Shown: positions 1 through 64,000 of the stretch, piece after piece
Layout of the letters: each line of letters begins with the position of its first letter
How positions within the stretch are numbered: the stretch's first letter is position 1
Source of the DNA: a virus
Direction: 5' to 3' (one strand)
DNA: 64,000 nucleotides
IMG/VR virus record: IMGVR_UViG_3300025701_000006
Location: 1-64,000 of that record
Translations under genes and position numbers: made by a program
The notes under the pieces: generated by a model
What the model saw: the letters and a program-made list of their open reading frames with translations, nothing else
What the model was told of the DNA's origin: nothing
The model's database searches: none

Positions 1-48
1 TTTTAACATAAGAAAATAAGAAAGTATAGTTTTTTGGAGGATATATTG

Positions 49-141
49 ATGGAATGGTATGATTATTGTGCTGTAATAGTACTATGGCTGTTTGCCATAG
101 TGTATATAATAAAATCTTTAGACGACGATGAAGAGGAATAA
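49..141 (+). CDS. small membrane protein (30 aa, not in ORF track)
   Basis: GGAGG SD at 36-40, ATG 49; MEWYDYCAVIVLWLFAIVYIIKSLDDDEEE has one hydrophobic helix and an acidic tail. Confidence 0.65.
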   Translation: MEWYDYCAVIVLWLFAIVYIIKSLDDDEEE

Positions 142-144
142 TTA

Positions 145-432
145 ATGCTTATAAAGCAAAATGCAATATATACCAATGCAAAAGGTACTAAGTATTGGAT
201 AGAAAAAGAAAATGAGTTAACGTATTACCTTTGTTTAGAGCCTAAAACTCTTCATTCTCCTTGTTATAGAAGTAAGCATGGGGATACTGAGGTATTTTAC
301 TCTGACCTAGGGGGGTTTGAGCCTAGCGGTGGTCCTGATATATATTTAGGTGCAGGCTACGGTTTTGGTATTGTACGAAAATTAGCCAAAATAAACGATA
401 ATTGTCTAGAAATAACAGTATTTGAAGAGTAA
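145..432 (+). CDS. hypothetical phage protein
   Basis: 95 aa ORF tightly packed between neighbours, GAGGA upstream. Confidence 0.65.
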   Translation: MLIKQNAIYTNAKGTKYWIEKENELTYYLCLEPKTLHSPCYRSKHGDTEVFYSDLGGFEPSGGPDIYLGAGYGFGIVRKLAKINDNCLEITVFEE

Positions 433-435
433 TTT

Positions 436-669
436 ATGGATTCATTAATATTTGCACTAGAAATAGGACTGTATACCTATGTACCACTTACAGTTGCGGA
501 TGCTTTAATAAGTAAAAGTTCTAAAAACGATGACGACTTCATCACTTTTGGGGACAACGAAAAATCTTATTGGTCGTATTTTGTAGAAAATAACAAATGG
601 TCGCTTGGAACATGCGCTGTTTTATCACTATTGGCTTTAATATGCCATCACTTTGGAGTAATACCTTGA
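436..669 (+). CDS. hypothetical membrane protein
   Basis: 77 aa with hydrophobic N- and C-terminal segments. Confidence 0.6.
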   Translation: MDSLIFALEIGLYTYVPLTVADALISKSSKNDDDFITFGDNEKSYWSYFVENNKWSLGTCAVLSLLALICHHFGVIP

Positions 670-767
670 AAAAATTTAACACAAAAAGACGTTTTGTAGT
701 ACTTAAAGACGTAATGGTAGCAATTATATTTGTATCTATGCTTTTTTCTTTAATTATATGGAAATAA
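666..767 (+). CDS. small membrane protein (33 aa, TTG start)
   Basis: TTGA overlap with the upstream stop, GGAG SD; MKKFNTKRRFVVLKDVMVAIIFVSMLFSLIIWK. Confidence 0.5.
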   Translation: MKKFNTKRRFVVLKDVMVAIIFVSMLFSLIIWK

Positions 768-768
768 C

Positions 769-897
769 ATGGAAACACTACTCGTAGCAATATTTATAGT
801 ACTACTTATAGGAGCAACAACAATACCTTTTTGGGTTTTGTACGCAGCTATTAAAGAAATAAAATTTACTTTAGACAAAAAAGATGAGGATATTTGA
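769..897 (+). CDS. small membrane protein (42 aa)
   Basis: METLLVAIFIVLLIGATTIPFWVLYAAIKEIKFTLDKKDEDI; fills the gap between neighbours. Confidence 0.55.
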   Translation: METLLVAIFIVLLIGATTIPFWVLYAAIKEIKFTLDKKDEDI

Positions 898-898
898 C

Positions 899-1210
899 AT
901 GCCAGGTTCAGAATATTATGACGCAGAGTTTTACACAGACCCAAGCAAAATAAATCAAGAAACTACACCAATAACCCCAACAGGAAAAATAGTAACTAGT
1001 AACAAGTACTTACGTCCTTGTAAAGGTATTGAAATCGACGTGTACGACGTCCTAGAAGCATTTGACGTGCCATGTCATGCAATGGCGCATGCTATAAAGA
1101 AAATGCTTTGTAGTGGCTTACGTGGCTATAAAGACAGTCAGCAAGATAAAGAAGAAGCAATTAAATCTATACAACGTTCAATAGATATGGAGAAGAAAAA
1201 TGGGTACTAG
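899..1210 (+). CDS. DUF3310-like protein (T7 gp1.7/nucleotide-kinase-related)
   Basis: IDVYDVLEAF...HAIKKMLCSGLRGYKD...EAIKSIQR pattern; ATG 899 preferred over 884 because GAGGA SD precedes it. Confidence 0.6.
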   Translation: MPGSEYYDAEFYTDPSKINQETTPITPTGKIVTSNKYLRPCKGIEIDVYDVLEAFDVPCHAMAHAIKKMLCSGLRGYKDSQQDKEEAIKSIQRSIDMEKKNGY

Positions 1211-1472
1211 CGTATTTAATAAAACAGTAGAACTAGAATTAGATTCCTTAATCGTAGAAGTAGAGTACCTCTTGTACTACGTTTCAGGAAGCTTTAACGC
1301 TTTACCAGAAGATAGCTATCCTTCTGAATATGAAATAGGAGAATGGGTAATTACTAAAATATCACTTCCTCATTACGATATGATGTTAGATATAACTAGT
1401 GATTCATTAATTATCGTACTAAGCACCGTTCATAATAAAACTATTAGAGCAGCGTGTGTAGAAGATTTATAA
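1200..1472 (+). CDS. hypothetical protein
   Basis: 90 aa acidic ORF with GGAG SD, overlapping the upstream gene. Confidence 0.55.
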   Translation: MGTSVFNKTVELELDSLIVEVEYLLYYVSGSFNALPEDSYPSEYEIGEWVITKISLPHYDMMLDITSDSLIIVLSTVHNKTIRAACVEDL

Positions 1473-1492
1473 CCTAAATGTAGGGAATTATT

Positions 1493-2752
1493 ATGTCCTC
1501 CAATCGCAAAGCGTTTGATGAAGCCGTATCTAATATGGCAATCGCATCTAGTCCTTTTTTTAATGATTACGTATTTTATTTACATGTACTATCACAATGC
1601 AAAGTAGTATTTAAAGAAGATTTACCAGCGCCTGCAGGAGTTACTTTTCATAATGATCATTATGTTTTATACATAAACCCAACAGAAGTTATTAGTACAT
1701 TACCTGACGGTACAGAATGGTTAGGTTTCTGTGAACGTATGCCTCTTGCGCATCGCATAGGTATTATTAAACATGAAATGTTACATATTGTACTTGGACA
1801 TCTATTCCGTTCTAAGGATCTAGAGCACTACAAATACAACTTAGCTAGTGACTGTGCCCTTAACCAGCAAATCAATAGCGACCATTTACCAAATGGTGCT
1901 GTATACCCAGAAAACTTTCCTAATAAAAAAGCAAAGGATCATCTTAATGAAACAGCAGAACTCTATTATTCTCTTCTAGAAAGTCAAGACAATAATCATA
2001 ATAATGATGATGATAATGATGATAATGATGATAATGAAAAAGAACCTTACGCTATAGATGACCATTCCGTATGGAAAGAAATTACAGGTGATCAATATGT
2101 ACAGCAAGAAATAACTAAAAAAATGACAGAAAAAGCAGCAAATGATACCCAAAAATCTAAGGGTAACCTGCCGCAAAACTACAGCCAAATTATAGATAAC
2201 CTAACACACAAAAGAGAAGTAGACTGGAAACGTGTGCTGCGTTCTATAGTAGGCAACAAAAAAGCAAATAAACGTAAAACTCTTATGAGAAGAGATAGAC
2301 GTCTTCCTTTTGCAAACTGGATTAAAGGCACTACTAAAGACCGTGTACTTGAACTAGGAGTGGTATCCGATGTATCAGGCTCTGTTTGTAATGAAGCACT
2401 ACATTCTTTGTGGGGAGAAATCATAAACATATGCAAAGTGTACAACACTCCTGTAACAATGGTACAAGTGGATACACAACCATCAAAACCACAAGAACTT
2501 TCTAAAGGTGTAAAAACTGTAGAAAGAAAAGCATGCGGAGGTACATACTTATCTCCCGCCATAGAAAAATTTAAAGAATACAAAGTTAATTATGATGCCC
2601 TTGTTATTACAACAGATGGCTATCTATTTGATGAAGATATTACGCCTTTTCAAGAACTTAACATACCTATTGTATGGTTAATAGAACCAAACGGTCAGCT
2701 TATGAGCCAAATGAACAATGGGAAAATGAAAGGTATTAAACTAAAAGAGTAA
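1493..2752 (+). CDS. DUF2201-type metallopeptidase/VWA-domain protein
   Basis: HEMLH zincin motif, N/D-rich linker, MIDAS-like DVSGS, GGT and TDG motifs. Confidence 0.85.
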   Translation: MSSNRKAFDEAVSNMAIASSPFFNDYVFYLHVLSQCKVVFKEDLPAPAGVTFHNDHYVLYINPTEVISTLPDGTEWLGFCERMPLAHRIGIIKHEMLHIVLGHLFRSKDLEHYKYNLASDCALNQQINSDHLPNGAVYPENFPNKKAKDHLNETAELYYSLLESQDNNHNNDDDNDDNDDNEKEPYAIDDHSVWKEITGDQYVQQEITKKMTEKAANDTQKSKGNLPQNYSQIIDNLTHKREVDWKRVLRSIVGNKKANKRKTLMRRDRRLPFANWIKGTTKDRVLELGVVSDVSGSVCNEALHSLWGEIINICKVYNTPVTMVQVDTQPSKPQELSKGVKTVERKACGGTYLSPAIEKFKEYKVNYDALVITTDGYLFDEDITPFQELNIPIVWLIEPNGQLMSQMNNGKMKGIKLKE

Positions 2753-2757
2753 ACATT

Positions 2758-4059
2758 ATGAACATTCAAGAAGTTAAAGAGCTAATCGCAGCAGCTGACA
2801 TATGTGGACATGTGCCTCTTATCAAAGGTGTGCACGGTTTAGGTAAATCAGAATCAGCACACCAGTATGCAAAAGAAAACAACATGCATTTTGAACCTCT
2901 TATCCTTTCTTTAATGGATACAGGTGACATGCTAGGTTTGCCAGTAACTAGGGAAGTCAATGGTGTAATGTCTACGCAGTGGGCAGCACCTAGTTGGTAT
3001 ATCAATATCGTACAGGCAGCATGGCCTGCAGAACTAGATATTAGCAAACTAGAATTTACAGACAAAGACTTTCAAGAAAAAGCACTAAGAGTTATTTCTA
3101 ATCACAAACCTGTAACAACTAAGGTGCTAAATGATTACTACTGTAAATACTACAATGTTCCTAACGATAGACTACAACTATTACGTCAAAACAAAGTAAC
3201 TTACAAAGATAGCAAACGTTCGGTACTTTTTCTTGACGAGTTTAACCGTGCACCTGCAGACATCCTAAACGCTTCTCTACAGCTTATCTTAGACCACCGG
3301 CTACATACGCATGAATTGCCTATCGTAAACGGTCAGGAGACGCTTGTAGTAGCTGCTGTAAACCCTGCTGATGGTGATTACACCGTACAAGAGTTTGACC
3401 CAGCATTACTAGATCGTTTTGTAGATTGCGAAGTAACACCAGACTTTAAGTCTTGGCTTGCATGGGCTAAACAAAATAACATAAACCAAATGGTTGTAGA
3501 CTTTTTAGTAGATAACCAGTCTAAGTTTCATTTTAGTCCTAAAGATGGATCTAAAGGTACTTCTCCTCGTTCTTGGACAAGACTTGCTACATACATCGAT
3601 AACCTAAATTCTACACCAAAAGATATTATGCCACATTACTTAAAGGGCACTATTGGATCTAGTACTGCCGCACAGTTTATTATGTTTTATAATAACTATG
3701 GCAGCGGATTAACTATTAAACTACTAGAAAAGATGATTAAAGAGGAAATCACTAAACACAAAAAGACAAACCCAGAAGAAATTGCCGAGGCTGTTAAGCC
3801 CGCTGTAGAAAAACTAGAGGCAATTAGGATGATAGAATTTGCAGAAACTTTCGTAGAAAGTTATTTTGCAAAAACTACTACTAAAAATACGCTAGTGCCT
3901 ATTTCTTATTTGTATGCACTTCCTGTAGAATGCCTAGCTTCTGTGTTAAAAAGTCTGCAAACAAGTAACCCTAAAGCATATGCTAACCTAGCTTTAGCAG
4001 ACAAAACACATAACAACAAAAAACTATTTATGAAATTAGTATCACATCTTAAGGCATAA
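2758..4059 (+). CDS. MoxR-like AAA+ ATPase
   Basis: Walker A GVHGLGKS, Walker B LFLDEFNRA, DPALLDRF arginine finger, SPRSW; partner of the adjacent VWA gene. Confidence 0.88.
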   Translation: MNIQEVKELIAAADICGHVPLIKGVHGLGKSESAHQYAKENNMHFEPLILSLMDTGDMLGLPVTREVNGVMSTQWAAPSWYINIVQAAWPAELDISKLEFTDKDFQEKALRVISNHKPVTTKVLNDYYCKYYNVPNDRLQLLRQNKVTYKDSKRSVLFLDEFNRAPADILNASLQLILDHRLHTHELPIVNGQETLVVAAVNPADGDYTVQEFDPALLDRFVDCEVTPDFKSWLAWAKQNNINQMVVDFLVDNQSKFHFSPKDGSKGTSPRSWTRLATYIDNLNSTPKDIMPHYLKGTIGSSTAAQFIMFYNNYGSGLTIKLLEKMIKEEITKHKKTNPEEIAEAVKPAVEKLEAIRMIEFAETFVESYFAKTTTKNTLVPISYLYALPVECLASVLKSLQTSNPKAYANLALADKTHNNKKLFMKLVSHLKA

Positions 4060-4060
4060 C

Positions 4061-4738
4061 ATGAACGTAAAACTAATTGGATACACCCAACCAGCTGAAG
4101 GTTTAGACGAAGAATTAAACATGGAAAGTGTACAAGACTTAATCGCTTTCTGTGCACGCGTGTCTAATCCATCTAACCAAATCAATATGGAGACTACAGA
4201 AAAATTGCTTAACTACCTAGCAAAGCATAAACACTGGTCTCCTTTTGAAATGGCATCAGCTACATTAGAAATTGATACTACACGAGACATTGCACGACAA
4301 ATGCTACGACATCGTTCGTTTGCATTCCAAGAGTTTTCACAACGATACGCAGATCCCGCAGACTTTGGTGACCAGTTTATTATTCGTGAAGCACGACTAC
4401 AAGACACCAAGAACCGTCAGAACAGTATTGACGTAGAAGACGACAAACTCCAGCTAGAATGGGAACGTGAGCAAAAACGTGTCATCTGGATGGCTAAACA
4501 AGTATATGAATGGGCTATTAAAAATGGAATCGCTAAAGAGCAAGCTAGAGCTGTATTACCTGAAGGTAACACAAAAAGTCGTTTGTACATGCAGGGTAGC
4601 ATACGTTCGTGGATTCATTTTATTGAACTCCGTTCGGGCAACGGTACGCAGAAAGAACATATCGAAGTAGCACTAGCCTGTGCGGAAGCTATTGCTTCCA
4701 TTTTTCCTTTGGTACATGAGTATGTATCAAAAGATTAA
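4061..4738 (+). CDS. thyX: flavin-dependent thymidylate synthase
   Basis: HWSPFE and RHRSFAFQEFSQRY signature, TQKEH. Confidence 0.95.
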   Translation: MNVKLIGYTQPAEGLDEELNMESVQDLIAFCARVSNPSNQINMETTEKLLNYLAKHKHWSPFEMASATLEIDTTRDIARQMLRHRSFAFQEFSQRYADPADFGDQFIIREARLQDTKNRQNSIDVEDDKLQLEWEREQKRVIWMAKQVYEWAIKNGIAKEQARAVLPEGNTKSRLYMQGSIRSWIHFIELRSGNGTQKEHIEVALACAEAIASIFPLVHEYVSKD

Positions 4739-4758
4739 TATGGTTAGGGATTAGCTGT

Positions 4759-4769
4759 TGTAGTATAAT
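4759..4769 (+). promoter_or_regulatory. sigma70-type -10 promoter upstream of phoH
   Basis: TGTAGTATAAT in the intergenic gap; no good -35. Confidence 0.5.
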
Positions 4770-4805
4770 TAGGGTTCACTTATAACCTATGGACTCTAAT
4801 TATCT

Positions 4806-5510
4806 ATGGCCAGACGTAAAGAAAGAAAATCCCTTCTTAGTGACAACCACTTAACTATGCACGAAATCCAACCAATGACTGAAAATCAGTCAATCTTCTT
4901 CCAGAACTACGAATCTGACAAATCACAAGTATTATTAGGCTACCCAGGAACCGGTAAAACTTTTATGGCTATGAATAAAGCCCTAGAAGAACTTAACGAC
5001 CCTACGTCGCCTTATAAACGCATTGTAATTGTACGATCTGCAGTTCCTACAAGAGATGTTGGTTTTCTTCCAGGTACACTAGCAGAAAAGTCAGCAGTAT
5101 ATGAATTGCCTTATCAATCTATATGCACTGAACTATTTGGTAGAAGTGACGCTTACGAAATAATGAAGAAGCATAGAACTATTGAGTTTATGACTACTTC
5201 TTTTATTAGAGGTATAACACTAGACAGGACTATAGTAATAGTTGATGAATTTCAAAACATGACATCACATGAAGCAGACTCTATTATAACTAGGGTAGGC
5301 GACTATAGTAAGATTATATTCTGTGGCGATATACTACAAAGAGATTTAAACAGAAACTCCGAACGCAACATAGAAATATTTTTAAAAGTCCTTAGAAAAA
5401 TGGATGATGTTTTTGACTTCACCTATTTTGATGAAGACGATATTGTTAGAAGCGGACTTGTCGCTAGCTATATTAGAGCTAAGCACAAAGAGTACCCAGA
5501 CGGGTATTAA
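4806..5510 (+). CDS. phoH: PhoH-family ATPase
   Basis: GYPGTGKT, GFLPGTLAEK, FIRGITL, DEFQN, GDILQRD, DIVRSGLV. Confidence 0.93.
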   Translation: MARRKERKSLLSDNHLTMHEIQPMTENQSIFFQNYESDKSQVLLGYPGTGKTFMAMNKALEELNDPTSPYKRIVIVRSAVPTRDVGFLPGTLAEKSAVYELPYQSICTELFGRSDAYEIMKKHRTIEFMTTSFIRGITLDRTIVIVDEFQNMTSHEADSIITRVGDYSKIIFCGDILQRDLNRNSERNIEIFLKVLRKMDDVFDFTYFDEDDIVRSGLVASYIRAKHKEYPDGY

Positions 5511-5533
5511 CTTTTAACATATATCTACAAAAC

Positions 5534-5558
5534 AAAGCCACTTTTTAGTGGCTTTTTT
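5534..5558 (+). terminator. intrinsic terminator after phoH
   Basis: AAAGCCACT-tttt-AGTGGCTTT followed by a T run. Confidence 0.8.
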
Positions 5559-5590
5559 ATTACGTAAATTTTAAATAAAAAGGTAAAATT

Positions 5591-5992
5591 ATGACTAAAA
5601 CTACAGTTACAACTACAACTACAATTAATAGCGCACCATCAAAAAATAAATGGACTTACGAAGAAGACCAAGTACTTAAAGCAGTAATTGCAAAAAAAGG
5701 TACAATAAAAGATGCAGCTAAAAAACTAAACCGTACTGAAAAAGCTATCAGTATGAGAGCTTATGTACTTAGAAATAGCGTTAATTCAGGAAATTTTTAC
5801 TTTGCTTCAAAAGCTAAAGGAAGACGTAAGACTACTAAAACAGTTCCAGCACGTCATACAGCAAAAGTAACCACTTTAAATTGTCCTGTACCTACAGTGA
5901 ATCAGGCAGCACCTGATATGCGTTCTGTAAACCTAGCAGCTTATGCGGTAACAACAGCTTCTATTGCTGTATTAGTAAGTCTATTACTCTAG
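5591..5992 (+). CDS. Myb/SANT-like HTH protein with C-terminal hydrophobic anchor
   Basis: KWTYEEDQVL...AAKKLNRTEKAISMR; ends AAYAVTTASIAVLVSLLL. Confidence 0.6.
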   Translation: MTKTTVTTTTTINSAPSKNKWTYEEDQVLKAVIAKKGTIKDAAKKLNRTEKAISMRAYVLRNSVNSGNFYFASKAKGRRKTTKTVPARHTAKVTTLNCPVPTVNQAAPDMRSVNLAAYAVTTASIAVLVSLLL

Positions 5993-5993
5993 T

Positions 5994-6185
5994 ATGGATA
6001 TTACTAAAGCAGAACTAGTGTCAAAAGAAAGACATTATATACTTGATGTACCACATGAAGAAATACCAGACTCTAATTCTTTATCCGGCAAAGACGTACA
6101 AATACTATTTGAAAATAAATACAAAAAAATAGCACGTTCTGTAGAATGGAGAGAAGACTTTTGGAGAATACATTTCTTTATGTAA
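5994..6185 (+). CDS. hypothetical protein
   Basis: 63 aa ORF coupled to the upstream stop. Confidence 0.5.
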   Translation: MDITKAELVSKERHYILDVPHEEIPDSNSLSGKDVQILFENKYKKIARSVEWREDFWRIHFFM

Positions 6186-6196
6186 CTACAAAATAA

Positions 6197-6272
6197 GTCC
6201 TTGTAGCTCAGTGGTTAGAGCACTCCGCTCATAACGGATAGGTCATTGGTTCAAATCCATTCAGGGACACCA
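6197..6272 (+). tRNA. tRNA with CAT anticodon, probably tRNA-Ile2 (lysidine, reads AUA); Met not excluded
   Basis: Cloverleaf with acceptor GTCCTTG/CAGGGAC, D arm GCTC/GAGC, anticodon loop CTCATAA, TTCAAAT T loop, encoded ACCA. Confidence 0.88.
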
Positions 6273-6276
6273 TATT

Positions 6277-6353
6277 GCATCTGTAGATCAATTGGATAGA
6301 TCATCTGCCTTCTAAGCAGAGGGTTGCAGGTTCGAGTCCTGCCAGATGCGCCA
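6277..6353 (+). tRNA. tRNA-Arg(TCT)
   Basis: Acceptor GCATCTG/CAGATGC, anticodon stem TCTGC/GCAGA with loop CTTCTAA, TTCGAGT, encoded CCA. Confidence 0.93.
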
Positions 6354-6404
6354 ACTAACTAAACTAGTAAAAAGCTTAACGTTAGCGACCGTAATAAAAA
6401 TAAA

Positions 6405-6587
6405 ATGACTAAATTACAGCTATTAAAAAACGCAAAAAACTACAAATCAGACTGTAAAGCATATTACTCTCAATATCTAGAACTGCAGTCTGAGGGTTTA
6501 GTACAATGGTCTCTAGGGATGGCATTCTTAACCGAGAAAGGTGAATGGGAAATCACTAGATTGGAGATGACAGATGATTACGTATAG
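6405..6587 (+). CDS. hypothetical protein
   Basis: 60 aa ORF after the tRNAs. Confidence 0.5.
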   Translation: MTKLQLLKNAKNYKSDCKAYYSQYLELQSEGLVQWSLGMAFLTEKGEWEITRLEMTDDYV

Positions 6588-6948
6588 CACAAACTTTATG
6601 GGCCCTATAAGCACACAGTGGTTCGTAGAACGAGGATTGACGAAGAAAGTCAAAAGAGTTCACCGCTCTAGTATTATTGCTGAAAAGTTTGGTGCGAAAG
6701 TCGGTGATGAGTATGAAATAGATGAACTGACCGAAAACTATGCTGGTGGTCGTATTGACATTCGTGATGATAGCAAAGAAGGTTATGACGGTTGGAATGA
6801 GTATGCTGTAAAGATTATGCACGGTGAAGATTGGAATGCATTGTCCGAGTACCTAGATGGCTTAGAAACAGAAACGTTAGTAAGTTATGACGAACTTATT
6901 AAACAGTTTGAAAACCAGTATGGTAAGAACATAAGATGGGCAGAGTAA
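6574..6948 (+). CDS. hypothetical phage protein
   Basis: 124 aa, GGAG SD, TAATG coupling to the next gene. Confidence 0.65.
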   Translation: MITYSTNFMGPISTQWFVERGLTKKVKRVHRSSIIAEKFGAKVGDEYEIDELTENYAGGRIDIRDDSKEGYDGWNEYAVKIMHGEDWNALSEYLDGLETETLVSYDELIKQFENQYGKNIRWAE

Positions 6949-7190
6949 TGAAACAAATAACTGATGCTGAATACGAACTATTCCAGCAACTACAAACTAT
7001 CTGGAAGCACGCAGTACCAGAACAATCAGGTCAATACTTCATCTGCGGGTCAGGTGGTGAAAAAGACGAACATGGTTTACCTGAAGTTATTATGGTTTGT
7101 CCTAGTGCAGGATTAAACTATTTTAAAGCATACAAGAGACTAAAAAATGGAAACAGCGCTAATATGCCTAGCTCTAAATATGTACCATGA
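6948..7190 (+). CDS. hypothetical protein
   Basis: Start MKQITD at the TAATG overlap. Confidence 0.55.
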   Translation: MKQITDAEYELFQQLQTIWKHAVPEQSGQYFICGSGGEKDEHGLPEVIMVCPSAGLNYFKAYKRLKNGNSANMPSSKYVP

Positions 7191-7548
7191 AGCTAGGGGT
7201 GAACCTCTTGCAGGAAGAATAGCAGTAACACAAGTAGTTCTTAATCGTACCAAATCACAGCAGTTCCCTAACACTGTTTGTGAAGTAGTAAAACAAGCTA
7301 GGTACCGTAACAACACACTTATACTTCACCAATGCCAGTTTTCTTGGTATTGCGATGGAAAGAGTGATAAGCCCACAGACCAAATAGAATGGGAAAAAGC
7401 TTTAAATCTTAGTACTTTTATACTACTAAACAATGTACCAGACATAACGGAAGGAGGGTTGTATTACCACGCTACGTCTGTTAATCCCTACTGGGCAGAA
7501 CATTACACACCAGTAGTAACAATAAATAATCACATTTTTTACCATTAA
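7147..7548 (+). CDS. SleB/Hydrolase_2 cell-wall hydrolase
   Basis: CLALNMYHEARGE, VVLNR, FPNTVCEVV, CQFSWYCDGK, YYHA...NHIFY. Confidence 0.92.
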   Translation: METALICLALNMYHEARGEPLAGRIAVTQVVLNRTKSQQFPNTVCEVVKQARYRNNTLILHQCQFSWYCDGKSDKPTDQIEWEKALNLSTFILLNNVPDITEGGLYYHATSVNPYWAEHYTPVVTINNHIFYH

Positions 7549-7559
7549 AGGAAAACAAC

Positions 7560-7802
7560 ATGAAACTAATTAAATTCGAAGCACCTTGGTGCGGACCTTG
7601 CAAAATGCTATCTAAAACTATGGAAACTATCGAAATCCCTTTCGAAGTAGAAGTAATTAACATTGATGAAACACCTGAACTAGCTATGAAGTATAGCGTC
7701 AGGGGAGTCCCTACAGTTATCTTACTAGATGACAATGGCGACGTAAAAACTACCCATGTAGGTGCTCTAACAAAAGAGCTATTTATTGAAAAATTCTTAT
7801 AA
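7560..7802 (+). CDS. thioredoxin
   Basis: WCGPCK active site, VRGVPT cis-Pro loop. Confidence 0.92.
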   Translation: MKLIKFEAPWCGPCKMLSKTMETIEIPFEVEVINIDETPELAMKYSVRGVPTVILLDDNGDVKTTHVGALTKELFIEKFL

Positions 7803-7829
7803 CTAACAGCAAAATAAGAGAGAGCTACA

Positions 7830-8099
7830 ATGCATTTAGATTGTTTAGGACATCCAATTAGAGTAGGTGATACAGTACTTACAGCAAGGTATTGTAGAGC
7901 TGGTTTTGATACTACCACTAAAGTACTAAAAGTAAACAAAAGCACTATTGTTTTAGCTATAGATAGATATACCTACGACTATTCTTTAGGGGACTATGTT
8001 AAAGAATCACACAGTATTAAACGGTTTCCTTACCAAATGGTAGTAATAGACAAACAATTACAACATAACCAAGAAGAATTTCCGGAGTATATGCTATGA
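7830..8099 (+). CDS. hypothetical protein
   Basis: 89 aa, ATGA overlap with the next gene. Confidence 0.6.
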   Translation: MHLDCLGHPIRVGDTVLTARYCRAGFDTTTKVLKVNKSTIVLAIDRYTYDYSLGDYVKESHSIKRFPYQMVVIDKQLQHNQEEFPEYML

Positions 8100-10357
8100 G
8101 CATGCTAGCCCAGACTAAAGACCTTCTACAAAAAGAAGGAGCTTTTACTGGAGAACAAAACAAATACCTACAAAACGTAATAGAAGCTATTAGTTTTCCT
8201 ACAATCGACCCTAGAATGAAATCAGTTGTAGCAGTAGCCCAAATTACTGCTTTTGCTAGTCAGTTTAGACGTAATATTAAATTATGGGATGAGCATACAG
8301 AAGTACCTATTAATGCTATCTCATTTGTTATTACAGGCTCTGGCGCAGGTAAAGATTCTTCTGTAAAAGCAGCACGTAAATGCTTTAAAAGTGGTTACGC
8401 ATTACTAGAAGAAGTTGCGCACAAAAAAGCAATCACCCTAGCTATAGAAGAAGCTAAAGCAGAAGACCAGCCTAACCCTTCAGATGAAGCAATCTACAGA
8501 TGTTACTTAAAACCAGTACCACCAGTAGATATTATGCCAACTACAGGTCCTGGTCTTATTCAACACATTAACGACATCGGTGATATCGGTATCGGTTCAG
8601 GTTTTATGTACTCCGGCGAGTTCTCTGATGAGCTAGCGTACAACCAAGACATGGTAGAAAACATTAAAACTCTATCGGAAATCTACGACACTGGTGACAA
8701 AGAAGTAAAATACACCAAGTCTATAGAGTACCGCTCTAAAGCTATTACTGGTCAACCAGTTTCTGCTTTGTTTGTTGGTTCTCCAGGTCATATTCTTTAT
8801 GACGAAGGCACTAAGAAAAAATTTAACATTGCATTTATGTCAAAACTAGCTCGTCGTAGCTGGTTCTGCTATGCACCTGATAAAATTGAAGAAGAAGTTT
8901 TTGACGACCTAGAAGCTTTCTGGGAGTACGAAGAAAACATCGAAAACGAGTCTAAACATGCCCGTGTAGGTATGGATATGACAAGTCATGCTATTGCACA
9001 GCACCACCTAGACAAACTAGGGCAAGATATTGAAGTATCTAAGGACGTAGAGCGCCTGTATAAGACGTACAAGCGTTATAATAACGACGTGGCTGATATG
9101 TTGCCTAACCAGGAATCTACGTATGCGTTGATCCGTAGGCACCTACAATGGAAAGCATTGAAGCTAGCCGGTGCGTTTGCTGTAATGGACAAAGCTGATG
9201 AAATCACCCCAACTTACTTTATTGAAGCTATTCGTTTTTGCGAAACGCTAGATAAAGACATGGAAGAGTTCGAGCGTGACCTTAACAAGTCCCCTCATGA
9301 GTTACTAGTTGACTTCTTCCATACAAAAACACTAGTTGATGGTACATCAGAAATTAGTACCCATGACCTTAAAAAGCAAGGCTTTATGAACAACGTTTCT
9401 AAACCTAAGCTTAGAGAAATGGTGTCACTATGTGCAGGCTATGACAAAGACTCTGTCTACTCTATTATTAATGATGGTTCAGCTATTCATTACGAACCTA
9501 TTATTAAAACAGATGTAATTAACGTTACGTACAAAGAGATTGACTGTTCAGCTCTTAATGATGCTATTGCAACAGGTGATTACGATAAAGTACGACAAAC
9601 AAAGCACAACATCGCATCTACAACTAACTATGGTTTTGAATCTGCAGACACTACGTTTGCTGATCTACCTTTAATGCTAGAGCACGACTATGCATTTTCT
9701 CCTTTCCGTTTTAAAGACGGCGTAAGAAGGAAAGAAAATCTAGAGTCAGGCACTAAATGGGTAGTACTAGATATAGATGATTCACCATTGTCTGCTGAAG
9801 AAGCACACATGATGATTGGAGATATCAATCACCACATTGCTCTTACCAGTGACAATAATAATCAATTTAAATTTAGAGTGTTACTAGAACTAGATTCTGA
9901 AGTGCATCTTAATTCTATTGCTTGGAAACATTTCTATCTTAAGATTGCAGATGATTTAGGCTTAAAAGCAGATCCACTGCCGCAAGCACAAATATTCTAT
10001 TCATATGGTGGTAGAGATATCTATAGTAATACAGATTCTAGCCCTATAGAAACTCGTGATTACTTGATGTATGCAAAAGACATGGCATCAGATAGAGAAA
10101 CACAAAACAAAATTATGTCTACTGCACAAAAACGTGCACAGCTTAATGATCCTACAACTACTTTTGAATATGCATTTGAAGCTAGGTACGGTGAAGGTTC
10201 TCGTAATATGTATCGCATGATGAGACACGCACAGGACCTAGGTGCAAGCCAAGAAGAAGTTATACAGCTACTCGAAGACGTAAACAATTATTGGGAATCA
10301 CCAATGAATGAGGAACGTCTAGATAAACTTAAGGATCAAGGCCAAAGACTTTTCTAA
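8096..10357 (+). CDS. putative helicase-primase: N-terminal P-loop NTPase (DUF3987-like), C-terminal AEP-like primase
   Basis: TGSGAGKDS Walker A; WVVLDIDD (DxD), HHIALTS and KFRVLLEL prim-pol-like motifs; helical tail with GSRN. Confidence 0.6.
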   Translation: MSMLAQTKDLLQKEGAFTGEQNKYLQNVIEAISFPTIDPRMKSVVAVAQITAFASQFRRNIKLWDEHTEVPINAISFVITGSGAGKDSSVKAARKCFKSGYALLEEVAHKKAITLAIEEAKAEDQPNPSDEAIYRCYLKPVPPVDIMPTTGPGLIQHINDIGDIGIGSGFMYSGEFSDELAYNQDMVENIKTLSEIYDTGDKEVKYTKSIEYRSKAITGQPVSALFVGSPGHILYDEGTKKKFNIAFMSKLARRSWFCYAPDKIEEEVFDDLEAFWEYEENIENESKHARVGMDMTSHAIAQHHLDKLGQDIEVSKDVERLYKTYKRYNNDVADMLPNQESTYALIRRHLQWKALKLAGAFAVMDKADEITPTYFIEAIRFCETLDKDMEEFERDLNKSPHELLVDFFHTKTLVDGTSEISTHDLKKQGFMNNVSKPKLREMVSLCAGYDKDSVYSIINDGSAIHYEPIIKTDVINVTYKEIDCSALNDAIATGDYDKVRQTKHNIASTTNYGFESADTTFADLPLMLEHDYAFSPFRFKDGVRRKENLESGTKWVVLDIDDSPLSAEEAHMMIGDINHHIALTSDNNNQFKFRVLLELDSEVHLNSIAWKHFYLKIADDLGLKADPLPQAQIFYSYGGRDIYSNTDSSPIETRDYLMYAKDMASDRETQNKIMSTAQKRAQLNDPTTTFEYAFEARYGEGSRNMYRMMRHAQDLGASQEEVIQLLEDVNNYWESPMNEERLDKLKDQGQRLF

Positions 10358-10369
10358 CAGGAAAATAAT

Positions 10370-12484
10370 ATGATTCAACAAGAATACAAAAACAACGTAA
10401 AAGAAGTAAGCTCACAAGTAAAGACTACAGGCTTCAATATTGAAGTAAATGAGTCTATGTTTCAAATGCTTACATCTAATATCTACAATGACCCAATGCT
10501 AGCAGTTATACGTGAGTGGTCTACAAACGCTTGTGACGCCTGCATAGCAGCAAATAAGCCAGTAGACTTCTTTGTACACTTGCCTACCCCAGAAAATCCT
10601 ACGTTCTACGTAAGAGACTATGGTACAGGCCTAGCACCAGAAAACATTGAAGGATTGTTTAGTAATCTAGGTGCATCTACAAAACGAGACTCTAACGACT
10701 TTAATGGTACATTAGGTATCGGTCGTATGGCAGGTCTTGCAGTAGCTGATGCATTTACTGTTGAATCATATTATGAAGGAACTCATTATTCTTACGTAAT
10801 TAGTATGCAGAATGGTATTCCTGTAACATTACATATGGGAAATACTGTTACACAAGAAAGCAACGGTCTTAAACTTTCTATAGCAGTAAGTAGAGATGAT
10901 ATTTTTAAATATGAAGAAAAAGCAGTAGAGCTTTATAAGTATTTTGACCATAAACCTACTACTAATAAAACAGATCTTAACTTTGATTTAGAAGTAAGTA
11001 GTGTTTCATCCGATGAATGGTATATAAAAAAATCAACTAGTAGGTATAACAGAGATAACTACGTAGTAATGTCTCAAATTGCATATAAAATAGGAACAAA
11101 CTCCGCAATTGAAGATCATGGATTTTCTAACGCAGTTATAAAAGCACCGCCAGGAGCTGTAACATTTAACCCTGGCAGAGAATCTCTTTCTTTAGATAAA
11201 AAAACTATTGAATATGTAAATAAAAAATTCAACCAAATTAAAGAAGAGTATACGCATGAAGCTATACTTGCTATGGCAGCAACAGAAAATGATATAAAGC
11301 TGTATGAAAAATACCAAGAACTTGTAGATAAAGCTCCTCATGGGATTGGTAAAGACTTATGTATAGAAGCATTTGCATCTAAAGCGTATACATCTTTATT
11401 TATGGAACAGAACCCTAGCTTTTATTTCTATAATGGAAATAAATTTCAACGGTTACAAGAAAATACAGCTTTTTATAGTTACACAAACAGTACTATAACT
11501 GGTTATTACAAAGAGCCAAATCATGTAAAAACAAAATCATTATCAAATATAGTAGTAGGAACATCAAAATTTTTTTCTGCTTCACATGTAATAGTAGATG
11601 TAAAATCAAACTATATAGAAGCATTAAAGCATGCCTATGAAAACAAACCTATGGTTAAATGGCAAAGATACGACAAAAACACTGATTTACTAGTTGCAGT
11701 ACAAACAGCTAAAGATTTCTTAAGCGAAATGGGTATATCATATGTTTTAGCTTCTACTTTATTAGAAGTTTATGAAAAAGAAGCACCTAAAGAAGAAAAA
11801 AAAGTTAGGCTAGCAGAAAATACTTATATCTCTAGTGTAGACAAAGCAGGTAATGTATATAATTCTGCTTATACATCTAAAGAAGAAATAGAGACTGGTA
11901 CATTTCTATATTTAAAACTTAGCAATACTACACCAGTAATAAAAAATACCTCATTAAGTTTTTATGACTACATTAATATTTACACTTTGCTTAAAAGTGT
12001 CTGCAAAGACACAGTAATACCTAAAATAAAAGGTGTAGCTAAAAAATACCAACATGTAGTAAACGACTTAGATAATTGGATAGATTTTGAAACTTATATA
12101 GAAGAAAAAGTAAAAAATACTACTATAAGAGTTCCATCACCTGTTGTATTACCTAGGGTAAGCGCTACGTATATTAATAGCGAAACCTGTAAAGATTTTC
12201 CTGTAGCTGTACAAGATTATTATACAGAAATTAGAGACTATAGAGAATTTATGAACTCAGACCAGTTTGTCAGAGACTACACGCTAATAGAGCTATTTAA
12301 AACTTTTGGAGGTTCTACAATTAACTATCAACCTACAAAAGATGTAGATATGGAGTACTTAGAGACAGTGTATGGAAAGACAATGCTATTAATGCACGAA
12401 CCTTATTCGTTAGAACAACTTCCGGATACGTTTTTACTAGATATAGCAAAGTTAGAGGAAAATTATGCAATACATAAAACTTAG
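10370..12484 (+). CDS. rIIA-like protein (GHKL ATPase N-terminus)
   Basis: IYNDPMLAVIREWSTNACDA, VRDYGTGL, STKRDSNDFNGTLGIG, NPGRESLS. Confidence 0.85.
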   Translation: MIQQEYKNNVKEVSSQVKTTGFNIEVNESMFQMLTSNIYNDPMLAVIREWSTNACDACIAANKPVDFFVHLPTPENPTFYVRDYGTGLAPENIEGLFSNLGASTKRDSNDFNGTLGIGRMAGLAVADAFTVESYYEGTHYSYVISMQNGIPVTLHMGNTVTQESNGLKLSIAVSRDDIFKYEEKAVELYKYFDHKPTTNKTDLNFDLEVSSVSSDEWYIKKSTSRYNRDNYVVMSQIAYKIGTNSAIEDHGFSNAVIKAPPGAVTFNPGRESLSLDKKTIEYVNKKFNQIKEEYTHEAILAMAATENDIKLYEKYQELVDKAPHGIGKDLCIEAFASKAYTSLFMEQNPSFYFYNGNKFQRLQENTAFYSYTNSTITGYYKEPNHVKTKSLSNIVVGTSKFFSASHVIVDVKSNYIEALKHAYENKPMVKWQRYDKNTDLLVAVQTAKDFLSEMGISYVLASTLLEVYEKEAPKEEKKVRLAENTYISSVDKAGNVYNSAYTSKEEIETGTFLYLKLSNTTPVIKNTSLSFYDYINIYTLLKSVCKDTVIPKIKGVAKKYQHVVNDLDNWIDFETYIEEKVKNTTIRVPSPVVLPRVSATYINSETCKDFPVAVQDYYTEIRDYREFMNSDQFVRDYTLIELFKTFGGSTINYQPTKDVDMEYLETVYGKTMLLMHEPYSLEQLPDTFLLDIAKLEENYAIHKT

Positions 12485-12833
12485 TAACGATTCTTTTGCT
12501 ATTGCAACTAGTCAAGGAATGTACACATTAACTCGTCAGTCTTTTAATTTTAATAAGCTGCAAAGGTTGTTAAAAGAAGAAACAGACGAAGAAGCAGTAC
12601 TGGAATTGCTGCAGCCTGTAGATACAAAAGAAGGAGTATACGAGCTCTTTCTTACTGCACTAGATATACTGTATTACATACATTACGTAGGAACAAATAC
12701 AGAAGTAAAAATTTTATCTGATAGCTCTCCAGATTCTCCTGATTGTATTGTTACTCCTAAAGTCCATAAACTTTTAGGAGTATACACAAGTAAACAAGAT
12801 ATGATAGAAGACTGGCCAGAATATTTATTATAG
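12465..12833 (+). CDS. short protein in the rIIB position, possibly an rIIB N-terminal remnant
   Basis: Overlaps the rIIA end; only 122 aa. Confidence 0.45.
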   Translation: MQYIKLSNDSFAIATSQGMYTLTRQSFNFNKLQRLLKEETDEEAVLELLQPVDTKEGVYELFLTALDILYYIHYVGTNTEVKILSDSSPDSPDCIVTPKVHKLLGVYTSKQDMIEDWPEYLL

Positions 12834-12841
12834 GAATAGAT

Positions 12842-13651
12842 ATGACACAAAAAAATTATTTTGCCTACAATGTAGGTAAAGACATAACAAAAAACGCTTT
12901 TAGAATCGGCGCTTCACAAGTAAGTAAATTTTTCGATAGTACTGCAAATTGGTACCGAGAGCACCTACTTGGCGAAGAAGGATTTATAGGAAATACGGCA
13001 TCACACCTAGGTACTGTAGTACACGCAGGTATTGAGATGTTTGTAGAGACAGGAGAAGTAGACTATCAAGCTATTGAAGACTACGTACTGTCTATAGAAA
13101 ATCCAGAAGTAGATCAACAGCACATACTATCTCAGTATGGACCCATGCTAGATGTAGCTCTGCCTTTTGTAATGCAAAATATGCCAGACAAAGTAGAAGA
13201 ATTTGTCTTTCATGAAATACTTCCAGGAATTGGTGCTGGAGGCTCTATTGATGCCTTACGCGGCAATTCTATTATGGATTGGAAAACTACATCTGCAAAA
13301 ACTTTACCCACTAAATTTACTCGTAGTTACTGGTTTCAGCAAATGACGTATGCGTGGGTCTTAAAACAGCAAGGCCGCACAATAGACTACATAAAACTAG
13401 TGTATATTAGTAAGAATGAGACGGGCAGAGTAAGTGAAAAAACAGGCAAACCCCTAAAAGACTATCCGTCACAGATTAGCGTAGTCACAGAAGAAGTAAC
13501 AGAGGAAGGACTAGATCTTATAGGGTCTTGTCTAAAACTTATTGCAGAATCTGTACATACATGGAATGAAAACGAAGAATTAAGACACTTACTTGCACAA
13601 GATATGCGTCTTAAAGCTAAACCTAAACCTGTATTGTTTATAAAGGAGTAA
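12842..13651 (+). CDS. PD-(D/E)XK exonuclease
   Basis: IGASQ, GTVVH, GSIDAL...MDWKT, QQMTYAW. Confidence 0.8.
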   Translation: MTQKNYFAYNVGKDITKNAFRIGASQVSKFFDSTANWYREHLLGEEGFIGNTASHLGTVVHAGIEMFVETGEVDYQAIEDYVLSIENPEVDQQHILSQYGPMLDVALPFVMQNMPDKVEEFVFHEILPGIGAGGSIDALRGNSIMDWKTTSAKTLPTKFTRSYWFQQMTYAWVLKQQGRTIDYIKLVYISKNETGRVSEKTGKPLKDYPSQISVVTEEVTEEGLDLIGSCLKLIAESVHTWNENEELRHLLAQDMRLKAKPKPVLFIKE

Positions 13652-13654
13652 ACT

Positions 13655-14146
13655 ATGAACTTAAACCTTGATACACCTGAAGATATTATTAAATATTTAG
13701 ACTTTTCACGTAATAAAGGCCAACTAGAGGCTGTAGTTACGACTTTAGTGCCGCATGTTGCAGTACCAAAACAAGACATTGAAGCTTACATATACTTTTG
13801 CTCCTCTGCTTCACACCCTGCTGAATACATTGCAGAAGAAGAAGAATTTGTACGAGACCCTGTACAAGAAGTAGCAAAGAAAAAAGGTTCTTCTAATGCT
13901 TCACCGCTTCTTGCCGTGAAAACAAAAAAACGTAACCAAGAAAAGGATAAATATCCAAATCTTAATAATCGTTGGGAAAAGAAAGAACTGGTAAGACTAA
14001 AAAACTTAATTAACGCTGGCGAAGATCTAGATGTAATAGCAAACAGGCTACAACGATCACCTAAATCAGTAACAACAAAAGCGTGGCATGAATTTAGTAT
14101 TACATTTGCTACAACTACAAACGAATGGAAATACAAACCCCGATAG
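13655..14146 (+). CDS. hypothetical protein with C-terminal HTH
   Basis: RWEKKELVRL...IANRLQRSPKSV. Confidence 0.55.
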   Translation: MNLNLDTPEDIIKYLDFSRNKGQLEAVVTTLVPHVAVPKQDIEAYIYFCSSASHPAEYIAEEEEFVRDPVQEVAKKKGSSNASPLLAVKTKKRNQEKDKYPNLNNRWEKKELVRLKNLINAGEDLDVIANRLQRSPKSVTTKAWHEFSITFATTTNEWKYKPR

Positions 14147-14155
14147 GAGTATATA

Positions 14156-14818
14156 ATGGCAGTAAAAATCTTAATATCAGCAGAAGCCAACTCAGGCAAA
14201 ACAACGCTGACAAAAAACTTAGAAAATTCTTTAGTTGTAAGTCACGACGGTAAACGTTACCCGTTTCCTGTCCCTCATGTACTTGTACCTGGTTTCGATA
14301 ATGTTCAAGAACTTATTGATACTACGATACAAAAAATTGAAGCATACAACGAAAAATTTAATGCATACCCAGATACTATCGTATTCGACTCTGTATCTAA
14401 AATATTTGACACTATTCATGCTAACTGTAATGAAAAATACAAAGGTTTTGTTATTTACAGTGAACTAGACAAAGAGATTGTAGCATTTACATCTTTTATC
14501 GAGAACTCACTGATTGCAAGTAACATGAACGTTGTTCTTATTTCTCACGCATTGTATGACAGCGATACAGCTAAATACAATCTAGTGGGTAAAGGTTCTT
14601 TTGCAAAACGTGGTGGTTTCTTAGCAGAAGTAGATGAAGCTATATTTATTGAAGTTAAAAGCAATAAAAGAACAGTACATCTTCGATCTACTAAACTACC
14701 TGCACGTTCTCTGCAAGAAGACTTGCCAGACAATGTAGTAGTTGATGACTTCAACTTACAACAACACATTGAACACTTGGCAAAAAATGCAAGCACTGTC
14801 GACGACTTTGCTCTGTAA
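14156..14818 (+). CDS. AAA_24 / Sak4-like P-loop NTPase
   Basis: AEANSGKTT, IVFDSVS, VLISH; lies between the nuclease and SSB. Confidence 0.75.
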   Translation: MAVKILISAEANSGKTTLTKNLENSLVVSHDGKRYPFPVPHVLVPGFDNVQELIDTTIQKIEAYNEKFNAYPDTIVFDSVSKIFDTIHANCNEKYKGFVIYSELDKEIVAFTSFIENSLIASNMNVVLISHALYDSDTAKYNLVGKGSFAKRGGFLAEVDEAIFIEVKSNKRTVHLRSTKLPARSLQEDLPDNVVVDDFNLQQHIEHLAKNASTVDDFAL

Positions 14819-14875
14819 AAACTAGGGGGAATAGTCCCCCGCATTTATTATTAAACAACAAAAGGAAATAACACT

Positions 14876-15553
14876 GTGAAATTAACGGTATCCAAAAAAC
14901 AAGACGCTATCAAAGACGGTGGCAACGGCGGCAGCTTAATCAATAAATCTGGTATTTATGATGTTGTCTTAAACTACGTACAAATTGCTGAAACCAAAAA
15001 TGGTGCATATCAGCTTAACTTTAACGTAACTAATGAAGGCATGAGCCAAACTATTTGGGGTCCAATCCTCTTAAATAAAGACGGTCGTGTTAACGAAATC
15101 ACCCAAGGCTTGCTAAATCGCTTATGCATTATTGCAGGCATGGATGATGGTCAAGACATCGAAACAGAAACTCAAGAGTTTCCAGTAGGTCGTGACCAAA
15201 AAATGACTGAAATGGAAATTATCCCTGAGCTAATGGACATTCCAGTAAAAATGCGTGTGCAAATGGAATATTCTTTGTATAATGATGCATTGCAAGAAAG
15301 AAAAGCAATAAAAGCATTCTATCGCGAAGATGGAGCAACTGCTGCCGAAGCCGAAAGCGGTGAAAACATCGGTAGTCGTTTAGCTACAGATCAAGAGAAG
15401 TATGCGGACAACGTTACTTACAAAGATGGCCTAACTGAAGAAGCCGTAGCGGAGCTTATCAAAGAAAAAATTGATGCAGCAAAGTCAGGATCTTCTGCAC
15501 CAGCAGCAAAGCCTAAAGCTACACAAGCAAAACGCCCTTTGTTTGGTAAGTAA
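14876..15553 (+). CDS. single-stranded DNA-binding protein (N4 SSB/DUF669-like)
   Basis: GTG start with AAGGA SD; SGIYDV beta-rich fold; Ala/Lys tail ending KRPLFGK; gene context. Confidence 0.6.
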   Translation: MKLTVSKKQDAIKDGGNGGSLINKSGIYDVVLNYVQIAETKNGAYQLNFNVTNEGMSQTIWGPILLNKDGRVNEITQGLLNRLCIIAGMDDGQDIETETQEFPVGRDQKMTEMEIIPELMDIPVKMRVQMEYSLYNDALQERKAIKAFYREDGATAAEAESGENIGSRLATDQEKYADNVTYKDGLTEEAVAELIKEKIDAAKSGSSAPAAKPKATQAKRPLFGK

Positions 15554-15585
15554 TAAAATACTAACTTAAACGTAAGGAGCCCAGC

Positions 15586-16734
15586 ATGGCTAAGATAAGT
15601 GACAGCGCAATGGTTAAGCTGTGTAACAAGTTCTCTTTAGATGTATCTAAAATAGCAGAACAGATAAAGAAAGATTATCCAGGTTACATAGTAAGACCTA
15701 ACCGCATCGCCAAAAGAATCAACTCGCTGCGTACCAAAGGTAAGCTACCGTTAGATTCTGGAAACTACGTAAGTAGTGGCGAAGTCCTTAAAGGATCATC
15801 TACATTATACGACGATGAAGGCAATGTTAAACTTCAGTGGGTAAAAACAGATATAGATAAACAAACTGCGATAGATAATATCAAAGAATGGATAGATACG
15901 TGTGTTGAAAACCTGCCTAAGTTTAAAAAGAAAAACTACGAAGTGTCTAACACATCTAGTGACTTACTTGCTATTTATCCTCTTGGCGACCCTCATGTAG
16001 GGATGAAAGCGTATAAAGATGAAGCTGGTGACAATTGGGATTTAAACACCGCACAAGAAGTATTTTGTGGGGTGTTTGACAGGCTTGTAAAGACAGCTCC
16101 TCATTGCAAAGAGGCAATCATTGTTAATCTAGGTGACTACTTTCATAGAGATAACGTAGCTGGCGTAACAGAGCGCAGTGGACATAAACTGGACTCTGAC
16201 GGCAACTACCTCATGATGGTAGACACTGGCATAAAGATTATGATTCAAATGATTAATTCCGCACTTGAGCATCACGAAGTGGTCAAAGTAATTACTATTA
16301 TAGGTAATCACGATGATACTGGAGCTATGTTCTTGCAAGCAGCGTTAAAACATATGTATGCAAACGAACCACGAGTAAATATTGAGTGTACTGCTTCAGT
16401 ATTCCAGTATTTCCAACATGGTAAGTGCTTCTTTGGAGTACATCATGGACACACTTGTAAAGCAGACAAGCTACCACTAGTTATGGCAACAGATAGACCA
16501 AAAGAGTGGGGAAATTCCTCATTCCGTTACTGGCTAACTGGGCATATCCATCATGACAGCAAAAAAGAATACTCTGGATGTTCCGTGGAATCATTCAGGA
16601 CTCTCGCAGCTAAAGATGCTTATGCATATAACGGTGGCTATAGAGCTGGACAAGACAGTAAAGCCTTGGTAATACACAAAGAGTTTGGTGAAATTGAAAG
16701 ACACACTATCAATATAGCCCAAGTACTACCATAA
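15586..16734 (+). CDS. calcineurin-like metallophosphoesterase
   Basis: GDPHVG, LGDYFH, IGNHD, HHGH and GHIHH motifs. Confidence 0.85.
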   Translation: MAKISDSAMVKLCNKFSLDVSKIAEQIKKDYPGYIVRPNRIAKRINSLRTKGKLPLDSGNYVSSGEVLKGSSTLYDDEGNVKLQWVKTDIDKQTAIDNIKEWIDTCVENLPKFKKKNYEVSNTSSDLLAIYPLGDPHVGMKAYKDEAGDNWDLNTAQEVFCGVFDRLVKTAPHCKEAIIVNLGDYFHRDNVAGVTERSGHKLDSDGNYLMMVDTGIKIMIQMINSALEHHEVVKVITIIGNHDDTGAMFLQAALKHMYANEPRVNIECTASVFQYFQHGKCFFGVHHGHTCKADKLPLVMATDRPKEWGNSSFRYWLTGHIHHDSKKEYSGCSVESFRTLAAKDAYAYNGGYRAGQDSKALVIHKEFGEIERHTINIAQVLP

Positions 16735-16752
16735 GTTTTAACTTCCCTGTGT

Positions 16753-16776
16753 AAAGCCCTCTTATGAGGGCTTTTT
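16753..16776 (+). terminator. intrinsic terminator
   Basis: AAAGCCCTC-ttat-GAGGGCTTTTT. Confidence 0.8.
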
Positions 16777-16785
16777 ACATTATAC

Positions 16786-16812
16786 TAATAATAATAATAA
16801 TAATAATAATAA
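16786..16812. repeat. (TAA)9 trinucleotide microsatellite
   Basis: Nine perfect TAA units between the terminator and the helicase start. Confidence 0.95.
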
Positions 16813-16827
16813 ATCGGAACTTCTTAA

Positions 16828-18261
16828 ATGAACCTAACTGAAGAACAACAAAACGTAGTAAATTACATTGAAAACATCACAGAGCCAGAACTAGTGCTTA
16901 TAGACTCTGTTGCAGGCAGCGGCAAGACTACGTTACTTACAGCTATAGCAAAAGAAGCCCCATTACCAAACAGCCTGTACCTTGCTTACAATAAAGCTAT
17001 TGCAACTAGTTCCAAGAAAAAATTTCCTTCATACGTAGATTGTCGTACTACACATTCTCTTGCGTATGGAAAAGTAGTGCACCCTAAAGACTTAAATGTA
17101 GGTTTTTTTGGTCCTAAAATGGTTAAAGAAAAAATGCCATTCTCTAATAAAGTAATGTTAGCAGAAGACATTAGAGAATTTTGCTTATCTTCTTATCTTA
17201 CTTACGAAGAATATGCAGAAGCAAACAACAGAGTAAACACTGCAATGGCTAAGCGCTATCTAGGGCTAATGGGCAGTGGAGCAATTGAATGTACTCATGA
17301 CTTCTATCTAAAAGAGTTTCATAAAGACCTTGCAAGTGGTAGCATCAAACTAAAACCTTATGGTGTAGTTATGCTAGACGAAGCAGGAGATCTAAACGAA
17401 GTCACACTAGAAATATTTAAACTACTACCTGCAAGTATTAAAATTGCAGTTGGTGACCCTTACCAAAACATATACTCTTTTAACTACACTATTAACTGTT
17501 TTGATAGGTTAAAAGACCAAGGTACTACCTTCAAACTGTCTAAGTCTTTTCGTGTGCCAACACACATTGCTTCGGCAGTACAAAACTTCTGTCAAAACTA
17601 CTTAAATCCTGACATGGAGTTTGAAGGTATCGAAAGCGACAAGACGGATATTAAAACTAGGGGTTATATCTCTAGGACAAATGCTGGTCTGATCAATAAG
17701 ATTATAGAACTTAATGATGACAATACCCCTTATGGGCTAGTAAGAAAAGCTAATATCATATTTAATACGCCTCTTATGGTATCGTCCCTTAAATACCAAG
17801 GCAAAGTTACAGACACTGCCTATCTACATCTGCAAGAAGATGTTAATGACTGGTTTGAAAACAAAGATGGTATTAAAACTAGTAATCCAAACATGTTAAA
17901 CTATTTGCGTAAAAAGTATGATGAAGATATCCAGTTAGTGCAGGCTATTAATTTAGTGATTAAGCACGGAAAAAATGGTATTTTTAATGCGTACTACAAA
18001 GCTAAAAACCATGAAAACAAAAAACATGCTTTTACGCTACTTACAGCACATTCTTCTAAAGGTCTAGAATTTGACGAAGTAACTTTTGCTCCTGATATGA
18101 ATACTTCAGTAGAAAAAATTATAGAAGATATAACAAGAGGACAGATTACAGGTGACAGTGATATTTCTGATCTAACCGTACAAGAAAGAGAATCTTTAAA
18201 CCTTTACTACGTAGCGGCTACAAGAGCTCTAGTGAGGCTTAATAACGCAGCTTATTTATAG
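16828..18261 (+). CDS. superfamily 1 (UvrD/Rep-like) helicase
   Basis: VAGSGKTT, YLAYNK, MLDEAGD, VGDPYQNIY, LSKSFR, TAHSSKGLEFD, LYYVAATRA. Confidence 0.92.
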   Translation: MNLTEEQQNVVNYIENITEPELVLIDSVAGSGKTTLLTAIAKEAPLPNSLYLAYNKAIATSSKKKFPSYVDCRTTHSLAYGKVVHPKDLNVGFFGPKMVKEKMPFSNKVMLAEDIREFCLSSYLTYEEYAEANNRVNTAMAKRYLGLMGSGAIECTHDFYLKEFHKDLASGSIKLKPYGVVMLDEAGDLNEVTLEIFKLLPASIKIAVGDPYQNIYSFNYTINCFDRLKDQGTTFKLSKSFRVPTHIASAVQNFCQNYLNPDMEFEGIESDKTDIKTRGYISRTNAGLINKIIELNDDNTPYGLVRKANIIFNTPLMVSSLKYQGKVTDTAYLHLQEDVNDWFENKDGIKTSNPNMLNYLRKKYDEDIQLVQAINLVIKHGKNGIFNAYYKAKNHENKKHAFTLLTAHSSKGLEFDEVTFAPDMNTSVEKIIEDITRGQITGDSDISDLTVQERESLNLYYVAATRALVRLNNAAYL

Positions 18262-18271
18262 GTAATTACCA

Positions 18272-18946
18272 ATGGAAACAATAGAGCCTATCCAAGTATC
18301 TTATAAACATACTAATGATGCTAAAACCGCTAAGGCCTGGCTAGATAGTCTACCAGATCTTTTTGCTGCTGACTTTGAAGCAGCTATTAGGTATACTAAA
18401 AAAGATATAGAAGAAGCTAAAGCTATTGTTGAAGATGAAAGCATACCTAAAATAGAAAGAATAGAAGCTAGTTCAATAGCAACTGCTACAGCATTAGGTC
18501 ATCCTTACCACTGTACCATTACACATTGCAGTATTGCGTACACGGAAAAAGACGCTTATGTCTTTATTATCGATGCACAACCTATAGCAGATGTTGTTCT
18601 TAACTTTCTAACATCTACTGTAAGAACGCAAGTATGGCATAATTACAGCTATGATGGCAGGCTAATAAGGTATTACGCAGACAAAGACGCTATTAATGTT
18701 GAAGATAGCCAAATATTTGCAAAAACTCTAATAAACCATGTAGATACTTTTAAAGCTAAAACAAGACTAAAAGATTTAATGGGGGAGTTCTACGGAGACT
18801 GGGCAATATCTGCTGATAACTTTACATTAGAACAGCAATATGAAGAACATGTACTGCATTATGCAGCTATAGACGCATGCGCAACGTTTAAACTATGGGA
18901 ATACCTAAATGATTTCGCAAAAGAAAACAAAATACAGTCCGCATGA
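18272..18946 (+). CDS. 3'-5' exonuclease domain of family A DNA polymerase, as a separate ORF
   Basis: ExoI ADFE, ExoII HNYSYD, ExoIII YAAIDA. Confidence 0.8.
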   Translation: METIEPIQVSYKHTNDAKTAKAWLDSLPDLFAADFEAAIRYTKKDIEEAKAIVEDESIPKIERIEASSIATATALGHPYHCTITHCSIAYTEKDAYVFIIDAQPIADVVLNFLTSTVRTQVWHNYSYDGRLIRYYADKDAINVEDSQIFAKTLINHVDTFKAKTRLKDLMGEFYGDWAISADNFTLEQQYEEHVLHYAAIDACATFKLWEYLNDFAKENKIQSA

Positions 18947-20744
18947 CCAGTTACCGGCACCAGAACCTAAAACAATAGAGTATGACGTAGATCACTTCTA
19001 CAAAAACACTGCTAGATACCTAGTTAAAGACACTGTGCGGGTTATGGACAACGGTTTAGCCATTGACTTGAACAAAGTTATTGAGCTAGAAGAAGTACTC
19101 GTAGAACAGCTTACAGAGGTAGATAAAGAACTAGCGTCTAATAAGTATATCGAACAGTATTTAAACCAACGCTATGCTACGCAAATAAAAGAGTATAAAA
19201 AAGACCGTAAATCTAAAATGCGTAATGCAGACTACTATTTAAAGGAATTTAAACCTTTTGATATGATGCATAGAAGTTACTTTATGGAAGAGTACGCAAG
19301 TGCTAAAGGCTGGAGTAAGCCCGAAGAAAAGCTTCCTACTGGTGTTAGTAAATGGCCTGCAAACCTTGTTAAAAAGTATGCAGCTACTAATAGGCTATTA
19401 AAATCTTTACTAGATAAGACTATACCACTAAATACACCAGCAGCTGTTAAAGCTATGGAAAAACTAGCCAAAGACAAAGCTGATATGTACAATCAAAAGT
19501 ACTTGGATCAGGTAAAGTCTCCTGATGTAAAATATCCAGTATTTAATCCGGCTTCTTCTACACAAAAACAAGAATTGTTTAAGATGCTAGGCTTTGTGTC
19601 ACAAAAAGTTTCTAAAAAAACAGGTTTACCTTCCTGGGACAGAGACGAAATAGAAAATATTAATAAATCTACTAGAGATGAGGATATAAAATCTTTTACT
19701 CAAAGTTTTATAGACCATTCTTTTGCTGCGATAGTAAAAAACAACTTTATTGCTGCTTTTTACAAATACACAGTACAAGGCAGATTATACGGCCAGTACA
19801 AACTTTTAGGTGCTAAAACAGGACGTTACACAAGCAGTAACCCTAACATGTTAAACATGCCTTCAACTAAATCTAGGTTTGCTAAACCTGTTAAAAAATG
19901 TTTTGTAGCACCAGAAGGTAAAATCATACTAGCTGCAGATTACAGTGCTTTGGAAGACAGAGTAATTGCATCTTTATCTAGGGATGTTAACAAATGTGAT
20001 ATATTCTTAAAGAATCTTGATGGTCATTCACTAAATGCACTAGGCTATTTTCTGCCAAGAATTGAAAACCTTATGGATATCACAGGAGATACACCTACTG
20101 ACGCTATTAATTTTAAAAAACTAGTGGACAGTGGTGATTCCGTAGCAGATGCAATTAGACAAGAATCTAAAGGTCCTACCTTTGGCTTGGCGTATGGTGC
20201 TTACCCACCTAAAATTGCTGCTACTCTAAAAATATCTTTAGAAGAAGCACAAGAAATCTTTGATAATTATCACAATGTACTGTATCCTGGTATAACAGAT
20301 TATAGACAAAACTACGTACTACCTACCGCAAAAACACAAGGTCAATTACATCTAGGATTAGGGTTTACCCTAAAAACAGACGACCCTGAAAAAGATATAC
20401 GTACGCTAGCTAACGCTACATGCCAGTTTTGGTCTATACTCACAGCATTAGTAATAAATAAAATGCATGTACTTATCGATCAGATAGGATACCAAGAAGA
20501 CGTAAAAGTAATATCAACTATATATGATTCAATATATTTTGAAGTTACAAACGACCCTAAAATAATTAAATGGGTTAACGATAATCTCATAGCTACTATG
20601 CTAGTAGATTTTATGGAAGATCAGACAGTTGTAAATGAAGCAGAAAGCGACATAGGTTTTAACTGGGCAGAAATGCTTACTATACCTAATAATGCTACTG
20701 TTGAATGTATTGAAGACACTTTAAAGAAACTACAAGAATTGTAG
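18909..20744 (+). CDS. family A DNA polymerase, polymerase domain
   Basis: TGRYTSSNPNMLNMP, motif A ADYSALEDRV, motif B RQESKGPTFGLAYG, motif C IYDSIYFE. Confidence 0.92.
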   Translation: MISQKKTKYSPHDQLPAPEPKTIEYDVDHFYKNTARYLVKDTVRVMDNGLAIDLNKVIELEEVLVEQLTEVDKELASNKYIEQYLNQRYATQIKEYKKDRKSKMRNADYYLKEFKPFDMMHRSYFMEEYASAKGWSKPEEKLPTGVSKWPANLVKKYAATNRLLKSLLDKTIPLNTPAAVKAMEKLAKDKADMYNQKYLDQVKSPDVKYPVFNPASSTQKQELFKMLGFVSQKVSKKTGLPSWDRDEIENINKSTRDEDIKSFTQSFIDHSFAAIVKNNFIAAFYKYTVQGRLYGQYKLLGAKTGRYTSSNPNMLNMPSTKSRFAKPVKKCFVAPEGKIILAADYSALEDRVIASLSRDVNKCDIFLKNLDGHSLNALGYFLPRIENLMDITGDTPTDAINFKKLVDSGDSVADAIRQESKGPTFGLAYGAYPPKIAATLKISLEEAQEIFDNYHNVLYPGITDYRQNYVLPTAKTQGQLHLGLGFTLKTDDPEKDIRTLANATCQFWSILTALVINKMHVLIDQIGYQEDVKVISTIYDSIYFEVTNDPKIIKWVNDNLIATMLVDFMEDQTVVNEAESDIGFNWAEMLTIPNNATVECIEDTLKKLQEL

Positions 20745-20757
20745 AATTTATTCTAAA

Positions 20758-20960
20758 GAGCAGGGTGCCTTCCTACCTTTTTAGCCTTTCCGGTGGGGTG
20801 TGCTCGCTAATCACCGGACTTAATTTACCTGGTGGTAACTTAGCAAGGGGGGAGACCTCCTATTAGCCTTACTAATGGGGTGCTAGATAAACATTAGACG
20901 AGCAAGGTTCATAATACCTATTCCGCCTTCCCAGTGGGGTGCTCAATAATCACTGGGACT
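20758..20960 (+). ncRNA. three tandem copies of an unassigned structured element (three-way junction plus pseudoknot)
   Basis: Units 20758-20820, 20840-20899 and 20900-20960 show compensatory changes in three helices, a GAGA tetraloop and G-U pairs on the + strand. Confidence 0.7.
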
Positions 20961-20977
20961 AATTTAGGAGCTATACC

Positions 20978-21388
20978 ATTAAAATAGAATTACCAATTTA
21001 CTGGACACAAGAGTTCAAGACTAAAAACGACAAAACCGTTTTAGTAGGTATGAACTGGTACCGTAATGCGTTTTACCACGCACAAAACAAAATGAAAAAA
21101 GACTTCCAAGAACTAGTATATAAACAGCTAGGTGACGAAGTTATTAGTGATCAATTTACCTTAGATATAGGTATATATTACAAAAACGCTTCTTGCGATG
21201 GTGCTAACATAGCAGCACTAATAGAAAAATTTACCCTAGATGCGCTTCAAGAGAACAAAACTGTGGTTAACGACAACGTTAAATACCATGTAGGTAGTTC
21301 CTGGAAAATATTAGGGCAAGATAAAAATAATCCGAGATGCGAAATCTCGATAACAAAAAAATTAACAGAGGAGACTTTAAGTGCTTGA
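20978..21388 (+). CDS. RusA-like Holliday junction resolvase, probable ATT start
   Basis: MNWYRNA, CDGANI...DAL...DN, DKNNPRCEI; AGGAG SD 7 nt before an in-frame ATT at 20978. Confidence 0.75.
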   Translation: MKIELPIYWTQEFKTKNDKTVLVGMNWYRNAFYHAQNKMKKDFQELVYKQLGDEVISDQFTLDIGIYYKNASCDGANIAALIEKFTLDALQENKTVVNDNVKYHVGSSWKILGQDKNNPRCEISITKKLTEETLSA

Positions 21389-23108
21389 TTTTGCAAAAGA
21401 GCTACTTAAGAAACATTATTGTAAGCCCAATGAATCTATTCATGAAGCTTTTAAACGAGCTAGTGACTGCTACGCTACTGACCAAGAGCAAAGTGAACGA
21501 ATACAAGACTATCTTAAGAAAGAATGGTTTATGTTTAGTTCGCCTATTCTAAGTAACGCACCAGCAAAAGGTGAAAAAACTAAAGGCTTGCCTATTAGTT
21601 GTTTTTTAACCTATGTACCAGACTCTATCAAAGGTCTATGCGATCATACTACTGAAGAACGATACTTATCGGTCAAAGGTGGTGGCGTAGGCGGACACTG
21701 GTCTGATGTAAGATCTATCTCTGATAAGACCCCAGGCGTTAATGGCTTTTTGCATACCGTCGATGCAGATATGGTGGCCTATCGTCAAGGTAAAACTCGT
21801 AGAGGCAGCTATGCTGCATACTTGGATGTTAGTCATCCAGAGATCATCGAGTTTATTAAAATGCGTACTCCTACTGGAGATCTTAACCGTAAGAACCTAA
21901 ACCTTCATCACGGTGTAAATATTACTGACGCTTTTCTTGAAGCAGTCAATGATGATTTAGAATGGTCTCTAATAGATACACATAATGGGGAAGTAGTAGA
22001 AACTGTACGTGCTCGTCATATATGGGAAGAGATTTTAACAACTCGATTCCGTACTGGCGAACCATACATTAACTACCTAGACGAAGCAAATCGCAAAATG
22101 CACCCAGCGTTACAGAACCTAGGTCTTAAGATCCACGGCAGTAACCTGTGTAACGAAATCCATTTACCAACAAACAAAGATCGTTCAGCAGTATGCTGTT
22201 TATCATCTGTCAACCTAGCTAAGTTTGACGAATGGAAAGACAATCCTGTGTTTATTGGTGACCTTATCGAATTGTTAGACAATGTTTTACAGTTCTTTAT
22301 TGACCATGCTCCAGACGCTTTAGAAAAAACACGATACTCCGCTATCCGTGAACGTTCTTTAGGCCTAGGTGCTATGGGTTTCCATGACTATTTAATGCAG
22401 CACTCTATTCCTTTTGAAAGTAGTTTAGCAATATCTATTAACAAAAAGATGTTTAGCAGTATTAAAAAGCAAGCAATAGCGAAGACTAAGGAACTAGCTG
22501 TGCTACGTGGCGAAGCTCCAGACGCTGTAGGTTACGGTGTACGAAACACTCATTTATTAGCTATTGCCCCCAACGCAAATAGCTCAATTATCTTAGGTGT
22601 TAGCCCATCTATCGAACCAAGAGCATCTAACTGCTACACCCACAAAACACGAGTTGGCAGCTTCTTAGTCAAAAACCCTTCACTAATCGCTGTACTAGAT
22701 ACATATAATCGAAATACAGAAGATACGTGGAAATCTATCATGAAAAGTGATGGCTCTGTACAGCACTTAGACTTTTTATCTGCAGAAGAAAAAGACGTAT
22801 TTAAAACTGCGTTCGAGATTGACCAAAACTGGGTAGTCGAAATGGCTCGTAGCCGTCAAGAATACCTATGCCAAGGACAATCTGTTAATATCTTTTTCCC
22901 TGCCGGTGCTACTAAAGGCTATGTAAATGCTGTGCACAGACGTGCTTTTAGACCTGCTGATGATGTAGGTGAACCACTGAAAGGTGTGTATTACTTACGT
23001 ACAGAAGCAAGTAAAAAGACTGAAAAGATTAACGTTAAAGTAGAGCGTAATGCTCTTAAAGATGGCGTACAAGGCTCTTTAGACGCCTGTATCGCATGTG
23101 AGGGATAA
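21381..23108 (+). CDS. nrdA: class I ribonucleotide reductase alpha subunit, no ATP cone
   Basis: PISCF, SNLCNEI, VCCLSS, AIAPNANSS, YYLRT, C-terminal CIACEG; GTG start. Confidence 0.95.
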   Translation: MLDFAKELLKKHYCKPNESIHEAFKRASDCYATDQEQSERIQDYLKKEWFMFSSPILSNAPAKGEKTKGLPISCFLTYVPDSIKGLCDHTTEERYLSVKGGGVGGHWSDVRSISDKTPGVNGFLHTVDADMVAYRQGKTRRGSYAAYLDVSHPEIIEFIKMRTPTGDLNRKNLNLHHGVNITDAFLEAVNDDLEWSLIDTHNGEVVETVRARHIWEEILTTRFRTGEPYINYLDEANRKMHPALQNLGLKIHGSNLCNEIHLPTNKDRSAVCCLSSVNLAKFDEWKDNPVFIGDLIELLDNVLQFFIDHAPDALEKTRYSAIRERSLGLGAMGFHDYLMQHSIPFESSLAISINKKMFSSIKKQAIAKTKELAVLRGEAPDAVGYGVRNTHLLAIAPNANSSIILGVSPSIEPRASNCYTHKTRVGSFLVKNPSLIAVLDTYNRNTEDTWKSIMKSDGSVQHLDFLSAEEKDVFKTAFEIDQNWVVEMARSRQEYLCQGQSVNIFFPAGATKGYVNAVHRRAFRPADDVGEPLKGVYYLRTEASKKTEKINVKVERNALKDGVQGSLDACIACEG

Positions 23109-23112
23109 GATT

Positions 23113-24042
23113 ATGTTACAAGAATTAAGCAGAACGTATAAGCCATTACGATATCCACAAGCTGAAGAGTATCGCCTTCAGTCTGAAGACATCCATTGGG
23201 TTGTAAAAGAAGTCGAAATGAGTAAAGATTTAGAAGATTATAAATCTGCTTCCCCAGAGGAAAAAGAATTTATTAAAAACATTTTATCTATCTTTACACA
23301 ATCAGACTTTAATGTTGCCGCAAACTATTTGCCTTTAATCAATAAGATTAAAAACAATGAAGTACGTGGCATGCTGACTAGTTTTATGGCGCGTGAGTTT
23401 ATCCACCAAGAAGGTTACGCACACCTTAACGAATCTTTAGGTTTTCCAGATAGTTACTACTCTGATTTTTTAAAACATCAAGAAACCTTAGAAAAAGACT
23501 CTTACATGGCAACTACCACGTTTGAAAGCTTCGGCTTAAAACTGGCTAAAGGTATTCTGCTTGAAGGTGTTAGCCTCTTTGGTGCTTTTGTATTACTTAA
23601 GAACTATGAGCGAGTAGGAAAGTACCTAGGTACCTGTACAATTAATGAGTGGTCTTTACGTGATGAATCTCTTCACGTTGAAGGCAACGCATGGCTGTTT
23701 CGTACCTGGTGCCAAGAAAACCCGAAAGAAGTGAATGACTCTTTTAAAAAGCACATTTACACGATGGCTCGTGAAATTGTAGAACTTGAAAAAAAGTTTA
23801 TTGACTTTGCATACGGTGACTATCAACCTCCTAAGTTAGACAAAGAAGATGTAAAAAAGTATATCGAGTTTATAACCGATAGACGTTTATTACAACTAGG
23901 CCTTAAGCCGAATTTTGGTTGTTCTACTAATCCACTACCCTGGATGGATGAATTAAACAACGGAAGTTCGCATGCCAACTTCTTCGAAAAACGTGTAACT
24001 GATTACGCAGTTGCAGGGATGGAAGGTGATTTTACTTACTAA
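23113..24042 (+). CDS. nrdB: class I ribonucleotide reductase beta subunit
   Basis: FTQSD, EFIHQEGY, EGVSLF, RDESLH, NFFEKRVTDY. Confidence 0.95.
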   Translation: MLQELSRTYKPLRYPQAEEYRLQSEDIHWVVKEVEMSKDLEDYKSASPEEKEFIKNILSIFTQSDFNVAANYLPLINKIKNNEVRGMLTSFMAREFIHQEGYAHLNESLGFPDSYYSDFLKHQETLEKDSYMATTTFESFGLKLAKGILLEGVSLFGAFVLLKNYERVGKYLGTCTINEWSLRDESLHVEGNAWLFRTWCQENPKEVNDSFKKHIYTMAREIVELEKKFIDFAYGDYQPPKLDKEDVKKYIEFITDRRLLQLGLKPNFGCSTNPLPWMDELNNGSSHANFFEKRVTDYAVAGMEGDFTY

Positions 24043-24063
24043 AGTAAACCACAACAGGTAAAG

Positions 24064-24087
24064 AAGGGGGCATTAGCCTCCTTTTTT
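24064..24087 (+). terminator. intrinsic terminator after nrdB
   Basis: AAGGGGGC-atta-GCCTCCTTTTTT. Confidence 0.75.
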
Positions 24088-24110
24088 GTCTACTTTAGCG
24101 GAGAGCTGTA

Positions 24111-24392
24111 ATGACTAACAAATTCCATACAAGAGCTAATTTAAGTCAAGCGTTGTACAGTATTATACAACAACACTATACAAGTATGGCTGCTCAAGAA
24201 CAGATCATACCAAACACACTACCAGGCTTTGTATCAGAGGCTACACATCTTATGTGCTATGAACTAGCTGGTATAATAAACGATAACCTCTATGACATTA
24301 ATAGATGGGAAAATATAAAAACATACTGTGACGAAGTATTAACAGTAATTAACGAAGCAACCAAACAATCAACAAAAACAAAGGAAGAATAA
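24111..24392 (+). CDS. hypothetical protein
   Basis: 93 aa with GGAG SD. Confidence 0.6.
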   Translation: MTNKFHTRANLSQALYSIIQQHYTSMAAQEQIIPNTLPGFVSEATHLMCYELAGIINDNLYDINRWENIKTYCDEVLTVINEATKQSTKTKEE

Positions 24393-24393
24393 C

Positions 24394-24972
24394 ATGTCAG
24401 ATTTAGCAATTTTTGAATTACCAAAAGAACCAACCCGTATTTGGGATTTATCAGTACCTGTAGTAACAAAAGGCAACGTTACGCAAGCATTTTTATCCAG
24501 TGCTATCGAAGATCCTAGCGAATACAATGAGCTATGCTACTTACTGCGTACAGCAGAAGAAGGTACTACAGTAATGCTTCACTTAAATACCCCTGGAGGT
24601 ATTATCGATTCAGCATTCATGATTGCCGATGCAATTATCAACTCAAAAGCACAAGTAGTGGCTAGGTTATCTGGTACTGTAGCGTCTGCAGGTACTATTA
24701 TAGCTATGGCTTGTGATGATGTAGAAACTAGTGCTCATTTATCTTTCATGATTCACAACTACTCCGGTGGTATGGCAGGTAAAGGTCATGAAATGAAAGC
24801 TAGGCAGAAGTTTACTGATGACCACTTGAATGACGCTTTTAAAGACTTTTATGCAGGATTCTTAAACGAAGAAGAAATGGATAAAGTAATTGAAGGTACA
24901 GACCTTTGGATGGGCACAGCAGAAGTAGCCGAACGTTGGGAACAGCGTAAAATCTATTTACAAGGGGAATAG
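24394..24972 (+). CDS. ClpP-like serine protease
   Basis: LNTPGG, VASAGT (catalytic Ser), FMIHNYS (catalytic His), DLWM. Confidence 0.85.
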   Translation: MSDLAIFELPKEPTRIWDLSVPVVTKGNVTQAFLSSAIEDPSEYNELCYLLRTAEEGTTVMLHLNTPGGIIDSAFMIADAIINSKAQVVARLSGTVASAGTIIAMACDDVETSAHLSFMIHNYSGGMAGKGHEMKARQKFTDDHLNDAFKDFYAGFLNEEEMDKVIEGTDLWMGTAEVAERWEQRKIYLQGE

Positions 24973-24973
24973 T

Positions 24974-25198
24974 ATGAATCCAGAAGATTCACAATCAATA
25001 CTACAAGAGTTTTTAAATCCTCTTACAGATATGACAAAAGGAGAGGACATAGAACTAATGCCTTCTACAGATGAAACAAAGTACTTTAATACCCGAGACT
25101 TGATTATGCGGCACATTGACGGTTTACTGCGTCAGCCTAAACTTAGTTCTGGCCAAGTAGAGCTCCTAAAAGCTCTTCTAAGCACTATTAAAGTATAG
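24974..25198 (+). CDS. hypothetical protein
   Basis: 74 aa coupled ORF. Confidence 0.55.
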   Translation: MNPEDSQSILQEFLNPLTDMTKGEDIELMPSTDETKYFNTRDLIMRHIDGLLRQPKLSSGQVELLKALLSTIKV

Positions 25199-25207
25199 GA
25201 GGACGTA

Positions 25208-25555
25208 ATGGACCCTATAGAAGGTATTGTACAGTTTAACCTTGATAGAGGCCTTGTAGACTTTTGTCCTAAGGCAGAGTGTAAAATGCTGTTTGAAGAA
25301 CTCCAAGAGTTCATTACAGCAGCTGCGCAACATGACACACCTGAGATGGTTGACGCTTTATGTGATGCTGTTGTAGTAGCAGTTGGAGGGCTTAGTAAAC
25401 TAGGCTACGCTCCTGACACGGCCCTACAAGAGACTGTAAAAGAGATAAGAAGCCGTAATGGCTCTTTTAATAGTGATACAGGCAAGTGGGAAAAAGATCG
25501 CAACCAAGATCCGTCTACCCTATATAAAGCAGATTACACAAAAGCTAAGAGGTGA
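25208..25555 (+). CDS. MazG-like/PRA-PH all-alpha NTP pyrophosphohydrolase
   Basis: EELQEF...EMVDALCD metal-binding helices, GKWEK. Confidence 0.75.
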   Translation: MDPIEGIVQFNLDRGLVDFCPKAECKMLFEELQEFITAAAQHDTPEMVDALCDAVVVAVGGLSKLGYAPDTALQETVKEIRSRNGSFNSDTGKWEKDRNQDPSTLYKADYTKAKR

Positions 25556-25558
25556 TCT

Positions 25559-25885
25559 ATGGAATTTTTAATAATAGGTATAGTGTCTGCCTTAAACTTG
25601 ATAGTTATTGTACACAAGTTTAAAAAAGGCAGAGTAGAAGATGGTATATTTGATTCTATTCTATTTGGGTTAATGGCTACAATGTTTGCAGGATCTTACG
25701 GAGGTATGGTAGTTGCAATGGTAGCATCATTGATTATTTCAATATACTTATGGGCTAGTCCACCTAAGTTTTTTAAATCTTTTATAAAAAGTGAAGATGT
25801 CCAGTCTGTACTAAAAGATATAAAATCTACTGTACCTACTAGTAACACTAAACATAAAAACATTAAGGACCTAAATTTTGATTAA
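25559..25885 (+). CDS. membrane protein (about 3 TM; holin candidate)
   Basis: Three hydrophobic segments and a basic C-terminal tail. Confidence 0.6.
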   Translation: MEFLIIGIVSALNLIVIVHKFKKGRVEDGIFDSILFGLMATMFAGSYGGMVVAMVASLIISIYLWASPPKFFKSFIKSEDVQSVLKDIKSTVPTSNTKHKNIKDLNFD

Positions 25886-26057
25886 GTCTATCTTCCAGGC
25901 TATCGGAATTGTTTTTGTGTGTGTGCTGTTAGTAGTACTAACTATTGCTACAATGTACTTAAGTTACATACTAGGCATAGGCTTCATGCTTATATGCCTA
26001 GTAGGTATTACTTATTACTTGCTAAGACTATTTAGTCCCAAAAACATCCATACCTAA
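25878..26057 (+). CDS. small 2-TM membrane protein (59 aa, TTG start, not in ORF track)
   Basis: AAGGA SD; MIKSIFQAIGIVFVCVLLVVLTIATMYLSYILGIGFMLICLVGITYYLLRLFSPKNIHT. Confidence 0.55.
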   Translation: MIKSIFQAIGIVFVCVLLVVLTIATMYLSYILGIGFMLICLVGITYYLLRLFSPKNIHT

Positions 26058-29000
26058 GTTTATAAGTGGGGGCATAGCTACAGTTGTTATTATATCAACA
26101 GGTGTGTATATTGGTGTTAATCCAAACACACCGTACTCATCCCCCGCTTTAATTAGCAAAGATTGATCTTGAATCATTTCTAGATCTAACCCAATACCTG
26201 CTCCGGCTAGCGTTATGGCAGTCCTGACGGCATGCTGACTACCTGCCTGAGTAATTACATGCTGTATACGTTTTACGTATTTAGTAAACATCAACACACC
26301 AATCCTATTTAAATACTCCTCGCCTCTGCTGTTAGGTAAGTTATAATTAACAAAAGAGTTTAAAAGTTGCGTGTGTCTGCTTGTTTTAGCTGTAGCCAAA
26401 AATTGCTCTCTTTCTGCTTTACCTAGTACCCTTCTTCTATCTGCTTTACCCATCCTATTTATCTGCTTTCTATATGCTAAAGGCAGGTCTCTTTTCCCAT
26501 CCGCTTGTTGTTCTTCAATTATTTTTTGCTTTCTATTCATTACATCTCTAGCAATTAAATCAGACATTTGTAACACTTCTTGATTTACTTTATACCATGC
26601 AGTCTCTTTACTTAAGTAAAGCCACTGTAAAGGAGTTTTAATTAAAGAAGGCACCTTACCTAACAACTTGTCCATTCCATCGCTAATCTTATTAGTATCA
26701 CCCAGCTTATACATATTTACATCTTCTATTACAGCTTGGTACATTCCTAAATCAAACAACTCTTTAATATCACTTTCTGACATTTCTTTTTCTATACGTT
26801 TAATTTCATTACGTAGGCGAGTAGCCTTATCGTTATAGTCACTAATTTCTTCATTATTTTTAAATCTAGTAGTGCTGTACTCTGCCACCAAAGCGTTTAG
26901 TTCTACCTTTTTAGCTTCTACTTGTTTTTGTTTTTTCATAAATTTACGAACGTCTTTAAAGCTATTAGCATAAGCTCCAACAATTTCTGTTAAACCCATT
27001 CCTGTATTTAAGGCATACAAAACATTAGAAATTATGTTTACTATTAGTATCACAGGCATCTTAAGAAGTATGTTACCTTTAGCTACCTTAACAAGATCTA
27101 CAAAGTAAGCTTCAAAAATATTTATAATACGTTTAATAGTACTAGGTAACTTGTTTACTCCATAAGCATCTGTAAATCTGGCATGCGAGTAGCCAAAATA
27201 TTGGTCCATCAACATACTAGGGATAGGTAAGCTTTTATCTTCCCTGCTGTTAATAAACCTTTGAAAGGAACTAGGTAGCTGATTAAACAGTTTACGCATT
27301 TCTGGATCTGAAGATTCCGCACTTATTAGGCTATACTCCATTAAGTTATTTTTGCTGTTAGGATTATCGTAAACATCTCGTAGGTTTTGTTTAATAAGCT
27401 TTAACGCATTGTCATTTTGTTTTTCTCTAGCAACTTTGTCTATTAATGTACCTGAAGTCTTTGAAAGTACATCGACTATACTTTTATTTTGCTTTAAAAA
27501 CTTATTTTTATCTTGTTTGTTCATCATGTTTCGGTAATCTACTACATTACCTAGGGCGTCTAAAACAGGTACAGATCCTTTTGGTATATCTTTAAAAGAC
27601 TTACCGTTATAAAGTTCTTCATTTATGCGTATTGCTTTAGCATTTAACTGGTTTCTATCAGCTTCAAACCACGCTTGTGCATGTTTTTTAGAATCTTGAA
27701 ATTGTGCATACCTTGCTTCTCTTAGAGTCATACCACGACTACCAGGATTTCCTAGACCTACAACACCACTTTGTCTTTCAGGCCTGCTATAGGTATCACT
27801 AATGTAAAACCCTATAGGTTCTGCACCTGATATATCGTTACCATCAAACACTGATGCTAGCTTAAATCCTTGCTTTTCAAGCTCTTCTTGCTCTGATACT
27901 AAAGCGTATTTAGTCTCTATGCCATCATCAAACAACTGCTTTATGTAGCCTTCTATCATGTGCGATGAATCATTTTTAAACAGTGCCTTTTCTGAGCCTT
28001 GTTTAAACGCTTCATATAGATTAACTACAGTCCTTACACCAGATTCTTCATTATTAATAAGGTCTACTACTAGTTGCTTGCTAAGGCCTTTTTGTTCTTC
28101 TAAAGCACTTAAAGAAGCCATTTCTTCTATTAACGCTTCTAATTCTTTATTTGTAGGTAAAATGTCGCTAGTCAAATATCCTTTTGCTATATTTCTACTA
28201 CTAGTATTTTGTGCTTCATGTCCTTCACCCGTGACCATAAACTCGCCTAATCCTTTAGCTTGTGCTACTAGCCAATTACCTCTTTTAGGATCTAGTTTTT
28301 TTATTCTTTTCTCTAGACGGTTTATTGCTTTAACTCTATACGCATGATCACCTATTAGTTTACTTACCTGATCAGTTGAATAACCCTTACCGTAGTTTTT
28401 GTTTTTATCAAACAGACTACTGGCATTTGACTCTAATAGTATTTCTGTTAAAGCTATCTTTTGAGGGTCGTTAAGCTCCTTACTAAACGCGTTTGTTATA
28501 GCTGTAGCTACGTTACCTACATGAGTGTTTCTGTATAAATCAATGTTATTAGTTTTTAAACCTAGGAGTTCTACAGGTCCTGATATCTCTTCTGTTACTT
28601 TAGGAAGAATACTTCTAACAATTTCTCTTATAGAGTTATCTGGCTTAATACCGTAACCAGTAAAAAAAGCTCCTGCAGCATCTCGGTAGTAGTTGTTGTA
28701 TATAGCCTTAGCAAAAAACTTACTAAAGAAAAGAACCTTCTGTATATGGTTCATATTTTGCGGTATTTCTACTTTATTTTCTGTATCAAATACTTTTGAT
28801 GCTGCACCATCTAGGAACTCTTCAATTCTGCCGTCTGTACGGTCTATTAAATCGCTTACTTGTGTAAGTAAGTTAGGATTGTCAGTCAGTTCTTTATCTG
28901 CAGTATTGTTTATTTCCGCTAACTTAAACGCTAAAGTATGTACTTCTTTTCTAAGGCTTTCGTTTTTGTTTTTAAAAGTATAGTTACCCATAACTGCATT

Positions 29001-30266
29001 TATTACGTCTGAAAAGAATGTTTTAATGGCCTCAAACATACCTGTTTTTGTTTTATCTTTTAGTTTTACCCCTTCAAGTAGCCCCATAAACCCGGGATTA
29101 GTTAAAGAGTACGCTATAAACTCATCATTAGACGTTTCGCTATTAAATATGTAATCGTATCTGTCTTTAGCTTCCTTTGACGTTAGAGCAGGCTCTGCAC
29201 GTTTTATGTCTTGCCATGTGATGTTTTTACGTGCCTGTGCCATCAAAAAGTTAAGGCGCTCTTTTAACGACGTAGCCTCTCTGCCTTCACTTCTAAGAGC
29301 CCAAGCTGTCATTGTATGTACAGTTTCATGCATATACACTTCAGCGTTGCTCATATTAGAGCTAGTGAGTTTACTGGTGTTTAACAACATATGCTCTTTG
29401 TCTATATCAACCCATCCAGCAGCATGTTCTTGATTTTCATTAATAAAAATATTCATTCTTCTAAAGAAATGCTCATGCATGTTATCTAGTAAGCTGTTAT
29501 ACCAATAATACATCTTGTCAGTAGTAGGTTTACCTCCTATAGCGTGTAGATCTGCTAGCATATTCTTCATATCTTCTACACTACCATGTACGTAATTTTT
29601 CTTTAGGCTGCTTTTTTCATACCTAAAAGTTCCCTCATCAAACTGCTCGCTCGATTTTAAGATGTCCTCTGCACTAGCATCACTTTCTACAATTTTTCTC
29701 ATACTAGCTAAATGACTGTTGGCACTCGTAGCTAGCTCTTCTCTACGCAGCTCTCTACTGACCCCTGAAGTAGTGCTGGCTATAACGGACCCAATACTTT
29801 TAAACTGAGGTATATACATTTTTATTTGACGTTCTTTAGATGCCCTAGATTCGTTTCTATCTAAATCAAAAGTATAAGTCTGTATATTTTCTTTACCTTT
29901 CCTAGTAACTTTAAGTTCTATTACTTCTATATTATTGGCATCTTTAGTTACTAAAGCGGACTTAACTACGTAATCAGCTCTTTCAGTACCTTCAGTAGGG
30001 CGTTTGCTTACAGCAGCCTTAAACACTTGCCCTAGCTGTTGCTTAGCTAGAACAGTACTTACGTCGTTAGTAAGCTCTGCTCGTGCAAACTCGTCTAACG
30101 CTGTAAAATCTTTTTCATTTAACAATTTAAGGGCTTTTTTATTTCTAGCTATAGACTCAGATAGTACTTCACCTTCTTTAGTGACTAGCATAGTTTTTTC
30201 TAGCTTTTCAGCTCTTGTTATACTAGCCTTAAAGGCTTTTTCTACTGTATTTATATCACAAACCAT
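26028..30266 (-). CDS. virion ejection protein equivalent to the C-terminal domain of N4 vRNAP, with a zincin-like motif
   Basis: HETVH...DEFIAYSLTNP, FVNYNLP...YLNRIGVLMFTKY; 1412 aa; TAATG-coupled to the polymerase gene. Confidence 0.75.
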   Translation of the reverse strand: MVCDINTVEKAFKASITRAEKLEKTMLVTKEGEVLSESIARNKKALKLLNEKDFTALDEFARAELTNDVSTVLAKQQLGQVFKAAVSKRPTEGTERADYVVKSALVTKDANNIEVIELKVTRKGKENIQTYTFDLDRNESRASKERQIKMYIPQFKSIGSVIASTTSGVSRELRREELATSANSHLASMRKIVESDASAEDILKSSEQFDEGTFRYEKSSLKKNYVHGSVEDMKNMLADLHAIGGKPTTDKMYYWYNSLLDNMHEHFFRRMNIFINENQEHAAGWVDIDKEHMLLNTSKLTSSNMSNAEVYMHETVHTMTAWALRSEGREATSLKERLNFLMAQARKNITWQDIKRAEPALTSKEAKDRYDYIFNSETSNDEFIAYSLTNPGFMGLLEGVKLKDKTKTGMFEAIKTFFSDVINAVMGNYTFKNKNESLRKEVHTLAFKLAEINNTADKELTDNPNLLTQVSDLIDRTDGRIEEFLDGAASKVFDTENKVEIPQNMNHIQKVLFFSKFFAKAIYNNYYRDAAGAFFTGYGIKPDNSIREIVRSILPKVTEEISGPVELLGLKTNNIDLYRNTHVGNVATAITNAFSKELNDPQKIALTEILLESNASSLFDKNKNYGKGYSTDQVSKLIGDHAYRVKAINRLEKRIKKLDPKRGNWLVAQAKGLGEFMVTGEGHEAQNTSSRNIAKGYLTSDILPTNKELEALIEEMASLSALEEQKGLSKQLVVDLINNEESGVRTVVNLYEAFKQGSEKALFKNDSSHMIEGYIKQLFDDGIETKYALVSEQEELEKQGFKLASVFDGNDISGAEPIGFYISDTYSRPERQSGVVGLGNPGSRGMTLREARYAQFQDSKKHAQAWFEADRNQLNAKAIRINEELYNGKSFKDIPKGSVPVLDALGNVVDYRNMMNKQDKNKFLKQNKSIVDVLSKTSGTLIDKVAREKQNDNALKLIKQNLRDVYDNPNSKNNLMEYSLISAESSDPEMRKLFNQLPSSFQRFINSREDKSLPIPSMLMDQYFGYSHARFTDAYGVNKLPSTIKRIINIFEAYFVDLVKVAKGNILLKMPVILIVNIISNVLYALNTGMGLTEIVGAYANSFKDVRKFMKKQKQVEAKKVELNALVAEYSTTRFKNNEEISDYNDKATRLRNEIKRIEKEMSESDIKELFDLGMYQAVIEDVNMYKLGDTNKISDGMDKLLGKVPSLIKTPLQWLYLSKETAWYKVNQEVLQMSDLIARDVMNRKQKIIEEQQADGKRDLPLAYRKQINRMGKADRRRVLGKAEREQFLATAKTSRHTQLLNSFVNYNLPNSRGEEYLNRIGVLMFTKYVKRIQHVITQAGSQHAVRTAITLAGAGIGLDLEMIQDQSLLIKAGDEYGVFGLTPIYTPVDIITTVAMPPLINLGMDVFGTK

Positions 30267-33200
30267 TATTTACACCCTTCAATTTTTTCTAATGCACTAA
30301 CTAGGCTATCTACGTCCGAGACACTAGATAACTCATCTACAATCTTACTCTGTACTGATGATTTTACCATAGATAACCCATCAATTACTTTATTAATAGC
30401 TTCAACTACTGTTTTATTTGTTATTTTTGTTTTTCTATTGTTGTAGTATGCTATTAACTTATCAGCTTTTTCAGGGTTTTGAATAATATCCTCTATAACA
30501 TTATCTGCGTTTACATTATCTACACCTAAACGTTTATTTAGTTCTTTAAGCAGGGCCCTAGGAGCGGCCTCAAACACTTTTTTTAGTTCTGCAGCTTTTT
30601 CTGCAGACCTATCTACAGGTACGTCTAATTTAACGGCTTTGTACATATTCTTAAGCGCGTTTTTGTAGCTAAGATCAGCAGAAGTCATACCTTTTTGGTA
30701 CACCGCTCCAGGTGTTCCAACTAGATTTCCGTAGTAAGCACCTTCCATTAAACCATTTTCCCCATACCATAATTCCCTAGCTTTTTTAATGCCGGAAATT
30801 TCGGTTTTTAGGTTGCCTAATACACTTTTAGCCAAAGCAGGAAATGCTTCTTTAACCTTAGGGTCTGCGGCTTTTAGTCCTAATGCTGTAACTTTTTCAA
30901 AATCTTTACTAAAGGTCGTACTACTTATTGTTTTTTCTAACCTATTTGCAAACTCCTGCAGCGCCTCTGCTAGTACATAGTTTTTCTTGCTGTTAATATC
31001 GCTAGGGTTACCTTCAGAGTTAATGGTTTCCATACCTTTTTGGTAAGCAAACCCTGCGTTGTCAGACTGGTTTAAAGGAGCAATTATTGCATCGTGTATT
31101 AAAGTTAAAGCACGTAACTGCAAATCGTTCATCATTAAGCTTATCTCAGCGCCATCAATAGCATGAAACGGTAATACAGAACCAGAACTTATTGCTTCTT
31201 CTAGGTACCTAACTAAAGGCGTTACAGTCCTAGTTTTAGTATTTTTGCCTTCTCCAAGCATAGTCTGTGGTTTTTTACGGCTTAGCTCAATCTCATTAGG
31301 AGATCTAGTGGACGTAGTGACTACAGCTATGACTGCTTTTTTCTCTTTAGCACCGGTAAGCGGGCCTACAAGGTATGGAAAGTCGTCCCATAACTCTTCT
31401 AGTACTTTTGCATGATCTTCTAAAGTAACTACGTTATTAGGGTTTCTTTTTTGAATATCCTTAAGCTTGTCTACACGTTTTTTATCAAAAATACGAAATG
31501 CTACTTTAAACCCATCGTTAATAGCGTTTTGTACTTTAATAAAAGGCTTAAAGTTTGTTTCAAAAACAGTTTTTACGGCTTCTCCGTATGTAGCACTTAC
31601 AGTAAACTCTAACAGCTGCTCTAAATTTCTAGCAGTATTAGTGCCTTTACGTGTTTGCGAAATAACCAATGGTACTTTAAGTTTAATATCTTTTAGTCTA
31701 AAGTCTTTTAGGGCTTGCTGGAGCTCTAATATATTTTTTATCTTTTTATCGCTTTTTGGGTATAAAAACTCTCCTCCTGCTGCCAGTAACTTTTCCGCTG
31801 TTTCTTTTGCAGTTAAGTCATTTTCAAAATCACTAGTCGCAATACCTTTTGCTATATCTTTAGCAACAGAAATACTTAAGTTTTTGACTATTCTTCCTAC
31901 GCTAGCACTGTAGTTGAATATCATAAACGGGTCTTTAAATAACGCACGTAATTTTTTGTCTATACTACTAGCAACACCTGAAGATCCAATAGTTTCACCT
32001 CCAGGGAGTAACTGTTTAATAGCTTCAAAGACTTTACTTCCAGACCTGCCTTCACCTCTTGATACCGTCAAAGAAGTACTGCCCGACGTTACTTCTTCAT
32101 TAACTAGGGTGATAGTGTCCGTAGCCATATTCTCATATGAATCTAAAAATCCTATCTCTCCTTTTTTTCCTGCAGCTAAAATATCCGCTGCAGACATACC
32201 TTGTGAAGGGTCAAATGGAATACCATCCCCTTTAAAACTAGACTGCAGTAGTACATCTTGATACGATTTAGTAATAATACCTACTCGGGCAAAATGAGAA
32301 TGCATATCATCAAGTATAGGCATCTGTTGTATTTTATTGGCAAAACCACTAGTTAATGAGTCAAACTCTAACGACAGTGCAGAAGTAACTTTACCATTAC
32401 CAGTAAGGGCATCTTGTACTTTTTCTAAAAAATCTAGTGCTTGTAATGCGTGGGAAAGATGTTCCGCTTCAAGTTCATACTCAATACCTTTCATATCAGC
32501 AGGATCTGCATCACTGCTACTGTCTGTATTAGCGTCACCAGTAACTTCGGTATTTAAGGTTTCAATTGTAAACTTGCCTGTAGACATAATAGACTTTTTA
32601 GCTTCTGCTATTTCTGCTTTATTCATACTAAGCACAGCATTACCATAGTCTATAATATCTTTAACATCCATCTTATCTACGCCCTTACCTAGGGCTTGTC
32701 CTAGAGCTAATCTCACAGTAAAGCTTTGATCTGCGTCCAAGGGGTCACTTACACCTTCTACGTTAAACTCTAAACCACCTTCTGTATTTGTATTTACATC
32801 ATAAGTAAGTCTATGCAGTTTAGGTACGATAAAAAATCTATGCAGTTTATCTGTTTGAGGTTGTGTAGTATTTGAATCTAGCATAAACCTATTGTTACTT
32901 GCATAAAAGTAAGGATAGTGCATAGATGGATCTAAGTTACCTACTCTATCCATTTTTTCTCTAAGTAATCTAAGCTCATCAATGCTTTTTTCTATGTCTC
33001 TATTTTTAGCTTCTTGTACTTCTTTCTCATCGTAAAACAGGCTATCAAATTTATCACTTGTTAAATCAATAAAGCCTAGTAACGTTTTGATGTTGCTTTC
33101 ATCTGCATCTACTGCTTCTAAGAACTCGTCAACAAGGTTAACATCGATACCATACTCGGTTTCCATAGCAAGCTTCATAGTCTCTTTAGCTTCCTCAGGA

Positions 33201-36200
33201 ACAGTTATACCTGCTATATCGTTACGAACCTCACTAACAGCTTTGTTGATACGATCTTTTGTAAGAGGAGAAAAAGAAGGCTCTTTACGCTCTGTAGTAG
33301 CCTCAGGAAACCCTTTTACTGCTCCTTCGTACTTTTCTACAAAAGCAGTTACTTCTTCTGTAAGAGCGTTATTAGTAAAGTTACCCTGACGTACCGGTCT
33401 ATCTTTCAGATGAATAAAGAAAGTTTTAGTTTCAATTTCTCTAACTTCTCCATCTTTAAATAACCTAGCTATGTCATTTGAACTAGGGCTAGTACTGTCC
33501 AATATTCCTTGTTCTTGTGCTATTAATACTGCCATGTTGCCAAGGTCAGCAAGTAATGCCTCGTACTCTGCTGAAGATGTAGTGCTGTTTTTCTTTTTAG
33601 ACAGACCAAGTTGCTTTAAGGTAGCTTTGCCCAAAGAGTTAGCTACAGTTTTAAGAAGTGCTCCGTTATCCCTAGCAAAATCACGCATTTCTTTAGTTAC
33701 TTCATGTGGCTGGAGGCCTAGCATGGTAGCTATATCTTCGTCAGACTTATAACCTCTAGACACCTTTGCTTTATCATTAGCAGCCATTTCGCCTATAGCT
33801 AGGTACATAGCAGCTAAAACTTCTTTGTTAGGTTTGCCTTTGTTGTTAAACACTAAACCTCTAGCAGGGGAGTTATGCAAAAACAAGTTACCAGGTAAGA
33901 ATTTACCATTTACTCTTATATCAGTTTGGTCTGATAGCTCTGCTTCACTAACTTTTGCTAAACTTTTATCTGCTGCAGTTACAAATTTATTTGCTGCTGT
34001 TTTTATGGCGTAAGGTAAGTTATCAAAAGATAGAGAATTAAGCACAGTAGTTTTGTCTGCTTTTACAAGCTTACCTGCATCCTGAACTACTTTTCTTGTA
34101 CCTAAGAATATATGTTCATTACCGTAGAATATAGTACCTCTACCTTTATTAGCGGCTTCATATCCTTCTATTGCTTTATCAGACAAAGGATCCCTAGATA
34201 GTTTTACTACAACTTCACCAGTCTTGGATTTTAAAAATAGTATCTCATACAGATCTTTTTTGTTTTTAGAAAAGGACTTCTCACCTAGTATACTGTTAAT
34301 AACCGATTTACTTGTATTGCCTATACTTTCTAATAACCTACTAACAGCTTTTTCTTTTTTATCAAAAGAAAGGTCTTGATCTATTATACCTTGCCAATCT
34401 TTTAAAGCTTGCTTACCTGCTTTTCCTTTTTCCTCTTGAGCTTCAATGTACTTGGTTACACCGGCCTCTAGCGCTTTATCTTTAAATGCGATTGGGTCTG
34501 GATCTGTAGCTCCAAGAACTGCTTCTGCTTCATTTTTTACATCGTCTATAAAACGACGTTCTAAAAAAGATGTTAGCCTATCACTTTTACTACTAAAGCT
34601 GTTGTCTTTTACTGTATCGAATAAAGTAGAATACTCTTTTTTAGCAGCAGCTTTGGCTTCATCAGTAAGGGCTTCGCCTGTAACAGAGTCGATAGATGTC
34701 TCTATAGATCTATAAAGAGTCACCAATGCCTCTTTGTTATCCTCACGAAACTGCGCAGCAGTATTGCTTTTCTCTAGTTTTTCTTTGTAATTACGTAAAG
34801 CTTTTTTATTATCCGCAGTTTCTTTAATTAAGATATGGCGAGACTTATCTTTTAGAATAGCGTAACCTTTATCCTTTATTTTTTTAAGCAACGCTTCTTT
34901 ACCTAGTGCTACTTCTTTGGTAAGTTTTCCTTGAACTAGGTCAGAGTCTAGTACAATAGTTGCTCCTGCTTCCATAGCAGCCACTAAGGAAGCTTCACCT
35001 TCTACACCTAAGTCAGGAACTTTAAAACCTTTTTTAATACTTTTAGTACCTACACTATTTATAAGTACTACGTCATCAGCAGAAAACTCTTCATTATTTA
35101 TTAAAAAACTATTAGATTTATAATAGTCACCTTTAAGAGCCCATTTAGCTGTAGTATCTTTTCCTAATATTACTTTGTTTACTTCAGATACTTTTTTGTT
35201 TAGGTCATTAAGAACTTTACTAACGCTACTTAAGTAACTGGTGTCTGCTTTACGTGCAGTTTTACTGCGTCCTTCTTTTACAGGTATAGTAATACTTCCA
35301 GACATAACAGAAATATCATCAGTTTTAAAACTAGCATTGCTGCTGATAGTCTGCATTTCTCTTTTTATATCTTTTAAGTATACAGATTTCCTAGCTATTA
35401 AATCTTTAGCACCCTTAATGTTAGGTACCATTTTACCGTTTTTAAACTCGACAGTAATTAGATAAGGGTCATCATACTTTTTAGTCTTATTATTGTACTT
35501 GTTGTACTCAGTTTTGACATATTGGGTTTTTTTAGACGTTAACGGTTTTTTATTTAAATCTGCTGCTACCCTTTTAGCTTCTTCTATACCTCTATTTAAA
35601 GATGTAACTGAAGCGCTAACAGAACTATTAATCCTAGATAAAGCTACCATTTCACTGTTTATAGCTTTTTTGTTGGGATTAGAGCTTTCTAGTAGCCCTT
35701 TAAGCCTAGATATCCTAGCTGCGTAGCCAGTACTTCCTTTAGTAGCTTCATCTTCGACCGTAGTATAACTTTTTACTAAACTGTCATAACGCTCTACACT
35801 TACATTGTTACGGGTAGCGAAGCTTTTCATTGTAGTAGTAAATGCTTCATCGTAAGACCTGCCACTACCTAGTAGTGTATTAACTATGCGCTCCGCGTCT
35901 ACACTACGAGTGTAATCTGTGTATTCCTTTTGCTCTTCATCAAGGTTAGGAGCTGACCCTAATACATTTCCACTTGTAGTAGTGCTATTTTCTACCGCAG
36001 TAAAATTCTCTATACTATTATTTCTAACAAAATCTTGAATAACATCATAAGTCTCTTCTAATGTCTGACTTGTTTTTCCGGTAAGTGCAGACTCTAAAGC
36101 AACTAATTCAGGAGCAACCGAATTTGGCTCTATAGAACTATTGCTGTAACTTCCTGATTTAAACGTTGATACTATGCTATCAAAAGCTTTTTCTGCGGTA

Positions 36201-38554
36201 ACATCATTACCGTCACCTAACACTTTTCCTAAATCTGTAATTGCGCTTTTAACGTTAGCAGGGACAGAATTAATAGTGTCTGCTTTAGTCTTTTCTTCTA
36301 GAGACTGTCGTATCGACTTACGAACTATTTTACCTGTAAGTTGGGTATTTTTGTTTTCACGAACAAACTGTTCAAGTCCGTCTAAAATTCTGTTGTATAC
36401 AGCTTCTCCAGCCTCTTTTTGTTCTTTAGGTGAAGAGTCAATAACGTATTTAGTAGCGTTAATTTCATCTATATCATCTAGTAAAGCACCTACATTGTTT
36501 GCGGTAACCCCTTCTTTAGCAGTAGTATTTGCCACTCTAGTTAATAAAGCTTTGTAAGCATTTTTGTCTGATACTATAGTATCTTCTGATAACGTTTCGT
36601 TAACGTCAGTATTAGGCAGTGTGCCTGGTACATTACCTTTAGCGGTGTTGCCAGTAATAGGCTGATTACCTTGCCCAAACATACCAAACCCAGTACGTAA
36701 AGAACCTACAGCCTCAAACTGCCCAGCACCACCTGCACCTAGTAAAGCAGCAATACCTGCTTCTGTTGTGTTTCTCTCATCTGTAATAAAGTCAGTAAAC
36801 GTTTCAACATCTTTAAATAGTTCTGTACCAAACCTAGTGTTAAATAGCTCCATCATTGTTTGTGAGTATTCTTGAGCAGCTTCTACTGTGGCTAATGCAC
36901 CTGACTTAATTACTCCTTTACCCATCATAAGAGTAGCATTTGCAAATTGTTTATTGGTTAGGTCTTTTATAGCAGGGGCTATAGAGGTAAGGATCCCTGG
37001 ATTCTTTATTATATTTATATTAACAAATTTATCTAGGTTCTGATTAAGCAGTTGTACACCTAAACTTCTTGCAAAGTAACTAGCTTTATCCTCACTATTT
37101 AATTCATTCCCATTATTATTCTTTACAAACTGTTCGTACTGATTGTTTACGTTACCTATAGCTGCTGTTAATTGTCCAGACTGGCTTACTAAAAGACTTT
37201 TAGCTCCATCTGTACTAGCCAGAGCTTTTAATTTTTCTGCTCTGCCTTGTCCCTTGGTGATTTTATTAGTATTTACAGCTTCTTCAATACTTTTAACAGT
37301 TTTACTATATTTTGTACCTGCACCTAGCAGGTTTAAAAACTTACCTGGACTAATCCAAGCTAAAAGAGCACCTAGGCTAGTCCCAAGCAATTCTGGGGTA
37401 GTGTAAATTTCTCCTAGTGCGCTAAACGCAGCACCTACTTTGTCTATCGTAGATGCTTCTTTATCTACCAATACGTCGTAGTAACCACCAACACTTTCGA
37501 CGGTTTCTTGTAGATTTTTTGGGTCATAACCAAAGAAACTGTTTACAGCAGAAGCTTTACTTTCTTGGTCACCAAGGTCATAAAGCCCTGTAAAGTCACC
37601 TAAAGCATCTAAAGGATTTACCGCTAGTTCAGACACAAAAGTAGCGCCAAAGCCTGAAAAAGCATTGCCAACTCTGTTTATGGCCTCTACAACCTTGTTT
37701 GTTTCCATAGTAGGTTCATAGTAACTAGGTTGCTTAAGGTCTGAAGCGTCTGTACTTTCTACAGGTTCAGCACCTCCTCCTTTAACTATTGCCATAGCTT
37801 TATTAAAACCAGCAATGACTTTTTCTTTATCTACTTTTTCAATATCATACGACTGGTTAGCCAAAGATTCTCTATTTATGTAGTACTCACTAGAGCCACT
37901 ACCAAACAGTGCATCTTTTTCTTCTTTGGTTATTGTACGAATACCTTGAGGAGAGTTATAATCGTATAGACCATCTTTTCTGCCTCTAATAACTCTGTTA
38001 TTAAAGTTATTTAAATTTGTGTGGTTTAAGCTTTCAAAAGCCTGTGCGGCGTATTTTTGAAGGTTGTCATCATACCTTTTATCATTTACATCAACACCAG
38101 CGGTACCTGAGCTCCACCCTTGTTCTTTTCCTGCTCTGATTAAGCCTTCTTCTTCCGCTTTCCCAGGAATGTAACGATAGTCAGATGAATTAAACCTGCC
38201 AGAAGATAAGCCAAGCTTTACAGGATCGTAGTTTTCTGGAGTAAAAGCCTGCGCAGGATCTATTGCTTTGCCTTCTTCTTTTACACCGTACATATAAGAT
38301 CTACGGTCATTTCGACTAGAGTCTGGTAAAGAATACCCTTCCCTAACTAAGTCATTTAAAAACCCCATTTCATCTTTAGACCAGTCTTCAGAAATACCCC
38401 AAATCTTGTTCCCATTATTTTCTATGTACCCATCACCTAGGTCCGTGTAAGTACTAGAATCAAGAGACTCAGAGGCATAACTACGCTCTGATAGATTTGC
38501 AATTTTTTCTTCTTTGCTCTTAGAAATACGGGAGAGTTTATCGGTAAATGACAT
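30266..38554 (-). CDS. N4-like virion RNA polymerase (N-terminal plus polymerase domains), 2762 aa
   Basis: NNRFML...PQTDKLHR, motif A LEFDSLTSG (~32342-32380), motif B RALFKDPFMIFNY (~31910-31948), motif C LIHDAI (~31085-31105); ATG 38554 has an AAGGA SD. Confidence 0.88.
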   Translation of the reverse strand: MSFTDKLSRISKSKEEKIANLSERSYASESLDSSTYTDLGDGYIENNGNKIWGISEDWSKDEMGFLNDLVREGYSLPDSSRNDRRSYMYGVKEEGKAIDPAQAFTPENYDPVKLGLSSGRFNSSDYRYIPGKAEEEGLIRAGKEQGWSSGTAGVDVNDKRYDDNLQKYAAQAFESLNHTNLNNFNNRVIRGRKDGLYDYNSPQGIRTITKEEKDALFGSGSSEYYINRESLANQSYDIEKVDKEKVIAGFNKAMAIVKGGGAEPVESTDASDLKQPSYYEPTMETNKVVEAINRVGNAFSGFGATFVSELAVNPLDALGDFTGLYDLGDQESKASAVNSFFGYDPKNLQETVESVGGYYDVLVDKEASTIDKVGAAFSALGEIYTTPELLGTSLGALLAWISPGKFLNLLGAGTKYSKTVKSIEEAVNTNKITKGQGRAEKLKALASTDGAKSLLVSQSGQLTAAIGNVNNQYEQFVKNNNGNELNSEDKASYFARSLGVQLLNQNLDKFVNINIIKNPGILTSIAPAIKDLTNKQFANATLMMGKGVIKSGALATVEAAQEYSQTMMELFNTRFGTELFKDVETFTDFITDERNTTEAGIAALLGAGGAGQFEAVGSLRTGFGMFGQGNQPITGNTAKGNVPGTLPNTDVNETLSEDTIVSDKNAYKALLTRVANTTAKEGVTANNVGALLDDIDEINATKYVIDSSPKEQKEAGEAVYNRILDGLEQFVRENKNTQLTGKIVRKSIRQSLEEKTKADTINSVPANVKSAITDLGKVLGDGNDVTAEKAFDSIVSTFKSGSYSNSSIEPNSVAPELVALESALTGKTSQTLEETYDVIQDFVRNNSIENFTAVENSTTTSGNVLGSAPNLDEEQKEYTDYTRSVDAERIVNTLLGSGRSYDEAFTTTMKSFATRNNVSVERYDSLVKSYTTVEDEATKGSTGYAARISRLKGLLESSNPNKKAINSEMVALSRINSSVSASVTSLNRGIEEAKRVAADLNKKPLTSKKTQYVKTEYNKYNNKTKKYDDPYLITVEFKNGKMVPNIKGAKDLIARKSVYLKDIKREMQTISSNASFKTDDISVMSGSITIPVKEGRSKTARKADTSYLSSVSKVLNDLNKKVSEVNKVILGKDTTAKWALKGDYYKSNSFLINNEEFSADDVVLINSVGTKSIKKGFKVPDLGVEGEASLVAAMEAGATIVLDSDLVQGKLTKEVALGKEALLKKIKDKGYAILKDKSRHILIKETADNKKALRNYKEKLEKSNTAAQFREDNKEALVTLYRSIETSIDSVTGEALTDEAKAAAKKEYSTLFDTVKDNSFSSKSDRLTSFLERRFIDDVKNEAEAVLGATDPDPIAFKDKALEAGVTKYIEAQEEKGKAGKQALKDWQGIIDQDLSFDKKEKAVSRLLESIGNTSKSVINSILGEKSFSKNKKDLYEILFLKSKTGEVVVKLSRDPLSDKAIEGYEAANKGRGTIFYGNEHIFLGTRKVVQDAGKLVKADKTTVLNSLSFDNLPYAIKTAANKFVTAADKSLAKVSEAELSDQTDIRVNGKFLPGNLFLHNSPARGLVFNNKGKPNKEVLAAMYLAIGEMAANDKAKVSRGYKSDEDIATMLGLQPHEVTKEMRDFARDNGALLKTVANSLGKATLKQLGLSKKKNSTTSSAEYEALLADLGNMAVLIAQEQGILDSTSPSSNDIARLFKDGEVREIETKTFFIHLKDRPVRQGNFTNNALTEEVTAFVEKYEGAVKGFPEATTERKEPSFSPLTKDRINKAVSEVRNDIAGITVPEEAKETMKLAMETEYGIDVNLVDEFLEAVDADESNIKTLLGFIDLTSDKFDSLFYDEKEVQEAKNRDIEKSIDELRLLREKMDRVGNLDPSMHYPYFYASNNRFMLDSNTTQPQTDKLHRFFIVPKLHRLTYDVNTNTEGGLEFNVEGVSDPLDADQSFTVRLALGQALGKGVDKMDVKDIIDYGNAVLSMNKAEIAEAKKSIMSTGKFTIETLNTEVTGDANTDSSSDADPADMKGIEYELEAEHLSHALQALDFLEKVQDALTGNGKVTSALSLEFDSLTSGFANKIQQMPILDDMHSHFARVGIITKSYQDVLLQSSFKGDGIPFDPSQGMSAADILAAGKKGEIGFLDSYENMATDTITLVNEEVTSGSTSLTVSRGEGRSGSKVFEAIKQLLPGGETIGSSGVASSIDKKLRALFKDPFMIFNYSASVGRIVKNLSISVAKDIAKGIATSDFENDLTAKETAEKLLAAGGEFLYPKSDKKIKNILELQQALKDFRLKDIKLKVPLVISQTRKGTNTARNLEQLLEFTVSATYGEAVKTVFETNFKPFIKVQNAINDGFKVAFRIFDKKRVDKLKDIQKRNPNNVVTLEDHAKVLEELWDDFPYLVGPLTGAKEKKAVIAVVTTSTRSPNEIELSRKKPQTMLGEGKNTKTRTVTPLVRYLEEAISSGSVLPFHAIDGAEISLMMNDLQLRALTLIHDAIIAPLNQSDNAGFAYQKGMETINSEGNPSDINSKKNYVLAEALQEFANRLEKTISSTTFSKDFEKVTALGLKAADPKVKEAFPALAKSVLGNLKTEISGIKKARELWYGENGLMEGAYYGNLVGTPGAVYQKGMTSADLSYKNALKNMYKAVKLDVPVDRSAEKAAELKKVFEAAPRALLKELNKRLGVDNVNADNVIEDIIQNPEKADKLIAYYNNRKTKITNKTVVEAINKVIDGLSMVKSSVQSKIVDELSSVSDVDSLVSALEKIEGCK

Positions 38555-38584
38555 TAAAAAATCCTTAGTAGGTAATCTACAGGT

Positions 38585-38595
38585 ATTATAACACA
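38585..38595 (-). promoter_or_regulatory. extended -10 promoter for the vRNAP gene
   Basis: TGTGTTATAAT (TGnTATAAT) directly after a terminator. Confidence 0.6.
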
Positions 38596-38631
38596 AAAAC
38601 CCCCTAGTTCCATATAGAGACTAAGGGGTTT
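38595..38631 (-). terminator. intrinsic terminator after the gp51-like gene
   Basis: CCCCTTAGT...ACTAGGGGG followed by TTTTT on the - strand. Confidence 0.65.
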
Positions 38632-38649
38632 AGCAAACAGCAAATTTAG

Positions 38650-40713
38650 TTACCTAATATTACCGGACGCTAAAGACTGTGCACGAGTAGGAGGACCAAC
38701 AATAGGACTAGCATTAGAAGTCCTACGGACTAGTGCAGGTATCTCAAAAGTGGCCTCTTGCTGACGGGCTGTTCTAGCCGCTGCTTGTGCCGGAGTAGGA
38801 GGTCCGTAAGTATTACCCCCCTTAGCCCCTGTTCTATTAAACGCTCTATTACGACTAGCAGTATTTAGTTTAGCCCGTAACCCACCAATAAAACTACTAA
38901 TAGCCGCAGGATTTTTAAAACCGTTATAAAGGCCCATAAAACCGTTAAATGCTTTACGACCCCCATATACGTTCATAATGGGAGTACTCAGAACTAATGC
39001 TTGTTCCTCTTCTGTAGGAAGTGTAAGTTCATATCTACTTCCATCAGCGAAAACAGGATCAATATTACCTGATTGTACATCAGCTACTATTTTTTCAATT
39101 CTGTCTTTAGTTAATGGCTGTTCAGTACCATATGTCATGTTTAAAGCATCTATATTTTCTTTAACTGATAAATCTGTACTTCCGGCAACATTGGCAAACT
39201 CGTATAGATTAGCTAAAGCGTCTCTATCAGAATTAGGTCTGATGCTTAAATCACTTAAAGTTGTAAGATTATTAGGTTTTGTCGGTTTTACGTTTGAAAG
39301 TATCTGTTTAAGCTCTAAAGCGTTAACTACAGCAGTATCAGGATTTTTTCCTTGTTGTACTGCTTCTTGGCGTGTTTTAGTGATTTCCGCTGGAGTAAGA
39401 ACTGCCTCCCTGTTTTTAGGAGTAGGTAAAGAAGCATCCACAGTAGATGAACCACTATCAGTAGATTCTGAAGTTGTAGGCACTCTTATAGGAAATCCTA
39501 GTGCTTGAGGCATTAAGTCTCTTAAACCACCAGTAAACGCAGCCCTATTAGTGTTTACGTAATCAGGTGCAGCTACTACCTCAGGCATAAAACTATCAAC
39601 AAGCTCTTCACGAGTAAGCTCACCGTTTGAATTTTCTAGTTTTTGTATGCCTTTAGCAAAAGATGTAAAAGCATCCGAGCTGCCTTTCGGACTCTTAAAA
39701 AAGCCTACTGAAACAAAGTCTTTTAAAGAATTTTTTGCAATAGATGGGTTTACGCCTGCGTTTACAGCGTCTTTATACATGTTTAAAAGTGTAATATCAT
39801 CAAGAGGACCTGCATCAATTTCTTCTGCAATGTAATTACTTACATCTAGTTCACTTGTTTTTTTATCTCCAAATTTATTTTCTTTTGATTTATTAGCATT
39901 CCATACTTTAAAAGATATATCTGCAAGCTTATTAGCTTGCGTTTGTTGAGCCTTTTGCGCAGCAACAGCTAGTTTTGTCAAATTTGCCGTACTTTCATAC
40001 CCCATAGACAATTTATCAGCAGTAGTACTGGCTACTTGAGGAGATACCCCTTTAGAAAGTAAATCGTTATAGATTCTAATATTTTCATTTTCACGATACA
40101 CAGGCTTATTTGATACTACGTAGTTATCAAACTCTTTATTAAAATTAGCTAGTTGCTCATTAAAACTGGTATAGTCTTCTTTTGATATTTCACCGTTTTT
40201 GTAGTAATCCTGAATAGCTGCTAACGGATCTTCAGGCAAGTCTGCTTGAGTAGGAGAAAAATCTTCTCCATCATCTCCAAACATGCCGCGTATTGCCTTT
40301 AATTCATTACTATTGTTAATCTGATTAATAAAGAAGTTGTTTGCAAGAGTTTTTGCACCTTCAGCTCTACCTTGTTCAAGAATAGTTTTAAGCTCAATGT
40401 CATTATCTATTGCTGCATTTGCCGCACTTTTTCTGTCAAACATGCTCAGGTTACTAAGTGCTGCTCTTTCTGCTTGTTCTCCAGCTAGTTTAGCATTGTA
40501 CATGTCAGTTTGTCGCTTATCTAAACGCTTTTGTCTAGCTATTTCATCATTATACCTAGTAGTTTGACGCTGTTCTAAAAGGTTTTGACGGCTAAGTTGG
40601 TCTTGATACCGTTTTTCGTCAGCTTCTCTGTCTTTTCTTTGGTTGCCTTGCTTCCTATAACCACTAGCTATATCACTAAGAAGGCGACTGGTCGATTCAA
40701 AAGGGTCTATCAT
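38650..40713 (-). CDS. internal virion/ejection protein (N4 gp51 position)
   Basis: 687 aa, no Cys, coiled-coil N-terminus, synteny with N4. Confidence 0.55.
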   Translation of the reverse strand: MIDPFESTSRLLSDIASGYRKQGNQRKDREADEKRYQDQLSRQNLLEQRQTTRYNDEIARQKRLDKRQTDMYNAKLAGEQAERAALSNLSMFDRKSAANAAIDNDIELKTILEQGRAEGAKTLANNFFINQINNSNELKAIRGMFGDDGEDFSPTQADLPEDPLAAIQDYYKNGEISKEDYTSFNEQLANFNKEFDNYVVSNKPVYRENENIRIYNDLLSKGVSPQVASTTADKLSMGYESTANLTKLAVAAQKAQQTQANKLADISFKVWNANKSKENKFGDKKTSELDVSNYIAEEIDAGPLDDITLLNMYKDAVNAGVNPSIAKNSLKDFVSVGFFKSPKGSSDAFTSFAKGIQKLENSNGELTREELVDSFMPEVVAAPDYVNTNRAAFTGGLRDLMPQALGFPIRVPTTSESTDSGSSTVDASLPTPKNREAVLTPAEITKTRQEAVQQGKNPDTAVVNALELKQILSNVKPTKPNNLTTLSDLSIRPNSDRDALANLYEFANVAGSTDLSVKENIDALNMTYGTEQPLTKDRIEKIVADVQSGNIDPVFADGSRYELTLPTEEEQALVLSTPIMNVYGGRKAFNGFMGLYNGFKNPAAISSFIGGLRAKLNTASRNRAFNRTGAKGGNTYGPPTPAQAAARTARQQEATFEIPALVRRTSNASPIVGPPTRAQSLASGNIR

Positions 40714-40751
40714 AAAAATACCTTAATAGTTAATAACTAATAAATTGCGCT

Positions 40752-41192
40752 TTAAATGTTACGTGGTTTGTTTAGGTTAGCTCTTTTGTCAGAGAGAAAC
40801 TTACGATTGTCTTGAGCATTAGCTAAATTAACTTTCCCTAAGGCTAGTTGTTGTTCCATAGCTTTTTTCCTATCACCGTACCCAAGAAGGTTAAGGGCTA
40901 AACCACCAATAGTCGCCATGTTGCTGATAGCAAACTCGTCTTTAAGCAAATTACCAAAATAGCTATCTTCACCTGGAGGAGCAATTTCCGTACCACCCGT
41001 AATTCTTTTTGTATTAGGATCTACTTTCAGGCCATCCAAAGCGTATGTTTTTCCTCCCATCCCCTCTAAAAGACTATTATCACCATAAGTTACCGCTTGT
41101 GCAGGTGTTACGGTACTGGGCTGATAGTTCATACCTTGCGTAAATGCACTAACCCCAACTGGTTTAGTAAAAAAATCATATTCGTCGTTCAT
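40752..41192 (-). CDS. small ejection protein (N4 gp52 position)
   Basis: 146 aa, no Cys, Gly-rich hydrophobic helix IGGLALNLLG followed by a coiled coil. Confidence 0.6.
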   Translation of the reverse strand: MNDEYDFFTKPVGVSAFTQGMNYQPSTVTPAQAVTYGDNSLLEGMGGKTYALDGLKVDPNTKRITGGTEIAPPGEDSYFGNLLKDEFAISNMATIGGLALNLLGYGDRKKAMEQQLALGKVNLANAQDNRKFLSDKRANLNKPRNI

Positions 41193-41235
41193 TTTATTTC
41201 CATTATTATAATACTATCAATTATGTTACATTATA

Positions 41236-43173
41236 CTATATTATGAATATACCCGCAAATGCTGGGTCATCGTAGTTAGCTTTTCGCATAGCTTGTTTGG
41301 TAGTTCTTTGAATATTCCCTATAGCTAAATTACCACCACCCCTTTCATACGGAAAGTCAAAAACAGCGGCATATATAGACCAATCAGCAGTAGCTGGTTT
41401 TGCCTGTATATTTAAATAAGATCGAAATAGATCACTTTCTTGTGCAGTATCTTTCATTAAGTCTTCATACTCCGCCTGGACATCTTTAAGCTTGTCGTTA
41501 AGAGACTCTAGTTTCATATTTTGTAGCTTAGTTGTAGTATTAGCCACGGCGCTAACAAACGTAGCTGAAGCATTTGTATTAAAAGTCCCACTAAAGACGT
41601 CTTTGGCCCCTTCTATTATATTGTCTACAAAACCCTCAGCCGATGATAGTACCATTTCTGCAAGTACTTCACCTATTGTAGCTTCTACCCCTTCCGCTAT
41701 AACGTCCCCTGCTGCATTTTTAATAGGTGCTTCTAGGGCCGTTTTTGCGGTCTCGTATGCGTCCAAAAAACCTGTTACGGCAATAACAATTTGGGCGACA
41801 ATAACTAAAGGTTCTAATGTCTTATTCGCTTCCACTAGAGCTGAGGCCCATTCTTCAGATCCTACAGAAGAAAGAATAGCAGCTAGTAAATTACTTGCTA
41901 ATGACACGTACAAAATAGTTTTAGCTATAAATATTAAAAGTTTAGCGCCTTTTAAGCCTTTACCTAAAGTAACTACTGTTATAACTATGGCCAATATAAT
42001 TAAAGCAACAGCTATAGCTTTTTTATACCAAGGTACTTTTTTCTTTCTAAAGTCACCATCAATTAACTTGCCCAGGTACGGGCTTAGCTCTTTAAAAGTA
42101 AACCCATAAGACCTAGGGGATATAAACGGTGCAGTCTTTAGGTAATAAACACCACCATGTGATAACCATAAGGTGTCGAACCTAGAGCTCACTTCTTCAG
42201 CAATATCCTCCCATAGCGTGTAAGACCTAGTTATTACCGCACTATTTGCCTCTAAATCAGTAGAGTCCATAGAAACTATAGCTTTTTTTGTAAGATACCT
42301 ATTATCTTTTTCTTTGCCTCTATCAGAGTAAACTCTAGTAAGGTCATTTGCTATATACTCAACTACATTACTTGTAGGTGTAAAATTTTTGTAAGGTATT
42401 TCTATGTCTAATACAAAGGTAGTCGATGTGTTATCGGCTCGTCCTTCATTTACAGACTCAAAATACGTGTGAGTAGCCATACCTATAATTAATTCTTTAA
42501 CAGTACAGTCGACATTAGCTATGTCTCTTAACGCATTTCTCATTAGTGCAGCTAACCAAGGATCATCAGGAGTCAGATCATCGACGTCAGGTATATCGAC
42601 GTTATGTTCACTATCATGAATAACGCCTTTATACACTTCTCCTATACCTTCATGCGTTATAGTAACCATGTCCCATAATTCTTCGTAATTATCTATTATG
42701 GACTGTATAGCTACGTCTTTTTGCATCTCTATGTTAATTATTTCTCTAAATCTTTCAGGGTTTTTGTTAGCAAAAGCGTAAGAGTCTATAATTATACTAG
42801 ATGTAATGGTAAGCCCATCAGGTATTTCACCATCTTCAGAATTCCACCAAAGCTTATTTAGATTTTCAGAGACAAAATCTACATGTAGACCAGGTATTTC
42901 TGTACCATTATTTTTATTAAGGTACAACCACGCATCTTCTACACCTTCGTACTGTCCCTCTGTAACCCCGTAATAGGCCCCTATAAATCTAAATAGATTT
43001 TCAAAGTTGTCTTCTCTTTGTGCTTCAGGGTAATAGTACTGACGCCTTTTAAAGACTTCAGTACCATTTACTATTTCAGTGCCCCAACGATTTCTTATTC
43101 CATTACAGGTTTTTAAGTTTCCTATATACTCATTTCTAAGAAATTCATTAATGTTAGGTTGGGGCCTTTTCAT
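41236..43173 (-). CDS. virion protein with hydrophobic helices (N4 gp53-like)
   Basis: KKVPWYKKAIAVALIILAIVITVVTLG then a coiled coil; synteny. Confidence 0.6.
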   Translation of the reverse strand: MKRPQPNINEFLRNEYIGNLKTCNGIRNRWGTEIVNGTEVFKRRQYYYPEAQREDNFENLFRFIGAYYGVTEGQYEGVEDAWLYLNKNNGTEIPGLHVDFVSENLNKLWWNSEDGEIPDGLTITSSIIIDSYAFANKNPERFREIINIEMQKDVAIQSIIDNYEELWDMVTITHEGIGEVYKGVIHDSEHNVDIPDVDDLTPDDPWLAALMRNALRDIANVDCTVKELIIGMATHTYFESVNEGRADNTSTTFVLDIEIPYKNFTPTSNVVEYIANDLTRVYSDRGKEKDNRYLTKKAIVSMDSTDLEANSAVITRSYTLWEDIAEEVSSRFDTLWLSHGGVYYLKTAPFISPRSYGFTFKELSPYLGKLIDGDFRKKKVPWYKKAIAVALIILAIVITVVTLGKGLKGAKLLIFIAKTILYVSLASNLLAAILSSVGSEEWASALVEANKTLEPLVIVAQIVIAVTGFLDAYETAKTALEAPIKNAAGDVIAEGVEATIGEVLAEMVLSSAEGFVDNIIEGAKDVFSGTFNTNASATFVSAVANTTTKLQNMKLESLNDKLKDVQAEYEDLMKDTAQESDLFRSYLNIQAKPATADWSIYAAVFDFPYERGGGNLAIGNIQRTTKQAMRKANYDDPAFAGIFII

Positions 43174-43187
43174 GTAATATTACCTTA

Positions 43188-44045
43188 TTAATTAGAAGTA
43201 GTTGCGTTCTGCAGCTGTCCAACTAACTCTTTTACGGATGTAAGTAACTCTTTTTCTACAGACCCATCATTAAATAGTAAGACTTCAGAAGCAAGTGCTG
43301 TACCTACCATAGAAGAAGCTCCAGTAAGTGCGTTAGCCCATGCGTTATACGTATAACCTTTAGCCTGTTCTATAGCAATATCTTGTTGACTATCACTAAG
43401 AGTTTTATGAGTAGGGTCACCCCTAGTTACTGTAGTGATACCAGAACTAGATACGCCGCCATAGGTATAATGCCCGTAATTAGTGTAAGTATCCGCAACA
43501 ATTTTATGTACTGCTGCATGAGATTCTGTAATTTTCTGATTTAAAAGTAAATCTTCTGTTGTGGCTTTAGCTATTTGTTTATCAGTAAGCTCTATATCTT
43601 TAGCTACCTTACCGTCATCTAATAGAGACAGCAAGTTATCTTCGGTGTCAAATACAGCAGTACCGTACACTCTTTTAGACTCTACTTTAGCCAGACGTGT
43701 AGCATTAGATATTTGCTCTCCTTGAGCAGCTTTTACACTTATCTCTTCTTCTAGTATATCTAGTTGTTTTGCTAGCTCTAGTTTCTTAAGTGCTACTTCT
43801 TTTTCCGCATTAGCCCAAGACATAGCAGTGCTCATACTAGAACTCGTGATATTGTTAATAATACCACCCACTACACTACTAATAATTTCTGCTTTTTGCG
43901 CTTCATCAATAGCGCCACTAGTAACTAGGTCCTCAATGGTTTCTTTTGCACGTATGTAAGCAGAATTGCCTGCTAGAGATTGCTGTACGAGAATTTCGTA
44001 CTTCTCAGCTACGTCTAAATCGTTTGTAACAGTTATAGTTGCCAT
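43188..44045 (-). CDS. helical structural protein, probable gp54-like paralogue
   Basis: Coiled-coil protein adjacent to the gp54-like gene with a similar layout. Confidence 0.5.
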   Translation of the reverse strand: MATITVTNDLDVAEKYEILVQQSLAGNSAYIRAKETIEDLVTSGAIDEAQKAEIISSVVGGIINNITSSSMSTAMSWANAEKEVALKKLELAKQLDILEEEISVKAAQGEQISNATRLAKVESKRVYGTAVFDTEDNLLSLLDDGKVAKDIELTDKQIAKATTEDLLLNQKITESHAAVHKIVADTYTNYGHYTYGGVSSSGITTVTRGDPTHKTLSDSQQDIAIEQAKGYTYNAWANALTGASSMVGTALASEVLLFNDGSVEKELLTSVKELVGQLQNATTSN

Positions 44046-44054
44046 TTGGTTATC

Positions 44055-44768
44055 CTATGGTTCGTATCTAGGTGTGTAAAGAGAGTTAGGGTTGCTTTGT
44101 CTTTCTGCTTCGGCAAGTTTTGTAGAGTTATCTAGGCCTAACTTAGTAGCTTGTTTGTCTTTTAATACTCTATCTACATAAGCTGTTTTAAGCTGTGCGT
44201 CAGCAAGCAACTGCTGTTTATCAGCCGTTTCTTTTTCTTCGTCTAAAAGAATACGCTGCTTAGCCGTAGTTTCTAGCTTATCAGTTAGTTCGGTATCATT
44301 ACGAACAGTAGCTGCTAATATTTCTGTTTTTTGTGCAGTTTTTATTTCTTCTTCTGTATCTAGTAAGATACGTTGTTTGGTTCCTGTAGCCTCTTGCTCT
44401 AACATACCACGCTCAGTTACATCAATGTCTTTTGTAAGTTTATCTCTTTGAAGAGGTAAAATACTTGCTACTTCAAAAGTCTTAGCCAACAACTCTTGCT
44501 GTGCTATATCTAGTTGCTTTGCTTTTAGGGCGTTGTCTGCAATTACACCGTCTACCTGAGCCTCTGTAAGCTCTTCTTGCATAGCAAACTGAATACTCTG
44601 AGATAGTGCAGCCTGTAAGCTACCTAAGTACACTGTGGCGTAGTCAGAGCCTGTAATTCTATTGCTAAGGTACTGAGTTTCGATCTGACCATTAATGCTT
44701 TCCATTAACTTATCAAAAACTCCGGTACCTCCAGAATTAGTTATATCATCTACATTAATGTCAGCCAT
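44055..44768 (-). CDS. N4 gp54-like tail structural protein
   Basis: GTGVFDKLM...RITGSDYATVYLGSLQAAL signature. Confidence 0.75.
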   Translation of the reverse strand: MADINVDDITNSGGTGVFDKLMESINGQIETQYLSNRITGSDYATVYLGSLQAALSQSIQFAMQEELTEAQVDGVIADNALKAKQLDIAQQELLAKTFEVASILPLQRDKLTKDIDVTERGMLEQEATGTKQRILLDTEEEIKTAQKTEILAATVRNDTELTDKLETTAKQRILLDEEKETADKQQLLADAQLKTAYVDRVLKDKQATKLGLDNSTKLAEAERQSNPNSLYTPRYEP

Positions 44769-44809
44769 CTGGTTTTCCCTTAAAAATATGTATACATTAA
44801 AACGTTTTT

Positions 44810-44820
44810 ATTATACTACA
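44810..44820 (-). promoter_or_regulatory. -10 promoter upstream of the gp54-like gene
   Basis: TGTAGTATAAT, identical to the phoH upstream motif. Confidence 0.5.
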
Positions 44821-44835
44821 TTACTAGTTTTTAAT

Positions 44836-45282
44836 CTACGGAACAGTAGGCCAGGCTATATCGTCTAAAGACCTTTCTTTTCCTGTAAAAGTACTAGGTA
44901 AGTCTCTTAGTAGTTGTCTATAGGTTGCCCATTCCGCTTTTACTTCAGCATTTAAAGGAGAATCCGCTACTTGCGTCCAATCACTAATAGATAGGTAGCT
45001 GTCTCGTGCTGTTCTAAATGCTTTATCAAACTTTTCTTGTCTAAATTTCCAATTTGTAACTTCCCACTCATAAAAGTCGTTAGGTTTTTCTGGCATATCT
45101 ACAAAAGCAAATCCGTTCCAACGTTTGTTTGCGATGGCTTCGGAGCTAGTGATACTATCAGGCAGAATTTTTACTAAAAGCCCGTCTGCAATGCTACCAT
45201 CTTTGTACATAGCAGTATCTGAAGGACTGACAGTAAAATTAACAGTACCGTCAATAGGGTTTATAAAAGCATATGTAATCAT
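44836..45282 (-). CDS. tail fibre assembly chaperone
   Basis: RDSYLSISDWTQVADSPL...WATYRQLLRDLP...WPTVP. Confidence 0.85.
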   Translation of the reverse strand: MITYAFINPIDGTVNFTVSPSDTAMYKDGSIADGLLVKILPDSITSSEAIANKRWNGFAFVDMPEKPNDFYEWEVTNWKFRQEKFDKAFRTARDSYLSISDWTQVADSPLNAEVKAEWATYRQLLRDLPSTFTGKERSLDDIAWPTVP

Positions 45283-45285
45283 TAT

Positions 45286-45978
45286 TTAAGCTCCAAATAT
45301 TATAGTTCTAGCAGCTGTATTAGTGTCAGCAGAACGGTCATAAGTAGTACCGCCACCTGCTTGAGTATACGCTCTCATCAAATCTTCTGTTATACTTATA
45401 GAAGAAGTACCATCAAACTTAAGCATTCTTCCTTCCGTACGTATAAAAAACAACTGACCATTTTGTGTAGATGTTGTGCGATTAGGGACTTGAAACAAAG
45501 AAGCATAAATATTTTTTCCTGTTTCTGAGTAAGTAGCCCCATTACCTTCCAGTATAGCCCTTACTTTAGTAGTAAAATAGTCACCAGTAAACAGTAAAAT
45601 ACCTTCTTGTGAGTATATCTCAAAACCATATCCAGTACCTGCAGGTGTTTTATCTGAAGACTGCTCGAAAATTAAATATTCAAATTCGATGTTTCCAGGC
45701 ATAGAATATATAAGAAATCCATCACCATTATTTATAGGAGTGCCGTACACATTAACATCTCCTGTATAATCTTTAGGTTTTACAAAAACTAGAATCTCAC
45801 CGCCAGCACCTATACCGCTAACACTAGCGCTGCCAAAAGTAACTATATTAGTAGTATTAGTACTAGTTCCTGTAGTAACTGTTCCAGAAGATCTTAATAA
45901 GTAAGTAATTCTACTTGCATCATCTGAGTTAAGTATTAAATCGCCAGCAGCGTTAAAAGTTTTTATTCCGAAGCTCAT
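45286..45978 (-). CDS. tail tip/fibre accessory protein
   Basis: Duplicated MSFGIKTFNAAG / GYGFEIYSQEG beta modules. Confidence 0.65.
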   Translation of the reverse strand: MSFGIKTFNAAGDLILNSDDASRITYLLRSSGTVTTGTSTNTTNIVTFGSASVSGIGAGGEILVFVKPKDYTGDVNVYGTPINNGDGFLIYSMPGNIEFEYLIFEQSSDKTPAGTGYGFEIYSQEGILLFTGDYFTTKVRAILEGNGATYSETGKNIYASLFQVPNRTTSTQNGQLFFIRTEGRMLKFDGTSSISITEDLMRAYTQAGGGTTYDRSADTNTAARTIIFGA

Positions 45979-45979
45979 G

Positions 45980-48900
45980 CTATATTCCTAGTACTAATAC
46001 TTTATAAGGGATACTCGTAGTAGAAGCACTGCTTCTGGCTATAGTAAGGCTGGTACTTGTTAAAGTAAAGTCCAAACTAGGGAGTGCTAATGACACAGGA
46101 GGATTTAACCATATAATATTAGTAGGGTTTCCTGTTAGGGGTATAACTACTGAGTTAGTACCTGCATTTAGCGTACCATCTACCATAGTATTAAAAATTG
46201 TTAATCTATCAGTAATACTTAGGTATACTTCACCATTTGGTCCGTACACTTCTAACCCGTAGCTACTACCAGAAGGAGGTACTACAGTATTCTCTTCTGT
46301 TGTAGTTACTACCACATCTTGGTTAGCCACTCCTCCATCACTATCTGTAACGGTAACTCTAAAAACTAGGGTGCCATTCTCGTCTGGAGCAGTAAACGAC
46401 GCAGATGCTGTAGCATTATTAGTGTCAATTCCTGTATTACTTGTAGTACTTAGGCTAACTGTAGTTCCAGACATTTGACTAATAACTGCACTTGCTATAG
46501 TACCATCAGTATCACTTAACCCTGTTGCATAAAGTGTAACAGCTTGCAGGCCTACCGTAGAGCTAGGGCTTGCTATAAAAGAGCCTATACTAGGGCCCTG
46601 GTTTACGAATTGTATTGTATAAGTTTGGGTATCTGTAGTAGTTCTTCCAAGAGAATCAGTAACTGTTACCGTCACACTAGCTGCACTATTCGTACTAACA
46701 TCACCAAAGTACACAATAGGGCTTTGCGTAGTAGTAGAGCTAAGACTTAAAGCACCTGTTGTAGTCCAAGCGTAAGAGGATATACTAACATCAGGATCTG
46801 TAGCGACAGTAGCTGTAACCTGATCTGATGTGTTTTCATTAGGAGTAGTGTCCCCTACAGACGTAATATCTACAGTAGTTGCAGTTGCGGCGCTTTCTGT
46901 AACTGCGAGAACGCTGCTGGTAACAACACCAGCAACATTGTCACTAGCTTGAGTTCTGTACCAGACAGTACGGCTACTACCAGAAATATGCGCTGTAGTT
47001 GCATATGTAACTGTTTTGGCGTCAGACGTACCAGTGGCTACTGTAGAAAACCCTGTAGTAGAGCTAGTGGTACTTCTTTGTAGCGTAGTAGTGATGGTCT
47101 GTCCAGCATCATCAGGATCACTAGAAGTAGCAGTTATCTCGTAGTCATCACCAGCCGGTATTGTATTACCCTGATTGCTTGTAGGGATATTAGCTACTGG
47201 AGGCTGGTTAACAAAGCCTATAGTAAAAGCCTGAGACTTAGTAATAGTCGCACCAAGGCTGTCAGTACATGTTACAGAAACAGTGCCTGTAGTATCTGCA
47301 GTGACGTTACCAAAAGAAGCAGTAATATCTCTAGTGGTAGTATCTGATAAGGATATTGCAGAACTGTCATCAGACCAAGCGTAACTTGTTATTGTTACGC
47401 CGTCATAGGTAGTATAATCAGCGGTTAAGTCTTGACTAGTATTTTCGTTAGGCGCTGTAGTAGTAACACCCGTCAATGTTAACGTAGACGCTCTAGGGTC
47501 TACTGTAAGGCTTACTGCACTACTTACTGTAGTATTTACAGAACTAGTGGCCCTAGCCCAGTAATAGTTTGTGGTGTTTCTAGTCTGCGTAAATACGCTG
47601 CTTGATTGCCATCCTGTCGTAGGAGCAACGTTAGTAGCAGTTTGTGCGTAGCTGGTAGTACCACCCGTAACACTCACATCAGACAGAGTTACTGTCACTG
47701 TTCCTGCGTTTGCGTCGTCATGTGAAGCGGTAGGGGTAGCTATATTGGCTATCTGCCTACCTACAGTAAACGTATCATTTGTAGCATCATACAGTCCATC
47801 ACCACCAGAAGCGGTACTTCTAGCAGCAAATATCTCGTAAGTAGTAATAGTACCGGCACTAGGTAAGCTATCAGTAAAACTAACATCGCCATTATCTACT
47901 ACTGTACCTAAATTATCAGTACCATTATTGACACGTACAGCATAAGTATCGTTACTGCTTCCACCGGCTATTGTAGTAGATGTAGTAGTTGCAGTGTTAC
48001 TTATAGTACTAGAAGTAGCTGTAACGCTTGTATCAGGTAACAAATATCCTACATATAGTGATTTACTTGCAGCTGTTCGTGATATCGTACCGTTTATATT
48101 ACTGGCCCAGTAGTACTTCGTAGTACCTCTTGCTTGAGAAAAGGTAGCACCAGTTTGCCATCCAGTAGTAGGTACAATGTTAGTACTTGTCTGCGCGTAA
48201 TGTAAAGTTCCATTAGACCCGCCAGAAGATGCTACTGTTACTGTTACACTGTCCTCAGCAACATCGTCAGAAACTGCAGTAGGACTGTTAGGTGCAGTTA
48301 CTATTTGTGTAGTCGTGTTTGCTGCTGCAGATGAGCCATTATCGTTTTCGCTTACATCTAGAGAAAACTCTACGGAAGAAGAGCTAGGGGCAGTGATACT
48401 TCCCGATACGCTTCCGCCTATAGTGTTAAAATTGCCCTGGCTTACTATTGCGTTAGTGTCGAGGCGTTTAATAACCCAAGATGCAACCTCTTGATCTTGT
48501 CCTGCCCAAGATACCGACCCACTTATGGATATAGTATCTCCATTACCTACTAAGGATGTAGATGTAAAAGACGTAATACTTATAGAATTAAGAGGGCGAG
48601 CTCTTTGAGTAGATGTACCTACTGTAAATACTCGTGCATACCCGTTTCTAGTAACAGTACGGAGCACACTAGCAGTTCTTACGCTAGAAGTGGTGTTATT
48701 GCTCCAAGTAACAGCACCTGTACTACTGTTTATAGTAGCTCCGGTACCAGAAATAGACCATGTACCTTCTGTTCCTGTAAATACTGGAGACCCAGTAGGA
48801 GATGTAGTGCCTCCAGTATAACCTTCTTGTGCATAACTATACGTACCGGAAACACCAGGACCGCCTAATCTAGACACTGTATAGTTTTCTGAGTACGTGC

Positions 48901-49591
48901 CTTCCGCGTTAGTAGCAGTAGCAGTTACTGTAGTAGATTGTGTAGAAGTACTACTATTTGCGTAAATCCAGGTAACAGCACCAGTATTACTATTAATAGT
49001 TATGTTAGAGGCGCTTTCTGAAAAACTATAAGCTATAGGAGCAGTACCATTTGCAACAGGAGACGTACTAATACTACTTATAGAGGAAGCCTCAGCACTA
49101 GCTACTGTCCAGACTGGGTTAGTAGTAAAATCAACAGGGGCATCAAAACCACCATTATCAGTTAGATAAACAGTATGAGAAGTCCCACTTGTCGATACAG
49201 CAGATTGCGACGCAGTATTCCAGCGGTAGCTGTGACCTCCTGTTATAGTATACTTTGTAGCGTCTACTCGTTTATAACTAGCTGTTTGATTTGATGAATT
49301 TTTAAGTTTTAGATCATACCATGAAGCAGAATCATTACTAATCTGAAAATGCAGGAAGTTGTCAGCACTGTTACTACGCTTATAGTTATACAGTCCTATT
49401 AGATTAGTATTTAATGAACTAATATAGTCTTGAGAAGTACTTCCGTCTATTGTACCAATATTACTACCAGGGTTAGTAGTAGAAGAAACAAATCCTGTTA
49501 AATCTATAACATATTGAAGACCTCCATAACTATCGTATATGGATGTACTACTAAACCCTGTTACTAACGCACTTTCATATATAGTTGCCAT
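45980..49591 (-). CDS. Ser/Thr-rich adhesin-like tail protein with Ig/PKD-like repeats
   Basis: Repeats PNENTS...SYAW...TDSLG...FVNQ (x2) and YAQT.TN..PTTGWQ...YYWA (x2); C-terminal SYGLEVYGPNG module. Confidence 0.7.
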   Translation of the reverse strand: MATIYESALVTGFSSTSIYDSYGGLQYVIDLTGFVSSTTNPGSNIGTIDGSTSQDYISSLNTNLIGLYNYKRSNSADNFLHFQISNDSASWYDLKLKNSSNQTASYKRVDATKYTITGGHSYRWNTASQSAVSTSGTSHTVYLTDNGGFDAPVDFTTNPVWTVASAEASSISSISTSPVANGTAPIAYSFSESASNITINSNTGAVTWIYANSSTSTQSTTVTATATNAEGTYSENYTVSRLGGPGVSGTYSYAQEGYTGGTTSPTGSPVFTGTEGTWSISGTGATINSSTGAVTWSNNTTSSVRTASVLRTVTRNGYARVFTVGTSTQRARPLNSISITSFTSTSLVGNGDTISISGSVSWAGQDQEVASWVIKRLDTNAIVSQGNFNTIGGSVSGSITAPSSSSVEFSLDVSENDNGSSAAANTTTQIVTAPNSPTAVSDDVAEDSVTVTVASSGGSNGTLHYAQTSTNIVPTTGWQTGATFSQARGTTKYYWASNINGTISRTAASKSLYVGYLLPDTSVTATSSTISNTATTTSTTIAGGSSNDTYAVRVNNGTDNLGTVVDNGDVSFTDSLPSAGTITTYEIFAARSTASGGDGLYDATNDTFTVGRQIANIATPTASHDDANAGTVTVTLSDVSVTGGTTSYAQTATNVAPTTGWQSSSVFTQTRNTTNYYWARATSSVNTTVSSAVSLTVDPRASTLTLTGVTTTAPNENTSQDLTADYTTYDGVTITSYAWSDDSSAISLSDTTTRDITASFGNVTADTTGTVSVTCTDSLGATITKSQAFTIGFVNQPPVANIPTSNQGNTIPAGDDYEITATSSDPDDAGQTITTTLQRSTTSSTTGFSTVATGTSDAKTVTYATTAHISGSSRTVWYRTQASDNVAGVVTSSVLAVTESAATATTVDITSVGDTTPNENTSDQVTATVATDPDVSISSYAWTTTGALSLSSTTTQSPIVYFGDVSTNSAASVTVTVTDSLGRTTTDTQTYTIQFVNQGPSIGSFIASPSSTVGLQAVTLYATGLSDTDGTIASAVISQMSGTTVSLSTTSNTGIDTNNATASASFTAPDENGTLVFRVTVTDSDGGVANQDVVVTTTEENTVVPPSGSSYGLEVYGPNGEVYLSITDRLTIFNTMVDGTLNAGTNSVVIPLTGNPTNIIWLNPPVSLALPSLDFTLTSTSLTIARSSASTTSIPYKVLVLGI

Positions 49592-49942
49592 TTACCAAGG
49601 AACCCCAATCCCTCTAGTTCTGATAGGATCTTTTTCTAAGCACATAAGGTAAGCTTCATGCTGTAATTTATCTACAAGTGTCATTCCAGTTGTATTATCT
49701 CTAGGCTCTATATCTAATAAAGTTTGTTTTGTCCATCCTATTACATCTTCTTCCGTAAGAGCATCAAAAGGTATAAATTCTTCTATATTATCTACTTCTA
49801 GTTGTACATTTCCCCAAGTGTAGCCTTTGTAGCCTTCTTCATCTACACATTCAACCCAAAAGTGTACATTTCTTATCACTTTTGAATTACTATTGAGTTC
49901 TTCAATCCATTCTATATTTAGTACTTTCCAACTAAAATTCAT
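49592..49942 (-). CDS. small tail-fibre-associated protein
   Basis: FIPFDALTEEDVIGW...GVPW pattern of small genes found beside marine phage fibres. Confidence 0.6.
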   Translation of the reverse strand: MNFSWKVLNIEWIEELNSNSKVIRNVHFWVECVDEEGYKGYTWGNVQLEVDNIEEFIPFDALTEEDVIGWTKQTLLDIEPRDNTTGMTLVDKLQHEAYLMCLEKDPIRTRGIGVPW

Positions 49943-50694
49943 TTTTCTACCTTAATTACTTCTTCTGTAAAATTTAAATAGATGTTATCTAAGGCGTCAA
50001 ACTTTTTTATATCTGCTTGGCCTTCAGTATTTATCTCTTTCCAAGGCTTATCTAGCCAAGTACTTTCTGTGCAGTCTATATTTCTGCTATTGTTTACTGC
50101 TGAGCTATAAACTTCGTACACTTTGTAGCCCTTAGAAAGCGCTCGTTTAGGAAAATTTACGTCTTCTCCGTAAACTAATCCTCTTGAAGGATGGGTAATA
50201 AAGTTTGTATTAAAAAACAATTCCTCATTATACCGTTTTCTAAAGTTTTTTACTATAAAGCATCCAGTAATTATATGATTTGTAGTTTTAACTCTATGGT
50301 AAGTACTTAGATGATAAGGAGCGTAGCAAAGATTTCCATGTGTTACAGTTAATACATCCCCTATGTCTTTTTTTCTAAGTGTATCTATTAAATCGTCACC
50401 TTTTGCTATCCATGTATCATCATCAAGTATTAAGCAGTAGTCATCATCCGTACTATAAAAATGGTTAAGTGCGATATTACGAGCATGCGCAGGAGGCATT
50501 CTAAAATCAGAACGTATCCATTTAACCTCAGAAAATTTTTTATAGGCCTCTTCAGGCCACTCCATTGCTATAATGCAAGGAACTAGGTCCTTACTTTTGC
50601 ACCATTCTATGGATTGTTTAATAAGGTCTAGTCTCTGCTCTATAGTTTTTGAGTTACCTAACCAAGATATTATGTACGCAGTATTAAGTATCAG
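49939..50694 (-). CDS. GT-A fold glycosyltransferase (GT2-like); probable non-AUG start upstream of ATG 50565
   Basis: PAHARNIAL, LILDDD (DxD), GEDVNF; open frame extends 43 codons upstream (TAYIISWLG beta strand) to a CTG behind a GGGGA SD. Confidence 0.72.
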   Translation of the reverse strand: MILNTAYIISWLGNSKTIEQRLDLIKQSIEWCKSKDLVPCIIAMEWPEEAYKKFSEVKWIRSDFRMPPAHARNIALNHFYSTDDDYCLILDDDTWIAKGDDLIDTLRKKDIGDVLTVTHGNLCYAPYHLSTYHRVKTTNHIITGCFIVKNFRKRYNEELFFNTNFITHPSRGLVYGEDVNFPKRALSKGYKVYEVYSSAVNNSRNIDCTESTWLDKPWKEINTEGQADIKKFDALDNIYLNFTEEVIKVEK

Positions 50695-53600
50695 GAGATA
50701 AATCCCCTAGTCTTACTCTAATCTGCCCATTGTTGTACACAGATACTCCCTTAGTATCCATAATAGTTCCCGTATAGTCATTAGCTACAACAGGACGAGT
50801 ACCAGACAGTGATGTACTTCTAAAACTACCTGATCCTATCGCTTCTGCAGCTAGTGTGCCGTTTATGACTTGATTACCATTAACCGTAAAAGTACTAGTT
50901 GCTGCCCAGACTGTTCCAGAGTACTCGTATATGTGAGTCCATCCAGCAGCAGTGTCGGTGTTATTAAGTATAAGGGTATCGCCAGTTATTTCACCAGCAT
51001 AGGCAGCAGGGGCAGCAGTATCCCAGTAACCAGCAATTTTAGCTATAGTGCCTGCGTCTCCAGGCTCTGCATCACCTAAATCGCTAGCATTATGTGTAAG
51101 AGTAGCCGTACCTCTAGGACCTGTAACACTAGTTCCTTTATCACCTGTAAGTTTTACAGGGGTATTCCAAACAGTGTCACTACTAGTCCAATTACCTGTG
51201 CTGTCTATCTGTTTAATAGTTAAAGAGCTTCTCCATGTAAACTCTCCAGATGCTAAAGTTTGAGGGCTTACATACCATCCATCAGTACTTACTGCATTAC
51301 CGCTAGTTGAAAAAGACCCGCTTACTCCAGGTACTGTAGGGGTACTTGTTGCATTTTTATATAAAAATATTTCTTTATATGAAGTAGCACTATTGCCATC
51401 GATACCGGTTATAGCAACAGGCCCATTCCAGTTGTCATCTATAGCAGACCAGTTGCCGTCATTATCGACTTGACGCATTGTTATGTTTATTCTGTATATT
51501 TTTTGTGTAGCGGTAGTAGGTGCTATAGAACTTACTGTCCAATCACCAAACGCTATTGCATTACCTGAAGAAGCAGTAAATCCTTGTAACTTAGTAGGAA
51601 ATACTGTGGGTACAGCAGCTGCAGTCTGATATAAGAATATTTCTTTATAATTATCTGCAGCAGTACCTGTACTACCTTTTTCAAAAAATTTAGCTGGAGT
51701 GCTCCAATCACTTCCTGTCCAAGTAGTACTTGCTGACCCATTAGACAGTGTTTGTGTATAAACTCTTTTTGATACCCAAGTAATACTATCCGATGCTACT
51801 ACAGGATCATCTGACCATGTTCTAGTAACCTCACTAACGACTGTAGTAGGCATAGTCTCAGAAGTACCGTTGTAAGAACCGCCCGTAGGGACTCCAGGAG
51901 CTGCAGTATGCGTAAGGAATACGTAACTTACATAACTACCAACGCCATCGTTGTAGTCTGTACCTTTTACAGGAGTAGTACCATTTTCACCTCTAGCTCT
52001 AGACCACGCGTAGTCTTCTTTGTTTGTAGGAGCAGTATTACTAGTGCCTACGTATATACCTACATAAACCTTATCGCCTGGAACATCATTAAAGCCAGTA
52101 CCATCTGCGACATCGCTATAACGTATATGAAAATGCTGTTCAGAAGCCTCTAGACTAGCTAAAAACTCTGCTTCAGTTCCTGTATTGTCTGCAGCTACCC
52201 ACAATTCGTACGCACTGCTTCCATTAGTCCCGTCTATACGCTGGGCATATACAGATGGAGTAGACCATTTATCCTCTAGTGAAACAGATGTTTCTGTGAT
52301 GTTGCCTGAAGCTAGGGCTGTAATTCTGTATACTTTCTTGTTGTCAGGTACATCGCTAGGAAAGCTAGTACTCCATGAAGTATGATTTTCTGTTATAGTG
52401 TTAGTAGAAAAGTTATATGTAACTTCCGTAGTAGGTACAGCAGGTGCAGAGTCGACAGCAGCAGAATAAAGAACTACTTCTCTAACTATATCTGCTTCTA
52501 TTACTCTTTTATCGGAATACTCTACAGTACTTCCGTTATTAGTAGTTTTCTTTTTGATAGACCAAAGCTTGCCGCCACCTTCAGGCACTACAACGCTATT
52601 TACATCGGTGTACCAATTACCATCAGCGCCGCCAGGATCTTGAGGAACATCATCTTTTCTGATGAATAAAAAGTCAGTAAAGTCGCCTGTGATGCCTTGA
52701 ATACCTTTAGCACCTACAAACGCTACTTTTACTTCGTTAATACTTCCACCATCTCCTGTGGAAGACCACAACGCTATAGTGTTAGTACCAGTAACTAGGT
52801 TGTCTGCACCAAACTCATACCATCTGACTTGATTGTTATTTCCTGATAATGAGCCTAGGACTTCTCCGTTTAGAGCTACTTGAAGACCGCCTTCTGCATC
52901 AGTAGCATTAACTCTAAGGAAAGCGTTCCCTGCAAAAGCAGAGTCAAAAGTAAAAGTATGTGCACCGCCTATACCAGTAGACGTAGGCCATGACACGCTT
53001 CCTGCCCATTCAAATAATAAGGCACTTAAACCATCTTTAGCAGTAATCTGTACAGGTTCCGCCCATGAATACGTACCAGTACCGTTGGTTTGCTTGCCTA
53101 AGGATTGCCAAAGAGTATTATTAATGGTTGAAGGTATATCATCAACCCACCCTGTGTGAGCATCGTCAGTAGGAGCACTAGGTTTAGTTAGATTATCTTT
53201 ATACACATATTTATAAACATCTGCATCAATACCGTCTTGTCTAAATGCGTATACAGCAGGCTCAGACCAACTAATATCAACACTGGTTTGTGTATTATTA
53301 CCTGTGACTAAAGCAGTGCTTACATATATTTTGTGGTTATTAGTAGTAATACCAGGAACAAACTTGTTCCAGTCATCACTGTCAATGGTTAAAGTATCAG
53401 TACTAAGGTTGTATGTACTAGTTGTTGGAGCCGTTACTGCACCAGTAGTAGGATCACTGTATATAGTTAGCTCTCTAATCATAGGAGCTTCAATGATACG
53501 TTTATCAGTATACGTAGCTATTACTTCTCCAGCGTTTGTGACTTTTTTAATAGACCACAAGTCACCTTCACCAGTAGCATCAACAGCGTTTGTTTCCCAA

Positions 53601-56437
53601 TCTTCATTTGCAGGAGGATCGGTAGGAACGCCGACAGATCTGATAAACAGGAAATCAGTAGTTCCACCTGATAGCCCACTAGCACCAGAAAAAGCTACTT
53701 CAATCTTTTTAATAGAACCGCCATCATCAGATGTAGACCATATTTTTATTGAATTATCACCAGCAATTAAGTTATCAAAACTAAACTCATACCACTCTTC
53801 CGTGTTGTCTGCTAGTGATCTAGAGAAGGGTATAGCACTACCATCGTTTAGAGATAGTCTTACTCCGCCTTCTGCGTCATAGGCCAACACACGTATGATA
53901 GCATTACCGGCAAAAGAAGATGTAAACGTATGCTCATCTGCACTAGCAGAAGTAGTGTTTACAGGCCATGTATCAGTTCCTTCAAATTCGTACAATAAAG
54001 GAGATGTACCTTGTGCAGCAAGTAATTGCCATTTAGTGTCGTCACTGCCTGGAGTTACGCCTGTAACAGTCACACGAGCTACGTAACTAGAGTTATTAAA
54101 AGTTACTATATCGCCTTCAACATACTCTACTAACGCTGCATAAGAGCCTCTAGGCCTGTTTCTAGTAGCTTCTGTATGCTCTAGTCCTAAACTTATACCT
54201 GTGGCTGTTACTTGGAACACTGCTTCTATTTCTGGATAGCTAGGGCTTTTTAATACAAACCTTTCTGCGTTTACGTAAAACTCACTATCAAAAGCAGAAT
54301 CTTCAGATTCTCCTGTAGGAGGATTGGTCTCGTTTTGTGCAACACCAACAGTGTTCATACCAAAGCCAGACTTGTAGTACGCCCCATTAAGGTATATCAC
54401 ACTTTCATATTCAAACTTGTTTGTAACACCTGTAACAGCAGTATCTGTATAAGCTTCACTATCAATACGTAAGTCTACAAGTCCTTGAGCTACGCCATTA
54501 GGCCCTCTTACCGCAGTGTCTAGATCTAGGAAATAACTACTTTGCGATATAATACCGGTAGGGCCTGTGCGTTCCCATGCAGTACCATTGTAGGAGTAAT
54601 TAGAAATGTCTCCATCAGTAGGGTCGAATACAGTTACTATATCGCCTTCTGCTGCATATGCATTTCCTGTGCCGGCAGCAGTAGGTACTGCAGTCCATTC
54701 TGTTGATGGTTTATAATATAAAATACCGTCTGTTTTATACCAATATAAAAAGTTATCTGCAGATACAGTAACTTGATCTTCTACAGGATCTGAAGGGTTT
54801 CTTACGTAATCTGCAGGAGCAGCAGTACCACCCCAGGCATAAAATTGTGATACTTTACCGTCTGCAGCGCCTTGGGCTGTTGCAGCATCTTGTAACGCTT
54901 GATACATAGACGTATCTGTCACAGTTAGCCAGGCAGGAGTGCTTGCTTGATACCAGTAAGCATTAGTAGTATCTTTAAAGTAAACTATATTACCGTTCGC
55001 AGCGTCTTTTAGTTCTGGAGTACTCCAAGTATTATCTATTATGTCTAAAGCATCAGCCTCATTAATAGCTTCTACTTCGCTAACATCAAGTACATCAGCA
55101 AAAGTATCATAGAAATAGTACTCTATTTTACCGTCTAGCTGTCTATGTATAGCAGCGCTATCAGGGGTATATGTATTATCTATAAAATATTGAGCTTGTT
55201 CGTCCGCAACTGCCCAATCTCCTGCGTTATACGTATTTGCTCTTGCTGTAGTAGCTACTTTAACTACACTAGGGGATGTACTGTTATCTACCCAAAGGTC
55301 ACCTTCGTCATAAGGAGCAAAAGGAATAGCTACAAATACTCTTCTTTTTTGGTCTGCTAAGTCTGCCGCATTAAGTGCTGCTACGTAAGCAGATTGTGAA
55401 TCCGTGTCTGTTACTAGCGCCCAAGTATACCCTTGCGGGTCTGTAGCAAAAGGAGAAGTTGTATCTTGAGCAGTTTTTATAAACTTGTAGGATTTTACGT
55501 AATTACCGGTGCTTGCATCGTATTGGATATACACGTCACCTACGTGAGCAGAGCGTTCTGCTTCATCATTATTAGTAGTATCTGTAGCTATCCAAGTAGC
55601 GTAAGGCTCCGCTGCAACATCTAGCTCATCGTCATCTAGGTTGGAATCCCCAGGGCTTACACCTGTCATTACATCGTACGTACCTGTAGTGTACTCTATA
55701 ACCCCATCATTTTGGTTTTCTAGTACTTGGACACGCGCTAGCATCCCTGTACCGTTAGGATCGTTAAAGGCTGTCAAACCTACATAGGTACGTAATCCAT
55801 CTATTGCATCTGATGTACCCGCTAACTCGCCGTCTTGACTAACTACTTTACCGGTAAGAACATCGATACGTTGTCCTAAAGCAGTATCAGCAGAAGTATA
55901 ACCAGATGTTATATTGGTAAAACGGCTTTCGTTATTGTCAAATTCTGCTCTAAGATCGCTTACCCTAGCAGTAACAGCTTCACTTGCGGTAGCCCTTACG
56001 GTGTCTATATCTACAATACTACTAGACACAGCCCCAACAGTGGCGTTAAGACTTTGAAACGTACTGCCTACAACACCTTCTACAGAAGTTGAAAAATCGA
56101 CTTTTTTTACAAAAGTATTTTTTGCTATATCAATAGAATCTACAGCACTTCTAACATCCCCCACCAGCTCTGTGTAATTCTCAAATCGTTCTCTTGTACT
56201 ATTTTCTACTACGGTATCAATTATAGAAACAAGCCACTGTGGAGCTTCATCGGCCCCGATAGAAGCATACAGACCATCTCCTACTATAGAGTATTCTTTT
56301 TTAATACCTGTAATAGTAGGGCTGTCTTCGATTTCTACACAATGCGTATTGGTACCAACTAGGTCTTTAGTAACGCTAGGGGTTATCTCTGTAGTGTCTG
56401 GAGTTACTTCTATAGTGGTAGTAGTTTTAATCGACAT
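50684..56437 (-). CDS. large tail fibre/receptor-binding protein with lambda J (DUF1983)-like elements
   Basis: SGFGM...SEFYVNAERF, CBM-like YVEGDIVTFNNSSY...WQL, internal duplications, C-terminal VYNNGQIRVRLGDL; start MSIKTTT preferred. Confidence 0.75.
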   Translation of the reverse strand: MSIKTTTTIEVTPDTTEITPSVTKDLVGTNTHCVEIEDSPTITGIKKEYSIVGDGLYASIGADEAPQWLVSIIDTVVENSTRERFENYTELVGDVRSAVDSIDIAKNTFVKKVDFSTSVEGVVGSTFQSLNATVGAVSSSIVDIDTVRATASEAVTARVSDLRAEFDNNESRFTNITSGYTSADTALGQRIDVLTGKVVSQDGELAGTSDAIDGLRTYVGLTAFNDPNGTGMLARVQVLENQNDGVIEYTTGTYDVMTGVSPGDSNLDDDELDVAAEPYATWIATDTTNNDEAERSAHVGDVYIQYDASTGNYVKSYKFIKTAQDTTSPFATDPQGYTWALVTDTDSQSAYVAALNAADLADQKRRVFVAIPFAPYDEGDLWVDNSTSPSVVKVATTARANTYNAGDWAVADEQAQYFIDNTYTPDSAAIHRQLDGKIEYYFYDTFADVLDVSEVEAINEADALDIIDNTWSTPELKDAANGNIVYFKDTTNAYWYQASTPAWLTVTDTSMYQALQDAATAQGAADGKVSQFYAWGGTAAPADYVRNPSDPVEDQVTVSADNFLYWYKTDGILYYKPSTEWTAVPTAAGTGNAYAAEGDIVTVFDPTDGDISNYSYNGTAWERTGPTGIISQSSYFLDLDTAVRGPNGVAQGLVDLRIDSEAYTDTAVTGVTNKFEYESVIYLNGAYYKSGFGMNTVGVAQNETNPPTGESEDSAFDSEFYVNAERFVLKSPSYPEIEAVFQVTATGISLGLEHTEATRNRPRGSYAALVEYVEGDIVTFNNSSYVARVTVTGVTPGSDDTKWQLLAAQGTSPLLYEFEGTDTWPVNTTSASADEHTFTSSFAGNAIIRVLAYDAEGGVRLSLNDGSAIPFSRSLADNTEEWYEFSFDNLIAGDNSIKIWSTSDDGGSIKKIEVAFSGASGLSGGTTDFLFIRSVGVPTDPPANEDWETNAVDATGEGDLWSIKKVTNAGEVIATYTDKRIIEAPMIRELTIYSDPTTGAVTAPTTSTYNLSTDTLTIDSDDWNKFVPGITTNNHKIYVSTALVTGNNTQTSVDISWSEPAVYAFRQDGIDADVYKYVYKDNLTKPSAPTDDAHTGWVDDIPSTINNTLWQSLGKQTNGTGTYSWAEPVQITAKDGLSALLFEWAGSVSWPTSTGIGGAHTFTFDSAFAGNAFLRVNATDAEGGLQVALNGEVLGSLSGNNNQVRWYEFGADNLVTGTNTIALWSSTGDGGSINEVKVAFVGAKGIQGITGDFTDFLFIRKDDVPQDPGGADGNWYTDVNSVVVPEGGGKLWSIKKKTTNNGSTVEYSDKRVIEADIVREVVLYSAAVDSAPAVPTTEVTYNFSTNTITENHTSWSTSFPSDVPDNKKVYRITALASGNITETSVSLEDKWSTPSVYAQRIDGTNGSSAYELWVAADNTGTEAEFLASLEASEQHFHIRYSDVADGTGFNDVPGDKVYVGIYVGTSNTAPTNKEDYAWSRARGENGTTPVKGTDYNDGVGSYVSYVFLTHTAAPGVPTGGSYNGTSETMPTTVVSEVTRTWSDDPVVASDSITWVSKRVYTQTLSNGSASTTWTGSDWSTPAKFFEKGSTGTAADNYKEIFLYQTAAAVPTVFPTKLQGFTASSGNAIAFGDWTVSSIAPTTATQKIYRINITMRQVDNDGNWSAIDDNWNGPVAITGIDGNSATSYKEIFLYKNATSTPTVPGVSGSFSTSGNAVSTDGWYVSPQTLASGEFTWRSSLTIKQIDSTGNWTSSDTVWNTPVKLTGDKGTSVTGPRGTATLTHNASDLGDAEPGDAGTIAKIAGYWDTAAPAAYAGEITGDTLILNNTDTAAGWTHIYEYSGTVWAATSTFTVNGNQVINGTLAAEAIGSGSFRSTSLSGTRPVVANDYTGTIMDTKGVSVYNNGQIRVRLGDLSPDT

Positions 56438-56801
56438 AGACTTCTGGCACCTTAGCAATAAAATTACCGTTATTTGCAGTATTACACTCAATAATCAGTC
56501 TGTACGTAGGACGTAAGTAATAACGATCCGTTTTCGCACCTTTATCACTTACTAAGGCAAGAGTAGAACTTTCTGGAATATCTAAAGTAACCTTACCAGA
56601 AAGTAGGTTACTAGGTAGTGTTAATGGGACAGCAGAAAGACCTGTAGTAGTATCTTCAGGGTCTAGAGGAACTAGGTCAGCAACAAACGTATCTGTTCCT
56701 GTAATTTCCATAGGAAGAGTAGAGCCGTCAGCTTTAATGGTGAAAAGGAAGGTATTATCTACCCCTTTAGTGATAGTAAATTTAGCTACTGAGCAGCTCA
56801 T
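56427..56801 (-). CDS. beta-rich structural adaptor protein (BppU N-terminal-like)
   Basis: 124 aa with AAGGA SD, overlapping the fibre gene start. Confidence 0.5.
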   Translation of the reverse strand: MSCSVAKFTITKGVDNTFLFTIKADGSTLPMEITGTDTFVADLVPLDPEDTTTGLSAVPLTLPSNLLSGKVTLDIPESSTLALVSDKGAKTDRYYLRPTYRLIIECNTANNGNFIAKVPEVYVD

Positions 56802-56829
56802 AGTCTAATCCTTCATTATGTATAAATGT

Positions 56830-56851
56830 AAAAGGGCCCGTAGGCCCCTTT
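56830..56851 (-). terminator. hairpin terminator after the gp55-like gene
   Basis: AAAGGGGCC-tacg-GGCCCTTTT on the - strand. Confidence 0.6.
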
Positions 56852-56852
56852 A

Positions 56853-57347
56853 TTAAACGTTTTCGTATGAAATCGAATAACGGGGACGCATCTTAACCAT
56901 AGACAGTCCTGATTTGTTATCACGTACATGCAGCGGAATTTTTACTTCTGCCAGTGTACGGATATGACCCATAGATACTTCAATCTTTTCGTTTAAAGGT
57001 AAAATTCTAGTACCTAGGTCGAAATAAGAGTTTGAGCAGTTAACTACGCAAGTCGTAGTCTGGTTATTAACTCGTTGATCATTATCAATAATAGTAACAA
57101 TCTTAGTTTCTCGTGCAGCTTTTTCACGAGCAATACGCTTAGCTACTTTTGGATCTTGTGCATTGTCAGCCTTTTTAGGTGCTGCTTTTTCTTTTTCTGC
57201 AACTACTGCTTCTAAAGCAGGTCCAGAAGTTTCTCCAGCTTCGTAAAAAGCTTCAATCTTTTCAGCAAGTTTACTGGCACCAATGTTTTTGTTGTACGTT
57301 AGGCCAAGCTCATCTGCTTCTTGTTTCATTTCTTGTAATGTAGACAT
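56853..57347 (-). CDS. N4 gp55-like protein
   Basis: LQEMKQEADELGLTYNKNIGASKLAEKI N-terminus; directly downstream of the MCP gene. Confidence 0.75.
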   Translation of the reverse strand: MSTLQEMKQEADELGLTYNKNIGASKLAEKIEAFYEAGETSGPALEAVVAEKEKAAPKKADNAQDPKVAKRIAREKAARETKIVTIIDNDQRVNNQTTTCVVNCSNSYFDLGTRILPLNEKIEVSMGHIRTLAEVKIPLHVRDNKSGLSMVKMRPRYSISYENV

Positions 57348-57401
57348 TTTCTAAGTCCTTACTAGGTTATTTAGAGGTTAAAAGGTTATTCTTGCTTGTC
57401 T

Positions 57402-57430
57402 ATTATATAAAATACTGCAAATAATGTAAA
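57402..57430 (-). promoter_or_regulatory. sigma70 promoter for the gp55/tail genes
   Basis: TTTACA-17 nt-TATAAT right after the MCP terminator. Confidence 0.7.
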
Positions 57431-57435
57431 GCTAT

Positions 57436-57463
57436 AAAAAAACCCCGCCGAAGCGAGGTTTTT
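57436..57463 (-). terminator. intrinsic terminator after the MCP gene
   Basis: AAACCTCGC-TTCG-GCGGGGTTTTTTT (UUCG tetraloop). Confidence 0.9.
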
Positions 57464-57488
57464 ACTTAGTGTCTTAAAAGACTAGTTA

Positions 57489-58631
57489 TTATGCAGAAGC
57501 AGAAACTAGGATCTTAAGCAACTTCTCTTCTTCAAGGATAATACCTGCGTAGAAGAAGTTGTAAGAGAAGAAACCGTTAGTACCGTACGGGTTAGCATTC
57601 TCTACAGACTCTGGAGACTTAGAGTTAAACTTGATTTTGCCCTGACCTTTAAGACCAACAGTTGCAAAACAACCTTGAGTTGGGAATAAGATAGGGAACA
57701 CATCGAAGTTACTACCAGTAGTAGATAAACCACCAGTGTGACCAGTAGAATCTGCGCCTTGACCTGCATATACAACTGCAGACTCAGACTCGATGAAACG
57801 CACTTCGTGCATTGCACCAACTTCACCTTCAGCTAAAGTAGTAGCAGAACCATACTTGTGTGCTGGGATGTAGACAAACTCAGTTGCACCGTTGTCAGCA
57901 ACAGTACCACGAGTAAGAGTTTCTAAATCGCCTTTAACATTAGCGCCGATAACAGCGTAGAACGCTTTAGCTACTGTGTTAGTATCGATTTTAGTAGAAC
58001 CAGTTACTAGTTGAGTGTTTTTCTGTGCACGGTTGCGAACTAGTTTACGAACAGCCTTACGGATAAGGTCATAAGAAACAGTAGAGTCAGCATCGATCTC
58101 ACCAATTGCAGTTGCATCACCAGCGTACATTACGGTAGGAGTAGCAAGCATGTCTAATTGAAGTAAATCTTCCATACGAGAGTTTGCTAATTCACCTAAC
58201 TCTTCACGGTAGCGTACTTGGATAGCATCTTCAGAGAATAACTCTACTTCATCAGTATAGTCAATCATCTCGCCGTAACGAGCTAAAGAAGTTTCCATTG
58301 TAACTTTCTGTAAAGATTTTTTGTTAACCGCACCAGCGCCTTCAGCTAAAGTAGCAGAAGTTAACGCAGTGTTTACATCGTCGATGTCACGAGCTGATAA
58401 AAAGCCTTTTTCAGCGAACGCGGCATCAGAGATAGCACGGTCATACATGTGTAAGAACTTAGAGATCTTAAAAGTCTTACCCATTTTAGTAGGCATAGAT
58501 TTGCGATCTGCGAATTGACCGTAGACGTTAGTGCGGTTAGCCGCTTTAACACCTGCACGATCATAAAAATGAACGATAGTATTAGCACCCGCTGTGCTAT
58601 TTGTACCGTTACCATAAACATTAGTAGCCAT
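57489..58631 (-). CDS. N4-like major capsid protein (gp56 family)
   Basis: MPTKMGKTFK, LAEGAGAVN, YGEMIDYTDE, KYGSATTLAEGEVG, FDVFPIL, NPYGTNG; GAGGA SD before MATNVY. Confidence 0.92.
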   Translation of the reverse strand: MATNVYGNGTNSTAGANTIVHFYDRAGVKAANRTNVYGQFADRKSMPTKMGKTFKISKFLHMYDRAISDAAFAEKGFLSARDIDDVNTALTSATLAEGAGAVNKKSLQKVTMETSLARYGEMIDYTDEVELFSEDAIQVRYREELGELANSRMEDLLQLDMLATPTVMYAGDATAIGEIDADSTVSYDLIRKAVRKLVRNRAQKNTQLVTGSTKIDTNTVAKAFYAVIGANVKGDLETLTRGTVADNGATEFVYIPAHKYGSATTLAEGEVGAMHEVRFIESESAVVYAGQGADSTGHTGGLSTTGSNFDVFPILFPTQGCFATVGLKGQGKIKFNSKSPESVENANPYGTNGFFSYNFFYAGIILEEEKLLKILVSASA

Positions 58632-58689
58632 TGTAGTTGTCCTCAATATAAGCTATTAAGGGGATTTTACTCCCCAAACAAAAAGATAG

Positions 58690-59901
58690 TTAAATATCGT
58701 TCTGTAGTTTTGTATACCACTCATCAAAGTCAACATCTGACGCATCTAAGTAATCAACTACATCCCGACTTGCTACTGCATTCTTTGTAGGTGCAGCGGC
58801 TTTGCGCTTTGCAGAGGCTTTAGTTGTAGCTGTACGCTGTTGCGACTTAGCTTTTACGTGAGCTAGGCGGGCTTGTTCTGCCTCCCTGGTCTCTAGTTCC
58901 GCTTGTCTTGCAGCTCTACGCTCCGATAAAGCATCTTGCTCTGCGACTTGAGTAAAGTGCTGTTGCGCAGCCTCTTTATAATAATCTAAATCAGATTTTT
59001 TACCGCCATCATAGACTTTTAGCTTTTCTGCTACTGGCTGTAACGTTTGAAACATGCCAGATTTAACGTCTGTGTGTAGTAACCTAATCATCTCAGGGTT
59101 CTGTGTCATGGTTCCCCATGAAGCATCATCCCATTCTTTAGATAGAATATTATGAGTCGTTGCATACTCTTGGTCTCGGCTAATATCGTCAACGATATCT
59201 TTAATTGCCAAGGCACTGTCATCGCGACCATAATCCTTAGCTACATAGGGGTCATTGTCATCTGCATCTAAGTCGAGGGTATCAGTACCTGTTCGCTTTA
59301 ATACTTCTGCAATTGCGCCTTTGTCGCCCTTCAGTACATCAATCATTAGACTCACGTCTTCATGCTTTAAGTCTGCACCTTCTATAGCATCAATAGTCTT
59401 ACGCCAAGGTTTGATGGTTTGCATCTTTTTGGTGTAGTCCATTGCTTGACCAAAGATTTTAGGGAATTGATCTACGATCTCTTCACTAGAAAACTCATAG
59501 TCTTTGCCGTTGGCTTTAAACTTATAGTTTTGTACTGGTTGCTCTTCCTCGTCTTCATCTTCAGCGTCATCAGAACTAAATTCTTCATCTTCATCAGAGT
59601 CCTCGTCAGGAGCCTCGTCATCAGTTTCGGAATCGTCTTCTTCTTCAGCTTCGTCTGTGTCAGATTCGTCGCTAGTATCATGGCCGGAGTCCTCAAGGTC
59701 ATCTTCAGGTTGCTCAGGACCATCGTCAAATTCTTCTTCAGCAGGTTCCTCTTCATAAAGGTCTGCATCTTCATTAAATTCTTCTTCAGGCATTTCTGCC
59801 TCTAAATCTGTATCTGGGGATTCTTGATTTGCTTGCGCTTCTTTAAAAGCTGCTTCAAGCTCATCATCAGACATATCCCATAAATCTGCTTCGCTACTCA
59901 T
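58690..59901 (-). CDS. N4 gp57-like protein (acidic, probable scaffold)
   Basis: MSDDEL, long D/E tract, FKANGK...MDYTKKMQTIKP, KRKAAAPTK. Confidence 0.8.
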   Translation of the reverse strand: MSSEADLWDMSDDELEAAFKEAQANQESPDTDLEAEMPEEEFNEDADLYEEEPAEEEFDDGPEQPEDDLEDSGHDTSDESDTDEAEEEDDSETDDEAPDEDSDEDEEFSSDDAEDEDEEEQPVQNYKFKANGKDYEFSSEEIVDQFPKIFGQAMDYTKKMQTIKPWRKTIDAIEGADLKHEDVSLMIDVLKGDKGAIAEVLKRTGTDTLDLDADDNDPYVAKDYGRDDSALAIKDIVDDISRDQEYATTHNILSKEWDDASWGTMTQNPEMIRLLHTDVKSGMFQTLQPVAEKLKVYDGGKKSDLDYYKEAAQQHFTQVAEQDALSERRAARQAELETREAEQARLAHVKAKSQQRTATTKASAKRKAAAPTKNAVASRDVVDYLDASDVDFDEWYTKLQNDI

Positions 59902-59916
59902 GGTCTACCCCTCCAG

Positions 59917-60216
59917 TTATTCGACGTCGTCGTCTTCATCTGTAGGCATAGTACCTAAATTTTCAATAGTGACAAAAAAGTCTTCTAAGCTAGATATGGC
60001 GATTAGGTCTTCCATAACAGCAGTTCTGTGGCCACCTGCAACAATTGCATCTTGTGCCAATAAACTAACGCCGTTAACAGCCTTATCTTTAAAGTAACCT
60101 TCTAGAACTACTCGCTGAAAATCTTTATTTTCTTTTAAGCGTTCTAAAGAACTCCACATATCCGCCCAATAACGGTTTTCTACTTCTAAAAGTTGCTGAT
60201 CATTAAGGTTGTTCAT
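59917..60216 (-). CDS. N4 gp58-like protein
   Basis: LERLKENKDFQRVVLEGYFKD; synteny. Confidence 0.75.
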   Translation of the reverse strand: MNNLNDQQLLEVENRYWADMWSSLERLKENKDFQRVVLEGYFKDKAVNGVSLLAQDAIVAGGHRTAVMEDLIAISSLEDFFVTIENLGTMPTDEDDDVE

Positions 60217-60302
60217 AAATGAATCCTTTTGGTTGTGTTAATATAAAGTAAATTTACTAGTATTAGCGCACTGTAGTGATAGCTAGTACTAACCTATTCG
60301 GT

Positions 60303-60314
60303 ATTATACAACAA
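60303..60314 (-). promoter_or_regulatory. -10 promoter upstream of gp58-gp57-MCP
   Basis: TTGTTGTATAAT in the intergenic gap. Confidence 0.5.
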
Positions 60315-60319
60315 ATCAG

Positions 60320-60493
60320 TTACTTAGCGCAACCCCCGGAACACCCGCATTTCTTTTTCTTTCTTGGGGTACCAGGAGATTTACTAGAACATCCGCAACT
60401 AGAAGCTTTCTTTTTCTTGCCTGCATAATAGTGTTTAGTGTTTTGGCCTTGGCCATCCCCATACACCATTTGCTGTGCTAGTCCTTGTTCCAT
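60320..60493 (-). CDS. small Lys/Cys-rich protein (57 aa, not in ORF track)
   Basis: MEQGLAQQMVYGDGQGQNTKHYYAGKKKKASSCGCSSKSPGTPRKKKKCGCSGGCAK; AAGGA SD. Confidence 0.7.
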   Translation of the reverse strand: MEQGLAQQMVYGDGQGQNTKHYYAGKKKKASSCGCSSKSPGTPRKKKKCGCSGGCAK

Positions 60494-60495
60494 TA

Positions 60496-60927
60496 CTATT
60501 GTCCTTTAAGATATGTAGCTAAACCTGCATCTACTGGTTTACTTGGCTGTGAAGCCCTATCTATTAAAATTCTTTCTAAATTATCGGCTGTATTACGTTC
60601 AGGTGCAGGTATTTTATACACTTCTTCACCTTTTCCCCAAAAAGGGCTTTTACCTTGAGCTATGCGCTCTCTAGCGTGCAGTATAGCTTTTTTTACTATA
60701 GTGTTTGATGGATCATTACCACTTCGTAAATAATCTAATTCTACTCTAGTTAGCGTAGGTACTACTGAAGGTATTTCCACTTCTCCTGAGCCAAGATCTA
60801 CACCCACAGAAAATTCTGTCATGTCTCTATTGGTTCCGTCTAAAGTCTTAAAGGCCCCAAAAAACCCTGTAGACTTAGAAGTACCATTTTTTCTTAAGCT
60901 ATTGTCTTTAGCTTTAGATTGTTCCAT
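60496..60927 (-). CDS. hypothetical protein
   Basis: 143 aa: GFFG...MTEFSVG...EIPSVVPTL...HARERIAQGKSPF. Confidence 0.7.
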   Translation of the reverse strand: MEQSKAKDNSLRKNGTSKSTGFFGAFKTLDGTNRDMTEFSVGVDLGSGEVEIPSVVPTLTRVELDYLRSGNDPSNTIVKKAILHARERIAQGKSPFWGKGEEVYKIPAPERNTADNLERILIDRASQPSKPVDAGLATYLKGQ

Positions 60928-60929
60928 TA

Positions 60930-61058
60930 CTAGTAACCACCGCCACTAGGAGAAGTCTTAGCTACTTCTTTTTTAGCCATAGGTTTCTTATCCTTAGCTA
61001 GGCATCTACCTTTTTGGATACACGCTTTAACAGTTTTACAGCCTTTACATGGAGTCAT
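60930..61058 (-). CDS. small basic 4-Cys protein (42 aa, not in ORF track)
   Basis: MTPCKGCKTVKACIQKGRCLAKDKKPMAKKEVAKTSPSGGGY; AGGA SD. Confidence 0.6.
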   Translation of the reverse strand: MTPCKGCKTVKACIQKGRCLAKDKKPMAKKEVAKTSPSGGGY

Positions 61059-61085
61059 TTTACTTTCCTATATTTAAAGTTATTG

Positions 61086-61814
61086 TTAACGGCCTTTACG
61101 CATTAAAGGGCCATATCTATCTACAGGTTTTTTAGTCTTAGGTACTTCACTAATACTTTCTGCTAATCCCGGCTCACTAGGTAAATCAGTAATTGTGACT
61201 CTTCCTGAAGGGACTCTACTTTTGGTTATATCTTCTGTAGTCGGTTTAGGTGCTTTTGCTTTTTTACTTACATCAGGCCCTTTTACATTTTTATCTGTAT
61301 TTTTATTAACCGCTCTAGAAGCTTTCTTATCATTAGTATCAAACTCTCCTGAAGAAAGCTCTTTTTTACTGATACTTTTATAAGGATTTTTATTGTTTCC
61401 TTTACCGATAGAGATCTTCTGTCCTGCTTTAATATCATTGGAGTTGCTGATACCTGTATTCATTTCCATTATCGTATTAACAGATGTACCAAAACGTTTA
61501 GCAACTTCAGATAATGTATCGCCACTTTTTATGGTATATGGTTTAGTAGAACTAGGTTTTTTAGCTGCAGGCTCTTTTTTCTTTTTCTTAGGCATCATTC
61601 TACGAGGAGTAGAGTTAGGGTTTCTAGCAGCTACTACTCTTTTTTCTTTCTTCTTTTCTTCTTTTTCAGGGGCTGATAGGTTAAGCACAGCACCTATACG
61701 TATTTTATCAGGGTTAGTGATACTAGGGTTCATAGAAAGCAAAGCTTTTAAACTAAGACCTTTTCTTTTAGCAATTTGCGACAATGTGTCGCCTTTTTTG
61801 ATTGTATAACGCAT
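61086..61814 (-). CDS. basic protein with two LysM domains
   Basis: YTIKKGDTLSQIAKR...IRIGAVL and YTIKSGDTLSEVAKR...IKAGQKI. Confidence 0.88.
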   Translation of the reverse strand: MRYTIKKGDTLSQIAKRKGLSLKALLSMNPSITNPDKIRIGAVLNLSAPEKEEKKKEKRVVAARNPNSTPRRMMPKKKKKEPAAKKPSSTKPYTIKSGDTLSEVAKRFGTSVNTIMEMNTGISNSNDIKAGQKISIGKGNNKNPYKSISKKELSSGEFDTNDKKASRAVNKNTDKNVKGPDVSKKAKAPKPTTEDITKSRVPSGRVTITDLPSEPGLAESISEVPKTKKPVDRYGPLMRKGR

Positions 61815-61834
61815 TTTAATACCTTAAATATTAG

Positions 61835-62080
61835 TTAGGATTCTCTAGTTACTTTTGCTTTCTTAGTGTTACTTACAAACTGTTCTTTGCCGCCTTTAGC
61901 ACCAGCTTTTTTCTTTTTAGCTGTAGCAGCTCTTTCAGACTTGCTGAGGCTCTCTGCTTTCTTTCTAGGTAAGCATCTATCAGGGTTCTTCTTGTTTTTA
62001 GATGTACCACAAGCTCCTGCAATGTTTCCACTGGAGTTAATGCGTACCCAATCTTCAGACAACCATGCAGCTAGGCTCAT
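61835..62080 (-). CDS. small basic protein (DUF5872-like)
   Basis: LAAWLSEDWV...CG...RCLP...ERAAT.KKK...QFVSN. Confidence 0.7.
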   Translation of the reverse strand: MSLAAWLSEDWVRINSSGNIAGACGTSKNKKNPDRCLPRKKAESLSKSERAATAKKKKAGAKGGKEQFVSNTKKAKVTRES

Positions 62081-62262
62081 TTTGTTTTCTTCCCTTTACT
62101 GCCTTTGGCGTAGTTTGGATCTTTACAATACTTAGAAGCCGCTAGGTTTGCATACGCACTAGGGTACTTATCAAAAGTACGCTTAGCCCAAGATATACCA
62201 GCAGCACAAATCTTGTTGCTTTTTTCTTTTTTGCCAATAGTTTCTGCTAGACCTTTAGCCAT
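62077..62262 (-). CDS. small basic protein
   Basis: MAKGLAETI...AKRTFDKYPSAYAN; TAATG-coupled start. Confidence 0.7.
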   Translation of the reverse strand: MAKGLAETIGKKEKSNKICAAGISWAKRTFDKYPSAYANLAASKYCKDPNYAKGSKGKKTK

Positions 62263-62528
62263 TACCATTTCGCCTTGTCAGCCCAGTACGCTGCAGACAT
62301 CTTGCCTTTCGCAATATTCTTAGCGTGGCGTGCTTTAAAAGATTTTCTACGTTTACGTGCAGCCTCTGACTCGCCATCTTTTTTAGGTGAGCCACTAACA
62401 CCTTGTTGTCCAAAACGTATAGTTTTTTTCTTGCCGCCTTCACACGCTTTAACTACGTGTGATTTAGTCTTATGGCTAGGTGTACGTTTTGGTGAGTTAC
62501 ACGCTAGTTCTTCAGCTAGTCCAGACAT
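62262..62528 (-). CDS. small basic protein (DUF6321-like)
   Basis: KSHVVKA...IRFGQQG...RRKSFKARH...SAAYWADKAKW. Confidence 0.75.
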   Translation of the reverse strand: MSGLAEELACNSPKRTPSHKTKSHVVKACEGGKKKTIRFGQQGVSGSPKKDGESEAARKRRKSFKARHAKNIAKGKMSAAYWADKAKW

Positions 62529-62537
62529 ACCTACTCC

Positions 62538-62711
62538 TTATTTCATTTTTGCTTTACCTACGTTTAACGCAAGTAAATCAACAATTTTGTAAAGTTTAGC
62601 TACAACTTTGTCATCTTTTGGTGTATCTGTAAGAGAAGCAATTGTAGAAGCAATAGCCACTGCTAAAGTGACATAATTTACCCAGTCCAGTACTGTACTA
62701 ATAATATCCAT
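62538..62711 (-). CDS. small hydrophobic protein, holin-like (57 aa, not in ORF track)
   Basis: MDIISTVLDWVNYVTLAVAIASTIASLTDTPKDDKVVAKLYKIVDLLALNVGKAKMK. Confidence 0.7.
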   Translation of the reverse strand: MDIISTVLDWVNYVTLAVAIASTIASLTDTPKDDKVVAKLYKIVDLLALNVGKAKMK

Positions 62712-62720
62712 AACTAGGTG

Positions 62721-62993
62721 CTACATCATAGATTGCGCTAAGCCTTGAGGGGCTTGCTGCATAGGTTGTGCTGCTTGTTGTTGACCTTGAGCTGCTAGTT
62801 GTTGCTCTAGCATATCAATAGCCGCCATAATAAGTTCAGGGGGTATGCCTTGCTGGATTAGCTCTTCTGGGTCAACTCCTTGCATAAGCATTGCAATAAT
62901 CTGTTCGATCATAGCCATCTGTTCTTGACCACCACCTTGTGGGGCCATTTGTTGTGCAGGAGCACCTGCCATTTGTTGTGCTAAGCCTTCCAT
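62721..62993 (-). CDS. Gln/Met/Ala-rich small protein
   Basis: 90 aa, TAATG-coupled; helical core LMQGVDPEELIQQGIPPELI. Confidence 0.7.
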   Translation of the reverse strand: MEGLAQQMAGAPAQQMAPQGGGQEQMAMIEQIIAMLMQGVDPEELIQQGIPPELIMAAIDMLEQQLAAQGQQQAAQPMQQAPQGLAQSMM

Positions 62994-63466
62994 TATTTGT
63001 ATCCTTGTAGAGTTCTGTCCGCTTCTTGAGCTGCCTTGTTTACTTTATCTTGTTCTGCTAAGAGCTCTCTTTCAGCAAATGCAGATAGTTTCGGTGTTTC
63101 TTTTGAAGGGGCAAACAGGTTACCTACAAGCCCTTTTACTTTATCGTAAATACCAGGGCCAGTATTTTGATTCTTCAAAGATTGTGAGTAGTTTGCAGCA
63201 GCCATGTCTGCATCCGTAGCCCCGCCGTCAGCCATATACCTAGTTTCCTGCAAGAACTCAGCACTATCAATTCCTGTGTAAGGGCTGTAAGGAGTTCTAG
63301 CCCTATCACGAAGTAAACTGTCAATAACAGCTTGATTGCGCGCTCTTTCTTCTAAAGCAGCTGCGTTAGTTAAAGCTGCTATAGTATCATCTGCCTGCCG
63401 GGCTCGAAAAGCTTTTAGCTCTTCTTTATCCATAGCATTCTGCTTAGAACGTTCAATATAACTCAT
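62993..63466 (-). CDS. hypothetical protein
   Basis: 157 aa, TAATG-coupled to the portal stop. Confidence 0.7.
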   Translation of the reverse strand: MSYIERSKQNAMDKEELKAFRARQADDTIAALTNAAALEERARNQAVIDSLLRDRARTPYSPYTGIDSAEFLQETRYMADGGATDADMAAANYSQSLKNQNTGPGIYDKVKGLVGNLFAPSKETPKLSAFAERELLAEQDKVNKAAQEADRTLQGYK

Positions 63467-64000
63467 TACATAACTCCAATATTTTTATCGCCAGCTAGTC
63501 GCTGAGCCATCATTTGTTCAAGGTTAGCACGATGCTTAGCCATTTCTGCTTCCATCTTTTGTGCATGCTTAAGGTCTTCAATCTCTACTTTTTCTAGATG
63601 TGAAAATCCTTCGTCTTCTTTAATAAACCTAAGGTCAGTCATATCAGCTTCACTAGTTAGCTTACGTGCTTTAGCTGCTTCTACTGCTGCTTTGTTACGT
63701 TTAAGCTCTGCATCAATAGTATTCTCTTGAGCACGGGCATTCTTATCAGCAATGTCAGCTTTAAGTTTTTCGTTCTCTAGCACTAAACGCTCTAGTTCTA
63801 GCTGCTTAAGCTGTTCTTGTACAGGATCTTGCGGTGCCTGGTAATCACGAATACGCTTAGCTTGATCCGGCATACGCATAAGTTCCATAATATCTGCCAT
63901 AAGAGTACGACGAATTACAGGATCTTCATTAGGACCTAAGGTCTGTAACAAAAACGATAACTCTTGCGACTTAGCCGCATTGTCTTCTGCAGTAGAAATA
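63466..64000 (-). CDS. N4-like portal protein, C-terminal part (5' end outside the window)
   Basis: Frame open to the window edge: ISTAEDNAAKSQELSFLLQTLGPN...LMRMPD...DPVQEQLKQLELE. Confidence 0.85.
   Translation of the reverse strand, partial: ISTAEDNAAKSQELSFLLQTLGPNEDPVIRRTLMADIMELMRMPDQAKRIRDYQAPQDPVQEQLKQLELERLVLENEKLKADIADKNARAQENTIDAELKRNKAAVEAAKARKLTSEADMTDLRFIKEDEGFSHLEKVEIEDLKHAQKMEAEMAKHRANLEQMMAQRLAGDKNIGVM

Follow-up and report, generated by a model that had tools for sequence, protein, structure and literature searches.

Evidence for an uncatalogued family of pseudoknotted RNA modules following the DNA polymerase gene of AD45-like Alteromonas phages

The sequence that follows the DNA polymerase gene polA in a phage genome record carries an element that almost certainly belongs to an uncatalogued family of self-folding RNA modules of 58–70 nt, carried in the sense (+) orientation within the replication-gene transcript. 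The element was noticed in a window of 64,000 nucleotides, which is the whole stretch of DNA analysed here (positions 1 to 64,000 of the IMG/VR virus record IMGVR_UViG_3300025701_000006), and 17 distinct loci with 21 units in all make up the family, as aligned in A3 and A4. As to its role, we tentatively favor the idea that the element may punctuate and stabilize the polA message at its 3' end, judging from the sequence and its placement.

All features of the window described here are on the + strand. The polA gene for a family A DNA polymerase (18909–20744, open reading frame; Pfam PF00476, E 1e-34) ends with the stop codon TAG at 20742–44, 13 nt 5' of the first unit, and homologues of this gene precede the element in 17 of 17 loci. 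The array (20758–20958) consists of three units of about 60 nt, each containing a stem P1, a hairpin P2, a 3-bp P3 and a pseudoknot helix (PK) of 6–8 bp. The initial annotation had placed three tandem units and their helices in this region, and a direct check of the coordinates found all of them there. Unit 1, of the "first-unit" kind, lies at 20758–20818 and scored 74.3 bits (E 3.5e-19) with the covariance model R1, which was built from ten units. Its helices are P1 (20758–62 with 20801–05), P2 (20763–66 with 20775–78), P3 (20785–87 with 20796–98) and PK (20789–95 with 20812–18); the P2 loop is pyrimidine-rich, the linker is GCTAAT (20806–11), and there is an additional TG at 20799–800. It is followed at 20819–20840 by the tail CTTAATTTA, which matches the family consensus NCYUAWUUU, and a spacer. 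By eye, the spacer can form a hairpin (TTACC/GGTAA, 20825–38), which is small, local and not conserved.

Unit 2 (20841–20897) is the most divergent of the three, with 38.8 bits (E 1.3e-8) in R1 and 44.5 bits in the model R2. It has P1 at 20841–45 with 20881–85 (TAGCA/TGCTA), P2 at 20846–51 with 20856–61 around a GAGA loop, P3 at 20867–69 with 20878–80, PK at 20872–77 with 20892–97, and the linker GATAAA at 20886–91. Only AC (20898–99) separates it from unit 3, and it has no A/U tail. Unit 3 (20900–20958; R1 77.1 bits, E 5e-20) is of the "distal-unit" kind, with P1 at 20900–04 and 20940–44, P2 at 20905–08 and 20916–19 around an A/U loop, P3 at 20926–28 and 20937–39, PK at 20929–36 and 20951–58, and the linker AATAAT at 20945–50. 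The A/U tail of this last unit, ACTAATTTA, occupies 20958–20966. The ends of the units in GAC and the GNRA loop, both pointed out in the initial annotation, exist in the window but do not recur across the family.

The final helix stops 7 nt before the Shine-Dalgarno sequence AGGAG (20966–70) of the next gene, as had been noted before, and the probable ATT start codon of this gene lies at 20978–80. The PHROG 1682 profile aligns from residue 1 of the protein read from this ATT, and in the relatives an ATG or ATT start codon is found at the corresponding position. The gene (20978–21388) encodes a RusA-like Holliday junction resolvase (PHROG 1682, E 3.8e-32; AD45-P1 annotation), and it is followed by the open reading frames nrdA (21381–23108) and nrdB (23098–24042), which were identified by synteny with the annotated genes of AD45-P1. 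When the whole 78-kb virus record was searched with R1, only the three copies of the window were recovered (E about 1e-20, 1e-20 and 1e-9), all on the + strand, and no copy was found on the minus strand. From polA to RusA, the window phage shares about 70% nucleotide identity with Alteromonas phage vB_AmaP_AD45-P1. The closest relative of the window, L002, holds a unit of the unit 1 type alone, and unit 1 is nearest to it (91% identity), while the pseudoknot sequence of unit 3, CCCAGTG, is similar to those of the distal units in the L003 and L005 arrays.

The case for the element is comparative and not thermodynamic, since the pseudoknot-free folding energies of single units were unexceptional (z -0.7 to -1.4). 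Such an unremarkable minimum free energy is the expected result when the pseudoknot is left out of the model. In the alignment A4 (21 units, 17 loci), which was made with a model lacking PK, 98.1% of the P1, P3 and PK cells were paired, compared with 88.0% in shuffled alignments. The covariation score was 0.334 against 0.136 for the shuffles, none of 500 shuffles reached the observed value, and the scores of slid controls stayed at or below 0.08. Compensatory double changes were found in nine pairs, and the alignment A3 gave a similar covariation result. The covariation of P1, P2 and PK that the initial annotation had proposed from the three units of the window is borne out across the family. 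P1 was paired in 100% of cells, with G-C replaced by U-A in two units and A-U by G-C in five. PK was paired in 96% of cells, and six of its seven pairs vary, by double changes alone. The short P3 predicted from the GCCTT...GGGGTG core corresponds to CCU/GGG; it was paired in 100% of cells and is backed by a single swap of C-G to G-C in L005b. P2, which was re-derived separately for each unit, was found in 21 of 21 units with 3–8 bp and a loop of 4–14 nt. Both of its G-C pairs hardly vary, being replaced by G-U in three cells, and the fourth pair is U-A in nine units, C-G in six, G-C in one and a wobble in four.

The consensus begins with RRGCA (5' strand of P1), followed by ARGGY-loop-RCCU (P2) and a junction of 3–6 nt, often GUUGA. 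Its middle part consists of G-CCU-U (P3 5'), 7 nt ending in UG (PK 5'), GGG (P3 3') and UGCYY (P1 3'), and the 3' part of an RNUAAW linker, CA plus 5–6 nt (PK 3') and the tail NCYUAWUUU. P1 (5 bp, RRGCA/UGCYY) closes a three-way junction that includes P2, the P3 loop has 7–8 nt, and about 20 nucleotides of the module are invariant. The tail follows 18 of 21 units, irrespective of the downstream context.

The initial annotation had assigned the structure to a + strand RNA, and this holds for the family. The U-G pair of P3 is invariant and several further G-U pairs are scattered over the units; read from the opposite strand, these would turn into A-C mismatches, which makes the fold specific to the + strand. 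This evidence also bears on the idea of a DNA-level element, such as an origin, a packaging site or a promoter hairpin for an N4-type virion RNA polymerase, or of a chance repeat. N4 uses DNA hairpin promoters, the loops of which are 3 nt long. The AD45 phages are described as N4-related in the text of their genome paper (PMC3821669), which speaks for such a hairpin. On the other hand, the pairing is strand-specific, the helices of 3–8 bp, the pseudoknot and the compensatory changes are RNA-like, and the P2 loops have 4–14 nt instead of 3. A chance repeat is excluded by the E-values of the units (to about 1e-20) and by the conservation in 17 loci, so that we regard this group of explanations as extremely improbable.

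By analogy with known pseudoknots, P3 and PK can presumably stack to give a combined helix of roughly 10 bp, with a first loop of 1 nt and the strand of P1 3' and UAA running back along it. Stacked stems, a first loop of 1 nt and an A-rich third strand are the geometry of very stable H-type pseudoknots. The luteoviral frameshift knots, SAM-II and preQ1-II likewise place a short stem 1 (here P3) on stem 2 (here PK) with a first loop of 1 nt, and a conserved A-containing strand (here UAA) along stem 1. They differ from the phage element in that its third strand also makes P1, closing the extra hairpin P2, and in that it has neither a preceding slippery site nor an internal Shine-Dalgarno sequence.

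The initial annotation had suggested a covariance-model search of phage metagenomes. Relatives were sought by protein-anchored searches (RusA and the C-terminus of polA) and by scanning viral, metagenome and species-genome collections for exact patterns, and covariance-model searches were run over all sequences retrieved; together these gave the 21 units. The window carries three units, L003 and L005 carry two each, and the other 14 loci one each (AD45-P1, L002, L004, L008, L091, L129, L130, L131, L133, L136, L142, L143, L146 and L171). All 17 loci come from marine contigs or from Alteromonas phages of the AD45-like, N4-related group. At every locus with the element, polA is at least 73% identical to that of the window, and in the phages whose polA has an amino acid identity of 56% or less no element was found and polA runs directly into other genes. 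There is one element locus per genome in the complete AD45-P1 genome and in a 92%-complete record.

A loose pattern scan of viral sequences returned at least 118 loci, among which the covariance model leaves those of the AD45-like clade as true and marks those outside it as chance; no true copy was found in other phage groups by the pattern scans. A relaxed core pattern added one further true unit (L171). Two more candidates, L176 (29 bits) and L170 (24 bits), were rejected as chance matches because they lie on the opposite strand inside open reading frames and their helices are broken. The strict pattern revealed three new true loci in metagenomes and, in the species-genome collection, one phage-like contig (polA, unit, RusA) that had been binned into an archaeal Sulfolobales MAG, the other matches there being chance. 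No bacterial copy was found by the strict core pattern in one genome for each of 185,579 species, a scan that divergent copies could escape. As the family is confined to one phage clade, its general weight is limited.

The position relative to polA is constant. The element lies 0–75 nt 3' of the polA stop codon in all 17 loci; P1 begins immediately after the stop (0 nt) in L142, after 4 nt in L008 and after 10–13 nt in four loci, of which the window is one, and the gap reaches about 75 nt at its longest, in loci with a second conserved stem-loop inserted between polA and the element. The downstream side is variable. In 8 of 17 loci the RusA ribosome site follows directly, with 16–26 nt between the end of the last unit and the start codon. 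AD45-P1 has a terminator-like hairpin between the unit and RusA. In another 8 of 17 loci a moron-like cassette adjoins the unit, with a sigma70-type promoter (TTGNNN-16/17-TATAAT) whose position is conserved while the spacer sequence diverges. A palindrome covers the cassette Shine-Dalgarno sequence in the loci inspected downstream (L008, L091, L129, L130, L133 and L146). The cassette gene encodes a protein of 142 amino acids, except in L143, which has another gene. The 142-aa protein of L008, taken as representative of the cassette loci other than L143, has only a sub-threshold match to DUF5856, and our impression is that it may be Dps/ferritin-like. An intrinsic terminator is present between this gene and RusA in L008. 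The element is kept in all of these downstream settings, compensatory changes included, and it is independent of the downstream gene.

Two features are constant, the location directly 3' of polA and the A/U tail, and they led us to favor a 3' boundary or stability module. In the proposed mechanism, the element would be transcribed as part of the polA mRNA, an RNase E-type endonuclease would cut in the conserved A/U tail, and the compact knot would then halt 3'-to-5' exonucleases. The polA message would thereby be capped and uncoupled from the downstream sequence, and the fragment so capped might in addition survive as a stable small RNA. Transcription with polA, cleavage of the tail and nuclease resistance are the three steps that we infer here. 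The preference of RNase E is reportedly RN|WUU, as derived from Salmonella cleavage maps; the tail NCYUAWUUU fits it and may be a candidate site for an RNase E-type enzyme. We rejected an intrinsic terminator as a reading of the tail, which begins with NCY before the U run, unlike the terminators after the inserted gene and at 24061–24087. The latter, a stem followed by T6 located 3' of nrdB, is a canonical intrinsic terminator and an example of a normal one in the window phage, and the terminator scan found none on the + strand at 20745–20980. A convincing sigma70 promoter just upstream of the element was seen in L004 only, and a weak one in the window. Four metatranscriptome runs contain parts of the region as low-depth contigs, which show neither ends nor strand, and one of these contigs (20902–21088) links unit 3 to the RusA start. 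Units 1 and 2 lie outside these low-depth contigs, a gap that proves nothing.

Some observations are not in line with the boundary model. A plain G+C hairpin would suffice against 3' exonucleases, and together with the approximately 20 invariant nucleotides this suggests that the core is catalytic or is recognized by a protein or a ligand, rather than serving stability alone. The first P1 nucleotide of the last unit lies 77–79 nt upstream of the RusA start in six of seven measured loci, and this near-fixed spacing hints at a link to the downstream ribosome site. The REP/BIME elements of enterobacteria are known stabilizers and resemble the phage element in being structured, located between cistrons and variable in tandem number, and they probably shield the upstream message from 3' exonucleases. 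However, these are plain palindromes scattered over the genome by the hundreds, whereas the phage element occupies one locus and combines a knotted fold with an invariant core. The model also leaves the first-unit P2 loop unexplained, which is pyrimidine-rich and UCCU-like.

This loop, and the invariant core, would be better explained if the units were excised from the polA 3' region and accumulated as small, stable trans-acting RNAs of about 65–70 nt, which we consider possible but doubtful. In such a case the core might bind a host or phage protein and so act as a sponge or as a decoy against defence systems, a pseudo-antitoxin among them, or the UCCU-type P2 loop might pair with the Shine-Dalgarno sequences of target mRNAs. 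Specific recognition best accounts for the invariant nucleotides of the core, the independence from the downstream gene and the A/U tails flanking the units would fit, and the one to three copies would serve as dosage. First or single units have G+C-rich knots, and their P2 loops are 84% pyrimidine with about 4% G, often containing UCCU or CUCCU. However, complementarity between a UCCU loop and AGGA-type Shine-Dalgarno sequences is expected from the composition alone.

The initial annotation had proposed a decoy in the manner of the pseudo-ToxI repeats, and the data speak against this form of the idea. ToxI, CptI and phage pseudo-ToxI are also tandem pseudoknotted units with A/U-rich flanks on phages or plasmids. 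Their units measure 34–45 nt, in contrast to 60 nt here, and the units inside one phage array are only 65–75% alike, whereas ToxI-type repeats are nearly identical and stand immediately before the toxin gene. No toxin gene of the ToxN/AbiQ type is adjacent, as the next gene is RusA or that of the 142-aa protein. A mimic of a host RNA would predict a bacterial look-alike, and none was found with the core pattern among the 185,579 species genomes.

The downstream context bears most directly on the proposal that the units are tandem aptamers for resolvase and ribonucleotide reductase expression. As riboswitches, they would bind a small molecule or an ion and tune read-through or translation of RusA-nrdAB or of the 142-aa gene. 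The element has the features of an aptamer, namely a compact junction with a pseudoknot, covariation and many invariant unpaired nucleotides. A tandem arrangement, as found here, is known in several riboswitch classes. The short distance between the last unit and the start codon in the RusA-type loci, the terminator-like hairpin 3' of the unit in AD45-P1, and an alternative helix AAGGY/GCCUU suggested by RNAalifold, which is mutually exclusive with P2 and P3, could also belong to a switch. Nevertheless, the placement is not that of a riboswitch, which lies in the 5' UTR downstream of the promoter of its own gene. In 8 of 17 loci the well-conserved promoter of the cassette lies between the conserved element and the next gene, which puts the element outside the 5' UTR of that gene, and promoter and inserted gene together set the element apart from RusA. 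In AD45-P1 the terminator-like hairpin does the same, and the element is nevertheless kept. No conserved pairing of the element with the RusA Shine-Dalgarno sequence or with a terminator was found; the consensus fold of the last unit together with the ribosome site has P2 and PK and leaves the Shine-Dalgarno sequence free. The alternative helix shows no compensatory changes, and L005b breaks it while retaining P3. In six loci the polA stop codon lies 0–13 nt before P1, so that terminating ribosomes must unfold the first unit. Known riboswitch classes occur in bacteria, and the species-genome scan found no bacterial copy of this element. Because of its retention upstream of a promoter, the free Shine-Dalgarno sequence and the lack of a bacterial copy in that scan, a RusA/nrdAB riboswitch is hard to reconcile with the data, and from the sequence we would call an aptamer role of any kind unlikely. 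The T4 gene 32 leader pseudoknot and the gp43 operator are comparable in being a pseudoknot or hairpin beside a replication gene, with a possible protein site and no entry in Rfam. These T4 elements are single and lie 5' of the regulated gene, whereas the phage element is 3' of polA and is retained when it is separated from RusA.

With regard to known RNA classes, Rfam 15 recognized only two tRNAs in the whole window at the gathering score, and in the region 20600–21100 at E<=10 only a chance match to CRISPR-DR6 at 21013–36 was found. The inability of the initial annotation to place the element in a known class is confirmed by this search. Among small folds, the HDV-like, pistol, twister, hammerhead and glutamine classes and others were also considered and set aside, as their strand order or core appears to differ. 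No description of the element was found in the searchable literature, where it may be present as an unnamed entry among the approximately 10,000 viral candidates of a 2023 catalogue. The words "intergenic" and "terminator" do not occur in the main text of the AD45 genome paper (PMC3821669), and "promoter" occurs once. No infection transcriptome was found in the searchable literature. Judged by its sequence, the element appears to be a new fold family among the structured intercistronic phage RNAs, one with no entry in the RNA database.

The small knotted fold, the approximately 20 invariant nucleotides, the intercistronic location on a phage and the variable tandem copies would also suit a new self-cleaving ribozyme class, or a dedicated RNase target, cutting between polA and the next gene. 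There appears to be a partial likeness to the HDV-like ribozymes in the 3-bp P3 with a loop of 7–8 nt, followed directly by the 3' strand of P1, and in the pairing of the loop downstream. However, no Rfam ribozyme model matched at E<=10, and the strand order appears to be unlike that of the HDV-like, pistol and twister folds. A new class of ribozyme is a rare find and tends to be widespread. The prior for one restricted to a single phage clade is low, and we suppose that a cleaving module of this kind is quite unlikely.

A resemblance to the flaviviral xrRNA had been remarked on in the initial annotation, and the likeness is real in terms of topology. As in class 1 xrRNA, P1, P2 and P3 form a three-way junction, the P3 loop pairs with the tail 3' of P1, the size is about 60–70 nt, the core is conserved, and the units may stand in tandem in an untranslated region beside a replication gene, as in flavivirus 3' UTRs. 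By analogy, the array might be a roadblock to a 5'-to-3' enzyme (RNase E scanning from a 5' end, Rho or a 5' exonuclease) that guards or insulates the downstream RNA. An untranslated gap inside an operon invites Rho, and the 235-nt gap found here would otherwise attract it. The phage element differs in being intercistronic in a DNA phage, in having no sequence or Rfam similarity to xrRNA and in lacking P4. In A3, inspected by eye, no consistent or covarying pairing of the 5' flank (columns 1–3) with the J2/3 junction strand was found that could be the equivalent of Pk1. RNase J- or Xrn1-type 5' exonucleases are not known from gammaproteobacteria such as Alteromonas, and no phage xrRNA was found to be reported in the searchable literature. 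Moreover, half of the loci have a separate promoter for the downstream gene, which leaves little for such a block to protect. We presume that a roadblock of this type is similarly improbable.

It is doubtful, in our estimate, that the element will prove to be a new functional RNA class, either a ribozyme that cleaves itself or an analogue of xrRNA, which as a knot resistant to nucleases or translocases would be the first described in a bacteriophage. If it did, the phage would cut or cap its replication-gene message with it. Apart from this, the family represents an uncatalogued compact fold with very clean covariation inside the replication operon of a widespread marine phage group. A single copy is present in the cultured pair AltAD45-P1/Alteromonas macleodii AD45. 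Owing to the 60-nt unit, the single locus per genome and this cultured pair, a 3' cap, a decoy, a riboswitch and a ribozyme are separable by a few standard experiments.

The units of one array always differ in their pseudoknot sequence, which reads TCCGGTG, ACTAATG and CCCAGTG in the window, and their sequences suggest that the arrays are old and the units mutually orthogonal. The array pseudoknots, of up to three units, do not cross-pair, and if they are nuclease-resistant, they would be ready-made orthogonal RNA insulators. The distal units (unit 3 of the window, L003b and L005b) have CCCRRTG knots and A/U-rich loops in common.

The RusA (Holliday junction resolvase-like) gene that follows the three pseudoknotted units of the window appears to start at an ATT codon at 20978, located 7 nt 3' of the AGGAG Shine-Dalgarno sequence (region 20966-20980), versus ATG 21050 in the mechanical ORF list. 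The alignment with the PHROG RusA profile begins at residue 1 of the longer, ATT-started protein, and the same start position is occupied by ATT in the related locus L002 and by ATG or TTG in the other relatives. The contigs of a single metatranscriptome run (X19) leave a gap here: one stops at 20745, immediately beyond the stop codon of polA, and the next extends from 20902, the start of unit 3, into RusA. These contigs have a depth of 3-5x and their borders cannot mark RNA ends, so the gap between 20745 and 20902 serves as a pointer only.

The region between the unit and RusA contains additional elements in several relatives. A moron-like cassette is inserted there at 6086-6625 of locus L008, and it was also found in L091, L129, L130, L133, L142 and L146, and in L143 with a different gene. 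In the loci inspected, the sigma70 promoter of the cassette abuts the unit, the palindrome TTCTTAA-NN-TTAAGGA covers the SD in the cassette (L008, L091, L129, L130, L133 and L146), and a 142-aa gene is present, which is followed by a canonical terminator in L008. The sole Pfam match of the cassette protein was DUF5856, below threshold at 26 bits versus the cut-off of 34.6, and a Dps/ferritin-like motif in this 142-aa protein is an impression only.

In AD45-P1 (L001), the only unit is separated from RusA by a terminator-like hairpin at 3487-3520 (AAATCCTCC/GGAGGATTT). The 3' half of this hairpin matches the complement of the unit's P2 5' strand and loop at 8 of 9 positions, a possible antiterminator pairing that was observed in AD45-P1 alone.

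In one subclade (L129, L130, L133 and L146), the polA stop is followed by a second conserved structured element and then by the pseudoknot unit. This element, which is missing from the window, is located at ~7780-7855 in L129, ~3470-3530 in L130, ~3475-3533 in L133 and ~2090-2165 in L146. Its outer stem covaries (e.g., CCACAGG/CCTGTGG versus CTAAAACT/AGTTTTAG), and its inner block, AAAYCTGAGAGAG...GTATAACAGTT, is conserved.

Locus L136 (CALIBI010000067.1) is a 26.6-kb contig filed under an uncultured Sulfolobales MAG, and it shows the AD45-like phage arrangement of polA, unit and RusA. Most likely, the contig is of phage origin and its assignment to an archaeal MAG is a binning error.

Elsewhere in the window, two adjoining giant ORFs of 1412 aa (26028-30266) and 2776 aa (30266-38596) are encoded on the - strand, and PHROG and Pfam searches of both gave no match. 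PMC3821669 describes a split N4-type virion RNA polymerase in AD45 phages, to which the two ORFs correspond in size and position. Within the block of replication and early genes, an intergenic gap holds two tRNA genes at 6197-6350 (Rfam tRNA, 67 and 71 bits).

Follow-up and report, generated by a model that had tools for sequence, protein, structure and literature searches.

The window (the whole 64,000-nt stretch of IMG/VR virus record IMGVR_UViG_3300025701_000006 analysed here) comes from a marine N4-like phage and carries two adjacent genes, A and B, on its minus strand. Together they encode a split virion RNA polymerase (vRNAP) of 4174 aa. The genes, the features of their junction and the two neighbouring genes are as follows.

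40752-41192, minus strand: 146-aa Cys-free protein in the N4 gp52 position, assigned by position only
38650-40713, minus strand: 687-aa Cys-free protein in the N4 gp51 position, assigned by position only
30266-38554, minus strand: ORF A, vRNAP piece A, 2762 aa, ATG at 38554, C-terminus ...IEGCK
30875-34057, minus strand: RNA polymerase domain of A, approximate (residues ~1500-2560), placed by invariant columns and hhalign
30269-30874, minus strand: variable C-terminal tail of A, ~200 aa, ending ...EKIEGCK, poorly conserved
30275-30280, minus strand: GAAGGG, Shine-Dalgarno-like, 8 nt 5' of the ATG of B, within the E-G codons of A
30272-30274, minus strand: Cys2761 of A (TGT), the penultimate residue, an invariant column in the alignment of A
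30264-30268, minus strand: TAATG, the overlapping stop of A and start of B, the same in four assemblies
26028-30266, minus strand: ORF B, vRNAP piece B, 1412 aa, N-terminus MVCD
30258-30260, minus strand: Cys3 of B (TGT), the sole invariant column of the head alignment
26142-29510, minus strand: part of B homologous to the gp50 C-terminal domain (residues 253-1375), placed by PHROG and profile matches

A is composed, in order, of an N-terminal ejection/membrane region, a T7-like RNA polymerase domain and the variable tail; B has an N-terminal head of ~250 aa followed by an N4-type C-terminal domain (CTD). The ATG start of A is supported, since a relative with 90% identity to A (P0036) opens with identical residues from the ATG at 38554; a TTG-extended call of A (P0035) brings in two spurious Cys. 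No sequence match to the 687-aa protein was found in PHROG, Pfam or PDB. At the junction, both elements named in the first-pass annotation, the TAATG joint and the upstream GAAGGG, are present. The TAATG overlap suggests translational coupling of A and B, and on direct reading GAAGGG is a putative ribosome-binding site for B.

The only Cys of A is residue 2761 of 2762, and the only Cys of B is residue 3 of 1412. The first-pass annotation had reported exactly this arrangement, together with the lack of Cys in the gp51-like and gp52-like neighbours and in the N4 vRNAP, and the counts agree on every point (0 in both neighbouring ORFs, 0 in N4 gp50). Its opinion that two junction Cys are improbable by chance is borne out by calculation. 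With the expectation set by the replication-module proteins of the same window (Cys content 0.998%), ~42 Cys are expected in the 4174 aa of A and B and 2 are observed (Poisson P(<=2) = 7e-16). The chance probability of a placement with one Cys per protein, each <=3 residues from the facing ends, is 2e-6.

The polymerase identity of A emerged only via tblastn and hhalign. As a single sequence A had no match in Pfam, PHROG or PDB (phmmer), and the profile of A had no match in PDB; tblastn gave matches to N4-like vRNAPs at E 3e-8, and hhalign aligned A with residues 1168-1870 of N4 gp50 (probability 96%, E 3e-9), the aligned span being residues 1601-2400 of P0001. Motifs A and B align in this comparison: D2065 of A falls on N4 D1556 (D559 of mini-vRNAP), and R2203/K2207/Y2215 fall on N4 motif B. 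These residues, as well as H2487-D2488, are invariant across 29 homologues of A, and we take them to be motif A (D2065), motif B (R2203/K2207/Y2215) and motif C (H2487-D2488) from established knowledge of the T7 and N4 polymerases. B matched phrog_2206 (PHROG vRNAP, positions 2292-3379 of 3406) at E 3e-115, and its profile matched residues 2456-3378 of N4 gp50 (9PNR) at E 5e-38; an HExxH motif lies at residues 313-317. Sequence searches of PDB with A and B gave no match other than N4 gp50.

A and B probably encode one functional N4-type vRNAP, cut between the RNA polymerase domain and the CTD. The T7-like polymerase domain with motifs A, B and C and the gp50-type CTD are both present, but the pair is neither a single chain of ~3500 aa nor devoid of Cys. 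N4 gp50 and other Schitoviridae vRNAPs (e.g., gp71 of Pseudomonas phage DEV; PDB 9PNR, 9PNT) have the same order of an N-terminal region, a T7-like RNA polymerase and a large CTD, with polymerase motifs and CTD homologous to those of the window. In N4-type phages and in the window alike, the vRNAP gene or genes come after two Cys-free ejection genes, and Cys is purged elsewhere. By contrast, N4 gp50 is one 3500-aa chain without Cys, whereas the window has two chains with one Cys at each new end. Homology and position in the structural module suggest that the window pair is packaged in the virion and ejected.

The break was first placed near the boundary between the polymerase and the C-terminal domain, and it does fall near the flexible RNAP-CTD linker of N4 (residues 2102-2124). 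In N4 gp50 the linker between these domains comprises 23 residues and is invisible (PMC13434306). The tail of A that precedes the break is a tether bearing a Cys tip; among relatives it is ~35 to ~130 aa long, and the terminal Cys alone is conserved. Being so variable in length and poorly conserved, this tail shows no sign of a docking surface for B. In an AF2 model of the head of B (pLDDT 71), residues 1-3 form a disordered tip just ahead of a helix at residues 5-23. A complex prediction of the A tail (2560-2762) with the B head (1-560), with alignments as input, scored 0.01 and is neutral on binding.

The closest isolates are the Alteromonas phages vB_AmaP_AD45-P1 to P4, whose ORF127 and ORF126 share 27-32% identity with A and B. 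As in the window, the vRNAP of AD45 is encoded by two genes cut at the RNAP/CTD boundary, and A and B have the same layout of adjacent, co-directional ORFs of ~2500-2800 and ~1400 aa. The large piece has a single Cys 2 residues from its end and the small piece a single Cys at residue 4. In AD45 the two genes are separated by 7 nt instead of overlapping in TAATG. Re-sequencing verified the AD45 stop codon, and gels showed both polypeptides (PMC3821669). In the CTD tree, the window falls within a clade of two-piece RNAP|CTD chains to which AD45 also belongs. The terminal, face-to-face placement of the Cys is not remarked on in that paper.

The split of A and B is genuine. A single added base would fuse the two frames, and the AD45 region carries the GenBank label 'potential frameshift', which might suggest an artefact (an error in sequencing, or a single-chain vRNAP decayed into a pseudogene) or else programmed frameshifting. 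However, contigs assembled separately from four marine metagenome runs (2017, 2024), some of which are possibly the window's own source, are identical over 29800-30800 with no indel, and the extra A that the first-pass annotation had considered as a means of fusing the ORFs is not seen. The two-ORF layout is kept in >60 relatives, down to 24% identity, with differing junction layouts; the AD45 stop codon was confirmed by PCR re-sequencing, with two polypeptides observed; and in the window itself a TAA stands in B's frame two codons ahead of its ATG. A vRNAP gene truly broken by frameshifts (L051) looks different and has no facing Cys. The assemblies, the relatives and the AD45 re-sequencing refute an artefact or a frameshift for practical purposes, and the probability left to either is negligible.

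Loci related to the window were found with an alignment of B as query, a single B sequence having returned nothing. Each of the 32 homologues of B (30-91% identity) has one Cys and no more, located at residue 3 or 4. The 33 homologues of A (24-90% identity) carry a lone Cys with 0-3 residues between it and the C-terminal end; a further Cys, at residue 13, occurs in one of them and is probably due to a miscalled start. Across 26 split lineages, drawn from viral contigs plus the window and sharing <70% identity with each other, a facing Cys pair was present at 32/32 genuine breaks within a vRNAP. These breaks fall at about five sites, roughly N4 residues 940-985, 1077, 2100-2180, 2320 and 2363, and the Cys positions shift together with the break. 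Six chains are in three pieces (L008, L067, L069, L072, L076, L079), and here the middle piece has Cys at both ends. The number of Cys per piece therefore equals the number of broken ends, i.e. one in end pieces and two in middle pieces.

Unsplit vRNAPs are mostly without Cys (16/20, N4 gp50 among them); the four with a few Cys (L023, L034, L027, L062) are divergent. No facing Cys pair was found at ~24 boundaries between the upstream gene and the vRNAP start, which served as a control. The unsplit L018 nests among split relatives, and it has neither Cys nor the tail and head segments. Independent contrasts between split state and Cys content were underpowered, with 5 pairs only, none of them contrary (p ~0.25). 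The terminal Cys pairs that the first-pass annotation had proposed to look for in other split vRNAPs and giant ejection proteins are thus invariant in the relatives, and a signature of one Cys each recurs in the genes of phage A4 (see below). We found no paper stating a facing-Cys rule for vRNAPs.

It might be argued that the halves are joined non-covalently only, or remain separate, and that the Cys serve in end protection, translation coupling or processing. The separated polymerase and CTD of N4 are each stable and functional in vitro, and the purine-rich codons before the Cys of A double as the putative ribosome-binding site of B. AD45 also gives two separate gel bands, whether the gel was reducing not being stated in the paper (PMC3821669). 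Against this, an invariant Cys pair calls for a strong function, because this class of proteins otherwise purges Cys (2 found against the ~42 expected). A cause at the nucleotide level is excluded, because both TGT and TGC are used at the breaks, the spacing at the junctions ranges from an 11-nt overlap to a 26-nt gap, and the Cys tips are still present where other genes lie between the vRNAP pieces (L028, L029, L044). We consider it unlikely that the halves have no covalent link.

A structural precedent comes from Cyanopodophage A4 (Anabaena phage A-4L), whose packaged pre-ejectosome, solved by cryo-EM, contains a disulfide between Cys1715 of gp27 and Cys5 of gp26 (PNAS 2025, PMC12002296). 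The two genes are, like A and B, adjacent, co-directional ejection genes, and each product has a single Cys (residue 1715 of 1717 in gp27, residue 5 of 1114 in gp26). The window pair has the same signature, a C-terminal Cys in the upstream protein and a Cys within the first ~5 residues of the downstream one. In contrast to A and B, the A4 pair includes no RNA polymerase and is part of the T7-like core stack of a phage from another family, and the A4 paper reports one bond and no rule (PMC12002296). A and B have no detectable sequence or fold relation to gp27 and gp26 in PDB sequence searches and, for the B head, in Foldseek; the model of the head had no hit in PDB at E <= 0.001 and no resemblance to gp26. 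The precedent is therefore one of analogy, not homology: the window pair may act in the manner of the A4 proteins without belonging to their family, the bond itself having been seen only in A4.

The two thiols could instead be bridged by a metal ion (e.g., Zn2+) or contribute to a shared multi-copy site, such that the halves would be re-joined by coordination. Some tips do have two Cys (head MCMSC in L071, middle-piece tail ...CNDGTSC in L072, C-terminus ...SCDC in L062); B contains HExxH, and the DEV paper names a putative zinc-binding motif in the DEV CTD. With one Cys per tip, however, there are two ligands only, and neither Cys has a conserved His, Cys or Asp neighbour as a partner. The AD45 clade has Glu in place of the first His of HExxH yet retains the Cys pair, for which reason a cysteine switch or zinc site on HExxH was set aside as well. 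As the sole solved case of the signature is the A4 disulfide, a metal bridge appears quite improbable.

Alternatively, each terminal Cys might bond elsewhere, either in a mixed disulfide with a virion or host envelope protein or through thiol modification, and the pairing would then be indirect. Which thiol bonds which is indeed our assignment, and the unsplit L062 ends in ...SCDC without a known partner. Nevertheless, the Cys always occur in facing pairs, their count per piece follows the broken ends, the adjacent ejection proteins in the window offer no Cys, and neighbours are bonded in the A4 structure; partners of this kind are very improbable.

Separately translated halves that are re-joined, with Cys at the junction, are also a feature of split inteins. 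Here, the Cys of A is 1 residue from the end rather than opening an IntN of ~100 aa, and B has no IntC. Inteins also yield a spliced product, whereas AD45 virion preparations show two polypeptides. A split intein was rejected, as intein blocks are absent, Pfam shows neither an intein nor a Hint domain, and the Cys is misplaced; lipobox and CaaX readings were ruled out by motif position.

From the split, the domains, the Cys positions and their conservation we infer a head-to-tail disulfide between A and B, its timing and its release by reduction. A bond that restores one linear chain for packaging and injection is, in our judgement, the probable function of the Cys pair. The interpretation offered in the first-pass annotation is therefore supported as a whole, with the bond in the window phage and its cytoplasmic release as its conditional parts. 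According to work cited in PMC3821669, encapsidation of the N4 vRNAP needs the C-terminal domain and injection the N-terminal domain. A cut in the flexible stretch that joins polymerase domain and CTD would leave injection and polymerase activity to A, and to B the domain on which N4 relies for encapsidation, so that each half would need the other. A point against the bond is that assembly takes place in the reducing cytoplasm, where the halves would first have to dock non-covalently. Cys2761 of A and Cys3 of B, on their floppy tips, would form the bond after assembly, within the capsid or in oxic seawater.

Since the stubs past such a bond are just 1 and 2 residues, the product would in effect be a linear chain of ~4170 residues. 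It would be packed 1:1 and threaded through the tail's narrow channel like beads on a string, B after A. Beads on a string is the ejection form proposed for N4, in which the CTD also inhibits only weakly in trans (PMC13434306). In the host, the reducing cytoplasm would open the bond and free the polymerase from the CTD, which is auto-inhibitory in N4.

By the accepted rule, ejected phage proteins avoid Cys because they cross the oxidising periplasm. It is on this rule that the AD45 authors read the presence of Cys as the mark of a protein that is not injected, and drew that conclusion for their Cys-bearing half (Garcia-Heredia et al. 2013, PMC3821669); Cys near 'truncated' ends were put down to annotation errors in the DEV survey. 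The facing-Cys pattern reverses this reading: the Cys that are tolerated are only those by which the pieces are stitched to each other. A real bond would account for a split vRNAP being packaged, through its C-terminal domain, and also injected, through its N-terminal domain. It would also support the beads-on-a-string model, because the chain stays linear only when the bond lies at the extreme ends of the pieces, and it would represent a natural, reducible protein-ligation tag.

A broader and more doubtful proposal, possible but not one we favour, is that terminal Cys clasps are general and repeatedly evolved, allowing giant ejected proteins to be cut at any inter-domain linker yet remain one threadable chain, and that the disulfide is also a redox timer. 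The polymerase and its auto-inhibitory, encapsidation-competent CTD would then be held together in the capsid and through the periplasm until cytoplasmic thiol systems opened the bond and switched on early transcription. A phage thioredoxin encoded at 7560-7802 was considered as a reductase or oxidase devoted to the clasp, but nothing was found that connects it specifically with the Cys pair. BLAST of the tips across break classes revealed no shared 'portable' clasp module, cross-class matches lying in the collinear body only.

The virion RNA polymerase (vRNAP) of this marine N4-like phage is split between two ORFs:

30266-38554, minus strand: ORF A, 2762 aa, C-terminus ...IEGCK
26028-30266, minus strand: ORF B, 1412 aa, N-terminus MVCD

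The stop codon of A and the start codon of B overlap as TAATG, and GAAGGG sits 8 nt 5' of the B ATG; both genes, the junction and this upstream element, as described in the first-pass annotation, are read directly in the window sequence. A start of A at the ATG at 38554 is backed by a 90%-identical relative (P0036). A mechanical ORF call (P0035; window 38555-38596, minus strand) begins 14 codons earlier, at a TTG, and acquires two spurious Cys (LCYSTC...). The two-ORF split is genuine. No extra base that would fuse the ORFs was found: positions 29800-30800 are identical, with 0 indels, in contigs of four runs of marine metagenome sequencing (from 2017 and 2024; word depth as high as 592), which may include the source of the window itself. 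More telling than this identity is the closest isolate, Alteromonas phage AD45-P1, which has the same two ORFs but separates them by a 7-nt gap rather than the TAATG overlap. The AD45 stop codon was re-sequenced by its authors, who observed polypeptides of 270 and 175 kDa (gel conditions are unstated in that paper; PMC3821669).

The vRNAP PHROG covers residues 253-1375 of B with its C-terminal third (E 3e-115), and the B profile matches residues 2456-3378 of gp50, the single-chain vRNAP of coliphage N4, in PDB entry 9PNR (E 5e-38). A had no match in Pfam, PHROG or PDB; tblastn matched its residues 1588-2070 to N4-like vRNAPs, and hhalign aligned residues 1601-2400 with N4 gp50 1168-1870 (probability 96%). 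In the latter alignment D2065 of motif A lies opposite N4 D1556 and motif B (R2203/K2207/Y2215) lines up with that of N4; these residues and H2487-D2488 are invariant across 29 homologues. Extrapolation of the two mappings places the break close to the disordered 23-residue linker between the N4 polymerase and its C-terminal domain (CTD) (2102-2124; PMC13434306), near the domain boundary originally suggested. B also carries an HExxH motif (MHETVH, residues 313-317; window 29316-29330, minus strand), invariant in a 33-sequence B alignment, with the first His changed to Glu in the AD45 clade. This motif is perhaps the counterpart of the "putative zinc-binding motif" of DEV gp71-C, from a Pseudomonas phage vRNAP.

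By script count, A contains exactly one Cys (residue 2761) and B exactly one (residue 3), and the two upstream ORFs in the N4 gp51 and gp52 positions contain none, confirming what had been read by eye from the translations. Since the opposite-strand replication genes hold 1.0% Cys, about 42 would be expected in the 4174 residues of A and B. The deficit has P ≤ 7e-16. For the lone Cys of each protein to fall no more than 3 residues from the facing end, the probability is 2e-6, in agreement with the earlier remark that the pair is unlikely to be fortuitous. The pair is also kept in relatives: without exception, the 32 B homologues (1352-1792 aa; 30-91% identical) contain a lone Cys, which is residue 3 or 4, and 33 A homologues (24-90% identity) carry theirs 0-3 residues before the end of the chain. 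Within the latter set P0037 has an additional Cys at residue 13 that probably stems from a miscalled start; the one real exception, a distant protein of 4767 aa, contains 15 Cys. In AD45-P1 the Cys are 2 residues from the end of the large piece and at residue 4 of the small one, again one in each. The A tail differs in length across relatives (about 35 to 130 aa) and is poorly conserved, and the predicted structure of the B head places Cys3 on a disordered tip ahead of a helix (5-23).

Viral contigs scanned with an alignment query yielded 78 loci, with 26 split lineages (mutually <70% identity) and breaks at about five places (~940-985, 1077, 2100-2180, 2320 and 2363 in N4 numbering, by rough alignment). 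A facing Cys pair, or clasp, is present at 32/32 genuine breaks: the upstream piece has its Cys 0-4 residues from its end, the downstream piece within its first 2-10 residues. In six three-piece chains (L008, L067, L069, L072, L076, L079) the middle piece is Cys-tipped at both ends, and the tips persist where other genes lie between the pieces (L028, L029, L044). In L028 (4425-6228) and L029 (3667-6045) a pair of unrelated ORFs, one of 434-623 aa and one of 116-121 aa, separates an N-terminal piece ending ...WKECK from a polymerase-CTD piece beginning MGSKTC..., and the clasp is therefore independent of gene adjacency. Judged from these sequences, the Cys rule tracks the break rather than the lineage. 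In the two-piece chain L070 (1797-9071) the large piece corresponds to pieces one and two of L069, L076 and L079, which are related three-piece chains. Apart from its terminal Cys it has one at internal position 1867, possibly left behind when a break was healed. Cases in one passage of PMC11445570 may be further genuine splits with Cys tips.

Among unsplit vRNAPs (3100-4450 aa), 16 of 20 have 0 Cys, including N4 gp50, as the first-pass annotation had stated, and the pair is absent, as expected for controls, from some 24 sites where the preceding gene meets the start of vRNAP. L051 (1695-13327), seemingly a vRNAP in three parts but with no proper pair, was rejected as a true split: its overlapping frames remain open over the "breaks", consistent with an unsplit gene interrupted by frameshift errors, and the tree places it with unsplit vRNAPs. 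L018 (3935-13360), an unsplit 3141-aa vRNAP with 0 Cys, is nested by the CTD tree among split L013, L015, L016 and L024. Its polymerase end abuts the CTD, without the ~45-aa Cys-tipped tail and ~100-330-aa head of split forms, indicating either re-fusion or repeated splitting. The tree requires at least 6 changes of split state; an independent-pairs test was non-significant, the pairs being too few. Another unsplit vRNAP (L062:1874-12133; 3419 aa) has Cys only in its C-terminal ...SWSCDC, which may link it to another protein; no MxC gene is visible downstream within the 490 nt remaining on the contig.

A structural precedent comes from Anabaena phage A-4L (phage A4), in which the only Cys of gp27 (1717 aa) is residue 1715 and the only Cys of the adjoining gp26 (1114 aa) is residue 5; cryo-EM of the packaged pre-ejectosome shows a Cys1715-Cys5 disulfide (PMC12002296). 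No sequence or fold relation of A and B to gp27 and gp26 was found, and A-4L is therefore an analogy. In N4, encapsidation needs the C-terminal domain and injection the N-terminal domain (as cited in a passage of PMC3821669), so the split would part the functions for entering particle and cell. A beads-on-a-string exit from the capsid, along a channel of ~35 Å, has been proposed for the N4 vRNAP, and the inhibition that its CTD exerts on the polymerase in trans is only weak (PMC13434306). A disulfide between the extreme ends of A and B would restore a linear, threadable chain; it would also account for both the terminal placement of the Cys and the purging of all others. Cytoplasmic reduction would then set the polymerase free. 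Comparative evidence and the A-4L structure support the earlier proposal that a disulfide re-joins the halves; the bond, its timing and polymerase release are inferred. The AD45 authors took the presence of Cys as a sign of "not injected" (PMC3821669). Already in the literature are the vRNAP split (2013) and a single disulfide that links two ejection proteins (2025); we found no paper tying a split vRNAP to a disulfide, and the rule that a facing Cys pair caps every vRNAP break is, as far as we found, unpublished.

Elsewhere in the window, the replication/metabolism module encodes an 80-aa thioredoxin (7560-7802, plus strand; PF00085, E 9e-15; CGPC active site); nothing was found that ties it specifically to the clasp. 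Also present, with no obvious phage role, are a DUF2201 metallopeptidase/VWA-like protein (419 aa) and then an AAA_5 MoxR-like ATPase (433 aa), at 1493-4059 on the plus strand.

Follow-up and report, generated by a model that had tools for sequence, protein, structure and literature searches.

The internal proteins of phage T4 form a highly diverse set with only a capsid-targeting sequence (CTS) in common, and this CTS steers encapsidation through the scaffolding core (PMC3012670). Capsid targeting sequences are also mentioned for the Dar antirestriction proteins of phage P1 (PMC9024508). ART-PolyVal, cell-wall hydrolase and LysM proteins belong to classes known to be packaged and injected (PMC5512222). 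In the phages N4 and DEV, the head contains the virion RNA polymerase (vRNAP) gp50 and the proteins gp51 and gp52, all of which are ejected from it during infection (PMC13434306, PMC10925440).

Here we describe a locus of a tailed, N4-like phage in which portal, tail and vRNAP genes are present. The window analysed was a stretch of 64,000 nt, positions 1–64,000 of the 78,327-bp IMG/VR virus record IMGVR_UViG_3300025701_000006. An initial annotation of this window had proposed that a short peptide tag, GLA[QET]x[MIL], recurs on otherwise unrelated small proteins encoded beside the portal gene. The genes concerned lie in the late head operon, in its stretch from the portal to the major capsid protein (MCP):

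63466–64000, minus strand: 3' part of the portal gene (full gene 63466–65457 in the 78-kb record)
62993–63466, minus strand: p157, a 157-aa coiled-coil-like backbone protein, directly after the portal, untagged here
62721–62993, minus strand: QRICH, the 90-aa Gln-rich backbone protein (phrog_22442), tag at both termini
62538–62711, minus strand: 57-aa predicted membrane protein (phrog_9685), untagged, in only 2 loci
62262–62528, minus strand: p88, an 88-aa basic protein with N-terminus MSGLAEEL (phrog_7595, aligned from residue 8)
62077–62268, minus strand: p63, a 63-aa basic protein beginning (MV)MAKGLAETI (phrog_27331, aligned from residue 18)
61835–62080, minus strand: p81, an 81-aa basic protein (phrog_23735), untagged here
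61086–61814, minus strand: LysM protein, 242 aa, two domains (Pfam LysM E = 3e-31)
60930–61058, minus strand: p42, a 42-aa Cys-rich basic protein, untagged here
60496–60927, minus strand: p143, a 143-aa protein with the tag on a flexible C-terminal tail
60320–60493, minus strand: p57C, a 57-aa Cys-rich, Lys-rich protein with the N-terminal tag MEQGLAQQM
59917–60216, minus strand: gp58-like 99-aa acidic backbone protein (phrog_26806 E = 1e-40; pI 4.2)
58690–59901, minus strand: N4 gp57-like protein, 403 aa (phrog_2120 E = 3e-84; pI 4.1)
57489–58631, minus strand: MCP (phrog_1357 E = 1e-91; 90% identical to the AD45 phage MCP)

The portal is a homologue of the 'N4 gp59-like' portal of AD45-P1, and the protein ends in ...GDKNIGVM. 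p157 was found at the same position in 29 related loci and has no match in PHROG or Pfam; its residues 111–113 read GLV, and the p157 proteins of distant clades terminate in G-L-A/S-x-x-L. The downstream boundary of the variable interval is the gp58-like gene. Beyond it, the gp57-like protein, whose N-terminal third is very acidic, is annotated 'N4 gp57-like' in AD45-P1 and 'tape measure' in databases, and from its gene position it is presumed to be the scaffold. The MCP gene is 2–5 kb from the tagged genes. The locus has a charge contrast: the putative cargo is basic (pI 9–10.4), whereas a pI of about 4.1 makes the presumed scaffold, the gp58-like protein and the Gln-rich protein acidic. The linkers of the LysM protein are basic and disordered.

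A six-frame scan of the whole record gave seven matches to GLA[QET]x[MIL], none of them outside 60467–62987 on the minus strand, and all seven fall inside six real ORFs:

62970–62987, minus strand: GLAQQM, residues 3–8 of the 90-aa Gln-rich protein
62727–62744, minus strand: GLAQSM, one residue ahead of the stop of the Gln-rich protein
62505–62522, minus strand: GLAEEL, residues 3–8 of the 88-aa p88
62236–62253, minus strand: GLAETI, N-terminal in p63 (start codon 62268 or 62262)
61152–61169, minus strand: GLAESI, in the tail of the LysM protein, 24 residues from the C-terminus and not at its very end
60508–60525, minus strand: GLATYL, 6 residues ahead of the stop of the 143-aa p143
60467–60484, minus strand: GLAQQM, residues 4–9 of the 57-aa p57C

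All seven sites were as initially described, and the description of the carriers as mostly very basic fits five of the six (pI 8.9–10.4) and not the acidic Gln-rich protein (pI 4.1). The count expected in the 24,699-aa proteome is 0.28 (Poisson P = 2e-8 for seven), and when the residues of the interval proteins were shuffled 10,000 times the count never came to seven, the maximum being two. The Gly, Leu and Ala codons vary from one copy of the motif to another, indicating that it is conserved as a peptide and not as a DNA repeat; a DNA-level repeat or regulatory element as its source was thereby ruled out. The tag-free genes within the same stretch are 62538–62711, 61835–62080, 60930–61058 and 62993–63466 (157 aa). 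Furthermore, the homologues of the vRNAP and ejection proteins (26028–40713) contain no GLA motif. Since the vRNAP must be packaged, the tag is not the general packaging route.

Elsewhere in the record, GLAQQV is found near the C-terminus of a 302-aa signal-peptide protein (68103–69011 of the record). We regard this as a coincidence, the protein being secreted, its gene lying outside the interval and the last position being V.

With the gp58-like protein as anchor, 58 related loci were collected. About 100 related loci share a backbone order of portal, coiled-coil protein, Gln-rich protein, variable genes, gp58-like, gp57-like and MCP, and the gene content of the interval is hypervariable, from 0 to 8 variable genes. 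In 59 loci, a terminal GLA was present in 89/191 interval proteins versus 4/578 proteins elsewhere, counts that are drawn from related loci and so are not independent events, with ORF starts assigned mechanically. The motif density was 8.3 per 1000 aa in the interval and 0.17 outside. Over about 100 related loci the enrichment between the portal and gp58-like genes is approximately 50-fold, so that the tag is indeed concentrated here relative to the rest of the proteome. When terminal 4-mers common to the ORFs of one locus were scanned without bias, QGLA, GLAQ and GLAE ranked top, while the same scan of 80 unrelated control loci gave nothing comparable. The tag is not universal in the locus, since p81 and p42 here, and f42 and f90, are untagged. 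Tags are likewise missing from the homing endonucleases (HNH and GIY-YIG) that this interval encodes, and from its membrane proteins and a fibre-like protein.

Interval genes are missing from loci that lack the Gln-rich protein. In N4, gp58 abuts the portal gene with no genes between, confirming the earlier statement that N4 lacks such genes. The sequence GDxNIGV is found at the portal C-terminus in nearly all loci with the Gln-rich protein and is absent from loci without it. In locus L043, which has neither the Gln-rich protein nor p157, the portal itself terminates in KEGLAKSGGKK.

The Gln-rich protein is laid out as a tag, a Q/A/P-rich linker, a conserved three-helix core, a second linker and a second tag, and is found in about 50 loci, including loci with no variable genes. 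In an alignment of 38 diverse sequences (A1), the G-L at both termini is invariant or nearly so. The linkers differ in length and sequence while the terminal G-L stays, and in one subclade both termini change together to G-L-S. The motif is kept in homologues that diverge down to 32% identity. The seven-residue pattern first described is not an invariant unit, and the part that stands is a smaller core, G-L-(A/S). AF2 predicted the core (residues 22–74) with pLDDT 85–94 and the tags with pLDDT about 58, and did not dock the protein's own tags onto its own core. The core fold matched nothing in the PDB below E = 1, and a protein atlas search returned viral hypotheticals only. Because the Gln-rich protein is conserved even without cargo genes, it is a conserved core component of the machinery and not cargo. 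This is a correction to the initial annotation, which had grouped the protein with the other tagged ones.

At least 18 families that are unrelated to one another carry tags. These can be N- or C-terminal or lie within disordered extensions, and are usually placed 2–3 residues after Met or 5–6 residues ahead of the stop. No sequence similarity was found among the carriers outside the tag, in agreement with their first description as otherwise dissimilar, and a wide range of residues (Q, E, A, G, H, S, N, T, M) occupies the fourth motif position. Within families the tag comes and goes. The p81, p42 and p57C families each have tagged and untagged members: a 143-aa member of the p81 family (L003) bears a GLAETM tag at its C-terminus, while the p81 start seen here, MSLAAWL, is possibly a degenerate tag; p42 orthologues in L004 and L015 have GLAGKM close to the C-terminus; and p57C, found in 21 interval loci, has the N-terminal tag in 17 of them, the AD45-P1 orthologue (MEQVSAF...) being without it. 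Similarly, Dps-like proteins carry the tag on an N-terminal extension in L033 and L044 and lack it in L023 and L035.

Outside the clade, the families of the 88-, 63- and 143-aa proteins are without the tag. The p88 family has >8000 homologues, with a conserved domain beginning CN[KS]PKRTP, and the GLA prefix is present in a subset only, merely one among many prefixes. No analogous common prefixes were found in 80 diverse phage loci encoding p88 homologues, so there is no evidence that other p88 prefixes act as tags. The p63 homologue of the unrelated phage C75C1 begins MAQKRKGNKIC, with the tag absent. A HMMER search with p143 against 1.8e9 representatives gave 1865 hits and delimited a domain at residues 7–107, which elsewhere is mostly embedded in proteins of 400–2900 aa; these large proteins had no Pfam match. 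The tagged tail of p143 is clade-specific, being retained only in an 87%-identical orthologue, and AF2 was confident for residues 10–125 but gave the tail a pLDDT of about 52. A fold search of p143 against the PDB found nothing below E = 1. The large phage proteins in which the p143 domain recurs can also contain LT_GEWL or 'DNA ejection' modules: BFVD matches include a 999-aa phage protein with an LT_GEWL domain, and P0124 also matches the PHROG 'DNA ejection' family. Attempts to unite p143 in one family with the N-tagged 115-aa protein of L012 (E = 0.05) or the C-tagged 167-aa protein of L010 (E = 0.6) were not significant.

Two tagged proteins encoded between the portal and gp58-like genes are recognisable enzymes. 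L023 encodes an ART-PolyVal ADP-ribosyltransferase (PF18760 E = 9e-20) with the N-terminus MGLASML, and L008 a SleB-type Hydrolase_2 (E = 7e-25) with the tag within its disordered N-terminal part. The tags lie outside the folded domains, which start at residue 32 in the ADP-ribosyltransferase, 110 in the hydrolase and 22–45 in the Dps-like proteins.

Judged from these sequences, G-L-A-x-x-(M/L) is most likely a head-loading address label in a clade of marine N4-like phages. That it acts as a docking motif, letting small proteins enter the procapsid and leave with the DNA, seems to us on balance probable. A docking or capsid-targeting signal had been suggested at the outset, and it is supported by the enrichment, the terminal conservation, the modularity, the kinds of enzyme that are tagged, the untagged selfish and membrane genes, the position in the head operon, the charge contrast and the T4 precedent; the head-interior destination and the receptor are what we infer in addition. 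Such a signal would be modular, serve a hypervariable internal-protein locus and function in the manner of the T4 CTS or of encapsulin cargo peptides. The consensus [EQ]-x-G-L-A-[QEA]-[QST]-[ML]-[AVG] would be a short linear docking motif, folding as a short amphipathic helix within flexible termini. The genes that directly follow the portal gene would encode its primary carriers, namely the Gln-rich protein, which is bivalent, and the coiled-coil protein of some clades; the variable small proteins would have acquired the same motif and so bind the same head-assembly site. Tagged proteins would be incorporated into the procapsid, probably close to the portal or the scaffold. Candidate receptors are the MCP on its inner face, the portal, the gp58-like protein, the presumed scaffold (the acidic gp57-like protein) and, in the Gln-rich protein, the three-helix core. 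The putative cargo (basic small proteins, LysM, hydrolase, ADP-ribosyltransferase and Dps-like proteins) would exit with the DNA at infection. The tag itself is probably uncleaved, and we infer this absence of cleavage in the same way as binding, packaging and ejection.

A version closer to encapsulin loading is possible, though we hold it only tentatively. Here a conserved site in the head-assembly machinery would read an uncleaved, position-independent peptide of 6–8 residues, and the bivalent Gln-rich hub would link up into a multivalent network, located at the portal or scaffold, which recruits freely exchangeable effectors that are then injected with the DNA. If so, any gene of the interval would become virion cargo by gaining a terminal G-L-A-x-x-M.

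It is rather unlikely that the motif is an assembly contact by which the portal-adjacent backbone proteins (Gln-rich and p157) tie the portal to the scaffold or capsid during nucleation, with the other carriers being minor structural or assembly accessories that are not injected. The accessories would stay in the particle or leave with the scaffold. Such a role would fit the retention of the doubly tagged Gln-rich protein in loci without any variable genes, the motif on p157 in distant clades, the GLA-ending portal of L043 where both backbone proteins are missing, and the co-occurrence of the portal GDxNIGV C-terminus with the Gln-rich and p157 genes. However, the tagged ART-PolyVal, hydrolase and LysM proteins are host-acting and implausible as assembly factors, and gene content as hypervariable as that of the interval is characteristic of host-interaction genes. 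An assembly contact is compatible with the docking reading if it is taken as the source from which the tag arose.

We consider it unlikely that the motif binds a partner outside the virion, such as a host chaperone, protease adaptor, membrane or wall component or phage regulator, and so coordinates the stability, timing or localisation of late proteins. AAA+ proteases and chaperones do typically recognise short peptides at protein ends, and the head proteins yielded no receptor. Against this, the motif is confined to the head-gene interval, with only the four terminal GLA instances among 578 other proteins; the backbone gene that is its main carrier lies between portal and MCP; its occurrence varies with the clade and not with a known host signal; and the selfish and membrane genes of the same operon are untagged.

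Docking on the exterior of the capsid or neck, as decoration or as adhesins such as a displayed LysM protein, is quite improbable. LysM domains do bind peptidoglycan and chitin-type glycans, and phage capsids can display accessory adhesion domains. But most carriers are tiny, very basic and Cys-containing, the ADP-ribosyltransferase and cell-wall hydrolase act inside the host or within its envelope, and the p143 domain also occurs in 'DNA ejection' and LT-containing proteins.

Still less probable is that the motif is the site at which a maturation protease takes off the terminal peptides as the head matures. In T4, the targeting sequences are cut off by the prohead protease gp21, whose sites are L/I-x-E, and GLAE and GLAQ superficially resemble L-x-E. 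This alternative, raised in the initial annotation, was weakened by the variable fourth position, which is not conserved as E, and by the lack of any Peptidase_S77 or S78 prohead protease in the record (about 75% complete). Moreover, cleavage at the N-terminal sites, 2–3 residues from Met, would remove almost nothing, and N4-like phages are not known to mature their heads by proteolysis. Finally, chance, paralogy or a recombination scar at gene boundaries, which the shortness of the motif, the adjacency of the genes and the ~40 nt between the C-terminal Gln-rich tag and the next gene's N-terminal tag might suggest, is effectively refuted by the enrichment statistics, the differing codons, the dissimilarity of the carriers outside the tag and the conservation of the motif over the deep divergence of the Gln-rich proteins.

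In the papers searched, no published description of the tag was found, nor virion proteomics for this clade, the AD45 phages included, or for cobaviruses, which encode a p88 homologue. If the tag is a packaging address, the interval would add an internal-protein locus, not recognised before, to the N4-like phages, for which the vRNAP and two ejection proteins are the only head cargo known. It would also provide a simple rule predicting which uncharacterised marine phage proteins reach the host at the first moment of infection, and would point to candidate anti-defence or takeover effectors such as the tagged ADP-ribosyltransferase. In addition, foreign proteins could be brought into a podovirus capsid by means of a minimal peptide that can be attached to either end and is apparently independent of a protease. 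Cultured relatives exist in the Alteromonas AD45 phages, which encode the Gln-rich protein.

The T4 targeting sequences and encapsulin peptides are the natural comparison, which bears on how HK97-fold shells select protein cargo. Like the locus described here, the T-even internal-protein locus, with the CTS of IPI, IPII and IPIII, encodes hypervariable, small, mostly basic and unrelated proteins with one short terminal peptide; it too is in the late region, and some of its members are plausibly anti-host effectors. The T4 CTS differs in being N-terminal only, about 10 residues long, of other sequence and removed by gp21. Here the motif can be N-terminal, C-terminal or internal in a disordered stretch, it is also present on a bivalent backbone protein, the phage is an N4-like podovirus in which a prohead protease was not found, and packaging is predicted from sequence. 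The tag carriers have no Pfam or PHROG match to T4 internal-protein families, and the tag no homology to the T4 CTS.

Encapsulins likewise use a short conserved peptide on a flexible extension of diverse cargo, ferritin- or Dps-like proteins included. Their cargo genes lie beside an HK97-fold shell gene, and as here the peptide is apparently uncleaved and can be at either terminus. The encapsulin consensus is a GSL-type motif, unlike G-L-A-x-x-M/L. Encapsulins are DNA-free compartments with no portal or terminase, whereas this record has portal and tail genes. In encapsulins the peptide is received by a pocket on the inside of the shell, where here there are candidates only; no homology is implied.

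The N4 and DEV ejection proteins belong to the same phage family, but these three proteins are large and conserved, their genes lie in another part of the genome, and their homologues are without GLA. The P1 Dar system resembles this one in packaging accessory anti-host proteins into the head via a terminal targeting region, and differs in the type of phage and in its longer, protein-specific, helper-dependent signals, with no motif common to many families. MuF/SPP1 gp7 and polyvalent proteins are alike in delivering enzymatic effectors (ADP-ribosyltransferases and hydrolases) with the virion from genes directly after the portal (PMC5512222), and the tagged ART-PolyVal domain of L023 belongs to the polyvalent-protein repertoire. 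The MuF domain (PF04233) had no match in the record. In the MuF/gp7 systems a folded domain is fused to the effector in one large polypeptide, whereas here a peptide of 6–8 residues is carried by small proteins of 42–242 aa that are single-domain or domain-less.

A six-frame scan of the whole 78,327-bp viral record, whose first 64 kb make up the window, returned exactly seven matches to GLA[QET].[MIL] (the GLA motif), all on the minus strand between 60467 and 62987 and none outside the portal-to-gp58 interval, as the initial annotation had placed them. Proteome composition predicted 0.28 copies (Poisson P = 2e-8), and when the interval proteins were shuffled 10,000 times, no shuffle gave seven copies. 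Codons for Gly, Leu and Ala vary between copies, indicating that the conserved object is the peptide rather than a DNA element. Each of the four genes with N-terminal tags has a Shine-Dalgarno sequence in front of it. The carriers are QRICH (a 90-aa Gln-rich protein with the motif at both ends), a LysM protein and the small proteins p88, p63, p143 and p57C. They were correctly described as otherwise dissimilar, sharing no common family, and as mostly basic: five have pI values of 8.9–10.4, while QRICH is acidic, as are the gp58-like protein and the gp57-like presumed scaffold (pI about 4.1). Past the window end, GLAQQV lies 15 residues before the C-terminus of a 302-aa signal-peptide protein (record 68103–69011, minus strand), whose gene belongs to a series for secreted proteins that follows the lysis genes; this match is probably a coincidence.

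The record, estimated by CheckV to be ~75% complete, has an N4-like layout, with giant virion-RNA-polymerase-type genes at 26–38.5 kb, portal, gp58-like, gp57-like and MCP genes. Its closest named relatives are the 100-kb Alteromonas podoviruses vB_AmaP_AD45-P1 to P4 (90% MCP identity), to which nucleotide similarity is confined to the MCP and gp57-like region. The annotation of the AD45-P1 MCP (L001, NC_021532, 9234–10378) consists of two CDS (gp009, gp010), and its tblastn match is in two pieces, which points to a frameshift or sequencing error in NC_021532. PHROGs and GenBank name the gp57-like protein (window 58690–59901) ‘tail length tape measure protein’; a scaffolding role is the better fit to where it is encoded and to its very acidic N-terminal third, and the name looks like a misannotation that has been propagated.

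Related loci were collected using the gp58-like protein as anchor (58 IMG/VR loci) and by QRICH alignment (42 further metagenome loci), with ORFs called mechanically. Enrichment over other proteins, a check suggested in the initial annotation, was borne out: across 59 loci, GLA lay within ~12 residues of a terminus in 89/191 interval proteins versus 4/578 others (Fisher P about 1e-56), and its density was 8.3 versus 0.17 per 1000 residues, the loci being related and the counts therefore non-independent. At least 18 unrelated families carry the tag. When terminal 4-mers common to at least two ORFs per locus were scanned, QGLA, GLAQ, GLAE and EQGL came top; the same scan of 80 unrelated control loci gave nothing comparable. 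The consensus is [EQ]-x-G-L-A-[QEA]-[QST]-[ML]-[AVG], N-terminal copies usually lying 2–3 residues past the Met and C-terminal copies ending 5–6 residues before the stop. L and M/L are spaced i/i+4, which is consistent with a short amphipathic helix.

The tag behaves as a module. More than 8000 homologues make up the p88 family, whose conserved domain runs from CN[KS]PKRTP onward; 48 of the 120 best matches start M-x-G-L-A-E-x-L, and the rest of these 120 have unrelated prefixes despite 80–87% domain identity. Homologues in unrelated phages did lack the tag: in 43 isolate phages (SIO1, cobaviruses, CRP roseophages and cyanophages) the tblastn alignment begins at p88 residues 5–11, past the tag, and the sole isolate homologue of p63, from phage C75C1, starts MAQKRKGNKIC and has no KGLAETIG insertion. 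The p143 conserved domain spans residues 7–107, and the tagged C-terminal tail is retained in only one of 150 representatives, an 87%-identical orthologue. In DUF5856/Dps-like proteins an N-terminal extension bears the tag in L033 and L044, the L023 and L035 proteins being untagged, and p81, p42 (also small interval proteins) and p57C all occur in tagged and untagged versions.

Within the p88 family (L060–L139), many subfamily-specific prefixes precede the conserved domain, such as KDSRLERAGVSGYN, ITYRGEQFEGYN and RYYKSGGRVDKKSMACN; these are not common to neighbouring genes. In C75C1, an unrelated 39-kb phage (L186:2993–3410, OQ984151), the p63 and p81 families likewise lie side by side, with a head-closure gene downstream of them. 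The frame of deposited CDS0044 is incorrect, and ORF 3007–3174 is the p63 homologue. Some distant p143-domain proteins (P0186, P0221, P0256 and P0267, from other sources) begin MAGLA..., MAGLIQDQMQAP... or MAGLID..., starts that resemble the tag and also the QRICH N-terminus.

Tagged proteins with recognizable domains included the following:
L023:1275–1862, ART-PolyVal ADP-ribosyltransferase (E = 9e-20), tagged at the N-terminus (MGLASML)
L008:4084–4755, SleB-type cell-wall hydrolase (E = 7e-25), tag in the disordered N-terminal part
Window, LysM protein, tagged

The p143 domain is also found inside phage proteins of 400–2900 aa, one of which matches a PHROG ‘DNA ejection’ family and another of which has an LT_GEWL lytic transglycosylase domain. 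ART-, hydrolase-, LysM- and ejection/LT-type proteins are classes known in virions and active at entry (PMC5512222). The untagged interval genes encode HNH and GIY-YIG homing endonucleases, membrane proteins, a lipoprotein/papain-like cluster and a 980-aa fibre-like protein, precisely the products that one would not expect a packaging label to mark. The homing endonuclease genes have inserted repeatedly into the interval of relatives, which may be part of the cause of its high gene turnover:
L002:4633–5115
L007
L008
L023:2678–3229
L176:34–645
L178:4598–5464

The backbone common to the loci is portal, p157 (a variable coiled-coil protein), QRICH, 0–8 variable genes, gp58-like, gp57-like and MCP. 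QRICH is one of these core genes rather than cargo. In loci without QRICH (L043, L055, L056, L058, Alteromonas phage PT11-V19 and N4), the gp58 gene comes directly after the portal with zero interval genes; the earlier statement that N4 has no genes of this kind there is correct. In the AD45 phages, QRICH (gp013) and p157 (gp014) are present together with a p57C orthologue that is untagged, and the 2.4-kb extra gene set of the window is missing.

Among 38 diverse QRICH sequences, down to 32% identity, the central ~40 residues and the G-L at each terminus are conserved and the Q/A/P-rich linkers are free to vary in length. In the distant subclade L037–L053, G-L-S replaces G-L-A at both termini, indicating that the two ends change together. 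The AF2 model has a confident three-helix core (residues 22–74, pLDDT 85–94), disordered linkers and a low-confidence short helix at each tag; a search of solved structures found no fold similar to the core. The p157 C-terminus in distant clades is G-L-A/S-x-x-L. The portal C-termini (window 63466–63480 and L002–L057) read ...GDxNIGV in nearly all QRICH-positive loci, which also encode p157, but not in QRICH-negative loci, N4 and PT11-V19, co-occurrences that are confounded by phylogeny. In QRICH-negative L043, a single case, the portal ends ...KEGLAKSGGKK, which suggests that the portal region must contact the motif's partner.

The best-supported reading, which we consider rather probable, is that the GLA tag is a modular docking signal. 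The motif would originally have been a contact used by portal-adjacent backbone proteins; incoming genes would copy it, their products would be built into the procapsid, and the tagged products would leave the head together with the DNA. Packaging, ejection, a receptor and absence of cleavage are what we infer for these proteins.

The literature searched contained no description of the motif or locus in Schitoviridae. In N4-like podoviruses the known head cargo consists of the vRNAP plus two ejection proteins (PMC13434306), whose homologues in this record are untagged. In contrast to MuF systems, no MuF domain was found in the record. Compared with T4, the GLA tag appears functional at either end, its fourth position is variable, it occurs in an N4-like podovirus, and the ~75% complete record has no sign of a prohead protease. 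Nearer, though with no homology, are encapsulin cargo peptides, which the GLA tag would resemble in being uncleaved, position-independent and carried on Dps-like cargo.
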